Source: Ruminococcus albus 7 = DSM 20455
GTDB taxonomy: Bacteria; Bacillota; Clostridia; Oscillospirales; Ruminococcaceae
Direction of reading: 5' to 3'
Length of the DNA stretch: 32,000 bases
Assembly (NCBI RefSeq): GCF_000179635.2
Contig: NC_014833.1
Span: 3,653,409-3,685,408 of the forward strand
Shown: positions 1 through 32,000 of the stretch, one piece after another
Position numbering within the stretch: the first letter of the stretch is position 1
How the letters are laid out: the number at the start of each line of letters is the position of its first letter
Translations under genes and position numbers: made by a program
Notes under the pieces: generated by a model
What the model was told of the DNA's origin: nothing
What the model saw: only the letters and a program-made list of their open reading frames with translations
The model's database searches: none

Positions 1-2
1 AT

Positions 3-788
3 CAGCTTGACACCAAGTACGGCGATTCCGCAAAAACCATACGATCTAACTGTGGTAATCTGATATACATTAATTCGCTGGACAATGAAACAAATGAATA
101 CTTCTCCAAAGTACTCGGCACTAAAACGGTAGAGTATTCTACGTATAGCGGTAAGCTTAGTGAATTCGTTGAACACCAGAACCTAGTAGTAGAAGGTCAG
201 GCACTTATGACAGCCAGTGAACTATCTACTATGCCGTTCGGATCTGCTATAACTAAACGCCAGCGTATATTTCCAATCAAAACAAAATTTGAACCATTTT
301 ATAAACTGGGAATAAAAACTACTTCTCAAGACGATATTTCAAAGGATATGAATCTGATAGATTTGCCACTTTCAGTCACGATTTTTGATATGGAAATCCT
401 TTGGAAACCACTATTTAGACCTAAATTAAATGAGAAGACGGGAAAACCAATGCTGGAAAATGACGAGAATGGCTTTGCTCAGCTTGTGACGAACTGGAAC
501 GATGTACGTAAGTCATTTGAAGCACGAAAAAAAGTCAATCTTGAAAAAAATGTCCGCACTGATTTTGCTAATAACGCTGTAAATGAAAGTGTTGCTCTCA
601 ATTCAAGGCTGCAAGTCATCATTAAAAAGCTGGACGAATTGTCCAGCGGACAGTTCACTAATGAATATAAAAACAATAATCTGAGCGAAGTCGAGAAAAT
701 AATAAAAATGGCTATCGGGCGCGGCAATCTGGATATGACAGAACGTGAAGAAATACGCAAGTACATCGAGAATTCTCATAATGTGTAA
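3..788 (+). CDS. Type IV secretion coupling protein (VirD4/TraG family), C-terminal part; 5' end outside the window
   Basis: Frame 3 is open from base 3 and continues into the listed ORF 207..788. The translated start QLDTKYGDSAKTIRSNCGNLIYINSLDNETNEYFSKVLGTKTVEY fits, from memory, the conserved C-terminal block of Gram-positive TraG/VirD4 proteins (QL..YG....I..NC....Y......T.EY.SK.LG..T). Confidence 0.65.
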   Translation, partial: QLDTKYGDSAKTIRSNCGNLIYINSLDNETNEYFSKVLGTKTVEYSTYSGKLSEFVEHQNLVVEGQALMTASELSTMPFGSAITKRQRIFPIKTKFEPFYKLGIKTTSQDDISKDMNLIDLPLSVTIFDMEILWKPLFRPKLNEKTGKPMLENDENGFAQLVTNWNDVRKSFEARKKVNLEKNVRTDFANNAVNESVALNSRLQVIIKKLDELSSGQFTNEYKNNNLSEVEKIIKMAIGRGNLDMTEREEIRKYIENSHNV

Positions 789-826
789 TCAATTAATGAA
801 TTATCTAACTTTTCTTGTAAAAGAGG

Positions 827-855
827 TTGACAAACACTCCTGTTTCGGATATACT
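827..855 (+). promoter_or_regulatory. Sigma-A type promoter for the first RHH gene
   Basis: TTGACA (827-832), 17 nt spacer, TATACT (850-855). The RBS AAGAGGTG precedes the ATG at 878. Confidence 0.55.
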
Positions 856-877
856 ATAATTATAAAGAGGTGACACA

Positions 878-1063
878 ATGGCTGTTTCAGAAGCTCATCA
901 GAAAGCCAATATCAAATGGGGCAAAGAGAACTTAACTAATCTAGCAGTCAGACTTCGCAAAGAAAAGGCTGCTAAGTTTAAAGAACTTGCGTACAAAAAC
1001 AATACAACACCAAACGCTCTATTCAAAGAATTCGTAGATAAATATATTGAGGACAACTCTTGA
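878..1063 (+). CDS. Small ribbon-helix-helix (Arc/CopG-like) DNA-binding protein, 61 aa
   Basis: Good RBS. The predicted beta-strand (LTNLAVRLRKE) followed by two helices is typical of RHH proteins. Roughly half of positions are identical to the next gene by eye. Confidence 0.7.
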   Translation: MAVSEAHQKANIKWGKENLTNLAVRLRKEKAAKFKELAYKNNTTPNALFKEFVDKYIEDNS

Positions 1064-1092
1064 CATACACAACCGATTATGGAGGTGATAGA

Positions 1093-1287
1093 ATGGCATT
1101 GACAGAAGCTCAAAAAAAAGCAAATGCAAAATGGAATAAAGCAAATATGAAACAGATTGCAGTAAATGTACGAAAAGAAAAAGCGGAGATGTTTCAGGAA
1201 CTTGCAAGACAAAACGGTACCAATCCCTCTGCGATCTTTCGGGAAGTTATCGATAAATACATAGAAGAACATAATAATAATACTTGA
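1093..1287 (+). CDS. Small RHH protein, tandem paralog of 878..1063 (64 aa)
   Basis: ATG at 1093 lies behind the RBS GGAGGTG (1081-1087). The listed ORF start at 1060 is the TTG of a TTGACA motif. The sequence MALTEAQKKANAKWNKANMKQIAVNVRKEKAEMFQELARQNGTNPSAIFREVIDKYIE aligns along its whole length with the preceding protein. Confidence 0.7.
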   Translation: MALTEAQKKANAKWNKANMKQIAVNVRKEKAEMFQELARQNGTNPSAIFREVIDKYIEEHNNNT

Positions 1288-1312
1288 CATACACTATGGA
1301 ATAGTGTATAAT
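1284..1312 (+). promoter_or_regulatory. Consensus promoter with an inverted-repeat operator in the spacer
   Basis: TTGACA (1284-1289, containing the TGA stop of the RHH gene), 17 nt spacer, TATAAT (1307-1312). The spacer holds the inverted repeat TACACTAT (1290-1297) / ATAGTGTA (1301-1308). Confidence 0.55.
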
Positions 1313-1314
1313 AT

Positions 1315-1346
1315 AAAGCAGACAGATCTTAACTGTCTGCTTTTTT
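1315..1346 (+). terminator. Rho-independent terminator
   Basis: Stem GCAGACAG (1318-1325), loop ATCTTAA, stem CTGTCTGC (1333-1340), followed by TTTTTT (1341-1346). Confidence 0.75.
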
Positions 1347-1369
1347 ATTTTATTAGATCGAGGTGTAAA

Positions 1370-2116
1370 ATGAAAATTCCAAATAAACTGCTGGAGCTGT
1401 CCCGTAACGAACTAATGGTAGCCTGCCGCCTGTACAGCATCGTTAACCGTCACACCAAGCTGACAACCAACGGATATGCAGTCTGCATCAAGCAGGAAAC
1501 GATAGCAGCAAGCTGTGGACTGTCTGTTGCAACCGTTAAGCGTGTTTTAAAGGCTTTGTCTGAAAAGGGTATCATTACTCACCAATATCGTCAGACACGT
1601 GCTAACGGCTGTCTGGGTGCGACTCACTACGATCTGCAAGCCTTTTCTTTCCTCTCGGATTATTTTTATATGCCTAACGATGTTTTTAAGCTGGGTCTGT
1701 CGCAGAAGATGTTCTATGCGTATGCGCTTTTCTGTAAGTTGGCTGACAGCAATAAAAGGTCCTTCTTCCATAGCTATAATGACCTTGCCGAGATGATGCA
1801 GCTTAAACGCAGTGAAGTCATAGAGCTTGTTGGTGCGTTGATAAAAACAAGGCTCATATTCCGAACTAGGCGCAGAACAAAGGCAGGCGATCACACAGAT
1901 AATTTGTACTTCATTGTATTGAGGGTCAAGGGGCGAATAAAGAAAAAAAGGGCAAAAGAAATGAGAGCCCCTCGGACAAGGCTCTCACATCAATCACGAT
2001 ATAGTCAAGAACTTGCAATACTCGACTTCAACATGATAATATCACATAAAAATGATTTTGTCAAGGCTTTTGGAAAAAAATGCTGCAATTATTTTTACGA
2101 TGAGGGTGGGGGCTGA
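1370..2116 (+). CDS. Winged-HTH protein with a RepA_N-like repeat; putative replication initiator or DNA-binding protein of the element
   Basis: Start moved to the ATG at 1370 (RBS GAGGTG), because the listed 1304 start would include the terminator. Two HTH-like segments are present. The second half, YFYMPNDVFKLGLSQKMFYAYALFCKL...SYNDLAEMMQLKRSEVIELVGALIKTRLI, fits the RepA_N pattern from memory. Confidence 0.55.
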   Translation: MKIPNKLLELSRNELMVACRLYSIVNRHTKLTTNGYAVCIKQETIAASCGLSVATVKRVLKALSEKGIITHQYRQTRANGCLGATHYDLQAFSFLSDYFYMPNDVFKLGLSQKMFYAYALFCKLADSNKRSFFHSYNDLAEMMQLKRSEVIELVGALIKTRLIFRTRRRTKAGDHTDNLYFIVLRVKGRIKKKRAKEMRAPRTRLSHQSRYSQELAILDFNMIISHKNDFVKAFGKKCCNYFYDEGGG

Positions 2117-2248
2117 TTTGAGCTGTCATTATCAGTACCCACTTTTGTATTATCCTAGAGAAAGAAAAAATATATTTAGTTTATAAAACTATGTATATTA
2201 TCGTAGAATATAAAGCAGCGTATTATTGTGAGGAAAAGGTGTGTTACT

Positions 2249-2758
2249 ATGAAGAAAATAACAGCTCGTGATTATCTGAGAATAATACGTGAGAACTACG
2301 GAACTATTCATTACTGCGCAGAAACCTGTGGATTCAAGTCAAGTGACTTCGGGAATATTGAAGCCGGGGTTGAGAACGATATCCGCGTGATAGCGAACAC
2401 GTTCTTTCTTTTCTCCCGGAGATTTGGATTGAACTACTATGAGCTCATGATGATGGAAGCTAAGTTTCAGCTAGGTGATGAACCACCCAAAACTAAACCT
2501 AAAGCAAATGTTTCATTTGCAGAACTGCTAAAGAAAACACGAACGCAGGCGGGTATATCACAAGCAAAGCTTGCGGATACTATCTGCTGCACTAAGTTCA
2601 CTGTATACACATGGGAATGTGGTGACAACATACCTGATCTAGAGATGCTCGAGCGTATCTGTTATGCATTGAAAGTTCCAGCCGATTTTTTCGATGCAGT
2701 ATACAAGGCTGAACGATTTCAGCCGAGAACACCAAGAGAAAGGAAAAAGAAAGAATGA
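2249..2758 (+). CDS. XRE-family HTH transcriptional regulator (two HTH-like segments)
   Basis: ATG at 2249 after the RBS GAGGAAAAGG. The C-terminal half, FAELLKKTRTQAGISQAKLADTICCTKFTVYTWECGDNIPDLEMLERICYALKV, is a classical XRE/Cro HTH. The stop overlaps the topB start (ATGA). Confidence 0.8.
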   Translation: MKKITARDYLRIIRENYGTIHYCAETCGFKSSDFGNIEAGVENDIRVIANTFFLFSRRFGLNYYELMMMEAKFQLGDEPPKTKPKANVSFAELLKKTRTQAGISQAKLADTICCTKFTVYTWECGDNIPDLEMLERICYALKVPADFFDAVYKAERFQPRTPRERKKKE

Positions 2759-4935
2759 AAAAGCTTATAATATGCGAAAAACCGAGTTTAGCTAAGAATG
2801 TCCGTGATGCGATAGCACATCGTGAGAATGTTCAGCGTGTAGGCAACAAAGATTTGTATTATTACGAAAGCAGCAGCTACGTGATAACGTTTTGTTTCGG
2901 GCATCTGCTTACGCTCGGAGAACCTGAAAAATATATAGCCGAAGGTGAAACTGCGGTTCTTCCGATAATTCCTGCGAATTTCAGACTGTTCCCGAATGAT
3001 AAGGACTGTGCAAGGCAGTACTCGCTTATCAAGAAACTGATGGATATGCCTGAGATCGACGGTATCATACACTGTGGAGATGCGGACCGTGAGGGTGAGA
3101 TCATCGTGCGTAACGTCCTGCGTGTCGCTAGGAACACAAAGCCTGTGTATCGTCTGTGGCTGCCGGAACAGACCGAAAGCACGATACTGAAAGCCCTTAG
3201 CTCACTGGAAAATGACAGTAAATACGATGATCTGGCTAACGCGGGCTATGCGAGAACTTTCGTTGATTGGCTGTTCGGATATAATCTTTCCCGTTATCTG
3301 ATGCAAAAAGCTAATGTCCGTAAAGGCTGGGGTGTTGGTCGAGTAATTATCCCGATAGTCGATACCGTATACCAGCGCGAACTGGAAATACGTAACTTCG
3401 TTTCGACACCGTATTTTCAGCTTCATGGTGAAACGGAAAAGGACGGTATAAAAGTAACTATCACCGATAAGGAAAAATTCGATACTCAGGAACAGGCACA
3501 GCTGCGGCTTACAGAACTGTCATCGGGTGTATACAGGGTCGGCAGCATCGATACGAAAAAAGCTGTTGTTACTCCACCGAAGATGTTTTCTCTCGATACG
3601 CTGCAAGGTAAGCTATCAAAGGACCTGGGCATGACACTCGACAAGTCGATGCCCATTATCCAGTCGTTATACGACAAGAAATTTATTACATATCCCCGCG
3701 CTGATACTGAGTATTTCGCAGAAGAAGAAAAAGCAGATGTATTCGCTGTTGCTGACAAGATGAATGCTGTATACTCCCTCGATCTTGAACACAAGGTCAG
3801 CAAAAAGATCTTTGACAGCAGCAAGGTGGAAAGTCACTCCGCTATCAGACCTACGCTTAACTTTCCGACAAATGAAAGCGGTCTGTCCGATGATGAACAG
3901 AAGGTCTATAACACGATAGTCAAGCGTTTCTGCGCGGTATTTGCTCCGCCTTGTACGGTCAACAGGACCGTGATAGTTTTCACCGATGGCACTCATGAAT
4001 TCAAGATAAAGGGTGATACTCCCCTTACTCCGGGTTTCCGTCGATATGAACCGCCTAAGAAAACCAATGATAATGATGAGGATAACAAAATGCTCCCTTC
4101 TTTTTCTCCCGGAGAACTTGTATCATTCTCTTGGGTCATCGACAATAAGATGACAAAGGCTCCTCCGCGTTATACCATTGATTCCCTTAATGCGTACCTT
4201 AAAGCGCCTTTTGCTAAATCATCATCTGCCCAGGATAACGATGACTCCCCTGCCGATGACAGCGAACTGTATGAAGCTGTAAAAAAGGGCATGGAGATTG
4301 GCACTGTAGCAACAAGAACGGGACTTATAACCAAATGCGTAAAGACCTACAAATACCTCGATATAAAACAGGGAAAGTATTACTGCACCGAAAAAGGTGA
4401 AGCTTTCATTGGATATCTTCATCAGCTGAATATAGACCTTTTCACCGAAAGAAACATCGAATTCAACATGATGATAAAATCGGTCGAACTTGGAAAAGAA
4501 ACAATGCAGCACTCAATAGATAAAACAGCCGATGAACTTCGAAGGATAATCGCACAGGACGTTACTGTTTGTTCCGCACAGAAATTTACAGACAGCAACA
4601 GTTTAGGAAAATGTCCTTTCTGCGGCAGTGATGTACTTGACGGTACTAAAAACTTCTATTGCTCGGCTTACAAAAGCGGGTGCAAATTCGTCATATTCAA
4701 AAATACATACTGTCACTTCTCGTTTGTTAAGGATGGCAAGGAAATAAATTACACAAAGCCCATGTCCCTGACCAAATCCAACTGCAAGGCTCTTCTAAGC
4801 AGCGGCAGCACCACGGTCAGCATCGAGGAGAAGAACGGCAAGGGCAAGTACAAGATCGGCGTTACTTTCAAGCCTGATAATAAGCATGAGTTTGTCGGTA
4901 TAGAGCGTATCCGTGAGAAAAAGAAAGAGGGTTGA
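2755..4935 (+). CDS. topB: DNA topoisomerase III (type IA), mobile-element encoded
   Basis: Toprim start MKKLIICEKPS, acidic motif GDADREGE, catalytic-tyrosine region ITYPRADTEY, and a C-terminal Cys-rich zinc-ribbon region (CPFCGS...YCSAYKSGC). 726 aa. Confidence 0.92.
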   Translation: MKKLIICEKPSLAKNVRDAIAHRENVQRVGNKDLYYYESSSYVITFCFGHLLTLGEPEKYIAEGETAVLPIIPANFRLFPNDKDCARQYSLIKKLMDMPEIDGIIHCGDADREGEIIVRNVLRVARNTKPVYRLWLPEQTESTILKALSSLENDSKYDDLANAGYARTFVDWLFGYNLSRYLMQKANVRKGWGVGRVIIPIVDTVYQRELEIRNFVSTPYFQLHGETEKDGIKVTITDKEKFDTQEQAQLRLTELSSGVYRVGSIDTKKAVVTPPKMFSLDTLQGKLSKDLGMTLDKSMPIIQSLYDKKFITYPRADTEYFAEEEKADVFAVADKMNAVYSLDLEHKVSKKIFDSSKVESHSAIRPTLNFPTNESGLSDDEQKVYNTIVKRFCAVFAPPCTVNRTVIVFTDGTHEFKIKGDTPLTPGFRRYEPPKKTNDNDEDNKMLPSFSPGELVSFSWVIDNKMTKAPPRYTIDSLNAYLKAPFAKSSSAQDNDDSPADDSELYEAVKKGMEIGTVATRTGLITKCVKTYKYLDIKQGKYYCTEKGEAFIGYLHQLNIDLFTERNIEFNMMIKSVELGKETMQHSIDKTADELRRIIAQDVTVCSAQKFTDSNSLGKCPFCGSDVLDGTKNFYCSAYKSGCKFVIFKNTYCHFSFVKDGKEINYTKPMSLTKSNCKALLSSGSTTVSIEEKNGKGKYKIGVTFKPDNKHEFVGIERIREKKKEG

Positions 4936-4952
4936 TGTTTTAGATTAAGCGA

Positions 4953-4976
4953 TGTCTATCCCGTAAGCGTATAACC
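4953..4976. repeat. Degenerate half-copy of the cargo palindrome plus a 14-bp arm, inverted relative to 5888-5919
   Basis: TGTCTAT (4953-4959), then CCC, then GTAAGCGTATAACC (4963-4976). The 14-mer is the exact reverse complement of GGTTATACGCTTAC at 5888-5901. Confidence 0.6.
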
Positions 4977-5173
4977 CTCCGCACCTACCCCATCGAAGTC
5001 TAATGAAGTATAATGAACTCCAAGGAACATCATGAAGTAAATTGGACAATCCAAATTGGTCCATGGAGTTAATTGGAGTATATTAGACAGACAGGTGTTT
5101 TGCTATTTACCCTGCATTTATATCAGCATCTTAAGAAAGATTGCGAAAAATCCGTATTTTCGCAAACAGGCTA

Positions 5174-5202
5174 TTGACATCGCACACTTTTTATGCTATG
5201 AT
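5174..5202 (+). promoter_or_regulatory. Promoter for 5265..5765
   Basis: TTGACA (5174-5179), 17 nt spacer ending in TGC (extended -10), TATGAT (5197-5202). Confidence 0.55.
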
Positions 5203-5264
5203 AACCAAAGGTCAAGGAATGAGCCTTGTCCAAAACTTAAAACCTTGAAAGGACGGTTTTTATT

Positions 5265-5765
5265 ATGAATACAATGACAGCAAACTATTTGTACAACCTT
5301 ATTTTTAACAACACAAAGTATGAGGGTGACGCTCACTTCCTCGGCAACAAGGCTTTTATTTCAAAAAATAATAAACTTGTGCAGATCGAGTTCTTAAAGG
5401 GCAACAAGATAGGAAACTTTAAGGAAGGTCTGAGAGATATTACTATCAAAATCAAACTCAAATCCATGTCAGCAAATGGCGAGGAAATCGAAACCTGCAT
5501 GAGTTTTTATGATGAAACAAATAAACTGTTTCTTGCTGATTTTAACGGTTTTGATGGCGTTGATCCGACAAAGGCTTATGATTGCATAGATGAAACTTTC
5601 TGTTTTGTAGGTGATATAAGCATGATTGCTAAATATGAGGACTTCCTCACAAATCTGCTTAATCCCAATGAAGTTAAGCCACTAAGGGCTAGGTCTGCCC
5701 TCCGCTTTTTCTTGCGTTGCATGGGCAAAAACATATCGTCTTTCCTAGACTTTATATTCGAGTGA
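5265..5765 (+). CDS. Hypothetical protein, 166 aa
   Basis: Clean ORF with its own promoter. No motif recognised. Confidence 0.65.
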   Translation: MNTMTANYLYNLIFNNTKYEGDAHFLGNKAFISKNNKLVQIEFLKGNKIGNFKEGLRDITIKIKLKSMSANGEEIETCMSFYDETNKLFLADFNGFDGVDPTKAYDCIDETFCFVGDISMIAKYEDFLTNLLNPNEVKPLRARSALRFFLRCMGKNISSFLDFIFE

Positions 5766-5903
5766 AAACATAGTAGAATAAATTGTAAACACGTTCATTT
5801 GAAGCAAAATGAGCGTGTTTTGTTTTACATAACCGCCTTTCGAGTGAAGCAGAGAGGACGAATTTATCAAAGGGAGGTAAAGTAACCGGTTATACGCTTA
5901 CAG

Positions 5904-5919
5904 TGTGTCTATAGACACA
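5904..5919. repeat. Palindrome copy A (16-bp core only)
   Basis: TGTGTCTATAGACACA is a perfect palindrome. Flanks are ACAG / GTTC, so there is no arm extension. Confidence 0.95.
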
Positions 5920-5929
5920 GTTCAGCAAC

Positions 5930-5975
5930 CAAAAAGCGTCCGGCACTCACCAAAAGGTGGTGTCAGACGCTTTGT
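5930..5975. terminator. Bidirectional intrinsic terminator, mainly serving the minus-strand genes 7691<-6031
   Basis: Long imperfect hairpin at 5935-5971 (AGCGTC...GACGCT outer stem, CACC-AAAA-GGTG tip), flanked by an A-run on the left and a T-run on the right. Confidence 0.65.
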
Positions 5976-6030
5976 ATTCTTATTAGCTTATTGGTTGAGG
6001 TATAATAGTCTGTGCAATTTAACCTCATAC

Positions 6031-6246
6031 TCACTGAGGATTATTAGGGTTGTTATTCTTGTTTTTGCCTTTGCCTATATTTCTTAGAATGATACCAATC
6101 AACATAAGTAAAAGTACTCCACAAATGATGAATACGCCTATAATTCCTTCAGTTATGAGTTTCGAATTTGGAAAATAGAGGTCTGCAATCACTACCAAAA
6201 ACGCTACTATTCCCAACGCCAAAATAAAATCTCCAAACTTCTTCAT
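6031..6246 (-). CDS. Small membrane protein, two predicted TM helices, 71 aa
   Basis: Hydrophobic stretches FILALGIVAFLVVIADL and IIGVFIICGVLLLMLIGIIL with a Lys/Asn-rich tail. RBS GGAGG upstream. Confidence 0.7.
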   Translation of the reverse strand: MKKFGDFILALGIVAFLVVIADLYFPNSKLITEGIIGVFIICGVLLLMLIGIILRNIGKGKNKNNNPNNPQ

Positions 6247-6275
6247 AAAATAACCTCCTAATTAATATCATTGTT

Positions 6276-7691
6276 TTACGGTATATTATCGCTCATTGGG
6301 TCAGGTATAAGTTGAGGTATATCATCGCTCTTCGTTGTTTTTACGCTTTTGGCAAATTCATAAAACCAACTATCTGCGCTTTCAAGTTCTTCATCGGATA
6401 TGCTTTCTTTGCCATCGCATGGTGCAACAGCAAACGAGAACATAGTATCCACAAAGTTTTCATCCATGCAATGCACGTCTATTAATGAATAACTTCCTCT
6501 CTTGCTCTCATTCTTATAGTCATGCATGGTGTTATCTCTTAATATAATAACTGCTCTGTTTCCATCTTTTTTGATAGTATATGTAAACAGTTTAGAATCT
6601 ATATGTCCAAAAAGACTTAAATCTCTTATTTCTTTTTCACAAAGATTTTTAAGATTATCATCTGTGTATTCCGTAAGGTCAAGCTCCTTTGCACTACCAC
6701 CGAGTTTGTGTATCGCATATCTCTGATCGTTCACTTCATATACGTAAGCACATTTCTCGTAGTTCATATATGCGGGAAGTTCATAGTTTATATCGAAACT
6801 GTAATCACTCATTTGATCCCAAGAGCAACTCGAGAAGCTTTTTATTTCCTCTGGTTTCGGAATATCTTCAAATGAACCGATATAATGTTTTGCCGAATTT
6901 AAATATTCGCTGTTAATCCAAATGTTCGATACAGTTTTAGTTTTAAGGTCTATTTTTACTTCATAATAATACCCGGTTCTGCTGTAAACACCCTCTTCTA
7001 ATTCTTTTTGGTATGATGTGATGCTGGAATCAAGAATATCATTATTTCCTTTTGGTTCAATATAAGCATCCGTCACCATATCCTTTATGTAAAAAAGAGT
7101 ATCCACATCTTCTAAATCGGGTTCGCCCCAAAGCTTGCGGACATCCTCTATCGGCATACCTACCTTTACTCCTTTTGGAAATACCACATCATTAATGTCT
7201 GATAATGAAATAACATTACAATCCGATAATAACTGCTTTTCATCTTTTGTTTTAGTGAAGAAAAAGCTTGTTTTAACATCATCGATAATAACATCATAAA
7301 TACTCGATTCTGCAATGACCGTCGATGGATCATCACCTTGGGTTATTCCATCATTCGCATCATCAGCAAGTTCTACACCGTCCATGTCAAACAGTTCCTT
7401 AGCCGTCATGGGCAATTTTATAACCTTTTCACCCACCTGAAACACATCAGTATACATATCCGCATTCAGTACTTCATCAGCTATCTTTGTTTCAGAATCG
7501 CTTTCATTCTCCGCGGCACTGTCATTATTTTGATTTTCTTCATTTCCACTTTTTTCGACTTCTGTTTTATCATTAGAAATTTTACTGGACTGTGTAACGA
7601 TTTTACTTTCGTTATCTGCATTTCCGCAGCCTGTGATACAGCCACAGATGCATACAGCCGTTATGAGTGATATTAATGCTTTTGTTTTCAT
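6276..7691 (-). CDS. Lipoprotein of unknown function (471 aa)
   Basis: Start moved to the ATG at 7691 (RBS AAGGAG). The N-terminus MKTKALISLITAVCICGCITGCGN is a signal peptide with a lipobox Cys. Confidence 0.8.
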   Translation of the reverse strand: MKTKALISLITAVCICGCITGCGNADNESKIVTQSSKISNDKTEVEKSGNEENQNNDSAAENESDSETKIADEVLNADMYTDVFQVGEKVIKLPMTAKELFDMDGVELADDANDGITQGDDPSTVIAESSIYDVIIDDVKTSFFFTKTKDEKQLLSDCNVISLSDINDVVFPKGVKVGMPIEDVRKLWGEPDLEDVDTLFYIKDMVTDAYIEPKGNNDILDSSITSYQKELEEGVYSRTGYYYEVKIDLKTKTVSNIWINSEYLNSAKHYIGSFEDIPKPEEIKSFSSCSWDQMSDYSFDINYELPAYMNYEKCAYVYEVNDQRYAIHKLGGSAKELDLTEYTDDNLKNLCEKEIRDLSLFGHIDSKLFTYTIKKDGNRAVIILRDNTMHDYKNESKRGSYSLIDVHCMDENFVDTMFSFAVAPCDGKESISDEELESADSWFYEFAKSVKTTKSDDIPQLIPDPMSDNIP

Positions 7692-7919
7692 AAAAATACT
7701 CCTTAGAATATGATTTTGTAACATAAATATTATACCTGAATTAAGAAAAGATGTCAATAGATTTGTTAGGTGTCCTTAAATAAAACGTAAGATAATATAA
7801 TTTTAGCTGTACAATATAACTCCCTAATAGACATTGACTTTTTTACTAAGCTATGATATATTATTAGTTATAAACAAACTGTCTATGAAAGTATATGATT
7901 TCAAATGGAGGTGCTAGTC

Positions 7920-8336
7920 ATGAATAATAAACTAATTAACAATGAAACTGAAAAATTTGGTCTAAAAGTGGGTGCTGTTTCATTACTTATCAACACTGGC
8001 ATAGCTTATTTGTATATGTCTCGTTTTCAAGGTTTTGATACTGGCATACAGATATTATTAGCTTTTCTGATAACGATTCTTATGCCGATTGTTTTTCTCG
8101 TATGCGTTCAACATAAATTCAATATTAGTTTAATAATACTAGCAATATCATCTATATGGTATGCAGGCTTCATTACTGGCTTTGGCGTACATCTATTCAA
8201 ATATAAGGAAATAACACTATTACGTACTATTGCTTTTTTAATAATAGGGATAATGGAATATGGTTTTCATATGTATATCTGGTTTTTCCTTGATCAGATA
8301 ATAATTAAATATAAGCACATAATGCGCCGAAAATAA
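7920..8336 (+). CDS. Integral membrane protein, about 4 TM helices, 138 aa
   Basis: ATG at 7920 after the RBS GGAGGTG. The ORF is highly hydrophobic. Promoter TTGACT-17-TATATT upstream. Confidence 0.7.
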   Translation: MNNKLINNETEKFGLKVGAVSLLINTGIAYLYMSRFQGFDTGIQILLAFLITILMPIVFLVCVQHKFNISLIILAISSIWYAGFITGFGVHLFKYKEITLLRTIAFLIIGIMEYGFHMYIWFFLDQIIIKYKHIMRRK

Positions 8337-8352
8337 TCTTTAAAAAGTATAC

Positions 8353-8368
8353 TGTGTCTATAGACACA
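8353..8368. repeat. Palindrome copy B (16-bp core; only the right flank is consensus-like, CTTT)
   Basis: TGTGTCTATAGACACA with flanks ATAC / CTTTTC. Confidence 0.95.
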
Positions 8369-8377
8369 CTTTTCAAG

Positions 8378-8420
8378 AGACACCCATTCAAGCTAATGAA
8401 GCCTGAATGGGTGTCTTTTA
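8378..8420. terminator. Intrinsic terminator hairpin between convergent genes
   Basis: AGACACCCATTCA (8378-8390), 13-nt loop, TGAATGGGTGTCT (8404-8416), then TTTTATT. Confidence 0.7.
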
Positions 8421-8425
8421 TTGAT

Positions 8426-8614
8426 TTACAGCGTTTTCCCATAATATTTGATTGTCTTTATGATAGGATCTCCACAATTATTGACTTTGCCAAGCTTAAT
8501 CAATTCTTCATGTACCACCTGTTCCGCCTGCTCTTTGGATTCAGCACTTACCGCAACACACTTTGGTATACTCTTGAAATTCGACCACCGGAAATACACG
8601 TTGTAAATATTCAT
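8426..8614 (-). CDS. Small hypothetical protein, 62 aa (last gene of a four-gene operon)
   Basis: RBS AGGTAGGTGA upstream. Tightly packed behind the upstream genes. Confidence 0.6.
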   Translation of the reverse strand: MNIYNVYFRWSNFKSIPKCVAVSAESKEQAEQVVHEELIKLGKVNNCGDPIIKTIKYYGKTL

Positions 8615-8626
8615 TCTATCACCTAC

Positions 8627-8839
8627 CTAAAAAACACATTCCTTAACACCGTATATAAACACATTGCCGTACTCACGATATGCTATGCCTTTTGAAATCA
8701 ACAATTCAGAAAACTCTTTAAGTTGCTTATCAGTCATAGCAAATGTGACATTATATAAATCATTTTTCATTGGCTTCAAATCGCAGGGAGGACTATTCTT
8801 GATATTATTAATAAGCACTATAAACCTTTCATTAGTCAT
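8627..8839 (-). CDS. Small hypothetical protein, 70 aa
   Basis: The ATG at 8839 overlaps the TGA of the upstream gene (TGATG coupling). RBS GGGGGTGA. The listed start at 8842 is a TTG. Confidence 0.6.
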   Translation of the reverse strand: MTNERFIVLINNIKNSPPCDLKPMKNDLYNVTFAMTDKQLKEFSELLISKGIAYREYGNVFIYGVKECVF

Positions 8840-9024
8840 CAACTCACCCCCTCTCGTCTAACATCTTCAGCTTCCATGAAGTAGAAGTATCCATCATTGA
8901 GTCTGTTCAGCTCGTTGCAGTTTTCCTGAGCTTCTTTATCCGTACAGTATTTAGTCGATACGTGAAGATCTCTGCAAGTAGCCTTTTCACCAATCTGCTT
9001 GAAAAAATAGTGAACTGTTTTCAT
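8839..9024 (-). CDS. Small hypothetical protein, 61 aa
   Basis: The ATG at 9024 follows AAGGAG, which lies at the 3' end of the upstream 53-aa ORF. Confidence 0.6.
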   Translation of the reverse strand: MKTVHYFFKQIGEKATCRDLHVSTKYCTDKEAQENCNELNRLNDGYFYFMEAEDVRREGVS

Positions 9025-9028
9025 ATCC

Positions 9029-9190
9029 TCACTCCTTCAATATCTTCGCACTGAGTATCTTGATGTTGCCACTTCCGTAATGATCCTTAACGATCTGGAT
9101 CGCCTGCCGGCGGTCATTAACTCCGTACACTCTTGTTCTCTCATGGAAACAAAGTCCTTTGAACATAAATACTACAATGTAATCTTTCAT
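9029..9190 (-). CDS. Small hypothetical protein, 53 aa (below the ORF-track cutoff)
   Basis: Hand translation from the ATG at 9190 (RBS AAAGAGGTG) gives MKDYIVVFMFKGLCFHERTRVYGVNDRRQAIQIVKDHYGSGNIKILSAKILKE, with the stop at 9029-9031. It is the first gene of the operon. Confidence 0.55.
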   Translation of the reverse strand: MKDYIVVFMFKGLCFHERTRVYGVNDRRQAIQIVKDHYGSGNIKILSAKILKE

Positions 9191-9244
9191 GTTAGCACCT
9201 CTTTCAATTTTTTAGGGGATTTCTTATTACATATATAGTATAAC

Positions 9245-9342
9245 ATATTGCTAGCAATATTTCAATTGACATTTTATCTGATTATTGCTAGCAATATTTG
9301 TATACTATTGATATTGCTAGCAATAAAGTATTGTGCTATAAT
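9245..9342. promoter_or_regulatory. Divergent control region with three copies of the palindromic operator TATTGCTAGCAATA, plus the + strand promoter
   Basis: Palindromes at 9245-9260 (16 bp), 9283-9296 and 9312-9325 (14 bp each). The promoter is TTGCTA (9315-9320, inside the third operator), 16 nt spacer, TGcTATAAT (9334-9342). Confidence 0.7.
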
Positions 9343-9361
9343 AATCATGGAGGTGATCTCA

Positions 9362-9571
9362 ATGTCTGAGAATAATGAAAAGAAAACCTACTACAAAAAA
9401 ACACAGAGTAAGTCGGTTGTAAAGTATATCTCAAATAACTACGATCAAATCTCGGTCCGCATACCCAAAGGCAGCCGTGAGCGTTACAAGGAATTTGCTG
9501 AAAAGTGCGGTACAAGCCTTAATTCACTTATAGTTGAATTATTGGAACGTGAAATGAACAATGAGGATTGA
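9362..9571 (+). CDS. RHH (Arc/MetJ/CopG-like) transcriptional regulator, 69 aa
   Basis: ATG at 9362 after GGAGGTG. The segment QISVRIPKGSRERYKEFAEKCGTSLNSLIVELLEREM shows the classical RHH strand-helix-helix pattern. Confidence 0.75.
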   Translation: MSENNEKKTYYKKTQSKSVVKYISNNYDQISVRIPKGSRERYKEFAEKCGTSLNSLIVELLEREMNNED

Positions 9572-9598
9572 TTTTTTTCTTTTCTCTAGGATACTATA

Positions 9599-9620
9599 AA
9601 GTGTGTCTATAGACACACTT
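9599..9620. repeat. Palindrome copy C (22-bp perfect palindrome)
   Basis: AAGTGTGTCTATAGACACACTT. It is preceded by the T/C-rich block TTTTTTTCTTTTCTC (9572-9586). Confidence 0.95.
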
Positions 9621-9623
9621 CGA

Positions 9624-9652
9624 TTGACATAATAACAAACAAATGATATAAT
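9624..9652 (+). promoter_or_regulatory. Consensus promoter of the HipA-like gene
   Basis: TTGACA (9624-9629), 17 nt spacer ending in TGA, TATAAT (9647-9652). It starts 4 nt after palindrome C. Confidence 0.6.
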
Positions 9653-9672
9653 GTTCTAAAGGCGGTGAGGTA

Positions 9673-10806
9673 ATGAACAGATACAATATAATGCACAAGG
9701 ACAAGCTAGTTGCACAGGCTGAAGACAGCAGAGTTACTGCGGTCTTTGATAAGGCTCTATGCCCAAACAGTATTTTTGTAGATGCCGACCTTGAGGTGTG
9801 GCTAAAAAGCAGGAGTATCGATACTCATCGTTCTAATTCCCGCAGGCTTTACAAATTTCTTCGCATGAAAACTGATGCGGATATTGATGAGATAATCAAT
9901 ATCGGTCACGGTATAACAATTACAGATAACTGGTGGATACAGCGTGAGGACGAGATGCTTGACTATTCGTCGCTAAAACAGTATAATGAAGAGCTTGCTG
10001 ATATTTCCTTATACGGTTTTTCCAACAAGTGTAAAGATAAATCAAAAGGATACACTCAGCTTGGTACGATCGGAAGCTATGAAAAAGCATGGCGTTTTTC
10101 AGACGATGCATGGTATATGTACAAGTTGGGCAGTAAAACAGAACTTATCTCGGAATACTATGCGCACTGCTTTCTGAAAAAGTTGAATGTGAATTGTGCC
10201 GAGTACAAGGTTGAAAGACGTGTACTTGAAACGGGTCTTGAACAGGAATGTATCATAACCAAAGATTTTACGCAGAATGCGCTTTTCGATTTTGAACCAT
10301 TCTTCAATTATTTCAACGATAACGAAGATCCTGATTTCATACTGACAAGACTTGCTCAGATGGAAAAGAATAATACCATGTCGGGGCTTGTAGAGGATTA
10401 TGTTAAGATGTGCTATTATGATGCGCTTCTTATGAACGTTGACAGACACAATCTTAACGCAGGATTTCTCAGGGACAGCGAAAACGGAGGTATACTGTGT
10501 CTTGCTCCATGCTTTGATTATAATCTTTCGCTTTCCGCTGCCGTATCACTGCATTTTAGTGAAGATAAATCGGACCTCATGAAGTATTTCACCGAGAACG
10601 ATAGGCTCATGGAAGTCATGGATCCTCTTATGCCCGGGAGAGAAGAAATAATTTCTGCGGTCGAAACAGCAGAGAAAAAGACGAAATTAGCCTTTCCTAA
10701 TGACAATTTCAAATATTCGCTGTTCAGCGATTATGTTATTTCGGCTTATGACTATTGCGGTAAAATGATATCAAAAGAAAATAAAAACACCTATTCAAGA
10801 CGCTGA
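9673..10806 (+). CDS. HipA-like serine/threonine kinase domain protein (toxin-like), 377 aa
   Basis: The C-terminal half carries LLMNVDRHNLNAGFL ... LAPCFDYNLSL. This matches the HipA-family catalytic (D.H..N) and Mg-binding (AP.[FY]D) motifs from memory. Confidence 0.65.
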   Translation: MNRYNIMHKDKLVAQAEDSRVTAVFDKALCPNSIFVDADLEVWLKSRSIDTHRSNSRRLYKFLRMKTDADIDEIINIGHGITITDNWWIQREDEMLDYSSLKQYNEELADISLYGFSNKCKDKSKGYTQLGTIGSYEKAWRFSDDAWYMYKLGSKTELISEYYAHCFLKKLNVNCAEYKVERRVLETGLEQECIITKDFTQNALFDFEPFFNYFNDNEDPDFILTRLAQMEKNNTMSGLVEDYVKMCYYDALLMNVDRHNLNAGFLRDSENGGILCLAPCFDYNLSLSAAVSLHFSEDKSDLMKYFTENDRLMEVMDPLMPGREEIISAVETAEKKTKLAFPNDNFKYSLFSDYVISAYDYCGKMISKENKNTYSRR

Positions 10807-10825
10807 GCCTGAATAGGTGTTTTTT
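10783..10825 (+). terminator. Intrinsic terminator overlapping the 3' end of the HipA-like gene
   Basis: ACACCTATTCA (10787-10797), loop containing the TGA stop (10804-10806), TGAATAGGTGT (10810-10820), then TTTTT. Confidence 0.75.
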
Positions 10826-10844
10826 CTTTTCTCGCAGATAGTTC

Positions 10845-10868
10845 AAAGTGTGTCTATAGACACACTTT
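10845..10868. repeat. Palindrome copy D (24-bp perfect palindrome)
   Basis: AAAGTGTGTCTATAGACACACTTT. It is preceded by TTTTTCTTTTCTC (10821-10833) plus 11 nt. Confidence 0.95.
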
Positions 10869-10901
10869 AGAAAATGGGCTATTGTTTACAACTCAATATC
10901 T

Positions 10902-11273
10902 TCATCTACTTTTTTCTTGTTCTTTTAAATATCTCTTAATTGCGCTATCGACGAATGCTATAATAGCAGCATTCAAGTCTTCTGGGGTCTTTTCCAACTC
11001 TATATCTTCCGGGGTCGTAGGCTTTTTTCTATTTTCATACCAATAGCAGAACAAAGCTATTACACCGTTAATTTGTACATCAGAATAGTTTTCAAATTCC
11101 TTCTCAACATAAGATATTAAATCGTCAGTATCCTTGATTTTTTCTTGAGCAAAAGCATTGATATCTTCATTATTATCAATGATAATGTTATTTTCTTTTA
11201 AAAAATCCTGAAAATCATCGGGATTAATAGATGAAAAGTTCTTAGCAAAATTGTCAAATATACAATAATTCAT
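10902..11273 (-). CDS. Acidic hypothetical protein, 123 aa
   Basis: Own consensus promoter on the minus strand: TTGACA (plus-strand coordinates 11331-11336), 17 nt spacer, TATAAT (11308-11313). RBS AAGAGGTG. About 26 Asp+Glu versus about 14 Lys+Arg by hand count. Confidence 0.65.
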   Translation of the reverse strand: MNYCIFDNFAKNFSSINPDDFQDFLKENNIIIDNNEDINAFAQEKIKDTDDLISYVEKEFENYSDVQINGVIALFCYWYENRKKPTTPEDIELEKTPEDLNAAIIAFVDSAIKRYLKEQEKSR

Positions 11274-11357
11274 ATGGACACCTCTTATCTACAAATTAAT
11301 ATGATTAATTATATCAAAAACACACCATATTGTCAAGTCATATAAGAGTGTACTATC

Positions 11358-14144
11358 TTACTTCCCTTCCGTCAACTTCTGATACATCTTCATCAGCTCC
11401 GCCACACACTCACTCTCAGTCATGGTCTTGTAGTCAAAGCCGTATGCCTGCATCACAGCCTTATCGTTGAGTTGGTGAGCCTTTCGCAGTTCGGGTGGCA
11501 TAGTTGTTTCATCGTAGAGATCGGCAAGGGAGCAGTCGGGATATTTGGCTCTTGCATCGAGTATCATCTGTGCTGTTTTTTCTATGGTTGCTTTCTGTTT
11601 TTCATCGGGACTGCACCATGGGAAGTTATTGTAAACAATGTTTATTGAATAACTGTAATCACTTTTTAGTCTACCAGTTACAGCTCTCATCCAAGCCATG
11701 TGGACATTTGATGTCAACACTCCAAATTGATATTTGTTTGCGTCGGGAATCATAAATAGCTTGTCTCCCGCAATTATATCAGATCCTAAATATCCCATAG
11801 GGATATAACGCCTGTTTTCAGATGATACCTTTGGAAGGGCTATAAATGTTTTGGGATTCATAGTTTCCCTAAATAAAGTCGGAGTTGCTGCAAGTTTCTG
11901 TCGTCCTTTATCTGGGCTTTTTTCTCTTGCTTCTTTACAACATTGTACCCTTTTCTTTACGATAGGCATTTTATTCAATTCAGCAGGAGAAGCACCAACA
12001 AGCCAAAGGCAATATCTTGGTACGTTGTTAATAAACTCGTATCCCATCATAAATCGCTTTATATATTTTGACGATAATGGCTCTTTATTTATAAGCTCAT
12101 CAGCTTCATCTGGAGAAAGAATTAAATACCCTCCATCAGTTGGTCTATTGCCGGATAGCATTTTTGGAATATTACAAATGGCTTTAGTTCTACTTTCAAT
12201 AAAAACATCATTTGCAGCAACAAGATAAGCATTGATATTCTTTACTATTTGTTCAACACCATTATCAAATAGTCTCCTATCCACTTTGTTTTCCGCAATA
12301 CTAAATCCCACAATAACACAATGAACTTTGGCTTTCAGACTTGCTTCACTGTCCCAGCGGAAAGTTCGGTGTGCAAAGTCAATATGTATTCCGAAACGGT
12401 CATACAGTGGTTTCCACACACCTGCGACCTGTTCGCCCTGCGTTATACTGTTGGTAGAAACAAAAGCGGTTCTGATATTGGTGCCGACCATAAGCTGTGA
12501 AGCCTTGAAATACCATGCAGCAACATAATCTATCTTACCGGCGGTCTTGTACGGATTTCCCTTATCGTCAACATAAATGCACAGTATATCATTTTTCTGA
12601 CTTTTCGATTGCAGAGAATAACCAACAAATGGCGGATTGCCCATAATGTAAGACAGCTTGTCCTTTGGAACGACACTCTCCCAGTCGATGCGGAGAGAAT
12701 TGCCCTCGGTGATATTTGCATAGCTTTTCAACGGCAAAAAATCAAGGGTATACTGTATGATCTCCTCGGTTTCGTGCATCATCTGCGCTTCGGCTATCCA
12801 GAGGGCTGTTTTGGCAACAGTCACAGCAAAGTCGTTTATCTCAATGCCGTAAAATTGCCCGATACCGACCTTAATAGGGTTAAAGTCACCCTCGCCGCCT
12901 ATGAGCATCTGACCGCCGTGTATTACTTGCAGCGCTTCATTCTCCAATCGGCGCAGACTTATGTATGTTTCCGTAAGGAAGTTACCTGAACCGCAGGCAG
13001 GATCGAGGAACGTGAGTGAAGCTAGCTTATCTCTGAACTGCTCCAATTTCGCTTTTCTTGTTTTATCGACCTTAGTTTCGCATATCGTATTGAATTCTGC
13101 TTTCAGCTCATCGAGGAAAAGAGGGTCAATGACCTTGTGGATATTCTCGATAGAGGTATAGTGCATACCGCCTGAACGTCTTGTTTCGGGGTTCAGAGTG
13201 CTTTCAAATACTGCGCCGAAGATCGTCGGGCTGATCTCCGACCAGTCAAATCCTGCGCTTGCATTGTTCACAAGCAGATCCACGATTTCATCTGTAAAAC
13301 GCGGAATTTCGATGTTTTCATCGGCAAACAAGCCACCGTTCACATAAGGGAACGCAGCAAGGTCATCGTCCATATAGGGGTCACGATCTTCGGGTTTGGT
13401 GTCAAGAACCGTGAACAGCTCGATAAGTGCCTTGCGGATATCTTTTGCTTGAAACTGTTTCAGATACCGCCCGAACATTTCATGCTTGCCGAAAATGCCT
13501 GCATCTTCCGCATACAGGCAGAATACAAGCCTTACGCACAGCATATTTAGGCTTTTCAGCGTATCAGGACTATCAGGCTCCTTGTACTGTTTCAGGATAG
13601 CATCATACAGCTTACCAACAAGCTCACCTGCCTTCAAGGAAATTTCCATTTCCTTTTTCAGCATTTCGCTACCTGTTTCCACAAGGAATTGCAGACGGTA
13701 GTAGTCCTTTGCAAGGTCTTTCAAGAATATCTGCTCAGGCTCACCGTTGGGCTTTTCCATGTCGTAGACAAGGAATTCCTCGAAGTTGCAAGTCACTATC
13801 CATCGAGGGTGCTGCGATAACGGCAGCTCCGTCACATAACGCTTCGCTTGCTGGAACGGATTGAGCAAACTTCCGTCCGATTGCTTAATAGCCTTGCGTA
13901 AGTCTTTGCCGATAGACTTCTGTTCTATCATAACACGTGTGGACTTTATATAACCGTCAATAAATGATGTGTGATCCAGATGCACCTGATCTTCAAAAGT
14001 AATAAAGCCCATAGCATTTTCTATACCGTAAACGTGTTCAAGCAAGTCAGTCCAGAACTGCTGTGACTGTCCTTTTTCATAGCCTTTACCCTTCCAACGC
14101 TCGGCAAACTCCTTCGCTGCCTTTTTCTGTTCTTTTTCAGTCAT
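11358..14144 (-). CDS. MmeI-family Type IIL/IIG restriction-modification enzyme (fused nuclease, N6-adenine methyltransferase and specificity domain), 928 aa
   Basis: Start moved to the ATG at 14144 (MTEKEQKK). N-terminal PD-(D/E)xK-like FIDGYIKSTRVMIEQKS, AdoMet motif FLDPACGSGNFL, catalytic motif GNPPFVGY. Size and domain order match MmeI-like enzymes. Confidence 0.85.
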   Translation of the reverse strand: MTEKEQKKAAKEFAERWKGKGYEKGQSQQFWTDLLEHVYGIENAMGFITFEDQVHLDHTSFIDGYIKSTRVMIEQKSIGKDLRKAIKQSDGSLLNPFQQAKRYVTELPLSQHPRWIVTCNFEEFLVYDMEKPNGEPEQIFLKDLAKDYYRLQFLVETGSEMLKKEMEISLKAGELVGKLYDAILKQYKEPDSPDTLKSLNMLCVRLVFCLYAEDAGIFGKHEMFGRYLKQFQAKDIRKALIELFTVLDTKPEDRDPYMDDDLAAFPYVNGGLFADENIEIPRFTDEIVDLLVNNASAGFDWSEISPTIFGAVFESTLNPETRRSGGMHYTSIENIHKVIDPLFLDELKAEFNTICETKVDKTRKAKLEQFRDKLASLTFLDPACGSGNFLTETYISLRRLENEALQVIHGGQMLIGGEGDFNPIKVGIGQFYGIEINDFAVTVAKTALWIAEAQMMHETEEIIQYTLDFLPLKSYANITEGNSLRIDWESVVPKDKLSYIMGNPPFVGYSLQSKSQKNDILCIYVDDKGNPYKTAGKIDYVAAWYFKASQLMVGTNIRTAFVSTNSITQGEQVAGVWKPLYDRFGIHIDFAHRTFRWDSEASLKAKVHCVIVGFSIAENKVDRRLFDNGVEQIVKNINAYLVAANDVFIESRTKAICNIPKMLSGNRPTDGGYLILSPDEADELINKEPLSSKYIKRFMMGYEFINNVPRYCLWLVGASPAELNKMPIVKKRVQCCKEAREKSPDKGRQKLAATPTLFRETMNPKTFIALPKVSSENRRYIPMGYLGSDIIAGDKLFMIPDANKYQFGVLTSNVHMAWMRAVTGRLKSDYSYSINIVYNNFPWCSPDEKQKATIEKTAQMILDARAKYPDCSLADLYDETTMPPELRKAHQLNDKAVMQAYGFDYKTMTESECVAELMKMYQKLTEGK

Positions 14145-14248
14145 AGTAATACCCCCATGAATGGAATGATTATCACCATACATTATATCATATTTTCTTG
14201 AATGGTTCAACTGAAATTACATAATTTTGATATTTTTATAAAAGGCAC

Positions 14249-14277
14249 TTGACAAATAAGCTAAAATCTATTATAAT
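14249..14277 (+). promoter_or_regulatory. Consensus promoter for 14340..16010
   Basis: TTGACA (14249-14254), 17 nt spacer, TATAAT (14272-14277). The upstream context AAAAGGCACTTGACAAATAA closely resembles the promoter at 17300. Confidence 0.6.
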
Positions 14278-14339
14278 ATAGGAAATTGCTAGATACTTTT
14301 ATCGAAACGCTTAATGATTCAATCGAAAGGAGAAAATCA

Positions 14340-15419
14340 ATGAAACAAGTAAAAATACAAAAAAACATCAACCTACGTGACCAAAAAACAAAAAACTTAA
14401 TTGAAAAGCGTAGTGCTGATTTGGCACAAGAATTAAATCAATCGACATCATTCGTGATAGAAAAAGCTTTACTCGAAGGGTTATTTCCCAAAAATAAGGA
14501 AGCATGGGATTTGACAACAAATTTTCTTTACAGTGATGAACCCAATAGCGTAAAAGATACGCTTTATGCTGTCTTTCAAAAAAATACAACAGGAATCCGA
14601 AACTCAGTACATGATAATTTATTGCCGATAGTAATGTTTTGTTTAAAACACTATAAGGGTCCTTCTAGTTTTTCATTTAAAAATCAGGAACTATATCATC
14701 TTATTGATCAGCTAAACTTAATAATTAAAAGAGTAGAAAATTGTGTTTCCGGAACAATTGATACAAAGGAAAGAGCATTTTTATATGACAGAGCAATTAA
14801 TGCAGCGGATTTGATTAAAAGACTCAAAGAAAGTCCGGAAAAGATTAACCCATATTATATTTTTGAACTAATAGCCGACTTTTTTGCGATGCTTGATGAT
14901 TTTCTTTATGCTTTCACAGCATTATGCGATTTAACTACGATTTGTCAATTTGAGGAAAATGTAAACACGAGGATTGAGCTATTTAATATAATATGTGAAC
15001 TTTCAACTGATTGGGATTCAGAGCCTGAAAAAGAAGATAACAAAATGAGCATATATCCTGAGCTTTACTTATTAAATCGAGTTAAATTTAAAGTTATTGA
15101 GGATGAGCGTTTTCCTACTGATTCTCTTGGCGTTTATGCCAATGATGCTTGTGTTGGATATATAACTCCTGTAATGGATCAATTACTCTGGAAAAAAAGT
15201 TTTGACATAGATAATCCTCGATACCAATTCAAGGATGAAGACATATTTGCATCAGTAGTGGCAGAGTTAAAGAAATATAAAAACGATCATGGATACAAAT
15301 ACTTAGTAATAGATAGTTTGTGCGAAGGATATGCAAGTATACTTGACCACGCATTGATTAGTCGAGTAGGATTTAAACAATTACCGGATAATCATCCATC
15401 ACTCTATTATTTAGAGTAG
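14340..15419 (+). CDS. Hypothetical protein, 359 aa, with an RHH-like N-terminus and a possible GNAT-like C-terminal region (weak)
   Basis: ATG at 14340 after AAAGGAG. The N-terminus KQVKIQKNINLRDQKTKNLIEKRSADLAQELNQSTSFVIEKALLEG has an RHH-like pattern. The C-terminus ...GVYANDACVGYITPV...VVAELKKYKNDHGYKYLVIDSLCEGYASILDHALISRVGF loosely resembles an acetyltransferase fold. Confidence 0.5.
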   Translation: MKQVKIQKNINLRDQKTKNLIEKRSADLAQELNQSTSFVIEKALLEGLFPKNKEAWDLTTNFLYSDEPNSVKDTLYAVFQKNTTGIRNSVHDNLLPIVMFCLKHYKGPSSFSFKNQELYHLIDQLNLIIKRVENCVSGTIDTKERAFLYDRAINAADLIKRLKESPEKINPYYIFELIADFFAMLDDFLYAFTALCDLTTICQFEENVNTRIELFNIICELSTDWDSEPEKEDNKMSIYPELYLLNRVKFKVIEDERFPTDSLGVYANDACVGYITPVMDQLLWKKSFDIDNPRYQFKDEDIFASVVAELKKYKNDHGYKYLVIDSLCEGYASILDHALISRVGFKQLPDNHPSLYYLE

Positions 15420-15437
15420 GATAAGGAGGATATAAAA

Positions 15438-16010
15438 GTGAGAATATCAGATTTACATTTTTCAGATGAAACAGAGTTATCATATTCGGCAATAACTCCG
15501 TATTTATTTAAAAAGGAAAATGAAAACGGAGCAGCTGAATATAATGAATTAGTGAAAGCACTTATCAAAAATGCTGCTGACACAGATGATTTTGTAGCTA
15601 GTTATCTTGATGAAGCAACTGCTGTAAAACATAATTATTACAAGTCCGAATGTTACCAGATCATGCTAAAAATATATGACAACAATAAAGCTAAAGAATA
15701 CTGCCGTAAAATGCTCGGAAGAAAATCGAGAACTACAATATCTGATGCAGAATCACTAAAAATTGGAAATGAAAACTCTGTGATGTATATTCCTTCTTTA
15801 GGCACAAGCACATATACACGTTATGCAATATTAGAAAAAAATGAATTTTACGCCGATAACATTATGACTCATATGTTATCATTTGAAGGTACCAAGTTTA
15901 ATATCTATCTGCAAGACAAAGGAGAAGAAAATAAAATTGACAAAGTATTGGATAACGGCAAATATAGTGTATATTCATTCGATGGGATAATGGCACTAGT
16001 AAAAGAATAA
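15438..16010 (+). CDS. Hypothetical protein, 190 aa (GTG start)
   Basis: The GTG at 15438 lies 8 nt after the strong RBS AAGGAGG and 19 nt after the preceding stop, so it is probably co-transcribed. Confidence 0.6.
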   Translation: MRISDLHFSDETELSYSAITPYLFKKENENGAAEYNELVKALIKNAADTDDFVASYLDEATAVKHNYYKSECYQIMLKIYDNNKAKEYCRKMLGRKSRTTISDAESLKIGNENSVMYIPSLGTSTYTRYAILEKNEFYADNIMTHMLSFEGTKFNIYLQDKGEENKIDKVLDNGKYSVYSFDGIMALVKE

Positions 16011-16024
16011 AAAAGCATCAAAAA

Positions 16025-16064
16025 AGCACTCATTCAAAATTTAATCATGAAAGAGTGCTTTTTT
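16025..16064 (+). terminator. Intrinsic terminator
   Basis: AGCACTCATTCA (16025-16036), loop, TGAAAGAGTGCT (16048-16059, one mismatch), then a T-run. Confidence 0.7.
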
Positions 16065-16122
16065 AAGAAATCATTCGTACTGTAAATTCACATAAAATAC
16101 GATTCTTTTTCTCCTGGACAAT

Positions 16123-16148
16123 TAAAGTGTGTCTATAGACACACTTTA
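16123..16148. repeat. Palindrome copy E (26-bp perfect palindrome), overlapping the integrase stop codon
   Basis: TAAAGTGTGTCTATAGACACACTTTA. The integrase stop codon (TAA on the minus strand) occupies 16146-16148. Confidence 0.95.
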
Positions 16149-17120
16149 GTAAATCTCATCAAGCTTTGTCATCGCAGTCTTTTTTTGCTCCTCTATGACA
16201 TGATAATAGAACTTCATCGTTATCGAAATATCAGAATGACCTAGGATCTCGGAAACGACCTTAATATCAGTTCCTTGTCTGAGCAGCAGCGTTGCAAATG
16301 TATGACGCAGCGCGTGAACAATGTCTTTCTTCCCGTTAATTCCGCAGTTTTTAAGTATACGCGACATAGTGCGATGAATAGCACTTGGATCAACTAACAG
16401 ACCATTCTCCGTGGTGACTATCCTATCATTATCTCCCATTATAGCGTGTATCTTTACTAAAGCATCAAGTGCTGTTTTATTGAGTGGAACATAACGAACA
16501 GAATTTCGTGATTTGGGAGAATTTACTATCTTTTCATACTTCATGCTGCTGTCCCCTCTTGTTTTTACCGACGAAACGCTGTTATGTACGTAAACTATTT
16601 TATTTGTAAAATCTACATCAGACCAACTAAGTGCAAGAGCCTCCCCAACACGCAGACCGGTATTTAGCATAAACACGATGAAATAACCGTACCTATACTT
16701 AAAACTGCCATTATTATAAGTTGAAATAGCTTCGGCAGCAATCGCCCTCGCCTGTTCGGGAGAGTAATATACTACCGTTTCATCAGATTTATTATTTTTG
16801 GGAAGAACAACCGATAGTATAGGATTCTTCTTTATATCCCCTTTTAAAACCGCAAGGTCAAGACAACTCTTCAGATTAACGTATGCTTTTTTGGTAGTAC
16901 TATAAGAAGAACGTTCTGAAAGATTATTCAACATCATTTGAATATCATCAGCAGTCAGTTTCTTTAACTTTATTTTGCCTATAGCCGGGAAGATCTGATA
17001 ATTTAGGCTCTGTTCTACCCTATCATACGAAGAACGCTTTAATGATGGGCGTTTAGTATTAATAAGCCATTTTGTCATGTACTCCTCGACTGTGTTGTTG
17101 CTCTGTTTCTCGAATAACAT
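16146..17120 (-). CDS. Tyrosine site-specific recombinase / integrase, 324 aa
   Basis: Start moved to the ATG at 17120 (RBS GGAGGA). N-terminal SAM-like core-binding domain. Catalytic motifs TGLRVGEALAL (Arg I), HALRHTFAT (H-x-x-R) and LGHSDISITMKFYYH (His/Tyr). Confidence 0.9.
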   Translation of the reverse strand: MLFEKQSNNTVEEYMTKWLINTKRPSLKRSSYDRVEQSLNYQIFPAIGKIKLKKLTADDIQMMLNNLSERSSYSTTKKAYVNLKSCLDLAVLKGDIKKNPILSVVLPKNNKSDETVVYYSPEQARAIAAEAISTYNNGSFKYRYGYFIVFMLNTGLRVGEALALSWSDVDFTNKIVYVHNSVSSVKTRGDSSMKYEKIVNSPKSRNSVRYVPLNKTALDALVKIHAIMGDNDRIVTTENGLLVDPSAIHRTMSRILKNCGINGKKDIVHALRHTFATLLLRQGTDIKVVSEILGHSDISITMKFYYHVIEEQKKTAMTKLDEIY

Positions 17121-17170
17121 TAAAAATATCCTCCAAAGTATGTATTCCTGTGCAAAAACGCACAAGAAAT

Positions 17171-17199
17171 ATAATACCAAAAAGAGGATAACACGTCAA
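17171..17199 (-). promoter_or_regulatory. Probable integrase promoter
   Basis: On the minus strand: TTGACG (plus-strand coordinates 17194-17199), 17 nt spacer, TATTAT (17171-17176). Confidence 0.5.
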
Positions 17200-17299
17200 T
17201 AAATTATATAAAAATACACATCTGATATATCAATATATATATCAGCGAGAAAAAGAACAAACAAATTAAAATTTATTCAAAATTATTTTTTGAAAAGGC

Positions 17300-17328
17300 T
17301 TGACAAATAAAAAACGATGTGCTATAAT
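17300..17328 (+). promoter_or_regulatory. Near-perfect sigma-A promoter firing into ORF-free sequence
   Basis: TTGACA (17300-17305), 17 nt spacer ending in TGC (extended -10), TATAAT (17323-17328). Confidence 0.65.
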
Positions 17329-17334
17329 ACATAT

Positions 17335-18049
17335 AGTGGGCTAGAACAACAAAACACCCACCTGTGGCTTAAATGAACGCCAATTCAAGTAAGCCATCAG
17401 CACAAATGCTCGGCTAAAGCAGATGTGAGACTTTTACAGATGGATGCATCAATGTCCATGTTATCTATTATAGCATGGTTTTGATATATTTGTCAAGGAG
17501 TTTTCAGTATGCTTTTGCGAGTAGTGCTGAGAACTCTTTTCTTTTTCCCGTAAGACTTACGGATCCTACGGCTGACTCCAGTTGAACTGAATAGCCAGAG
17601 AGAGAAAGTAACCTCGACGAGACCTCAATAACTGCTGAATCATTCAGCTGCATTGAAACAGTTTGCATTTGCAAGCCTGCCTAATGGCAGCTACCTCAAT
17701 GTACGCCGTGACCACTTAGTGACAGTAAGTGCAGCGAGTATAAACACTGTGGTGTGAGCTACCGGGGAGGTAATCGGGAAGTCATGGTCTGTATCGACTA
17801 TGCAAAGGGCGCAGCCGACAGCAAGGTGTATTTGCTAAAAGAGTTTGTCACTCTTCAGAATACACTGATGACTAGGCGATCTAAATGATCTGCGTCAAAA
17901 GGAAAACTTTCAAGGCAATCAAAAAAAGTTATTTCCGCTCTGCAACAGCGGTGATAATATAAAACCAACAGGCTGGTATAGCAGTACCGCTTGTTGGCAC
18001 AAATTCACTGAAACCAATGGACTTGTGCCAGCAAGTGAATTGCATACAC
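17335..18049 (+). ncRNA. Candidate large structured non-coding RNA (about 0.7 kb); class unverified, boundaries approximate
   Basis: The supplied track has no ORF of 60 aa or more on either strand between 17181 and 18413. A consensus promoter lies upstream. Many local hairpins are visible: 17548-17562, 17634-17648, 17677-17690, 17935-17951 and a 13-bp stem at 17965-17997. Interleaved pairings 17996-18002/18023-18029 and 18002-18009/18034-18041 have pseudoknot topology. Confidence 0.55.
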
Positions 18050-18065
18050 TGTGTCTATAGACACA
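18050..18065. repeat. Palindrome copy F (16-bp core; right flank CTTTAG as in D and E) at the element/chromosome junction
   Basis: TGTGTCTATAGACACA with flanks ACAC / CTTTAG. It lies 10 nt from the U-tract of the rrn-tRNA operon terminator. Confidence 0.95.
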
Positions 18066-18075
18066 CTTTAGATAT

Positions 18076-18110
18076 GAAAAGCCCCCGCAAGGGAATTTCT
18101 TCCCTCACGG
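18076..18110 (-). terminator. Intrinsic terminator of the rRNA-tRNA operon
   Basis: Minus-strand RNA CCGUGAGGGA-AGAAAU-UCCCUUGCGG (two G-U pairs), followed by GGGCUUUUC. Confidence 0.75.
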
Positions 18111-18116
18111 AGATAG

Positions 18117-18189
18117 CAGGGGCACCAAGGATCGAACTCGGGACACGCGGTTTTGGAGACCGCTGCTCTACCAGCTGAGCTATACCCCT
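18117..18189 (-). tRNA. tRNA-Trp (anticodon CCA)
   Basis: Hand-folded cloverleaf, 73 nt: acceptor AGGGGTA/TGCCCCT, anticodon loop CTCCAAA, T-loop TTCGATC, discriminator G. No encoded CCA. Confidence 0.93.
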
Positions 18190-18198
18190 AAAAAGAAA

Positions 18199-18272
18199 TG
18201 GACCATCAGGGACTCGAACCCCGGACCCACCGGTTATGAGCCGGTTGCTCTGACCAACTGAGCTAATGGTCC
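18199..18272 (-). tRNA. tRNA with anticodon CAT, elongator type (Met, or lysidine-modified Ile2; not resolvable by eye)
   Basis: 74 nt. Acceptor GGACCAT/ATGGTCC, anticodon arm ACCGG-CTCATAA-CCGGT. It lacks the three G:C pairs typical of initiator tRNA. Confidence 0.9.
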
Positions 18273-18322
18273 ATGTACAAAAAAACGCAAACTGAAGAAA
18301 CAGCTTGCGGTCTTGGGAAATA

Positions 18323-18394
18323 TGACCCGTGGGAGAATCGAACTCCCGTCGCCGGCGTGAGAGGCCGGAGTCTTAACCGCTTGACCAACGGGCC
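18323..18394 (-). tRNA. tRNA-Glu (anticodon CTC)
   Basis: 72 nt. GGCCCGTTGGTCAAGCGGTTAAGAC... is the typical Firmicutes tRNA-Glu body. Anticodon loop CTCTCAC. Confidence 0.92.
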
Positions 18395-18421
18395 TTGACG
18401 CTGGTTTTCAGCGTTATAAAG

Positions 18422-18494
18422 TGCACCATCGGGGACTCGAACCCAGGACCCACTGATTAAGAGTCAGTTGCTCTACCATCTGAGCTAATGGTGC
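18422..18494 (-). tRNA. tRNA-Lys (anticodon CTT)
   Basis: 73 nt. Acceptor GCACCAT/ATGGTGC, anticodon arm ACTGA-CTCTTAA-TCAGT. One U-C mismatch in the T-stem. Confidence 0.9.
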
Positions 18495-18529
18495 ATAGAC
18501 CAAAACACTCCGAAGAGTGTTTTGGGAGA

Positions 18530-18645
18530 GCCGGCGACAACTTATTTTCCCGGGCGGTCGCCCGCCGAGTATTTTCAGCGAAGATGAGCTTAACTTCTGT
18601 GTTCGGCATGGGAACAGGTGTGACCTCATCTCAATGATCACCGAC
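18530..18645 (-). rRNA. rrf: 5S ribosomal RNA
   Basis: The minus strand reads GTCGGTGATCATTGAGATGAGGTCACACCTGTTCCCATGCCGAACACAGAAGTTAAGC...GTCGCCGGC, which contains conserved 5S motifs. The terminal helix pairs. Confidence 0.95.
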
Positions 18646-18712
18646 TATAAATTAGAGGTAACAGTAACCTCAAAATTGAATAATGAAGGGTAATTTAAGG
18701 ATTAACATAATT

Positions 18713-21548
<2,836 letters not shown>

Positions 21549-21690
21549 TTAGAATTATGTTATCCTTAATGTTATGCTGATTGTAGTTTTCCCGACTAAT
21601 TTCTTTTAGTCGTTTTCCTCATTTGCATTACTTTTAATATTGCTTCATTATTCAATTTTCAAGTTACTGTCAGAGGACTTTTGTCCTCAG

Positions 21691-21764
<74 letters not shown>

Positions 21765-21843
21765 AAAAATCGCTAAAGCGATGTTTTGGCAACGAGTTTT
21801 AGTTCTCGTCTCAGTTCAGCTGTGTGATTGCGTCCTCGTCCCA

Positions 21844-21919
21844 TGGTGGAGATGAGGAGGATCGAACTCCTGACCCCCTGCTTGCAAAGCAGGTGCTCTC
21901 CCAGCTGAGCTACACCCCC
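21844..21919 (-). tRNA. tRNA-Ala (anticodon TGC) in the 16S-23S spacer, with CCA encoded
   Basis: GGGGGTGTAGCTCAGCTGGGAGAGCACCTGCTTTGCAAGCAGGGGGTCAGGAGTTCGATCCTCCTCATCTCCACCA. The G3:U70 identity pair is present. Confidence 0.95.
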
Positions 21920-22042
21920 GTTTAAGGGACTCTTATGCTCTTTTAAAGATACCTTGCGGCATCCTCAAAATTGAACAACCAGCTGTTTCCACCACTTGCT
22001 GACCGGAGATTTTTTTGAAGTTTTTTAAACTTCGGTTCTCCA

Positions 22043-23556
<1,514 letters not shown>

Positions 23557-23769
23557 GTTGTATCCTAATACTCTTCTCAGAGTAATTATGATCTCAGTTT
23601 CGTTTCACTGAACGTTTGTACATTTTCTTAGTCTTGTACTTGACTCCGATGAATTTATTCATCGTCAATACTTCAATCACTCAAAGTATTTTCAAGGGTT
23701 TTCGTATTCTTGGTTGTTCAATTTTCAAGATGCCTTTTCGTTGTCTGTCTTTTGTCAGACAACTCATTT

Positions 23770-24170
23770 ATTATACCACACTTTTCTTCATTTGTCAACC
23801 CCTTTTCAGAAGTTTTTTGAAGATTTTTTTCATCTCTTTTTCAGAGATTTTTGTGTGTTATAAGCTTTTCTATTATACCACATTTTTCTTCGTTTGTCAA
23901 GTCTTTTTCAGAACTTTTTTGAAGCTTTTTTCTGAGCAGTTCTTTTTTACTGAACTTTTCTCTCGTGCGGTACTTTTTATTATATCACATTTTCTCGCTT
24001 TTGTCAAGACCTTTTGTGATATTTTTTTCTGCCTTTTTTCAAGTTCGCTTTTTCTGAACTACTCCCCCGCTCGTTCTCTTATCCCTAAGTTTCCTGCGGT
24101 TTTTCGCTCTTTTCGCTCGCTCTCTCGTTGACAGCTTAATTATTATACCTCGTTTTGCCTCAAAAGTCAA
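23770..24170 (-). promoter_or_regulatory. Four tandem rRNA promoters (P1-P4)
   Basis: On the minus strand there are four -35/17-nt/-10 units. Plus-strand coordinates, -10/-35: 23770-75/23793-98 (TTGACA-TATAAT), 23872-77/23895-900 (TTGACA-TATAAT), 23979-84/24002-07 (TTGACA-TATAAT), 24142-47/24165-70 (TTGACT-TATAAT). Each sits behind A-tract-rich, UP-element-like sequence. Confidence 0.7.
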
Positions 24171-24341
24171 CCCCTTTTTCGACTTTTATTTTAAACAAAC
24201 AGTTAATATTTCGCGAAAATTTTCCTTTATTTCTACTTTATATTGTTCAGCTTATTTGAACTTAATTTTATACTGGCTATTATTGATAATTAGCTTAATT
24301 TTGCTTTAATTAAAATTATGCAATTAGCTATTTCAAACTAC

Positions 24342-24370
24342 TTGCAAAAGACTTTTTTTAATGATATAAT
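24342..24370 (+). promoter_or_regulatory. Promoter of cls
   Basis: TTGCAA (24342-24347), 17 nt spacer, TATAAT (24365-24370). Confidence 0.55.
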
Positions 24371-24418
24371 AAATCTGTCTTATACTATACATAATATACT
24401 TATAGGGAGGGCAGTAAA

Positions 24419-26038
24419 ATGAAGACCCGCTATGTTTCTGAGGACGGATTTGCTATCAATTCAAAAAAGCCGCGTTCCAAATACTCTAAGCGCCGCAAAA
24501 AACCTAAAAAGCTTATAAATATTATTTTTTCTCAGAAGACCACAATAATACTGATGCTGCTTCTGCAGTTTGTTCAGATATTTGTGATGTTCACTATATT
24601 AAATGAGAACTACAACTATCTCTCAATACTTTTCTCCACTCTCGGTATAGGTGTTGCTATATATATAGTTAATACAGACCGTAATCCTGCATATAAACTC
24701 GCATGGATCGTACCACTGCTCATATTTCCCGTATTTACATCTATATTATATCTTATACTTGCAAACCAGCCTTACAAACGCAAGGTATCAAATGCCTATG
24801 TGAAAAAAAATCTTGATACGCGCTGCTATCTCCCCGAAGACACTGAGCTTACCGAAAAGATAAAAACGCAAGATCCCGAACTTTACCGTCTTGTACGTTA
24901 TCTTGATGACAGTGCCGGATTCCCTGCTTACGGCTGTGAGGATGTTACCTATTTTCCACTTGGTGAAGATAAATTTGCTTCCATGGTAACAGAGATGCGC
25001 AAGGCTGAAAAGTTCATTTTTATGGAATACTTCATAGTTGATGACGGTGAGATGTGGGGAGAGATACTTGATATCCTTGTTGAAAAAGCTTCAGCAGGTG
25101 TTGAAGTCCGTCTGATTGTAGATGGCATGGGTTCTCAGTTCACAATGCCTGCAAAGGATAAAAAAGCTATCGAAAAAGCCGGCGGACGTGTGATAATTTT
25201 CAACAAGTTCCGTCCCATGATCTCTACTATTCAGAATAACCGAGACCACCGCAAGATACTTGTCATCGACGGAAATGTTGGATTTACTGGCGGTGTCAAT
25301 ATAGCAGATGAATATATAAACCGCCTTATCCGTTTCGGCCACTGGAAGGATACCGCAATAATGATCCGCGGTCAGGCTGTGTGGAATCTTACAATGATGG
25401 TACTTCAGATGTGGGAGGTAATTACTCACGAGTCCACCGATTACGAAAAATACCGCCCTTCCCTGTCCTATGAAAACACCTCATCACAGGGCATCATCGT
25501 TCCTTACAGCGATACTCCCCTTGATTCTGAAAAGATCGGCAGAATGGTCTATATGTCTATGATCAATACTTCAAAAAAGTATCTATATATATCTACACCA
25601 TATTTCATACCCGATAACGAGATACTGACTTCCCTTGAACTTGCTGCAAAATCCGGTGTCGATGTCCGCATCATCACACCCCACATTCCCGATAAATGGT
25701 ATATCCAGTGTATCACACGTTCTTATTATATAGAACTTCTGAATATGGGTGTCAAGGTCTATGAGTACGTACCGGGCTTCATCCATGCTAAAAACTGTCT
25801 TTCGGATGACAAGCGTGCAGTTGTTGGAACTATCAATTTTGATTACCGTTCACTTTATCTGCATTTTGAGGATGCCGCCTTTATGCAGGATACTGCCTGC
25901 ATCCCCGATATAAAAGAAGATTTTGATGACCTTTTCGAAAACAAATGCCACCGCATCACTTATGATGATGTTCGCAGACTCAGCTTCGCAAGCCGCTTTA
26001 TGTCCGTAATACTTCGTATTTTCGCACCCTTGCTTTGA
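24419..26038 (+). CDS. cls: Cardiolipin synthase (phospholipase D superfamily)
   Basis: N-terminal TM helices and two HKD motifs (DHRKILVIDGNVGFTGGVN and FIHAKNCLSDDKRAVVGTINFD). 539 aa. Confidence 0.9.
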   Translation: MKTRYVSEDGFAINSKKPRSKYSKRRKKPKKLINIIFSQKTTIILMLLLQFVQIFVMFTILNENYNYLSILFSTLGIGVAIYIVNTDRNPAYKLAWIVPLLIFPVFTSILYLILANQPYKRKVSNAYVKKNLDTRCYLPEDTELTEKIKTQDPELYRLVRYLDDSAGFPAYGCEDVTYFPLGEDKFASMVTEMRKAEKFIFMEYFIVDDGEMWGEILDILVEKASAGVEVRLIVDGMGSQFTMPAKDKKAIEKAGGRVIIFNKFRPMISTIQNNRDHRKILVIDGNVGFTGGVNIADEYINRLIRFGHWKDTAIMIRGQAVWNLTMMVLQMWEVITHESTDYEKYRPSLSYENTSSQGIIVPYSDTPLDSEKIGRMVYMSMINTSKKYLYISTPYFIPDNEILTSLELAAKSGVDVRIITPHIPDKWYIQCITRSYYIELLNMGVKVYEYVPGFIHAKNCLSDDKRAVVGTINFDYRSLYLHFEDAAFMQDTACIPDIKEDFDDLFENKCHRITYDDVRRLSFASRFMSVILRIFAPLL

Positions 26039-26047
26039 GGAGGTATT

Positions 26048-26887
26048 ATGCAGTTATTCAGAAAACCTAAACTCACAAAAAAGAAGATCATTATTCTCAC
26101 AGTAGTTATCATCTTTCTGACTGTCTTCTGTATTTTTCAGAATAAATATCTTACAGTTTCCGAATACACATTCACATCACCGAAAGTACCTGCATCGGCA
26201 GACGGTTTCCGTATCGTACAGGTGTCCGATCTTCATAATGCTAAATTCGGCAGAAATAACTCCCGGCTTATAATCAAGATTAAGGATCAATCTCCCGATA
26301 TAATAGTTATAACAGGCGATATTGCTGACAGCAACCACACCAATATTGATACTGCTGTCAGTTTCTGCGAAGAAGCCGCAAAGATCGCACCATGCTACTA
26401 TATAACAGGCAACCACGAAATGTGGCTTGATGCCGACGAACAGAAAAAACTGTTCAGCGGCATAACCGATGCCGGTGTTACTTTCCTCAAAGATGAAACT
26501 GTCACCCTTGATAACGGCATATCCCTGACAGGTCTTGACGATGAAAGTCTTTATAACGGCACTCTCGCCAAATTGTCTGCCGATATCGACCACGATGCCC
26601 TGCACATAGTCCTTGCACATGAACCTCAGTACTTAGAGGAAGAATACACCCTCTCCTCTCCCGACCTGATAATAACAGGTCATGCCCACGGCGGACAATT
26701 CAGACTTCCGTTTATCGGCGGCATAATCGCCCCTGACCAGGGATTTTTCCCAAAGTATACCTCAGGCGAATATAAAAGCGGCGATACAACCATGTACGTC
26801 AGCCGAGGACTAGGCAACAGCGTTATACCCCTACGAATTTTCAACACTCCAGAGATCAATTTGTTGATAATTAAGGCAAAAAAATGA
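26048..26887 (+). CDS. Membrane-anchored metallophosphoesterase (calcineurin-like)
   Basis: N-terminal TM segment. Motifs VSDLHN, GDIAD, GNHE and GHAHGGQ. Confidence 0.88.
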   Translation: MQLFRKPKLTKKKIIILTVVIIFLTVFCIFQNKYLTVSEYTFTSPKVPASADGFRIVQVSDLHNAKFGRNNSRLIIKIKDQSPDIIVITGDIADSNHTNIDTAVSFCEEAAKIAPCYYITGNHEMWLDADEQKKLFSGITDAGVTFLKDETVTLDNGISLTGLDDESLYNGTLAKLSADIDHDALHIVLAHEPQYLEEEYTLSSPDLIITGHAHGGQFRLPFIGGIIAPDQGFFPKYTSGEYKSGDTTMYVSRGLGNSVIPLRIFNTPEINLLIIKAKK

Positions 26888-26916
26888 CCGATGAAAAATC
26901 TCATCGGTCATTTTTT
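26884..26916. terminator. Bidirectional intrinsic terminator between convergent genes
   Basis: ATGACCGATGA (26884-26894), loop, TCATCGGTCAT (26901-26911). An A-run precedes it and a T-run follows. Confidence 0.8.
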
Positions 26917-27634
26917 ATATAATTATCCTATCTCCAACATCGCTGATCTTCTCGCATACTCCGTCTTTTATCAGCCATGCTTCGCCTCTCAGCTCCTGCC
27001 TGCTGTTCTTTATCAAAATGTAGCTTCCGTCAGGGATCGCATAAAACTTCCTGCCCACACTGTCAGGATACGCAATATCTTCAAATACCCTCAACCCGTC
27101 CAGCACATCGTCCTTTATGTCCTGATAATGCGGAAGTATCATCGCATTTATAAGCCCCAGACCTTTAAGAAACTTTCTGTACTCAGGGTCTGTAGCTTCA
27201 CCGTCAAGCTCAGGATGCGCATATACTACTTCTGCACTGTTCATCGTTCCTGCACTTATGCCCATGATAACTCCGCTGTAATTTTTCAGCAGACATTTCA
27301 GTCCTATATCTTCAAAGAATTTGTTCTGTGTCGGCACATGACCGCCCGCCAGTATAATAAAGTCCGAATTTTCAACAAGTTTTCCTGCAAATTGTTTATT
27401 TCTGCCGTCCAGTATTTTCATCTGAGAAAAACTTATCCCCGATTTTTCAAAACTCTCCCTTATTTCTGTTGAAAACTTTTCCGTTTTTTCATGGCTATCA
27501 GGGTCTGAACATATAAACAGTGCTGAACAATTATCTTTTACTGATTTTTTGATCTCTTTAATAAAATCATTTACATCTTTAAATCTAAAAGTCTCTGTAT
27601 CTATCAACGGCGCACTAGTCAAAAAGCATATCAT
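26915..27634 (-). CDS. Peptidase S51 (dipeptidase E-like) family protein
   Basis: The pattern ...FIILAGGHVPTQNKFF...VIMGISAGTMN... fits the S51/class I amidotransferase-like fold from memory. The antisense ORF 26891..27472 was rejected. Confidence 0.7.
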   Translation of the reverse strand: MICFLTSAPLIDTETFRFKDVNDFIKEIKKSVKDNCSALFICSDPDSHEKTEKFSTEIRESFEKSGISFSQMKILDGRNKQFAGKLVENSDFIILAGGHVPTQNKFFEDIGLKCLLKNYSGVIMGISAGTMNSAEVVYAHPELDGEATDPEYRKFLKGLGLINAMILPHYQDIKDDVLDGLRVFEDIAYPDSVGRKFYAIPDGSYILIKNSRQELRGEAWLIKDGVCEKISDVGDRIII

Positions 27635-27646
27635 ATTATTATCTCC

Positions 27647-27677
27647 AAAAAAACTGCCGAAGTAAAAACCTCGGCAG
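27647..27677 (-). terminator. Intrinsic terminator after jag
   Basis: Plus-strand CTGCCGA (27654-27660) pairs with TCGGCAG (27671-27677). The minus-strand hairpin is followed by UUUUUUU (27647-27653). Confidence 0.75.
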
Positions 27678-27684
27678 TTTATTA

Positions 27685-28500
27685 TCAGATATCTATCTTT
27701 GAATAAAGTCCCGAACCCAACATTGAATCTTCTGGCTTAGGCTTCTTGTATTCCTTCTCGAAACTTGTGGTGAAATCAAAGCCAGTGCTCTGAGGACGTC
27801 TGCCGCCCTTTCTTCCGCCGTTACCGTTTCTTCTGTTGCCGCCCTTGCCGCCGCGCTTGAAATCTCTTCCGCCGCCGCGTCTTGGGTTGGTGGAGCTGAT
27901 TATTACCTTTCTGTAAGGCTCTTCGCCCTTAGACTGAGAGGTAACACCCTCTATCTCGGATACAGCCGCATGGATGATGCGTCTCTCATAAGGATTCATA
28001 GGCTCCAGCGCTGAAGATCTTCCGCTCTTCTTAACATTGTTAGCGATCTTTGCAGCCAGTTCTTCAAGCTGCTTCTTTCTTCTCTCACGGAAACCGTTTG
28101 AGTCAGTAGTGATCCTGAAATATTCTCTGTCAACTTTGTTGCATACCAGTGATGACAGATACTGCAGTGAATCCAGCAGCTCGCCCTTGGCACCTATCAT
28201 CTCCTCAAAACCGTCGCCGTTTATCTCCAGCGATATGCCGTTTTCGATCTCAGTTACCTCAATGGTGATATTGCCAACGCCCATACCGGTAAGTACTCTT
28301 TCGATGTACTTTACAGTGATGTCAGTCTTTGTTTCGGTATACTCCGCTTCAACTCTCGCATCGCCCTTTACTTTACCAAAAAGGGACTTCTTAGGCTCTT
28401 CAATAACAGTAAAGTTGATCTTATCCTCGCTCACACCGAATTCCTGTGCAGCCAGAGCCTTTGCCTCCTCAACCGTGGGGGCAGAAAATTCCTGCTTCAT
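27685..28500 (-). CDS. jag: Jag/KhpB RNA-binding protein (Jag_N, KH and R3H domains) with a C-terminal Arg/Gly-rich tail
   Basis: N-terminus APTVEEAKALAAQEFGVSEDKINFTVIEEPKKSLFGKVKG. R3H region LEPMNPYERRIIHAAV. The position downstream of yidC is conserved. Confidence 0.9.
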   Translation of the reverse strand: MKQEFSAPTVEEAKALAAQEFGVSEDKINFTVIEEPKKSLFGKVKGDARVEAEYTETKTDITVKYIERVLTGMGVGNITIEVTEIENGISLEINGDGFEEMIGAKGELLDSLQYLSSLVCNKVDREYFRITTDSNGFRERRKKQLEELAAKIANNVKKSGRSSALEPMNPYERRIIHAAVSEIEGVTSQSKGEEPYRKVIISSTNPRRGGGRDFKRGGKGGNRRNGNGGRKGGRRPQSTGFDFTTSFEKEYKKPKPEDSMLGSGLYSKIDI

Positions 28501-28554
28501 AAGTCAAGCTCTCCTCTCATTTAATATATATCTCATCAGGATATCCTGTGAAAT

Positions 28555-29952
28555 TCAGTTTCCGTACTTTCTTGCCATCTTCTCGCGTGCCTTGCGGAGT
28601 TTCTCTCTCTGCTCGTCGGTGAGTTCCTTTTCTTCCTCATCCATCTCCTCGGCAGCCTTCTGTCTTGCCTCGTTGATCTTTTTGCGCTGTTCCTGCTTTA
28701 TCTCGTTTTTACTCTTCTTCTTGGGCTCCTCATATTCGCTGCCGCCGACCTGCTTCCTTATCTCCGCAGGATCCTTGCCCGCAGCCACCAGCTGAGCCTC
28801 AGCCATCTTCTGCATCAGATTCTGTCTGCCGCTTGTTTTCTTCTTTGCCATATCCTTTTCAACAAGCTCTGCAACATGTTCGGGAGTATATATCTTTTTG
28901 AGTATGATCATCTGGATTATACTGAACAGTGACGAGAAACACCAGTATATACCGAGTCCGATAGGATACTTGAATGTGATCCACAGTGAGAACAGGGGCA
29001 TTATATACATGACCGCATTGTTTGAACCTGTCATCTTTGCAGCCGAAGGATTGTTCTTCTTGGTATAGTACTGACTTATGATAGTAGTCAGCAGGTTCAG
29101 CAAAAAGCTGAGTATAGGCACAAGACAGCTTAACTTGTTGTCCTTCCAGCTGGGTGTGGTACCCAGATATATGCCCATGAATTCATAGTTGAAATCTTCT
29201 GAGAATTTTTCAACATCATTTGATGCAATACTCAGTACATCCGAATATTCGCTGCTCTTGTCCTGTGCGAACACGAATGTCATAAGCTCGGGTCTGCCCT
29301 CGATAAGGTTCTGTGAAAAATATTTTTCATCCAGTATGAAAGTATCGATATCATTGTGGAGCTTTATAGCGTCTATTACATTATCGACGCCGTTCTCCTT
29401 CTTGAAGCTCTTTGCTGACTTTGGATACTCATCTTCATCCTTGAAAAGACCTTCCAGCTCCTCATAAGGATCCTTGCCGTCAGCCTCATAGCCTTCGATC
29501 AGTTCCGCAAGCGTAGTGTCATGTGCCTTGACCTCAGCACTTACTATGTGCAGCTGCTTTATCATCTGGTTGGATGCCTTTACTTCGTCCTTATCCAGAC
29601 TTGATACATACGTCAGCGGACCGTAGATAACAGGTATCATCGCAAACAGTATCAGCATCATTACCAGTATAGGCAGACAGCTCGCCATCGGGTTAACGCC
29701 CGTCTCGGAATAAAGCGCCATCTGCTCCTCCTGGAGCTTCTGCTTGTTTTTACCGTACTTCTTTTCCAGCTCATCCAGCTTAGGCTTCAGCATAGCTATA
29801 CTTGCCATGCTCTTTTCCTGCTTTACACTCAGCGGGAATACGATCAACTTGGTTATCAGCGTGAATACCAGCAGGGCTATACCATAATTCTTGAATACAT
29901 AGTAACAGCCCTTCATTATCCATCCCAGAGGGATAGCAATAAGGTCGAACAA
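28555..29952 (-). CDS. yidC: Membrane protein insertase YidC/Oxa1 family (TTG start; long form with internal insertion and Lys/Glu-rich tail)
   Basis: LVFTLITKLIVFPLSVKQEKSMASIAMLKPKLDELEKKYGKNKQKLQEEQMALYSETGVNPMASCLPILV is the conserved YidC core. Synteny with yidD and rnpA supports the call. Confidence 0.9.
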   Translation of the reverse strand: MFDLIAIPLGWIMKGCYYVFKNYGIALLVFTLITKLIVFPLSVKQEKSMASIAMLKPKLDELEKKYGKNKQKLQEEQMALYSETGVNPMASCLPILVMMLILFAMIPVIYGPLTYVSSLDKDEVKASNQMIKQLHIVSAEVKAHDTTLAELIEGYEADGKDPYEELEGLFKDEDEYPKSAKSFKKENGVDNVIDAIKLHNDIDTFILDEKYFSQNLIEGRPELMTFVFAQDKSSEYSDVLSIASNDVEKFSEDFNYEFMGIYLGTTPSWKDNKLSCLVPILSFLLNLLTTIISQYYTKKNNPSAAKMTGSNNAVMYIMPLFSLWITFKYPIGLGIYWCFSSLFSIIQMIILKKIYTPEHVAELVEKDMAKKKTSGRQNLMQKMAEAQLVAAGKDPAEIRKQVGGSEYEEPKKKSKNEIKQEQRKKINEARQKAAEEMDEEEKELTDEQREKLRKAREKMARKYGN

Positions 29953-30140
29953 TTTAACTCCTCTTTTCCTAATTCATTTACCGCGAGCCCATAAGCCCGC
30001 AATATGTGCATAAGCACATTACTTTCCTTTAAATATCTGCTGCAAAATAACTTGCATATTTATCTATGCCGAATATATGCAATATAAAAGTATTGCAAAC
30101 ATCGTGCTGATGAATATACAACTTATTTCAAAACAAATTT

Positions 30141-30404
30141 CTATCTGTCCTTGCCCTTTATCCTGAAATAATCTATCCTGATCCTGTCAGGGACTTCATC
30201 TATCCCTCCCAGTGACCACGGATTGCACCTCAGCAGCCTCCATACCGTCAGCACCGTCCCCTTCAGGAAACCATGCTTTTCATAAGCCTTCAGCGCATAG
30301 CTCGAGCAGCTTGGATAATACTTGCACTGCGCAGGCAGCATCGGACTTATGAATCTTTTGTATACTTTTATCGGCAGTCTTGCCAGCCATGCAAAGGGCG
30401 ACAT
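30141..30404 (-). CDS. yidD: Membrane protein insertion efficiency factor YidD
   Basis: [49 protein letters not shown] is the YidD signature. Confidence 0.92.
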
Positions 30405-30414
30405 GATAATTACC

Positions 30415-30789
30415 TTACCTTTTTTTCTTCGCTTTATCGAAAGCCCCGTTCTGCGCAGCTTTTTCTATCTCACAGATCAGCTTACCCCTTATAAAGCTCT
30501 CGATCTCCGCAGAGGTCCTGTCGGCAGCATCGTTCCTCCCGACAAATACTATGTCGTATCCTATAGGCATTTCGGTCTCGCAGAGCCTGTAAGCAGCCCT
30601 TACTATCCTTTTTACCCTGTTCCTGCATACGGCATTCCCAAGCTTCTTTCCTGCGGTTATGCCCAGCCTGTTGAACGGTGTACCATTAGGATAAAAATAC
30701 GCACACACATATCCGCATACAGTATACCGTCCGCTGCGGTAGCATCTCTGAAATTCCTTGTTATCCTTGATGACCTGTGTGAAAAGCAT
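30415..30789 (-). CDS. rnpA: Ribonuclease P protein component
   Basis: Basic protein with the RNR-type motif ([17 protein letters not shown]). Positioned between rpmH and yidD. Confidence 0.9.
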
Positions 30790-30892
30790 ACCTTACCTCT
30801 TTCGGATGTTATATTAAACGGCAGTATACCATTTACTATAAAATTTTTAATTTATAAACAAAATTAATTTACTCATAAAAAGATAAAGACCT

Positions 30893-31043
30893 TATACCAA
30901 ACAAACATCTACTGATATACCGCCGCACACGATGCACGAATAAGACCCGCAGAGATCCCCTGCGGATCACGGTCAGCAGGATAAACTGCGACCCTTCTGT
31001 GCATTACCTGCTAAGCGCCAGTATTACACTGTTTGTTGGTATA
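30893..31043 (-). other. About 150-nt structured intergenic element between rpmH and rnpA (possible elaborate terminator or attenuator)
   Basis: On the minus strand, TATACCAACAAACA (31030-31043) pairs with TGTTTGTTTGGTATA (30893-30907), giving 14 bp with one bulge. The stem encloses hairpins at 30947-30965 and 30975-31012, and U-rich sequence follows. Confidence 0.5.
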
Positions 31044-31059
31044 CGGTCATTGCTCTTTA

Positions 31060-31194
31060 TCAGTGAGTCAGTCTAGCTCTGCCTCTTGCTCTTCTGCGAG
31101 CCAGCACCTTTCTGCCGTTAGCAGTTGCCATTCTCTTTCTGAAGCCGTGGACCTTTTTCCTCTGGAGCTTCTTAGGCTGATATGTTCTCTTCAT
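31060..31194 (-). CDS. rpmH: 50S ribosomal protein L34
   Basis: [44 protein letters not shown], 44 aa, ATG at 31194 after AAGGAGAG. The listed 81-aa ORF is an upstream extension. Confidence 0.97.
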
Positions 31195-31309
31195 GTCTGT
31201 TTCACTCTCCTTTATGAGTCCCGAACCTTTCACAACTGTACCCTTATCAGGACACACCCGCGAAAAAAGTCGGAAAAAATTATCCATAGCCTGTCTTTTA
31301 GACATAGCC

Positions 31310-31980
31310 CTTGTAATTTAACATTATACCTTACTTAGATATAGTTTGTCAAGTCAGTTCATAATTTATTTAATTATTATCATATATTTTTTATTATTTG
31401 ATGCCGAATATCATTTTATCCCATGAATTACCCATTAAAACCCGACTCTCATCCCCATTATCCCATTATGATGTACCAATGACAAAAATCATTCCTGTAC
31501 CAACGCATTCTATGTGATGTGTGAAAGGGAAAATCAGATCATTTGATATTCATACCCCGTGAATGTTTTTATGAACATTAAGTGATAGCTTAACTATCAT
31601 ATATATTAAAGTAAAATTTTTATTAATTTTATTGGTTCACTTTCCGAATTCCCCCGTAATACGCTAAAATAACCCCATAGAAACTGAATAATTCCTAATA
31701 CTATTATATATATAGGGGGTCTTGAAATTTAATTTGGAATGTGATATAATAAATTATATATTTGTGCCCTTTTTTAATTTTGGTAAAAATTGGAATTTTC
31801 GGTCCATAGTGACCGGCATATATCTTTTCACACTTAACTGCCGCAGAAGCTTTATCCACACACTGACGGCAGCCGCGTGTCATAAGATATGTGTCGTTTG
31901 CTGCGACCGTTATTGTACCTCCTTTGCTGTATCACAAAGCTAAGGGGGTAAGTGCGCCGTAAAACAGGATGCACATTCGG
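31310..31980. promoter_or_regulatory. rpmH-dnaA intergenic region: probable dnaA promoter and oriC-associated sequence, with one perfect DnaA box
   Basis: The classical rpmH | dnaA arrangement is present. TTATCCACA lies at 31852-31860. AT-rich tracts lie at about 31360-31400 and 31600-31790. The RBS AAGGAGG at 31990-31996 at the window edge implies that dnaA starts just beyond it. Confidence 0.6.
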
Positions 31981-32000
31981 GTAGATATTTAAGGAGGTCG

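What the first reader, a model, noticed from the sequence alone, without database searches (positions are those of the whole stretch)
5904..18065. One perfect palindrome (core TGTGTCTATAGACACA) occurs six times, cuts the cargo region into modules and marks the element/chromosome junction
**What the sequence shows.** The identical 16-bp perfect palindrome lies at six positions:
- 5904-5919
- 8353-8368
- 9602-9617 (22-bp palindrome 9599-9620)
- 10849-10864 (24 bp, 10845-10868)
- 16128-16143 (26 bp, 16123-16148)
- 18050-18065

A given 16-mer is expected about once per 4e9 bases, so six copies in 12 kb cannot be chance. I found no copy in the conjugation/replication block or in the 14 kb of housekeeping DNA.

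**Placement.** Every copy is intergenic and sits at the 3' end of transcription units; five of the six lie between convergent units. The last copy is 10 nt from the U-tract of the rrn-tRNA terminator, so it sits at the junction with the chromosome. Copy E contains the stop codon of the only recombinase in the window, a tyrosine integrase.

**Interpretation.** The palindrome has the architecture of a tyrosine-recombinase core site: inverted arms around a short central region, for example TGTGT-CTATAG-ACACA. My working hypothesis is that these are recombination sites at which independent, self-promoted gene modules (5.9-8.35, 8.37-9.6, 9.6-10.85, 10.87-16.1 and 16.15-18.05 kb) were inserted or shuffled. 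That would be an accretion or cassette-type system distinct from classical integrons: the modules are multi-gene, carry their own promoters and occur in either orientation.

**Alternatives.** The palindromes could instead be operators of an element-wide regulator (like KorB sites on IncP plasmids) or a shared bidirectional terminator/insulator.
Basis: partly seen in the sequence, partly recalled or inferred. Interest (0 to 1): 0.85.

Follow-up and report, generated by a model that had tools for sequence, protein, structure and literature searches.

The report
ParB-type binding sites punctuating ICE cargo
The six identical 16-base palindromes are real, but they are most likely docking sites (parS / KorB-operator type) for the partition protein ParB of a conjugative element of rumen Ruminococcus, not crossover sites of its integrase; gene modules nevertheless tend to be swapped at them.

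Summary
TGTGTCTATAGACACA occurs exactly six times in 12 kb, with no near-copy elsewhere in the window.

The integrase reading does not hold:
- The integrase's attachment site is a 45-nt repeat of the tRNA-Trp 3' half, and identity with the circular or tandem form ends at window 18160. Copy F therefore lies 95 bp inside the element.
- The same 16-mer abuts integrases only 24-29% identical that target tRNA-Asn. Integrases 54-57% identical sit in elements with other palindromes.

The palindrome tracks a ParB instead (ParB_N plus HTH_ParB, next to ParA, just beyond the att site in the collinear R. albus AR67 element):
- All five ParB lineages of 48% identity or more, fetched through ParB alone, carry the palindrome or the variant TCTGTCTATAGACAGA beside or inside parB.
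- ParBs of 36% identity or less carry none.
- The variant coincides with an R/K-to-V change in the HTH.

Best reading: an array of parS/OB-like ParB sites. Homology breakpoints between related elements do cluster at the sites (20 of 57), so they act as module boundaries, by an unknown mechanism. This is a new member of a known kind. ParB binding is inferred, not shown, and parAB lies outside the window.

The parts
5904..5919 (.). PAL copy A, between module Y (5265-5765, +) and the lipoprotein module (-)
   Evidence: Exact match. A homology breakpoint against L065 and L003 falls at 5902.
8353..8368 (.). PAL copy B, followed by a bidirectional terminator
9599..9620 (.). PAL copy C (22-bp palindrome), 6 nt upstream of the -35 box of the 12/12 promoter (9624-9652) of the HipA_C-like gene
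10845..10868 (.). PAL copy D (24 bp), after the terminator of the HipA_C-like gene
16123..16148 (.). PAL copy E (26 bp), containing the integrase stop codon. The other side is variable cargo.
   Evidence: In ten related loci homology breaks 0-36 bp from this copy.
18050..18065 (.). PAL copy F, between the structured non-coding region and the terminator. It lies 95 bp inside the element end and, in the circular/tandem form, about 415 bp upstream of parA.
   Evidence: It is absent at the same position in AR67 contig 64.
4951..4959 (.). Decayed remnant of a seventh PAL (gaTGTCTAT), at the left boundary of module Y just after the topoisomerase gene
   Evidence: L016 has an intact PAL followed by the same right flank. 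L003, L045, L023 and L065 have an intact PAL after the Topo stop codon.
16146..17120 (-). Tyrosine integrase, 324 aa (SAM-like domain plus catalytic domain, no arm-binding domain)
   Evidence: Pfam and NCBIfam. RBS and start codon read from the sequence.
18116..18160 (-). att core: the 3' 45 nt of tRNA-Trp, carried by the element. The crossover lies in or next to the anticodon loop.
   Evidence: Identity with AR67 contig 35 ends at 18160. The same 45-mer stands without a full tRNA at L084 6846 (attL), L010 5008, L040 2038 and L061 37.
18082..18113 (-). Terminator of the rrn-tRNA operon, element-borne in this strain
2755..4935 (+). Topoisomerase III-like gene, the last backbone gene before the PAL-punctuated cargo region
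   Evidence: Pfam. The block upstream holds MobL relaxase, T4CP, two RHH genes, Rep wHTH and XRE.
9673..10806 (+). HipA_C-like gene, a PAL-flanked module conserved in 9 PAL-bearing loci

Best explanation
The palindrome is the specific binding and loading site (parS-like, or operator OB-like as for KorB) of a chromosomal-type ParB encoded by this family of integrative conjugative elements of rumen Ruminococcus. ParB is encoded with ParA just across the att site. That places it next to the integrase end in the circular form, and at the far left end, outside the window, in the integrated form.

A ParB dimer would read the two 8-bp half-sites through its HTH. By analogy with ParB, KorB and BisD it would then close as a nucleotide-dependent clamp and spread or slide from the roughly ten sites scattered over the element. 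That would build a partition complex and, where a site sits beside a promoter or RBS, damp expression.

Because the 16-26 bp are kept identical in otherwise unrelated cargo, and in several co-resident elements, the sites also serve as the points where modules are exchanged. These include whole integration modules. Exchange is probably by short-homology recombination.

Shown: the co-occurrence, the placement, the breakpoints and the att site. Inferred: ParB binding, clamp behaviour, repression and the recombination mechanism.
For: 1. AR67 contig 35 is collinear with window 5474-18160 at 90-96% identity. It continues from the tRNA-Trp fragment into parA and parB (ParB_N E=1.8e-11, HTH_ParB E=4.6e-6).
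2. That ParB matches solved ParB/Spo0J/Noc structures over residues 45-229. The G..R of the GxxR nucleotide motif is invariant.
3. Loci fetched only through ParB homology:
   - L080 (49% identity): 5 exact PAL copies, one inside parB.
   - L085-87 (48%): 4-5 copies, one inside parB and one 42 bp after it.
   - L084 (99%): 2 copies.
   - L079 (53%): the variant TCTGTCTATAGACAG(N) 5 times, plus 1 exact PAL.
   - L081 (54%): the variant 37 bp upstream of parA, and a near-copy 4 bp after the parB stop.
4. Negative controls: ParBs of 36% identity or less (L082/83 and 12 viral contigs) have no copy.
5. Covariation: ParBs reading S-R/K-E-Q in the HTH go with TGTG..CACA, and the two reading S-V-E-Q go with TCTG..CAGA.
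6. A copy or near-copy lies 37-420 bp upstream of parA in L081, L040, L061, L036, L006 and AR67c35.
7. Placement is free with respect to genes, as for parS/OB: 3' ends, inside coding regions, and between promoter and RBS.
8. Precedents: KorB-OB on RK2 (PMC11790492) and BisD-bisS on ICEclc (PMC12409273).
Against: - parAB is not in the window. Its presence in this strain's element is inferred from collinear relatives.
- No binding data exist.
- The ParB-retrieved loci share other leading-region genes (ParA, a DUF3849 protein, a 224-aa protein). ParB is therefore the only shared protein with a known site-specific DNA-binding domain, but not the only shared protein.
- In the goat-rumen 'Eubacterium' MAG, which has at least 13 exact copies, parA is followed by a Zn-finger/RHH protein, and no ParB was seen in the 32 of 78 kb available.
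- The covariation rests on one evolutionary event.
- The second motif position is H rather than E (GHHR against the canonical GERR), so CTPase activity is uncertain.
- ParB binding does not by itself explain three things: why a copy always abuts the integrase stop codon; why about 30 nt on one side (T-rich tract, CTC, NN, RGAYA) is conserved at many copies; and why breakpoints cluster there.
Confidence: 0.65

Rival explanations
1. One reading: the palindromes are core sites (9-6-9) of the element's tyrosine integrase, which inserts, excises or inverts self-promoted modules between them, as in an integron or pdif-module system.
For: - The shape fits inverted arms around a 6-bp centre.
- A copy abuts the stop codon of the integrase in the window, R. 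albus 8, AR67 contig 64, the Eubacterium MAG and many metagenome loci.
- Modules are present or absent with a copy at each boundary.
- L076 keeps the arms AAAGTGTGT/ACACACTTT with another centre, CACGCGTG, which resembles spacer variants of lox/FRT.
Against: - The integrase's own att site is the tRNA-Trp 45-mer, which has no similarity to PAL.
- An identical PAL sits beside integrases only 24-29% identical that use tRNA-Asn. Integrases 54-64% identical sit in elements with three different palindromes.
- The centre is palindromic, and its length would change from 6 to 8 bp between relatives.
- PAL arrays occur across more than 10 kb with no integrase gene within 10 kb.
- Copies lie inside coding regions.
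- Many indels between relatives do not involve PAL.
Confidence: 0.06
2. The palindromes are operators of another element-encoded DNA-binding protein (an RHH, XRE or unknown protein) acting as a global regulator, and ParB merely co-occurs with them.
For: - The element encodes several RHH and XRE proteins.
- The Eubacterium-type element has an RHH/Zn-finger gene right after parA that is distantly similar to the window's Arc-like protein.
- Copy C and several copies elsewhere sit at promoters or RBSs.
Against: - The Arc-like RHH gene (9362-9571) has its own triple operator, TATTGCTAGCAATA, in its promoter.
- No RHH or XRE protein was found shared between the window element and the ParB-retrieved loci.
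- A 16-bp perfect palindrome kept invariant over many sites, inside parB and next to parAB, is the signature of ParB sites.
Confidence: 0.15
3. The sites are recombination points for a dedicated but unidentified enzyme, or for ParB-associated nicking. This would make the system a true cassette-exchange device rather than passive short-homology exchange.
For: - Breakpoints are enriched at the sites: 20 of 57, against roughly 3-7% expected from site density.
- There is one copy per boundary at the three-state junction.
- Non-homologous integration modules are each flanked by two copies.
- An asymmetric flank is conserved.
Against: - No second recombinase is conserved among the loci.
- There is ascertainment bias, because most loci were fetched through the palindrome.
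- No inversion of a module between relatives was seen.
- Several co-resident elements in one genome (AR67 has copies on 5 contigs) make ordinary recombination at identical 16-50 bp islands sufficient.
Confidence: 0.08
4. The palindrome works at the RNA level, as a 6-10 bp hairpin serving as terminator, insulator, processing site or mRNA stabiliser.
For: - Five of the six window copies lie at 3' ends between convergent units.
- Copy B scores as a terminator on the minus strand.
- Several copies elsewhere precede RBSs inside operons.
Against: - A structure-only element would vary in sequence with compensating changes. Here 16 of 16 bases are fixed over more than 100 copies in different elements.
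- There is no U-tract after most copies.
- True terminators stand beside A, B, D and F.
- Copies lie inside coding regions.
Confidence: 0.04

Closest known systems
KorB and its OB operators on IncP plasmid RK2 (PMC11790492)
   Same: Both involve a ParB-family protein and a short perfect palindrome repeated about a dozen times over a conjugative element. Some sites lie at promoters and some far from any. The sites serve both partition and element-wide silencing through a CTP-dependent sliding clamp.
   Different: The host is a Gram-positive rumen bacterium and the replicon is an ICE integrated at tRNA-Trp, not a plasmid. The site differs in sequence and length (16 bp here, 13 bp for OB). No KorA or TrbA partner was identified. 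Here the sites concentrate at cargo-module boundaries and coincide with mosaic breakpoints. None of the biochemistry has been tested.
Chromosomal ParB/Spo0J-parS (16-bp TGTTNCACGTGAAACA)
   Same: The palindrome is 16 bp and begins TGT and ends ACA. The protein has a ParB_N plus HTH_ParB architecture and matches solved ParB/Spo0J/Noc structures. Several sites lie around parAB, and a site lies inside the parB gene in two lineages, as for B. subtilis spo0J (my own knowledge).
   Different: The half-site differs (TGTGTCTA). The system is element-borne. The motif reads GHHR instead of GERR.
BisD-bisS of ICEclc (PMC12409273)
   Same: A ParB-like clamp encoded by an ICE loads at palindromic parS-like sites on the ICE and spreads over tens of kb to control ICE genes.
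   Different: BisD has an extra activator domain and two 11-bp-arm sites, and it activates transfer genes. Here the ParB is a plain 298-aa protein next to ParA with about ten sites.
pdif modules (XerC/D sites flanking modules on Acinetobacter plasmids) and integron attC/attI (my own knowledge)
   Same: Multi-gene or single-gene modules are bounded by a repeated short site. Modules are present or absent between relatives, with one site per boundary.
   Different: No cognate recombinase tracks the site. The site is a perfect palindrome with a symmetric centre. The only integrase present uses a tRNA att site.

Membership tests
parS / OB-type ParB binding site | Short (13-16 bp) palindrome repeated on the replicon | tested here: met
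   A 16-bp perfect palindrome occurs 6 times in the window. Related elements carry 2-5 per 7-20 kb.
parS / OB-type ParB binding site | The same replicon encodes ParA and a ParB with ParB_N and HTH domains, with sites next to or inside parAB | tested here: met
   Met in collinear and related loci. parAB itself lies outside the window, so for this strain the feature is inferred.
parS / OB-type ParB binding site | The site sequence follows the ParB lineage: presence in close ParBs, absence in distant ones, and covariation with the recognition helix | tested here: met
   All 5 lineages of 48% identity or more carry the site or a one-step variant. ParBs of 36% identity or less carry none. An R/K-to-V change goes with a G-to-C change at position 2. 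This is one event only, so it is suggestive.
parS / OB-type ParB binding site | Direct, specific ParB binding and nucleotide-dependent spreading | not testable with these tools
   Needs EMSA, ChIP-seq and CTP assays. Only the invariant G and R of the GxxR motif were seen.
Tyrosine-recombinase core site (lox/FRT/dif/pdif, attI/attC) | The site is where the cognate recombinase is known or inferred to cross over | tested here: not met
   The att site is the 45-nt tRNA-Trp 3' half, in direct repeat at both ends.
Tyrosine-recombinase core site (lox/FRT/dif/pdif, attI/attC) | The site sequence co-varies with the recombinase | tested here: not met
   The same PAL occurs with integrases 24-29% identical, and different palindromes occur with integrases 54-64% identical.
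Tyrosine-recombinase core site (lox/FRT/dif/pdif, attI/attC) | Asymmetric 6-8 bp overlap region of fixed length | tested here: not met
   The centre CTATAG/TATA is symmetric. The relative L076 has an 8-bp symmetric centre between the same arms.
Tyrosine-recombinase core site (lox/FRT/dif/pdif, attI/attC) | Rearrangement junctions fall at the sites | tested here: inconclusive
   Breakpoints are enriched at the sites and there is a three-state junction. However, there is ascertainment bias, no inversions were found, and short-homology recombination would give the same pattern.
Intrinsic terminator / REP-like extragenic palindrome | A hairpin followed by a U-tract, or a structure conserved with variable sequence and genome-wide spread | tested here: not met
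   Most copies have no U-tract and separate terminators stand alongside. The sequence is invariant. In AR67 all copies are in mobile-element contexts.

The most novel reading that the evidence does not exclude
The ParB sites double as the exchange points of a cassette system. Cargo modules, and even whole integration modules (integrase plus att plus a large RNA), would be swapped between co-resident elements specifically at ParB-bound palindromes. This could happen because the nucleoprotein complex or an associated nuclease promotes breakage and rejoining there. A partition/silencing site array would then also organise the modular evolution of the element.
Probability: 0.15. Interest if true: 0.75.

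Novelty: new member of a known kind. Interest (0 to 1): 0.42.

Why it matters
- It defines a previously undescribed parS-like sequence and ParB clade on conjugative elements of rumen Firmicutes. No paper in the library contains the sequence.
- It extends the KorB/BisD type of element-wide ParB site array to Gram-positive ICEs.
- It gives a simple marker, the 16-mer, for finding these elements and their cargo boundaries in rumen metagenomes.
- If the sites really channel module exchange, they would explain how defence, toxin-antitoxin and integration modules are shuffled among these elements.
- The site/ParB pairs (TGTG and TCTG types) could also serve as orthogonal DNA-labelling tools.

Tried and rejected
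- **Restriction or MmeI target.** Rejected: PAL occurs in elements without that gene, and MmeI-type sites are short and asymmetric.
- **Operator of the Arc-like RHH.** Rejected: that gene has its own triple operator, TATTGCTAGCAATA.
- **oriT or relaxase site.** No copy lies near the MobL relaxase gene in this element.
- **MITE, IS ends or REP.** There is no target duplication and no transposase. The unit is only 16-50 bp, and it is confined to mobile elements.
- **Rfam.** Nothing matched for the palindrome or for 17150-18120.
- **Literature search for the sequence.** No hits.
- **Looking up the window's T4CP fragment (207-788).** Not on record.
- **Plasmid collection.** It holds only ParB relatives below 35% identity.
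- **Inverted modules between relatives.** None found in 56 PAL-bounded segments.
- **Left end of the element.** I could not reach it in the window's own genome, so parAB there is inferred.
- **L076 contig.** I could not obtain the rest of it to ask which ParB goes with its different palindrome.

Full report
**1. Observation**

TGTGTCTATAGACACA occurs exactly at 5904, 8353, 9602, 10849, 16128 and 18050. No other site in the 32 kb matches with up to three mismatches. Chance expectation is 0.2, and none of 100 shuffles reached six. The 22, 24 and 26-bp extensions at copies C, D and E are as stated.

The window reads as follows:
- The C-terminus of a T4CP, two RHH genes, a Rep-like wHTH, an XRE gene and a topoisomerase III-like gene (to 4935).
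- A 13-kb cargo region with self-promoted modules. These are a lipoprotein, small genes plus an Arc-like RHH, a HipA_C-like gene and an MmeI-like enzyme.
- A tyrosine integrase (16146-17120, minus strand), then about 900 bp of non-coding DNA, copy F, a terminator, and tRNA-Trp/Met/Glu/Lys followed by an rrn operon on the minus strand.

The left part of the window is identical to GCA_000621285.1 contig JHYT01000024. There a MobL relaxase and the full T4CP lie upstream, and those 12 kb contain no palindrome.

**2. Where else the palindrome occurs**

An exact 19-mer (PAL plus CTT) was found among one genome for each of 185,579 species. It occurred only in R. albus AR67 (five contigs), R. albus 8, Ruminococcus MAGs and one goat-rumen 'Eubacterium sp.' MAG contig. 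It also occurred in 49 metagenome stretches, mostly rumen or gut. A few unrelated marine, soil or eukaryotic hits were set aside.

The contexts are conjugative-element genes. Counting loci that carry each family: integrase 16, topoisomerase 12, HipA-like 9, TcpH-like and TcpE-like membrane proteins 8 each.

Copies are not only at 3' ends:
- One lies in codons 6-11 of a 909-aa TcpH-like gene.
- Three lie between promoter or preceding gene and the RBS of successive small genes in the MAG.
- One lies between a -10 box and the RBS downstream of parB.

**3. The integrase uses a tRNA att site**

AR67 contig 35 (L001 plus L010, contiguous) is collinear with window 5474-18160 at 90-96% identity. Identity runs through copy F, the terminator and 45 nt of tRNA-Trp, and stops at 18160 in the anticodon loop. 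AR67 then continues with parA and parB and has no complete tRNA.

The same 45-mer, again without a full tRNA, stands at the left end of an integrated copy in another R. albus genome (L084 6846). It also stands upstream of parA in L040 and L061. The att core is therefore the tRNA-Trp 3' half, and the terminator and copy F are element DNA. The element/chromosome junction is 95 bp to the right of copy F. In AR67 contig 64 the same non-coding region abuts the terminator with no palindrome at all.

**4. The palindrome does not follow the integrase**

The integrase has only a SAM-like and a catalytic domain. Contexts of integrase homologues gave the following:
- L075 (57% identity, also at tRNA-Trp) has seven copies of CACCCTRC-CACGCGTG-GYAGGGTG.
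- L076 (54% identity, same MobL/T4CP/Rep backbone) has four copies of AAAGTGTGT-CACGCGTG-ACACACTTT at the ends of toxin-antitoxin modules.
- L077 and L078 (51% identity) have none.

Conversely, the integrases of the MAG element and of L027 both lie beside tRNA-Asn or its fragment. They are 24-29% identical to the window's integrase, yet the exact PAL sits 7 nt from the stop codon of the MAG integrase and flanks both integration modules. This, the symmetric centre and the copies inside genes reject the integrase core-site reading.

**5. The palindrome follows ParB**

The AR67 protein after ParA has ParB_N and HTH_ParB domains. It matches solved ParB, Spo0J and Noc structures over residues 45-229. 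Homologues are few. Their contexts were fetched through the protein alone:

| Locus | ParB identity | Palindromes found |
|---|---|---|
| L080 | 49% | 5 exact PAL, one inside parB |
| L085-87 | 48% | 4-5 copies, one inside parB (encoding SVSIDT) and one 42 bp after the stop |
| L084 | 99% | 2 copies |
| L079 | 53% | 5 copies of TCTGTCTATAGACAG(N), plus 1 exact PAL |
| L081 | 54% | TCTGTCTATAGACAGA 37 bp before parA, and TTTGTCTAAAGACAGA 4 bp after parB |

None of these stretches has an integrase within 10 kb.

ParBs of 36% identity or less (L082/83 and twelve viral contigs) have no copy. L036, found through PAL, pairs the exact site with a ParB only 27% identical.

In the alignment, the G and R of the GxxR motif are invariant. 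The HTH reads S-R/K-E-Q in PAL-type ParBs and S-V-E-Q in the two TCTG-type ParBs. That is a single covariation event.

A copy or near-copy lies 37-420 bp upstream of parA in six element types. In the circular form, the six window copies lie within 13 kb of parAB.

**6. Module boundaries**

Between the topoisomerase gene and the lipoprotein module there are three states:
- One PAL (L045, L023, L065).
- PAL, a 1-kb Cys-rich-protein module, then PAL (L003, with one copy degenerate; L021).
- In the window, a decayed PAL (4951-4959), module Y, then copy A. L016 shows an intact PAL at the left edge of a Y-like module.

Arms flanking each copy were clustered into 108 groups. The integrase-side arm joins eight different partner arms. 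Ten loci lose homology 0-36 bp from copy E.

Overall, 20 of 57 interior homology ends between the window and related loci lie within 40 bp of a copy. About 3-7% is expected from site density. Two caveats apply. Most loci were fetched through the palindrome, and many other indels do not involve it.

No inverted module was found. About 30 nt on one side of many copies is also conserved (a T-rich tract, CTC, NN, RGAYA, then 7-8 nt before PAL) and remains unexplained.

**7. Reading**

The palindrome is most likely a parS/OB-like ParB site array, as on RK2 (KorB, PMC11790492) and ICEclc (BisD, PMC12409273). Binding, clamp behaviour and silencing are inferred. The sites also behave as exchange points for modules. 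The simplest cause is recombination at the only identical islands shared by several co-resident elements. A dedicated mechanism is not excluded.

The sequence was not found in the literature library. I file this as a new member of a known kind.

**8. Side observations**

- The Arc-like RHH gene has three TATTGCTAGCAATA operators in its promoter.
- Window 17490-18049 is a conserved, strongly structured non-coding stretch. Its z-score is -5.9. It has 133 consensus pairs, 12 of them with compensatory changes, and many G-U pairs that work only on the plus strand. It has no Rfam match.
- A roughly 150-nt transcript from a perfect promoter at 17300 would be antisense to the integrase leader.

Noticed in passing
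window 17490-18049 (+): A conserved non-coding stretch of about 560 nt lies between the integrase region and copy F. The MFE z-score is -5.9 on the plus strand and -4.2 on the minus strand. Ten homologues (81-96% identity) give a consensus of 133 pairs, 12 with compensatory double changes, and many G-U pairs valid only on the plus strand. There is no Rfam hit even at E<=10. It is a candidate new large structured RNA of the ICE, next to attP. The MAG element also has about 1.3 kb of non-coding DNA in the same position.
   Followed up: partly
window 17300-17496: A perfect plus-strand promoter (17300-17328) and a terminator (17456-17478) predict an RNA of about 150 nt. It would be antisense to the leader of the integrase transcript, which starts from a perfect minus-strand promoter (17496-17467).
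   Followed up: no
window 9246-9259, 9283-9296, 9312-9325: Three exact copies of a second palindrome, TATTGCTAGCAATA, overlap the divergent promoters in front of the Arc-like RHH gene (9362-9571). This is probably its own operator.
   Followed up: partly
L076 6002, 11678, 12577, 13170; L075 7640, 8478, 9791, 10944, 10978, 12970, 13634: Related ICEs carry their own repeated palindromes at module ends. L076 has AAAGTGTGT-CACGCGTG-ACACACTTT, with the same arms as the window's site and a different, longer centre. L075 has CACCCTRC-CACGCGTG-GYAGGGTG, with the same centre and different arms. L075 also shows a duplicated integrase 3' fragment, suggesting tandem accretion at tRNA-Trp.
   Followed up: partly
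window about 9566-9601, 10812-10848, 16099-16127, and many loci: An asymmetric conserved flank stands on one side of many copies: TTTTTCTTTTCTC, NN, RGAYA, then 7-8 nt before PAL. The RGAYA lies about two helical turns from the AGACA of the palindrome. Its function is unknown.
   Followed up: partly
L079 19413 and L080 19912: An exact PAL lies inside the coding region of a homologous gene at the same position in two elements, followed by ...DLDDTLKAYLR. This holds even in L079, whose other sites are the TCTG variant.
   Followed up: no
L089 4664, 8862, 13258: A viral-collection contig with a ParB 30% identical has its own 12-bp palindrome, TCTACCGGTAGA, three times. One copy lies about 200 bp after the ParB match.
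   Followed up: no
window 11358-14210 (-): A complete MmeI-family type IIG restriction-modification enzyme, with all five MmeI domains, is cargo in the module between copies D and E. L049 lacks it, with no palindrome at the deletion ends.
   Followed up: no

Follow-up and report, generated by a model that had tools for sequence, protein, structure and literature searches.

An undescribed family of structured RNAs at the tRNA-proximal end of a Ruminococcus integrative element

The segment between two palindrome copies, E and F, in a 32,000-nucleotide stretch of the Ruminococcus albus 7 genome (hereafter the window) was analysed together with homologous loci, which are designated by L numbers. 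The segment forms the right-hand end, next to a tRNA gene, of a Ruminococcus integrative conjugative or mobilizable element (ICE/IME), and it encodes a member of an undescribed family of structured RNAs, ~500 nt long and known here in three or more variants. We tentatively read the RNA as a regulated cis-acting leader that, by analogy with Porf7/canT of Tn916, would be transcribed across attP into the backbone operon once the element has been excised.

The first-pass annotation had described the segment as a minimal site-flanked unit holding only a tyrosine integrase gene and a divergently transcribed non-coding RNA. That content was borne out, as no further open reading frame in the segment was supported. 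The integrase stop codon (TAA, 16146-16148) falls within the extended copy E (16123-16148) as claimed, and the non-coding region ends just before copy F, with homology ceasing at 18045.

The structured RNA

Strong covariation showed that the candidate RNA is real. Its 3' module, a structured non-coding RNA of ~500 nt with 24 helices (type A; 17547-18045, plus strand), was given 88 pairs by RNAalifold, of which 33 were compensatory. In a fuller structure of 138 pairs, 91.9% were paired, compared with 32-39% when the partners were slid, and compensatory change occurred at 51 pairs, compared with 5-16. None of 500 shuffles matched the observed pairing and compensation. The module includes an invariant GUGA-capped hairpin within the block AGCGAGUAUAAACACUGUGGUGUGAGCUACC. 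No ORF in it was conserved across the homologues; a 44-aa ORF at 17754-17888 was rejected as coding, being kept only by close relatives and differing in frame in L005 and L014.

The 3'-terminal hairpin (CCAACAGGC...GCTTGTTGG; 17965-17997, plus strand) was common to all variants of the RNA (type A, type B, and short). The type B RNA (L027, L035, L036) and the short form of L007 had only the 3'-terminal domain and a short motif in common with type A; the central domain was swapped between lineages while the position of the RNA was retained. With the central domain so inconstant, the essential part could be the terminal domain or the DNA.

Could the structure work mainly as DNA or on the opposite strand, as an insulator or terminator against read-through from the very strong rRNA-tRNA operon, or as a single-strand origin (sso) folded in the transferred strand? 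Conjugative elements transfer as single-stranded DNA, the element has displaced the native terminator of the tRNA operon, and a separate terminator is absent from the lineages in which the RNA abuts the tRNA. Read on the minus strand, the terminal hairpin, which is conserved in all variants, leads into a U/A-rich run (UUUUAUAUUAU), so the hairpin may also stop read-through from that operon. Alifold energy alone does not decide the strand, the reverse strand being nearly as good (-185.6 vs -177.0 kcal/mol). However, the alignment contained 142 G:U cells and only 41 A:C cells, with many G:U pairs invariant, which favours folding of the plus-strand transcript, and it is this strand that has a conserved consensus promoter and attenuator. 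Moreover, 500 nt of covarying, conserved structure far exceeds what a terminator requires, and the window lineage retains the whole RNA although it has a dedicated terminator. The latter, an element-borne intrinsic terminator of the rRNA-tRNA operon (18082-18113, minus strand), is unlike the native chromosomal terminator at the left junction of R. albus SY3. We regard a role mainly as DNA or on the opposite strand as quite improbable.

Within the collections scanned, the RNA family was confined to Ruminococcus. No Rfam family matched the window at gathering thresholds, where ROOL, GOLLD, OLE, HEARO, EAR, and the ctRNAs all went without a match, and the RNA region had no family among 4227 at E ≤ 10, those scans returning chance-level matches only. 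BLAST searches of the RNA against phage and plasmid collections yielded no match, viral contigs scanned with two invariant RNA words yielded 0 matches, and our literature searches found no described RNA of this kind.

Promoters and the leader module with its predicted antisense transcript

Both back-to-back promoters claimed for the segment were found and were conserved in homologues. The predicted integrase promoter (TTGACG-17-TATTAT; minus strand, 17199 to 17171) scored 10/12 and is conserved in L001. The RNA promoter (plus strand, 17300-17328) is a consensus sigma-70 sequence, TTGACA-17-TATAAT with the TG of an extended -10, which scored 12/12 and is kept in most homologues. The 9-bp inverted repeat described in this divergent promoter region was located at 17222-17230 / 17237-17245 and is a degenerate pair of GATATATC palindromes. 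It was retained only in relatives whose integrases are at least 95% identical, and the homology of R. albus 8 (L013) starts at 17251, just downstream of it.

The non-coding RNA region was thus supported, but not as a single undivided RNA: a leader module of ~210 nt precedes the ~500-nt structured module. The leader (17336-17546, plus strand) consists of conserved helices followed by an intrinsic terminator, a predicted attenuator with a stem at 17495-17538 and a U-tract up to 17546. A third promoter of the segment, TTGACA-18-TATAAT with TG (12/12), is predicted in antisense inside the 5' part of the RNA (17467-17496, minus strand). Few features of the locus are as well conserved, TGTCAAG and ATTATA(G/A)CA being invariant or nearly so across 12 homologues. 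The leader promoter, the antisense promoter, and the terminator, all three predicted from sequence, were conserved in these 12 homologues. With predicted starts at ~17336 (sense) and ~17460 (antisense), the two transcripts would overlap by ~125 nt at the 5' end of a ~710-nt RNA, and the predicted antisense transcript, after covering ~125 nt of the leader, heads toward the integrase gene. Read-through of the leader is probably set by the putative cis-antisense RNA together with the intrinsic terminator, i.e. by countertranscript-type attenuation.

The leader module is separable from the 3' module. In L014/L025 and L036 it is followed by an inserted ORF or gene, and a second copy lies upstream of rep in L035-L037.

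This arrangement also bears on a role in replication control of the excised element, with a long structured pre-primer or leader RNA under a short antisense RNA at its 5' end. The geometry would be that of ColE1 RNAII/RNAI or of the countertranscript attenuation of pIP501/pT181, with the origin or replication genes downstream across attP. The ~125-nt overlap followed by a terminator is in line with such control, as are the leader copies directly upstream of the rep region, the Rep, topoisomerase III, and ParA/ParB encoded by the element, and a weak ctRNA-like Rfam match at 17496-17547. However, that match scored far under threshold (18.9 vs 50 bits), origin-like repeats were not seen at the 3' end of the RNA, and the rep gene of the window has no leader copy ahead of it. 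ColE1-type priming, moreover, is not known from Clostridia. Replication control of this kind is an unlikely explanation.

The element end, its integrase, and its palindromes

Over the relatives, the gene order was ParA-ParB ... MobL relaxase - T4CP coupling protein - Rep - HTH - topoisomerase III - cargo - integrase - RNA. The genes of the window include T4CP, Rep, HTH, and topoisomerase III, and the same backbone plus MobL was seen in L003, L027, and L035-L038. The cargo includes toxin-antitoxin and restriction-modification genes, in cassettes that each have their own promoter.

The element is inserted in a tRNA-Trp gene that closes an rRNA operon, within the 3' half of the gene. The attachment core is the 47 nt from the anticodon loop to the 3' end of the tRNA (18115-18161, minus strand). 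The left end of the window's own element lies beyond the window, and the 47-nt repeat was seen instead at the left junction of R. albus SY3, where the native terminator is followed by a 100% identical copy of window positions 18115-18161, then by the left end of the element. The left-end genes, ParA/ParB and others, are co-directional behind this att repeat. L010 matched the window as far as 18160, inside tRNA-Trp, where a second element starting with ParA/ParB comes next; a partial tRNA-Trp copy lies between two tandem elements.

The integrase (16146-17120, minus strand) is a 324-aa tyrosine recombinase with an ATG start at 17120 preceded by a GGAGG ribosome-binding site; a TTG at 17180 was rejected as the start in its favour. 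The protein contains the domains Phage_int_SAM_3, Phage_int_M, and Phage_integrase (Pfam Phage_integrase, E = 2e-28), and its translation shows the catalytic motifs GLRVGE, HALRH, LGHS, and KFYYH of the R..K..HxxR..H..Y set of tyrosine recombinases. Among solved structures, the 'Int protein' in PDB entries 6emy/6emz/6en0, which we take to be Tn1549 Int, is the closest. The integrase presumably recombines the 47-nt tRNA-Trp core. It begins at the SAM-like domain, with the N-terminal arm-binding domain absent, and the RNA-associated integrases in general (310-332 aa) are without the ~55-aa N-terminal domain carried by 378-aa relatives. No excisionase-family gene (HTH_17) was found among their called neighbours, although tRNA-targeting integrases of ICEs and phages usually, if not always, have both an arm-binding domain and an excisionase gene beside them. 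One 378-aa relative (L028) has both the N-terminal domain and an adjoining HTH_17 gene, but no RNA.

Consistent adjacency of the integrase and RNA genes had been proposed as a check on a functional link between the two. Co-occurrence with the integrase clade held at the level of the element, and adjacency of the two genes did not. The RNA family was present at every integrase homologue context (50-99% identity) in which the tRNA-side end was visible, namely the window, L010, L018, L009, L011, L020, L029, L005, L007, L027, L035, L036, and L038. The two genes are adjacent and divergent in the window clade, whereas they lie 0.9-3.3 kb apart, with cargo genes between them and often on the same strand, in L038, L035, L027, L007, and L036. 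In five further loci (L013, L012, L014, L025, L008), the RNA occurred without an integrase in the available flank.

Such data bear on whether the RNA is a cofactor of the tyrosine integrase, that is, a guide, an architectural scaffold, or a directionality factor acting at att or at the palindromes. The element-level co-occurrence is in favour, and so is the position of the RNA gene, which adjoins the att core and abuts the tRNA 3' end in six loci (L005, L007, L027, L035, L036, L038). Since the integrases lack the arm-binding domain and no xis gene is among their called neighbours, there is room for a functional link, an argument to which the RNA-less L028 relative with both features lends weight. 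The RNA beside the attP core could conceivably replace the arm-site and excisionase architecture and set the direction of recombination for an arm-less, Xis-less integrase, although we hold this, like the cofactor role as a whole, to be very unlikely. The bridge-RNA-like partnership suggested by the first-pass annotation found no support in pairing potential: the longest common or complementary substrings between the RNA and the adjoining tRNA/att region (both orientations, eight loci; tRNA-Trp, Asn, and Leu) were within the shuffled range. Complementarity to the palindromes was not above shuffled controls, and by eye the RNA had only an 8-nt match to copy F. Also against a cofactor are the RNAs without a flanking integrase, the different central domains found at one and the same tRNA-Trp site, and the lack of conservation of adjacency, relative orientation, and palindrome bracket.

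As for the bracket, the site-flanked recombinase-RNA unit did not hold up across relatives. The AAAGTGTGTCTATAGACACACTTT palindrome has six copies in the window (at 5900, 8349, 9598, 10845, 16124, and 18046; expected 0 from 100 shuffles), which in the bracketing copies extend to 24-26 bp. Copy E (TAAAGTGTGTCTATAGACACACTTTA; 16123-16148) overlaps the integrase stop codon, and copy F (18045-18070) follows the RNA in the window, L010, L012, L013, L018, and L023. Copy F is missing in L001/L011, and in L005/L006 a palindrome lies between the integrase and the RNA. E and F are two of many element-specific palindromes, not the borders of an integrase-RNA cassette. The palindrome core is identical among all copies of one element, while the centre varies between elements; L027 has four copies whose arms are the same but in which ACGCGT replaces the central TATA. 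Every copy sits between complete promoter-gene-terminator units, a pattern shared with integron-like or pdif-like cassette systems and equally expected for protein-binding sites.

Other roles for the palindromes were considered. They were rejected as att sites, the att being the tRNA-Trp half, and as integron-like or pdif-like cassette borders, since mosaic breakpoints do not coincide with them. Window and L018 diverge at 9311 and 11083/15322, none of them at a palindrome, the L013 breakpoint is at 17251, and only that of L009 (16096) is within ~30 nt of a copy. Their standing as ordinary terminators is weakened by canonical terminators already present upstream of copies A, C, D, and E; the T-rich flank common to C, D, and E is the U-tract of these terminators, and a terminator scan called just one palindrome copy in the window, on one strand. 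Among viral contigs, the AAAGTGTGTCTATAGACACACTTT palindrome matched three unrelated contigs once each, with no integrase or RNA nearby.

The element-end RNA and known systems

The RNA was always the last feature before the att end. Its 3' end faces the tRNA in the window, L011, L012, L018, L023, L005, L007, L027, L035, L036, and L038, and wherever a backbone is seen (window, L003-5, L007, L012, L027, L035-38) the RNA is co-directional with it. It also adjoins tRNA-Asn and tRNA-Leu, there without a visible element backbone. A canonical terminator of its own is absent in most lineages, and no plus-strand terminator was found between the RNA and the tRNA in L005, L007, L027, and L035. What the RNA tracks is thus the attachment end and not the gene for the integrase, so that it looks like an element-end leader RNA, not a recombinase guide.

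Our tentative reading of the RNA as a leader across attP fits this location and orientation, as in canT: on circularization, the genes for transfer and replication would come to lie downstream of the RNA, on the same strand. While the element is integrated, the RNA unit would be attenuated and would run harmlessly into the tRNA operon. Once excision and circularization had brought the left-end genes and the backbone operon downstream of the unit, the structured RNA would act in cis as a leader, most likely as a processive antiterminator like Tn916 canT or pLS20 conAn2. Transcription from the regulated promoter would cross attP and pass internal terminators, and the expression of transfer and replication genes would be coupled to excision. 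Candidate internal terminators are two predicted plus-strand hairpins with U-runs, one upstream of parA at the left end and the other just past the rep promoter (1315-1343). The promoters, attenuator, and antisense RNA of this leader unit are likewise predicted. Several observations weigh against a leader: the stretch from the RNA to att contains copy F and a hairpin in the window lineage, the SY3 left-end genes have their own promoter, alifold energies are similar on both strands, the central domain is inconstant, the RNA also adjoins tRNA-Asn and tRNA-Leu where no backbone is visible, no sequence similarity to canT was detected, and the Rfam antiterminator families (EAR, put) gave no match.

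A stand-alone, trans-acting structured RNA at the element end, antisense-attenuated but unrelated to transcription across attP and serving maintenance, exclusion, defence or anti-defence, or another function, is a lesser but real possibility. Its own consensus promoter, complex conserved fold, and invariant hairpin with a GNRA cap recall ornate trans-acting RNAs, and a separate unit would be in line with the promoter-bearing toxin-antitoxin and restriction-modification cassettes of the cargo. The RNA survives where the element is decayed or its backbone is not visible (L001, L013, L014, L025), and the window lineage has a hairpin, copy F, just behind it. However, cargo varies, whereas all intact family members have the RNA, and always at the same place and in the same orientation; its 3' end is without a terminator in most lineages, and its position was kept even when the central domain was replaced.

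If a leader acting by antitermination is indeed what the RNA is, the Ruminococcus element would provide a second, unrelated, and much better conserved case of the logic of Tn916 canT, whereby transfer genes are licensed only after excision, by an RNA located at one end of the conjugative element. The covariation-supported fold and built-in antisense switch would then make it a tractable structural model, and a model for RNA-based control of conjugation in gut and rumen Clostridia. If the RNA worked with the integrase instead, it would extend RNA-assisted recombination to tyrosine recombinases as the first such RNA partner. Whatever its function, it represents an undescribed structured-RNA family in an element family with defence and toxin-antitoxin cargo.

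Among known systems, the IS110 bridge RNA, the IS1111 seekRNA, and the omega RNAs of IscB/TnpB are similar in that the end of a mobile element encodes a structured RNA beside the gene for a recombinase or nuclease. In contrast to these, the enzyme here is a tyrosine recombinase, adjacency is not conserved, no target- or donor-complementary loops were found, and a bridge RNA has only a fraction of the size of this RNA. ROOL and GOLLD are likewise large, highly structured, associated with the rumen and Firmicutes, and found beside tRNA genes on mobile elements, but cmscan, even at E ≤ 10, matched neither of them and none of the rest of the 4227 families in Rfam, and the tRNA adjacency of the Ruminococcus RNA is explained by the att site.

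The palindromes resemble ParB-parS and KorB-OB sites in having a perfect 16-bp core and dispersed intergenic copies in an element that encodes ParA/ParB. Taking the Bacillus parS consensus to be TGTTTCACGTGAAACA, 10 of 16 positions match the palindrome core TGTGTCTATAGACACA, and each of the L027 half-sites (TGTGTCAC/GTGACACA) matches at 7 of 8 positions. The Ruminococcus palindromes differ in extending to 24-26 bp, in the two extra central bases of the L027 variant, and in the terminator-like U-runs that follow some copies; any binding of a protein to them is putative.

The leader module resembles the countertranscript systems pIP501 RNAIII, pT181 RNAI/II, and pCF10 prgQ/Anti-Q in its convergent consensus promoters, ~125-nt 5' overlap, and intrinsic terminator, as well as in its occurrence upstream of rep in L035-L037. 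It differs in that its best Rfam ctRNA score was sub-threshold (18.9 vs 50 bits) and that the product controlled in the window, by a mechanism that is predicted here, would be a structured RNA and not a rep or conjugation gene.

In the conAn system of pLS20, which comprises the protein ConAn1 and the RNA conAn2, the RNA is a component of a cis-acting antitermination system (PMC8191782). As may be the case here, a cis-acting RNA lies in the long leader of a conjugation operon with internal terminators. No ConAn1-like gene was identified beside the Ruminococcus RNA, and the att junction separates the RNA from the operon; the likeness is offered as an analogy. In Tn916, the cis-acting RNA canT (452 nt) is encoded close to the right end of the element; excision brings the conjugation genes downstream of it, and it overrides terminators T1-T3 (Wirachman & Grossman 2024, PMC11658703). 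No homology to canT was detected by nhmmer or blastn when the RNA and its profile were compared with the Tn916 orf8-xis region of pCF10. canT is upstream of xis-int, whereas nothing follows the Ruminococcus RNA, which lies behind or next to int, on an element that has no visible xis and targets a tRNA gene. The Ruminococcus RNA also has a dedicated antisense-controlled attenuator, and antitermination is proposed for it by analogy. What Porf7-canT and the Ruminococcus unit have in common is a non-coding RNA of comparable length (452 nt in canT, ~500 nt here) near the right end of the integrated element, terminators downstream (predicted here), and a tyrosine integrase in the same end region.

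A tyrosine integrase gene and a structured RNA between palindrome copies E and F

Six copies of the palindrome AAAGTGTGTCTATAGACACACTTT are present in the window (A–F, starting at 5900, 8349, 9598, 10845, 16124, and 18046), with none expected from 100 shuffles of the window. Between extended copies E (16123–16148) and F (18045–18070), the sole supported gene, a minus-strand one, encodes a tyrosine integrase, consistent with the first-pass annotation that this segment contains only an integrase and a non-coding RNA region. The true start of the gene is the ATG at 17120, preceded by GGAGG, and the 324-aa product has Phage_int_SAM_3, Phage_int_M, and Phage_integrase domains. As annotated, its TAA stop codon (16146–16148) falls within copy E. 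Both annotated back-to-back promoters were recovered as predictions, for the integrase at 17199..17171 (minus strand) and for the RNA at 17300–17328 (plus strand), and the 9-bp inverted repeat between them was present. Our analysis added a third predicted consensus promoter on the minus strand (17496..17467), antisense to the RNA leader, and showed that the "RNA" is composite, with a 5' leader module and a 3' structured module.

The candidate large RNA proved to be real, with a covariation-supported fold and a non-coding character. Its single-sequence fold had a z-score of −5.2, and no ORF was kept across lineages. For the 3' module (17547–18045, plus strand), RNAalifold predicted 88 pairs from 12 sequences, of which 33 had compensatory changes. 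A fuller structure had 138 pairs; in it, the paired share of cells was 91.9%, compared to 32–39% with slid partners, and compensatory changes were found at 51 of the 138 pairs, compared to 5–16 with slid partners. These pairing and compensation values were reached by 0 of 500 shuffles. The alignment contained 142 G:U versus 41 A:C cells, favouring the plus strand.

Rfam searches of the RNA region gave no family, whether gathering scores or E ≤ 10 served as the cutoff, and the RNA family is undescribed so far. In the collections scanned, its homologues were confined to Ruminococcus. Some were found beside integrase homologues. A 20-mer scan of species-representative genomes yielded seven RNA loci, all from Ruminococcus, and an 18-mer scan of metagenome contigs yielded four true matches, while no homologue was found in viral, phage, and plasmid collections. 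Loci in other genomes and contigs with homologues of the integrase and/or the RNA (handles beginning with L) carried further RNA forms. Type B terminal RNAs of ~500 nt (L027 9477–9985, L035 10397–10892, L036 13009–13534) are mutually homologous and predicted to be structured, and have in common with the window RNA (type A) only the 3'-terminal hairpin domain and the ACUGUGGU motif. A third, shorter form was found in L007 (14026–14392). At the RNA 3' end (window 17998–18045; L027 9930–9985), GCTTGTTGG can pair with either an upstream CCAACA(G/A)G or a terminal (A/G)GCAAG(T/C), and these pairings could form two mutually exclusive structures, a possible switch.

An integrated element with the RNA at its tRNA-side end

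A conjugative or mobilizable element is integrated at this locus. Encoded to the left of the palindromes are the C-terminus of a type IV coupling protein (T4CP), two small tandem paralogues, Rep, an HTH protein, and topoisomerase III, and relatives have the same backbone plus a MobL relaxase. The paralogous tandem ORFs upstream of rep (878–1063, 61 aa; 1093–1287, about 64 aa) resemble ribbon-helix-helix proteins by eye and have a promoter-like site ahead of each, and the rep promoter (1284–1312) is immediately followed by a terminator-like hairpin (1315–1343). Right of the segment, the minus strand carries a terminator, tRNA-Trp/Met/Glu/Lys, and then 5S, 23S, and 16S rRNA. Four tandem ~61-nt repeats upstream of the 16S rRNA gene (23769–24201) are probably stacked rRNA operon promoters, since the first copy reads TTGACA-17-TATAAT on the minus strand.

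The attachment site (att) of the element is the 3' half of tRNA-Trp. In R. albus AR67 (L010), the match to the window runs to 18160, in the tRNA-Trp anticodon loop, beyond which a second element starts with ParA/ParB. R. albus SY3 has, after the native tRNA terminator, a 47-nt copy of window 18115–18161 (100% identical), which leads into an element left end with many co-directional genes. The window terminator at 18082–18113 is unlike the native tRNA terminator and is therefore element-borne.

An RNA of the window family was present at every integrase homologue context with a visible tRNA-side end. The co-occurrence of integrase and RNA thus held at the element level, but their adjacency and orientation were not fixed. 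In L010, L018, L009, L011, L020, and L029 (integrase identity 99.7–62%), the RNA lay next to the integrase gene in divergent orientation, and a palindrome marked the integrase stop. A palindrome lay between the adjacent integrase and RNA in L005 (58%) and a MazEF cassette in L038 (51%), while L007 (57%) had the short RNA. In L027, L036/37, and L035 (54%, 53%, and 50%, respectively), the integrase was on the same strand as a type B RNA, 1.2–3.3 kb off with cargo between. The RNA also occurred at loci whose available flank had no integrase: two of them, L013 (R. albus 8) and L012, remain at tRNA-Trp, the latter with a 5'-truncated RNA and a T4CP remnant alongside, and the RNA adjoins tRNA-Asn in L014 and L025 and tRNA-Leu in L008. 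The constants are therefore the position and direction of the RNA, which is last before the att end, with its 3' end toward the tRNA, and shares its strand with the backbone genes.

The first-pass annotation had proposed a site-flanked recombinase–RNA unit and raised a guide-type partnership. Besides the intervening palindrome and cargo, copy F was missing in L001/L011, where the RNA continues straight into the tRNA terminator, and the RNA neither matched nor complemented the neighbouring tRNA/att sequence more than shuffled controls did, which argues against a guide. The site-flanked unit is thus an accident of the window lineage, and the co-occurrence, though real, is accounted for by the membership of both parts in one element family. 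That the RNA is an integrase cofactor keeps a very small probability, because the RNA-associated integrases (310–332 aa) lack an N-terminal domain and have no excisionase-family gene among their called neighbours, unlike a 378-aa relative in L028, which has both. The ~55 extra N-terminal residues of such 378-aa relatives (L028 5767–7137) are probably an arm-binding domain. Next to the L028 integrase gene is an excisionase-like gene (HTH_17), and the mobilizable element carrying both is of the Mob_Pre type; no RNA or palindromes were found in it.

Palindromes and cargo modules

All palindrome copies examined (window, L001, L003–6, L010, L018, L027, L030, L038) were located between complete transcription units. 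Canonical terminators are already present ahead of copies A, C, D, and E, and several copies have a consensus promoter downstream. The core is identical within an element and different between elements: the L027 variant AAAGTGTGTCACGCGTGACACACTTT (2001, 7677, 8576, and 9169) has unchanged arms, and in 4/4 copies its centre is ACGCGT instead of TATA, 2 nt longer. Judging from the sequences, this looks like within-element concerted evolution. Some L027 copies are directly followed by U6–7. No palindromes were found in the L007, L026, and L035–37 lineages, and mosaic breakpoints among close relatives were not at palindromes. The 16-bp core resembles the parS consensus. The element carrying the palindromes also encodes ParA/ParB, and we regard the palindromes as element-specific candidate protein-binding or insulator sites, in preference to recombination sites.

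Within 5900–16148, cargo is arranged in self-contained modules (consensus promoter, gene or genes, canonical terminator) with palindromes in between. The cargo includes an Arc-like protein (9248–9571), a HipA-like protein (9673–10806), and an MmeI-family restriction-modification enzyme (11358–14210, minus strand), and the proteins at 6276–7757, 14286–15419, and 15438–16010 had no family match. A 4.2-kb stretch including the MmeI-like gene (11084–15321) is absent from the close relative L018 (integrase 97% identical), with breakpoints within the flanking ORFs, away from palindromes.

Leader module and possible function of the RNA

The 5' leader module (about 17336–17546, plus strand) was delimited from an alignment of 12 homologues, in which the sense promoter, several helices, and a predicted intrinsic terminator (stem 17495–17538 plus U-tract) were conserved. 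The antisense promoter, a perfect consensus with an extended −10, was also conserved, and its blocks TGTCAAG and ATTATA(G/A)CA ranked among the best-conserved leader columns. The predicted antisense transcript would overlap the leader by ~125 nt, and the predicted layout has the geometry of countertranscript attenuation. The leader is separable from the 3' module (L014, L025, L036, L035–L037). An HTH gene follows it in L036, and a 94-aa ORF of unknown family lies between leader and structured RNA in L014 (887–1171) and the equivalent L025 region, with tRNA-Asn adjacent. A second leader copy with promoter, antisense promoter, and attenuator is located between traG and the rep region (L035 2739–2958, L036 4320–4550, L037 4275–4505), suggesting that a single antisense RNA could control rep together with the terminal RNA. 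Replication control of the ColE1 or pIP501 kind seems improbable to us.

We tentatively favour a regulated leader or antiterminator acting in cis. Excision would bring the outward-facing promoter–leader–RNA unit to a position upstream of both the left-end genes and the backbone, which runs in the same direction. The antisense-controlled attenuator would determine how much read-through occurs, and the structured RNA would act in cis as leader or antiterminator. In most lineages the stretch from the RNA to att is free of terminators, and plus-strand terminators are predicted ahead of parA and just past the rep promoter. An insulator or single-strand-origin role is highly doubtful. Our confidence in the cis-acting leader stays below even because the RNA has no homology to canT of Tn916 and its central domain varies between lineages; a trans-acting RNA is a rather unlikely alternative.

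The cis-acting leader has a precedent in Tn916, where Porf7 and the 452-nt cis-acting canT RNA, located near the right end, were shown experimentally to drive transcription over the joint and past terminators T1–T3 only after excision (PMC11658703). A related antitermination case is conAn2 of pLS20 (PMC8191782). The logic predicted here is the same as in Tn916, with an end-located cis RNA and post-excision read-through but without shared sequence, and by this analogy the Ruminococcus RNA may be a further, previously undescribed form of leader RNA at the end of an element.

What the first reader, a model, noticed from the sequence alone, without database searches (positions are those of the whole stretch)
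17181..18049. About 0.7 kb ORF-free, hairpin-dense region driven by a consensus promoter, between the integrase and the tRNA cluster: candidate large structured RNA
**What the sequence shows.** The supplied six-frame track has no ORF of 60 aa or more on either strand from 17181 to 18413. A near-perfect promoter (TTGACA, 17 nt, TGcTATAAT at 17300-17328) points rightward into this gap. The downstream sequence is visibly GC-richer than the neighbouring cargo. It is packed with local helices:
- GTGGG/CCCAC at 17336-17361
- 17548-17562
- 17634-17648
- 17677-17690
- 17935-17951
- a 13-bp stem with one bulge at 17965-17997

Two interleaved pairings near the 3' end (GGCACAA 17996-18002 with TTGTGCC 18023-18029, and AATTCACT 18002-18009 with AGTGAATT 18034-18041) have pseudoknot topology. 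The region ends exactly at palindrome copy F.

**Interpretation.** The context is a mobile element directly beside a tRNA cluster in a Ruminococcus-like Firmicute. That matches what the literature reports for the large ornate RNAs ROOL and GOLLD, which occur near tRNAs and in prophage-like DNA. I cannot confirm membership by eye. If it is neither, it would be a new large RNA class linked to a tyrosine recombinase.
Basis: partly seen in the sequence, partly recalled or inferred. Interest (0 to 1): 0.8.

Follow-up and report, generated by a model that had tools for sequence, protein, structure and literature searches.

The report
New structured RNA module at ICE end
The gene-free gap between the integrase and the tRNA cluster holds a conserved, two-part folded-RNA module at the end of a Ruminococcus conjugative element; its ~400-500-nt second part matches no described RNA family, so it is a candidate new large bacterial RNA of unknown function.

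Summary
Window 17181-18115 has no ORF of 60 aa or more, is GC-richer than its flanks, folds better than shuffles and has a perfect promoter at 17300-17328.

Seventeen related loci, all Ruminococcus or rumen/gut metagenome contigs, show two units:
- A (17329-17547): five covarying hairpins ending in a conserved intrinsic terminator. A second perfect promoter (17496-17467, minus strand) converges on the first.
- B (17548-about 18045): at least 17 helices, including long-range ones. 40 of 90 pairs show compensatory changes, and 94% of cells pair against 33-40% in slid controls.

No reading frame is conserved. No Rfam 15 family, including ROOL and GOLLD, matches the window or seven divergent homologues.

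The module sits at the tRNA-proximal end of an integrative conjugative element and points outward. One attP-like junction shows it would read into parA/parB after excision.

Best reading: an antisense-gated leader followed by a large structured RNA. This is inferred, because no transcript data exist.

Caveats:
- The terminator separates B from its only strong promoter.
- The strand call (+) is favoured, not proven.
- Distribution is narrow.
- The proposed 3' pseudoknot is unsupported.
- The link to the recombinase is loose.

The parts
16146..17120 (-). Tyrosine integrase gene of the ICE (324 aa from the ATG at 17120, which follows GGAGG). A likely own promoter, TTGACG-17-TATTAT, lies at 17199-17171.
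   Evidence: Pfam Phage_integrase, Phage_int_SAM_3 and Phage_int_M; translation; promoter scan; homologues.
17300..17328 (+). P(+): perfect sigma-70 promoter with extended -10. The transcription start near 17335 is inferred.
   Evidence: A perfect or near-perfect copy is kept at the same place in most homologous loci. It is not seen in L007.
17329..17547 (+). Unit A. Hairpins H1 17336-17361, H2 17362-17400 and H3 17401-17427. A compound hairpin 17439-17494 has an inner stem-loop (17456-17478) that carries the -10 of P(-) in its loop. The intrinsic terminator hairpin 17495-17539 is followed by a U-tract to 17546.
   Evidence: MFE fold, z = -5.1. Covariance-model alignment of 17 loci: 88.5% of cells paired against 38-43% slid, 34 of 68 pairs with changes on both sides, 0 of 500 shuffles as high. 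The outer helix of the compound hairpin shows G-U to A-U changes only readable on the + strand.
17467..17496 (-). P(-): second perfect extended -10 promoter, convergent with P(+). The start near 17460 is inferred. Its RNA would be antisense to about 125 nt of A (H3-H1) and run on towards the integrase.
   Evidence: A strong consensus site (11-12 of 12) is seen at this place in every homologous locus scanned for it.
17548..17911 (+). Unit B core.
- P1 17548-55/17564-71
- closing helix P2 17600-04/17907-11
- P3 17613-16/17775-78
- P4 17623-25/17765-67
- P5 17649-55/17697-703
- P6 17661-66/17671-76
- P7 17677-81/17686-90
- P8 17707-09/17734-36
- P9 17713-18/17726-31
- P12 17783-89/17796-802
- P13 17808-12/17892-96
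- P14 17814-16/17875-77
- P15 17825-33/17858-66
- P16 17878-81/17887-90
- invariant 23-mer 17733-17755
   Evidence: RNAalifold on 13 sequences: 90 pairs, 40 compensatory. Pair counts with controls. Window coordinates. Variants of P2, P4, P13 and P14 read directly.
17912..18045 (+). 3' part next to the attachment site: hairpin 17935-39/17947-51, and P17 17965-73/17989-97. Alternatively, a 14-bp hairpin 17989-18002/18023-18036. This part is kept in L007, which lacks the B core.
   Evidence: Both pairings of GCTTGTTGG covary, so it may be an RNA switch or DNA-level repeats near att.
18045..18069 (.). One of six copies of the island's 25-nt perfect palindrome. It is not a constant part of the module.
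18082..18113 (-). Intrinsic terminator of the rRNA/tRNA operon. It works on the minus strand only, because its G-U pairs become mismatches on the plus strand. It lies inside the sequence block shared by attP and attB.
   Evidence: It is identical in the window and L012 while B is only about 82% identical. It is present next to the partial tRNA in L011.
18116..18189 (-). tRNA-Trp, last gene of the rRNA operon. Its 3' 46 nt (to about 18160, in the anticodon loop) is the attachment core.
   Evidence: ARAGORN and Rfam. L011 carries only this 3' part, joined to the other end of an ICE.

Best explanation
The gap is a two-part noncoding RNA module at the tRNA-proximal, integrase-side end of an integrative conjugative element (ICE) of Ruminococcus.

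**Shown**
- Unit A and unit B are each conserved as secondary structure, with many compensatory changes.
- Two perfect promoters converge inside A.
- A conserved intrinsic terminator ends A.
- The module always points towards the tRNA and attachment site.
- In an attP-like junction, the next genes in that direction are parA and parB of the ICE.

**Inferred mechanism**
1. P(+) makes a ~210-nt structured RNA that mostly stops at the terminator.
2. The convergent P(-) transcript is complementary to its first three hairpins. RNA pairing and polymerase collision together set how much transcription passes the terminator, and how much P(-) transcription reaches the integrase side.
3. Read-through RNA carries B, a ~370-500-nt multi-helix domain.
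4. In the integrated element this transcript runs out against the rRNA operon.
5. After excision it crosses attP into the partition/transfer operon.

The module would thus couple the excision state to gene expression. B would act as a folded leader or be released as a stable RNA. What B does biochemically is unknown.
For: **Conservation and structure**
- B: 94.3% of pair cells are standard pairs against 33-40% when partners are slid. 40 of 90 pairs have changes on both sides against 6-11. Covariation score is 0.31 against at most 0.08. 0 of 500 shuffles reach these values.
- Long-range helices P2, P4 and P13 each occur in 3-4 complementary sequence versions. P14 follows G-C, then G-U, then A-U on the + strand.
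- A: 88.5% against 38-43%, and 34 of 68 pairs with changes on both sides against 10-19.

**Not coding**
- 1 of 39 indels is a multiple of three, and no frame is conserved.
- The only recurrent small ORF differs almost only by nonsynonymous changes.

**Signals**
- Both 12/12 promoters and the terminator are kept down to loci whose integrase is 52-58% identical.

**ICE context**
- Replication-protein-like HTH gene, topoisomerase, MmeI-type restriction-modification and HipA-like cargo lie in the window. T4SS coupling protein genes lie in related loci.
- L011 joins B, the terminator and the 3' 46 nt of tRNA-Trp to parA/parB in the P(+) direction. No plus-strand terminator is found in between.

**Precedents**
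- An antisense RNA from a convergent promoter induces attenuation in the repR leader of pIP501 (PMC4981023).
- Tn916 transfer genes are expressed only after circularisation joins promoters at one end to genes at the other (PMC9632896).
Against: - No transcript data exist. Promoters, starts and termination are all predictions.
- The terminator is strong and conserved, so the main P(+) product may be only the ~210-nt RNA. B has no promoter of its own in this window. The candidate second promoter in L004/L007/L009 scores only 8 of 12 by eye and was not called.
- I found no conserved antiterminator structure in A.
- I found no terminator that would make the antisense RNA a discrete short RNA.
- In L022 a terminator stands between P(-) and the integrase.
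- A 400-500-nt leader with invariant unpaired blocks is more than any known attenuator needs.
- The attP-like junction is a single case (L011). It could be a tandem array rather than a circle.
- The strand call for B is not settled. RNAalifold on the minus strand gives a similar energy with other long-range helices. About 30 cells with changes on both sides support the + long-range helices, against about 9 for the minus ones.
- Only about seven independent lineages carry the covariation signal.
Confidence: 0.5

Rival explanations
1. B is a free-standing, trans-acting large RNA carried as cargo by the element, like ROOL or GOLLD: a structural or catalytic RNA of unknown role. A merely supplies its promoter and regulation. 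Reading across attP would be irrelevant.
For: - Size, many helices, a closing helix around two sub-domains, and long invariant unpaired blocks such as the 23-mer at 17733-17755.
- The context (mobile DNA, next to tRNAs, a rumen Firmicute) matches what is described for ROOL and GOLLD (own knowledge).
- B behaves as an exchangeable payload. A is followed by different sequences in L007/L023 and in L172.
- B stays 87-88% identical in decayed copies (L013, L014).
Against: - It has no promoter of its own and no 3' terminator on the plus strand in this window.
- A strong terminator separates it from P(+).
- It was found in few genomes: 7 loci in the scan of 185,579 species representatives (plus 2 chance hits) and 5 metagenome contigs.
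- It has no similarity to any Rfam large RNA.
Confidence: 0.25
2. B folds as single-stranded DNA, not RNA. It would be a single-strand origin or priming site used when the ICE replicates by rolling circle or enters a recipient as a single strand.
For: - ICEs transfer as single strands and are known to carry single-strand origins (own knowledge of ICEBs1 and Tn916).
- Compensatory changes are equally expected for DNA hairpins.
- Both strands fold better than shuffles.
- The lack of a dedicated promoter or terminator for B fits a DNA element.
Against: - About 13% of pair cells are G-U, including pairs that are G-U in nearly all sequences inside short helices. These would be weak as G-T in DNA.
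- The architecture is multi-branched with long-range closing helices, unlike the long single hairpins of known single-strand origins (own knowledge).
- There is no similarity to anything in 72,556 plasmids, which include rolling-circle plasmids.
- A conserved consensus promoter points into it.
Confidence: 0.08
3. The conserved hairpins are DNA sites for proteins: integrase arm sites, excisionase sites or repressor operators in a long attP arm. Apparent covariation would come from paired half-sites.
For: - The last ~100 nt (17950-18045) adjoin the att block and are kept in L007 without the B core.
- They contain a direct/inverted repeat set (CCAACAGGC, GCTTGTTGG, CCAGCAAGT) whose members covary with each other.
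Against: It cannot explain nested long-range helices spanning 150-340 nt that occur in 3-4 complementary versions. It also cannot explain an attP arm of about 800 bp.
Confidence: 0.05
4. Chance structure, or a decayed protein gene.
For: Small ORFs of 30-56 aa are scattered through the region.
Against: - The element is conserved across 17 loci with structure-preserving changes.
- Indels ignore the reading frame.
- No frame is kept.
Confidence: 0.02

Closest known systems
ROOL and GOLLD (large ornate RNAs of Firmicutes, often in prophage-like DNA near tRNAs)
   Same: Hundreds of nucleotides long, with many helices. On mobile DNA, next to tRNA genes, in a rumen Firmicute. Function unknown.
   Different: No match to the Rfam 15 models in the window at E up to 10, or in seven divergent homologous loci at E up to 1. 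B is preceded by a dedicated promoter/antisense/terminator unit. It is found only in Ruminococcus ICE ends.
Antisense-RNA-driven transcription attenuation of plasmids pIP501/pAMbeta1 (RNAIII and the repR leader) and pT181; also prgQ/Anti-Q of pCF10
   Same: A strong sense promoter and a convergent antisense promoter lie inside the leader. Several stem-loops lie in the overlap. An intrinsic terminator lies just downstream of the overlap, on a conjugative element of a Firmicute (PMC4981023 for pIP501; pT181 and pCF10 from own knowledge).
   Different: - What lies behind the terminator is a large noncoding RNA, not a rep or transfer gene.
- No discrete terminator for the antisense RNA was found.
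- No alternative antiterminator fold was found.
- The antisense transcript seems to continue into the integrase or cargo genes.
Tn916 (and ICEclc Pcirc): expression that depends on circularisation
   Same: An outward-facing promoter at one end of the element can reach genes at the other end only after excision joins the ends (PMC9632896 for Tn916; ICEclc from own knowledge). Here P(+) faces attR, and the L011 junction places parA/parB downstream.
   Different: About 700 nt of conserved folded RNA and a terminator lie between the promoter and the junction. Read-through is not demonstrated.
ColE1 RNA II / RNA I
   Same: A ~550-nt folded RNA has a 5' ~110 nt with three stem-loops, targeted by an antisense RNA from a convergent promoter. 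The layout resembles P(+)/H1-H3/P(-) followed by a long folded RNA (own knowledge).
   Different: A conserved intrinsic terminator interrupts the long RNA here. There is no evidence of an origin at its 3' end. The ColE1 type is enterobacterial, and no sequence similarity to any plasmid was found.

Membership tests
ROOL RNA (Rfam) | Scores against the family covariance model at or above its gathering threshold | tested here: not met
   No hit at gathering on the whole window. No hit at E up to 10 on 17100-18150. No hit at E up to 1 in L004, L016, L021, L009, L012, L023, L172 or L007.
ROOL RNA (Rfam) | Typical context: Firmicutes or rumen, mobile DNA, adjacent tRNA genes | tested here: met
   ICE end abutting tRNA-Trp, Asn or Leu in Ruminococcus. 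Context alone does not make it a member.
GOLLD, OLE, raiA, HEARO and all other Rfam 15 families | Match to the family covariance model | tested here: not met
   The same searches gave only junk hits: miRNA models, and a terminator-like match to a ctRNA model at E = 0.44.
Antisense-RNA transcription attenuation (pIP501/pT181 type) | Convergent sense and antisense promoters with overlapping transcripts | tested here: met
   Two 12/12 extended -10 promoters lie 197 bp apart, with a predicted overlap of about 125 nt, conserved in homologues. These are sequence predictions only.
Antisense-RNA transcription attenuation (pIP501/pT181 type) | Intrinsic terminator in the sense leader just downstream of the overlap | tested here: met
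   A roughly 20-bp hairpin at 17495-17539 plus a U-tract. 12 of its 19 pairs covary.
Antisense-RNA transcription attenuation (pIP501/pT181 type) | Short discrete antisense RNA with its own terminator | tested here: not met
   No terminator-like site on the minus strand between 17460 and the integrase in the window. By eye, H1' is not followed by a U-run in the window or in L004 (sequences).
Antisense-RNA transcription attenuation (pIP501/pT181 type) | Mutually exclusive terminator and antiterminator folds in the leader | tested here: inconclusive
   Inspection of the MFE and centroid folds found no conserved alternative pairing with the terminator arms. This was not tested systematically.
Antisense-RNA transcription attenuation (pIP501/pT181 type) | Regulated target is a protein gene (rep or transfer) directly downstream | tested here: not met
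   What lies downstream is noncoding B. The first protein genes in that direction are parA/parB, and only across attP.
Single-strand origins of rolling-circle replicons (ssoA/U/T/W, ICEBs1 sso1) | Sequence or structure similarity to a known sso type | tested here: not met
   No blastn match (word 11, E up to 0.01) in 72,556 plasmids or 50,697 phages. Structural motifs of sso types were not modelled.
Single-strand origins of rolling-circle replicons (ssoA/U/T/W, ICEBs1 sso1) | Lies on the displaced or transferred strand in the active orientation | not testable with these tools
   oriT and the relaxase of this ICE are outside the window and the loci retrieved.
Integrative conjugative element integrating into a tRNA gene | Tyrosine integrase next to a tRNA gene whose 3' part is duplicated at the other junction, plus conjugation genes | tested here: met
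   Integrase. tRNA-Trp. The 3' 46 nt of tRNA-Trp joined to parA/parB in L011. T4SS coupling protein, topoisomerase and rep-like genes in the window and relatives. The far end of the window's own element lies outside the window.

The most novel reading that the evidence does not exclude
B is a previously undescribed class of large ornate bacterial RNA with an activity of its own in the life cycle of the conjugative element. It might be a scaffold or a ribozyme acting at the attachment site, in replication priming or in transfer. It might instead be a self-assembling RNA like ROOL or GOLLD. In this reading it would not be a passive leader. Unit A would be its dedicated antisense-controlled expression switch, which in other lineages drives other, equally undescribed RNA payloads (L007/L023, L172).
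Probability: 0.25. Interest if true: 0.85.

Novelty: new variant of a known kind. Interest (0 to 1): 0.62.

Why it matters
Only about a dozen large structured bacterial RNAs (several hundred nucleotides) without a known function have been described, to my knowledge. Each has been worth experimental study. This one has a clear genetic address:
- it sits at the end of a conjugative element;
- it lies beside the attachment site;
- it lies behind an antisense-controlled terminator;
- it points across the junction that forms on excision.

That address gives direct experiments: transcript mapping in the integrated and excised states, and deletion effects on excision and transfer. If the outward-reading model holds, it would show a new RNA-based way for a Gram-positive ICE to sense that it has excised. 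If B acts on its own, it adds a new RNA class. Unit A is also a portable convergent-promoter switch that drives different noncoding payloads in different lineages.

Tried and rejected
- **Known RNA families.** Rfam at gathering and at permissive E-values, on the window and eight homologous loci, found nothing in the module.
- **Phage and plasmid collections.** blastn found no match.
- **IMG/VR.**
  - The integrase scan and the 20-mer scan found nothing.
  - Two shorter motif scans gave 142 loci. nhmmer showed all were chance hits, one group being a phage protein gene.
- **Exact look-up of the window's integrase.** Not on record.
- **More distant integrase homologues (P0007, P0014, P0051, P0103).** The integrase sits inside same-strand gene rows, with no module in the DNA retrieved.
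- **Host gene rather than ICE DNA.** I considered whether the module is a host gene, because L014 has it beside a dockerin-gene fragment and L022 shares the same left boundary. I rejected this as less parsimonious. Module and integrase diverge together. AR67 has two copies 82% alike, each with its own integrase. L011 joins the module to an ICE far end through the tRNA half.
- **Guide-like complementarity between the module and the target tRNA.** Only chance-level 7-8-mers, not tracking tRNA identity.
- **Small peptide on the antisense RNA.** Rejected, because changes are nonsynonymous.
- **Own promoter for B after the terminator in L004/L007/L009.** Below the scan threshold.
- **Strand assignment from G-U counts alone.** Inconclusive, because RNAalifold finds G-U-rich alternatives on either strand. 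I decided provisionally for + by reading the long-range helices directly.
- **RNAalifold on MAFFT alignments of A.** It missed the variable hairpins. A covariance-model alignment was needed.
Full report
**1. Setting**

The window carries a complete rRNA operon on the minus strand:
- 16S at 22046-23556;
- tRNA-Ala and tRNA-Ile;
- 23S at 18713-21548;
- 5S at 18529-18645;
- tRNA-Lys, Glu, Met and Trp, ending at 18116.

A minus-strand intrinsic terminator lies at 18113-18082.

To the left lies low-GC mobile DNA:
- a tyrosine integrase at 16146-17120 (minus);
- an MmeI-type restriction-modification gene;
- a HipA-like gene;
- a topoisomerase;
- an HTH_36/DnaD-like replication-type protein.

Relatives of the integrase sit in elements with a type IV secretion coupling protein. 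The island is therefore an integrative conjugative element (ICE). It runs off the left end of the window.

**2. The observation**

- No ORF of 60 aa or more lies in 17181-18413.
- A 12/12 promoter with an extended -10 lies at 17300-17328.
- GC is higher than in the flanks.
- Predicted folds are well below shuffled controls, z = -5.1 and -4.5.

Perfect promoters are a real feature of this genome. There are 11 in 32 kb against 0.04 expected, and three lie upstream of the 16S rRNA gene.

- a second perfect promoter on the opposite strand at 17496-17467, convergent with the first;
- a hairpin of about 20 bp followed by UUUUCUUUUU at 17495-17546, a textbook intrinsic terminator on the plus strand.

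**3. Relatives**

Phage and plasmid collections and IMG/VR hold nothing similar.

I fetched contigs that encode integrase homologues. I then scanned genomes and metagenomes for an invariant 18-20-mer. This gave 17 loci with the module. Every named one is Ruminococcus, and the rest are metagenome or read-assembly contigs. They include R. albus AR67 (two copies), R. albus 8 and several MAGs.

Identity to the window ranges from 97% down to about 66%.

In every locus where the flank is available, the module abuts the 3' end of a tRNA gene and is convergent with it:
- tRNA-Trp in most loci;
- tRNA-Asn in L016 and L021, after a 5S gene;
- tRNA-Leu in L009.

**4. Unit A (17329-17547)**

A covariance model built on the window's fold aligned 17 loci. 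On that alignment:
- 88.5% of pair cells are standard pairs, against 38-43% with partners slid;
- 34 of 68 pairs have changes on both sides, against 10-19 slid;
- no shuffle reaches the observed values.

This alignment is fitted to the model, so it leans towards the structure. The unfitted MAFFT alignment still gave 84% against 37-42%.

The upper stem of H2 has all 10 pairs compensated. The terminator has 12 of 19.

A helix that encloses the -10 hairpin of P(-) varies by G-U to A-U changes that only make sense on the plus strand.

Promoter conservation:
- P(-) is a strong consensus site (11-12 of 12) in every homologous locus scanned for it.
- P(+) is perfect or near-perfect in most, but was not seen in L007.

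The predicted antisense RNA starts near 17460. It is complementary to H3, H2 and H1. It then runs towards the integrase in the window, and towards cargo genes in L007.

A 20-codon ORF at its very 5' end differs between homologues almost only by nonsynonymous changes, so it is not a gene.

**5. Unit B (17548-about 18045)**

RNAalifold on 13 sequences predicts 90 pairs in 17 helices, and 40 pairs have compensatory changes. With controls:
- 94.3% of cells pair, against 33-40% slid;
- the covariation score is 0.31, against at most 0.076;
- 0 of 500 shuffles reach these values.

The structure was predicted from the same alignment, which inflates the contrast. Reading the columns directly is still convincing:
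- Closing helix P2 (17600-04/17907-11) occurs as GAGAG/CTTTC, GAATG/CATTC, AAACA/TGTTT and AATGA/TCATT.
- P4 occurs as CCT/GGG, CCT/AGG, CGT/ACG and CAC/GTG.
- P13 occurs as GGCGC/GCGTC, GGTAC/GTATC and GACAC/GTGTC.
- P14 goes GCC/GGC, then GCC/GGT, then ACC/GGT.

P2 encloses two sub-domains, 17613-17778 and 17783-17896. Between the helices lie invariant blocks, the longest being AGCGAGTATAAACACTGTGGTGT at 17733-17755.

B is not coding. Indels are not multiples of three (1 of 39), and no frame is kept.

**6. Strand**

This is the weakest point.

Folding the reverse complement gives a similar consensus energy (-66.7 against -70.4 kcal/mol). It uses other long-range helices and its own G-U pairs.

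The plus-strand long-range helices carry about 30 cells with changes on both sides. The minus-strand alternatives carry about 9, partly from the poorly aligned L009. P13, which is well supported, excludes the best minus-strand helix.

I favour the plus strand for three reasons:
- this helix comparison;
- the orientation of P(+) and of the terminator;
- the G-U pattern in A.

I do not regard the strand as settled.

**7. Modularity**

nhmmer and the covariance model show that the parts are separable.
- L007 has A, a different ~200-nt middle, and only the last ~150 nt of B, abutting tRNA-Trp.
- L023 has A and a middle like that of L007.
- L172 has A downstream of its integrase, followed by yet another sequence.
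- L016 has about 400 nt inserted between A and B.

The module also does not track the integrase strictly.
- L014 and L013 have it without an integrase.
- L022 has a 62%-identical integrase next to a 92%-identical module, with the homology starting at about 17251.

The parts are therefore:
- A, a portable unit of promoter, antisense promoter and terminator;
- the B core (17548-17911), one of several payloads;
- the hairpins at 17912-18045, which go with the attachment site.

In those hairpins GCTTGTTGG can pair with either flanking repeat, and both pairings covary. That could be an RNA switch or DNA-level repeats.

**8. Where the element ends**

In L011 the module and the terminator are followed by only the 3' 46 nt of tRNA-Trp, cut in the anticodon loop. 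Then come parA and parB, on the same strand as P(+), and another copy of the island's palindrome.

This is what an attP site or a tandem-ICE junction looks like. It puts A and B inside the element.

The terminator and tRNA are identical between the window and L012 while B is 82% identical. This fits an identity block between attP and attB that reaches to about 18070.

No plus-strand terminator was found between B and parA.

**9. How it most likely works**

Shown:
- two conserved folded units;
- convergent consensus promoters;
- a conserved terminator;
- outward orientation;
- parA/parB downstream in one junction.

Inferred:
- P(+) RNA mostly ends at the terminator.
- The P(-) RNA and polymerase collisions modulate this, as with RNAIII of pIP501 (PMC4981023).
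- Read-through RNA carries B. After excision it crosses attP into the ICE operon, as promoters at one end of Tn916 reach the transfer genes only in the circle (PMC9632896).

I put 0.5 on this reading.

Main rival (0.25): B is a self-standing large RNA and the junction is irrelevant. A single-strand DNA origin (0.08) and protein-binding DNA (0.05, plausible only for the last 100 nt) come next.

I looked for guide-like complementarity to the target tRNAs and found only chance-level matches.

**10. Comparison and novelty**

Membership in ROOL, GOLLD or any other Rfam 15 family was tested and not met. The resemblance to ROOL and GOLLD is one of context and size only.

A works like known antisense-attenuation switches, but it lacks a discrete antisense terminator and a protein-coding target.

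Three literature searches and a term search of one ncRNA-discovery paper found no description of this module. That is not proof that none exists.

I rate it a new variant of a known kind: an apparently undescribed large structured RNA, with an unusual built-in control unit, on a conjugative element.

Interest is 0.62. It is real, conserved and testable. It is also narrowly distributed, supported by about seven lineages, unproven as a transcript, and without a known function.

Noticed in passing
window 5896-5923, 8345-8372, 9594-9621, 10841-10868, 16120-16147, 18042-18069: A 25-nt perfect palindrome (AAAGTGTGTCTATAGACACACTTT) occurs six times and brackets blocks of ICE cargo and the integrase-plus-RNA block. 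A copy follows the integrase stop codon in every related locus where that flank is held. The copy after B is missing in L012 and lies between the integrase and P(+) in L004. It could be a weak bidirectional terminator, an operator or a recombination site.
   Followed up: partly
L011 4940-7800 (R. albus AR67, NZ_FOKQ01000035.1): An attP-like or tandem-ICE junction. B, the terminator and the 3' 46 nt of tRNA-Trp are joined to parA (5357-6154) and parB (6158-7054). The far end carries its own outward-facing 11/12 promoter (5152-5124, minus) pointing back at the tRNA half and B.
   Followed up: partly
L007 10035-10240; L023 1-250; L172 1897-2131: Unit A is followed by other noncoding sequences in these loci. 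Those of L007 and L023 resemble each other, and that of L172 is different again. None matches Rfam. These may be further undescribed RNA payloads.
   Followed up: partly
window 17965-18036: GCTTGTTGG (17989-97) can pair with CCAACAGGC (17965-73) or with CCAGCAAGT (18028-36). The second pairing gives a 14-bp hairpin together with GGCACAA/TTGTGCC. Both pairings covary. They are either alternative RNA folds or DNA repeats beside the attachment site.
   Followed up: partly
window 23769-24201: Four tandem ~61-nt units lie upstream of the 16S gene. Three contain perfect TTGACA-N17-TATAAT promoters on the minus strand, a stacked rRNA promoter array.
   Followed up: no
L016 780-1190: About 400 nt is inserted between the A terminator and B. 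It includes a 94-aa ORF (887-1171, minus) with no Pfam match.
   Followed up: no
window 17222-17246: An inverted repeat, CTGATATAT-N6-ATATATCAG, lies between the integrase's own promoter and the left boundary of the module (about 17251). It is not conserved in L012.
   Followed up: no
L014 1-1766 (R. albus 8) and L013 4598-6350: These are decayed copies. In R. albus 8 the module abuts a dockerin-type gene fragment, with no integrase. In L013 a truncated T4SS coupling protein gene and a zeta-toxin-like fragment abut a 5'-truncated B.
   Followed up: partly
window 9673-14210 and L007, L024, L026-L029: ICEs of this family repeatedly carry MmeI-type restriction-modification genes, HipA-like kinases, Fic, and HEPN/nucleotidyltransferase pairs near the integrase. 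This looks like a defence or toxin cargo zone.
   Followed up: no
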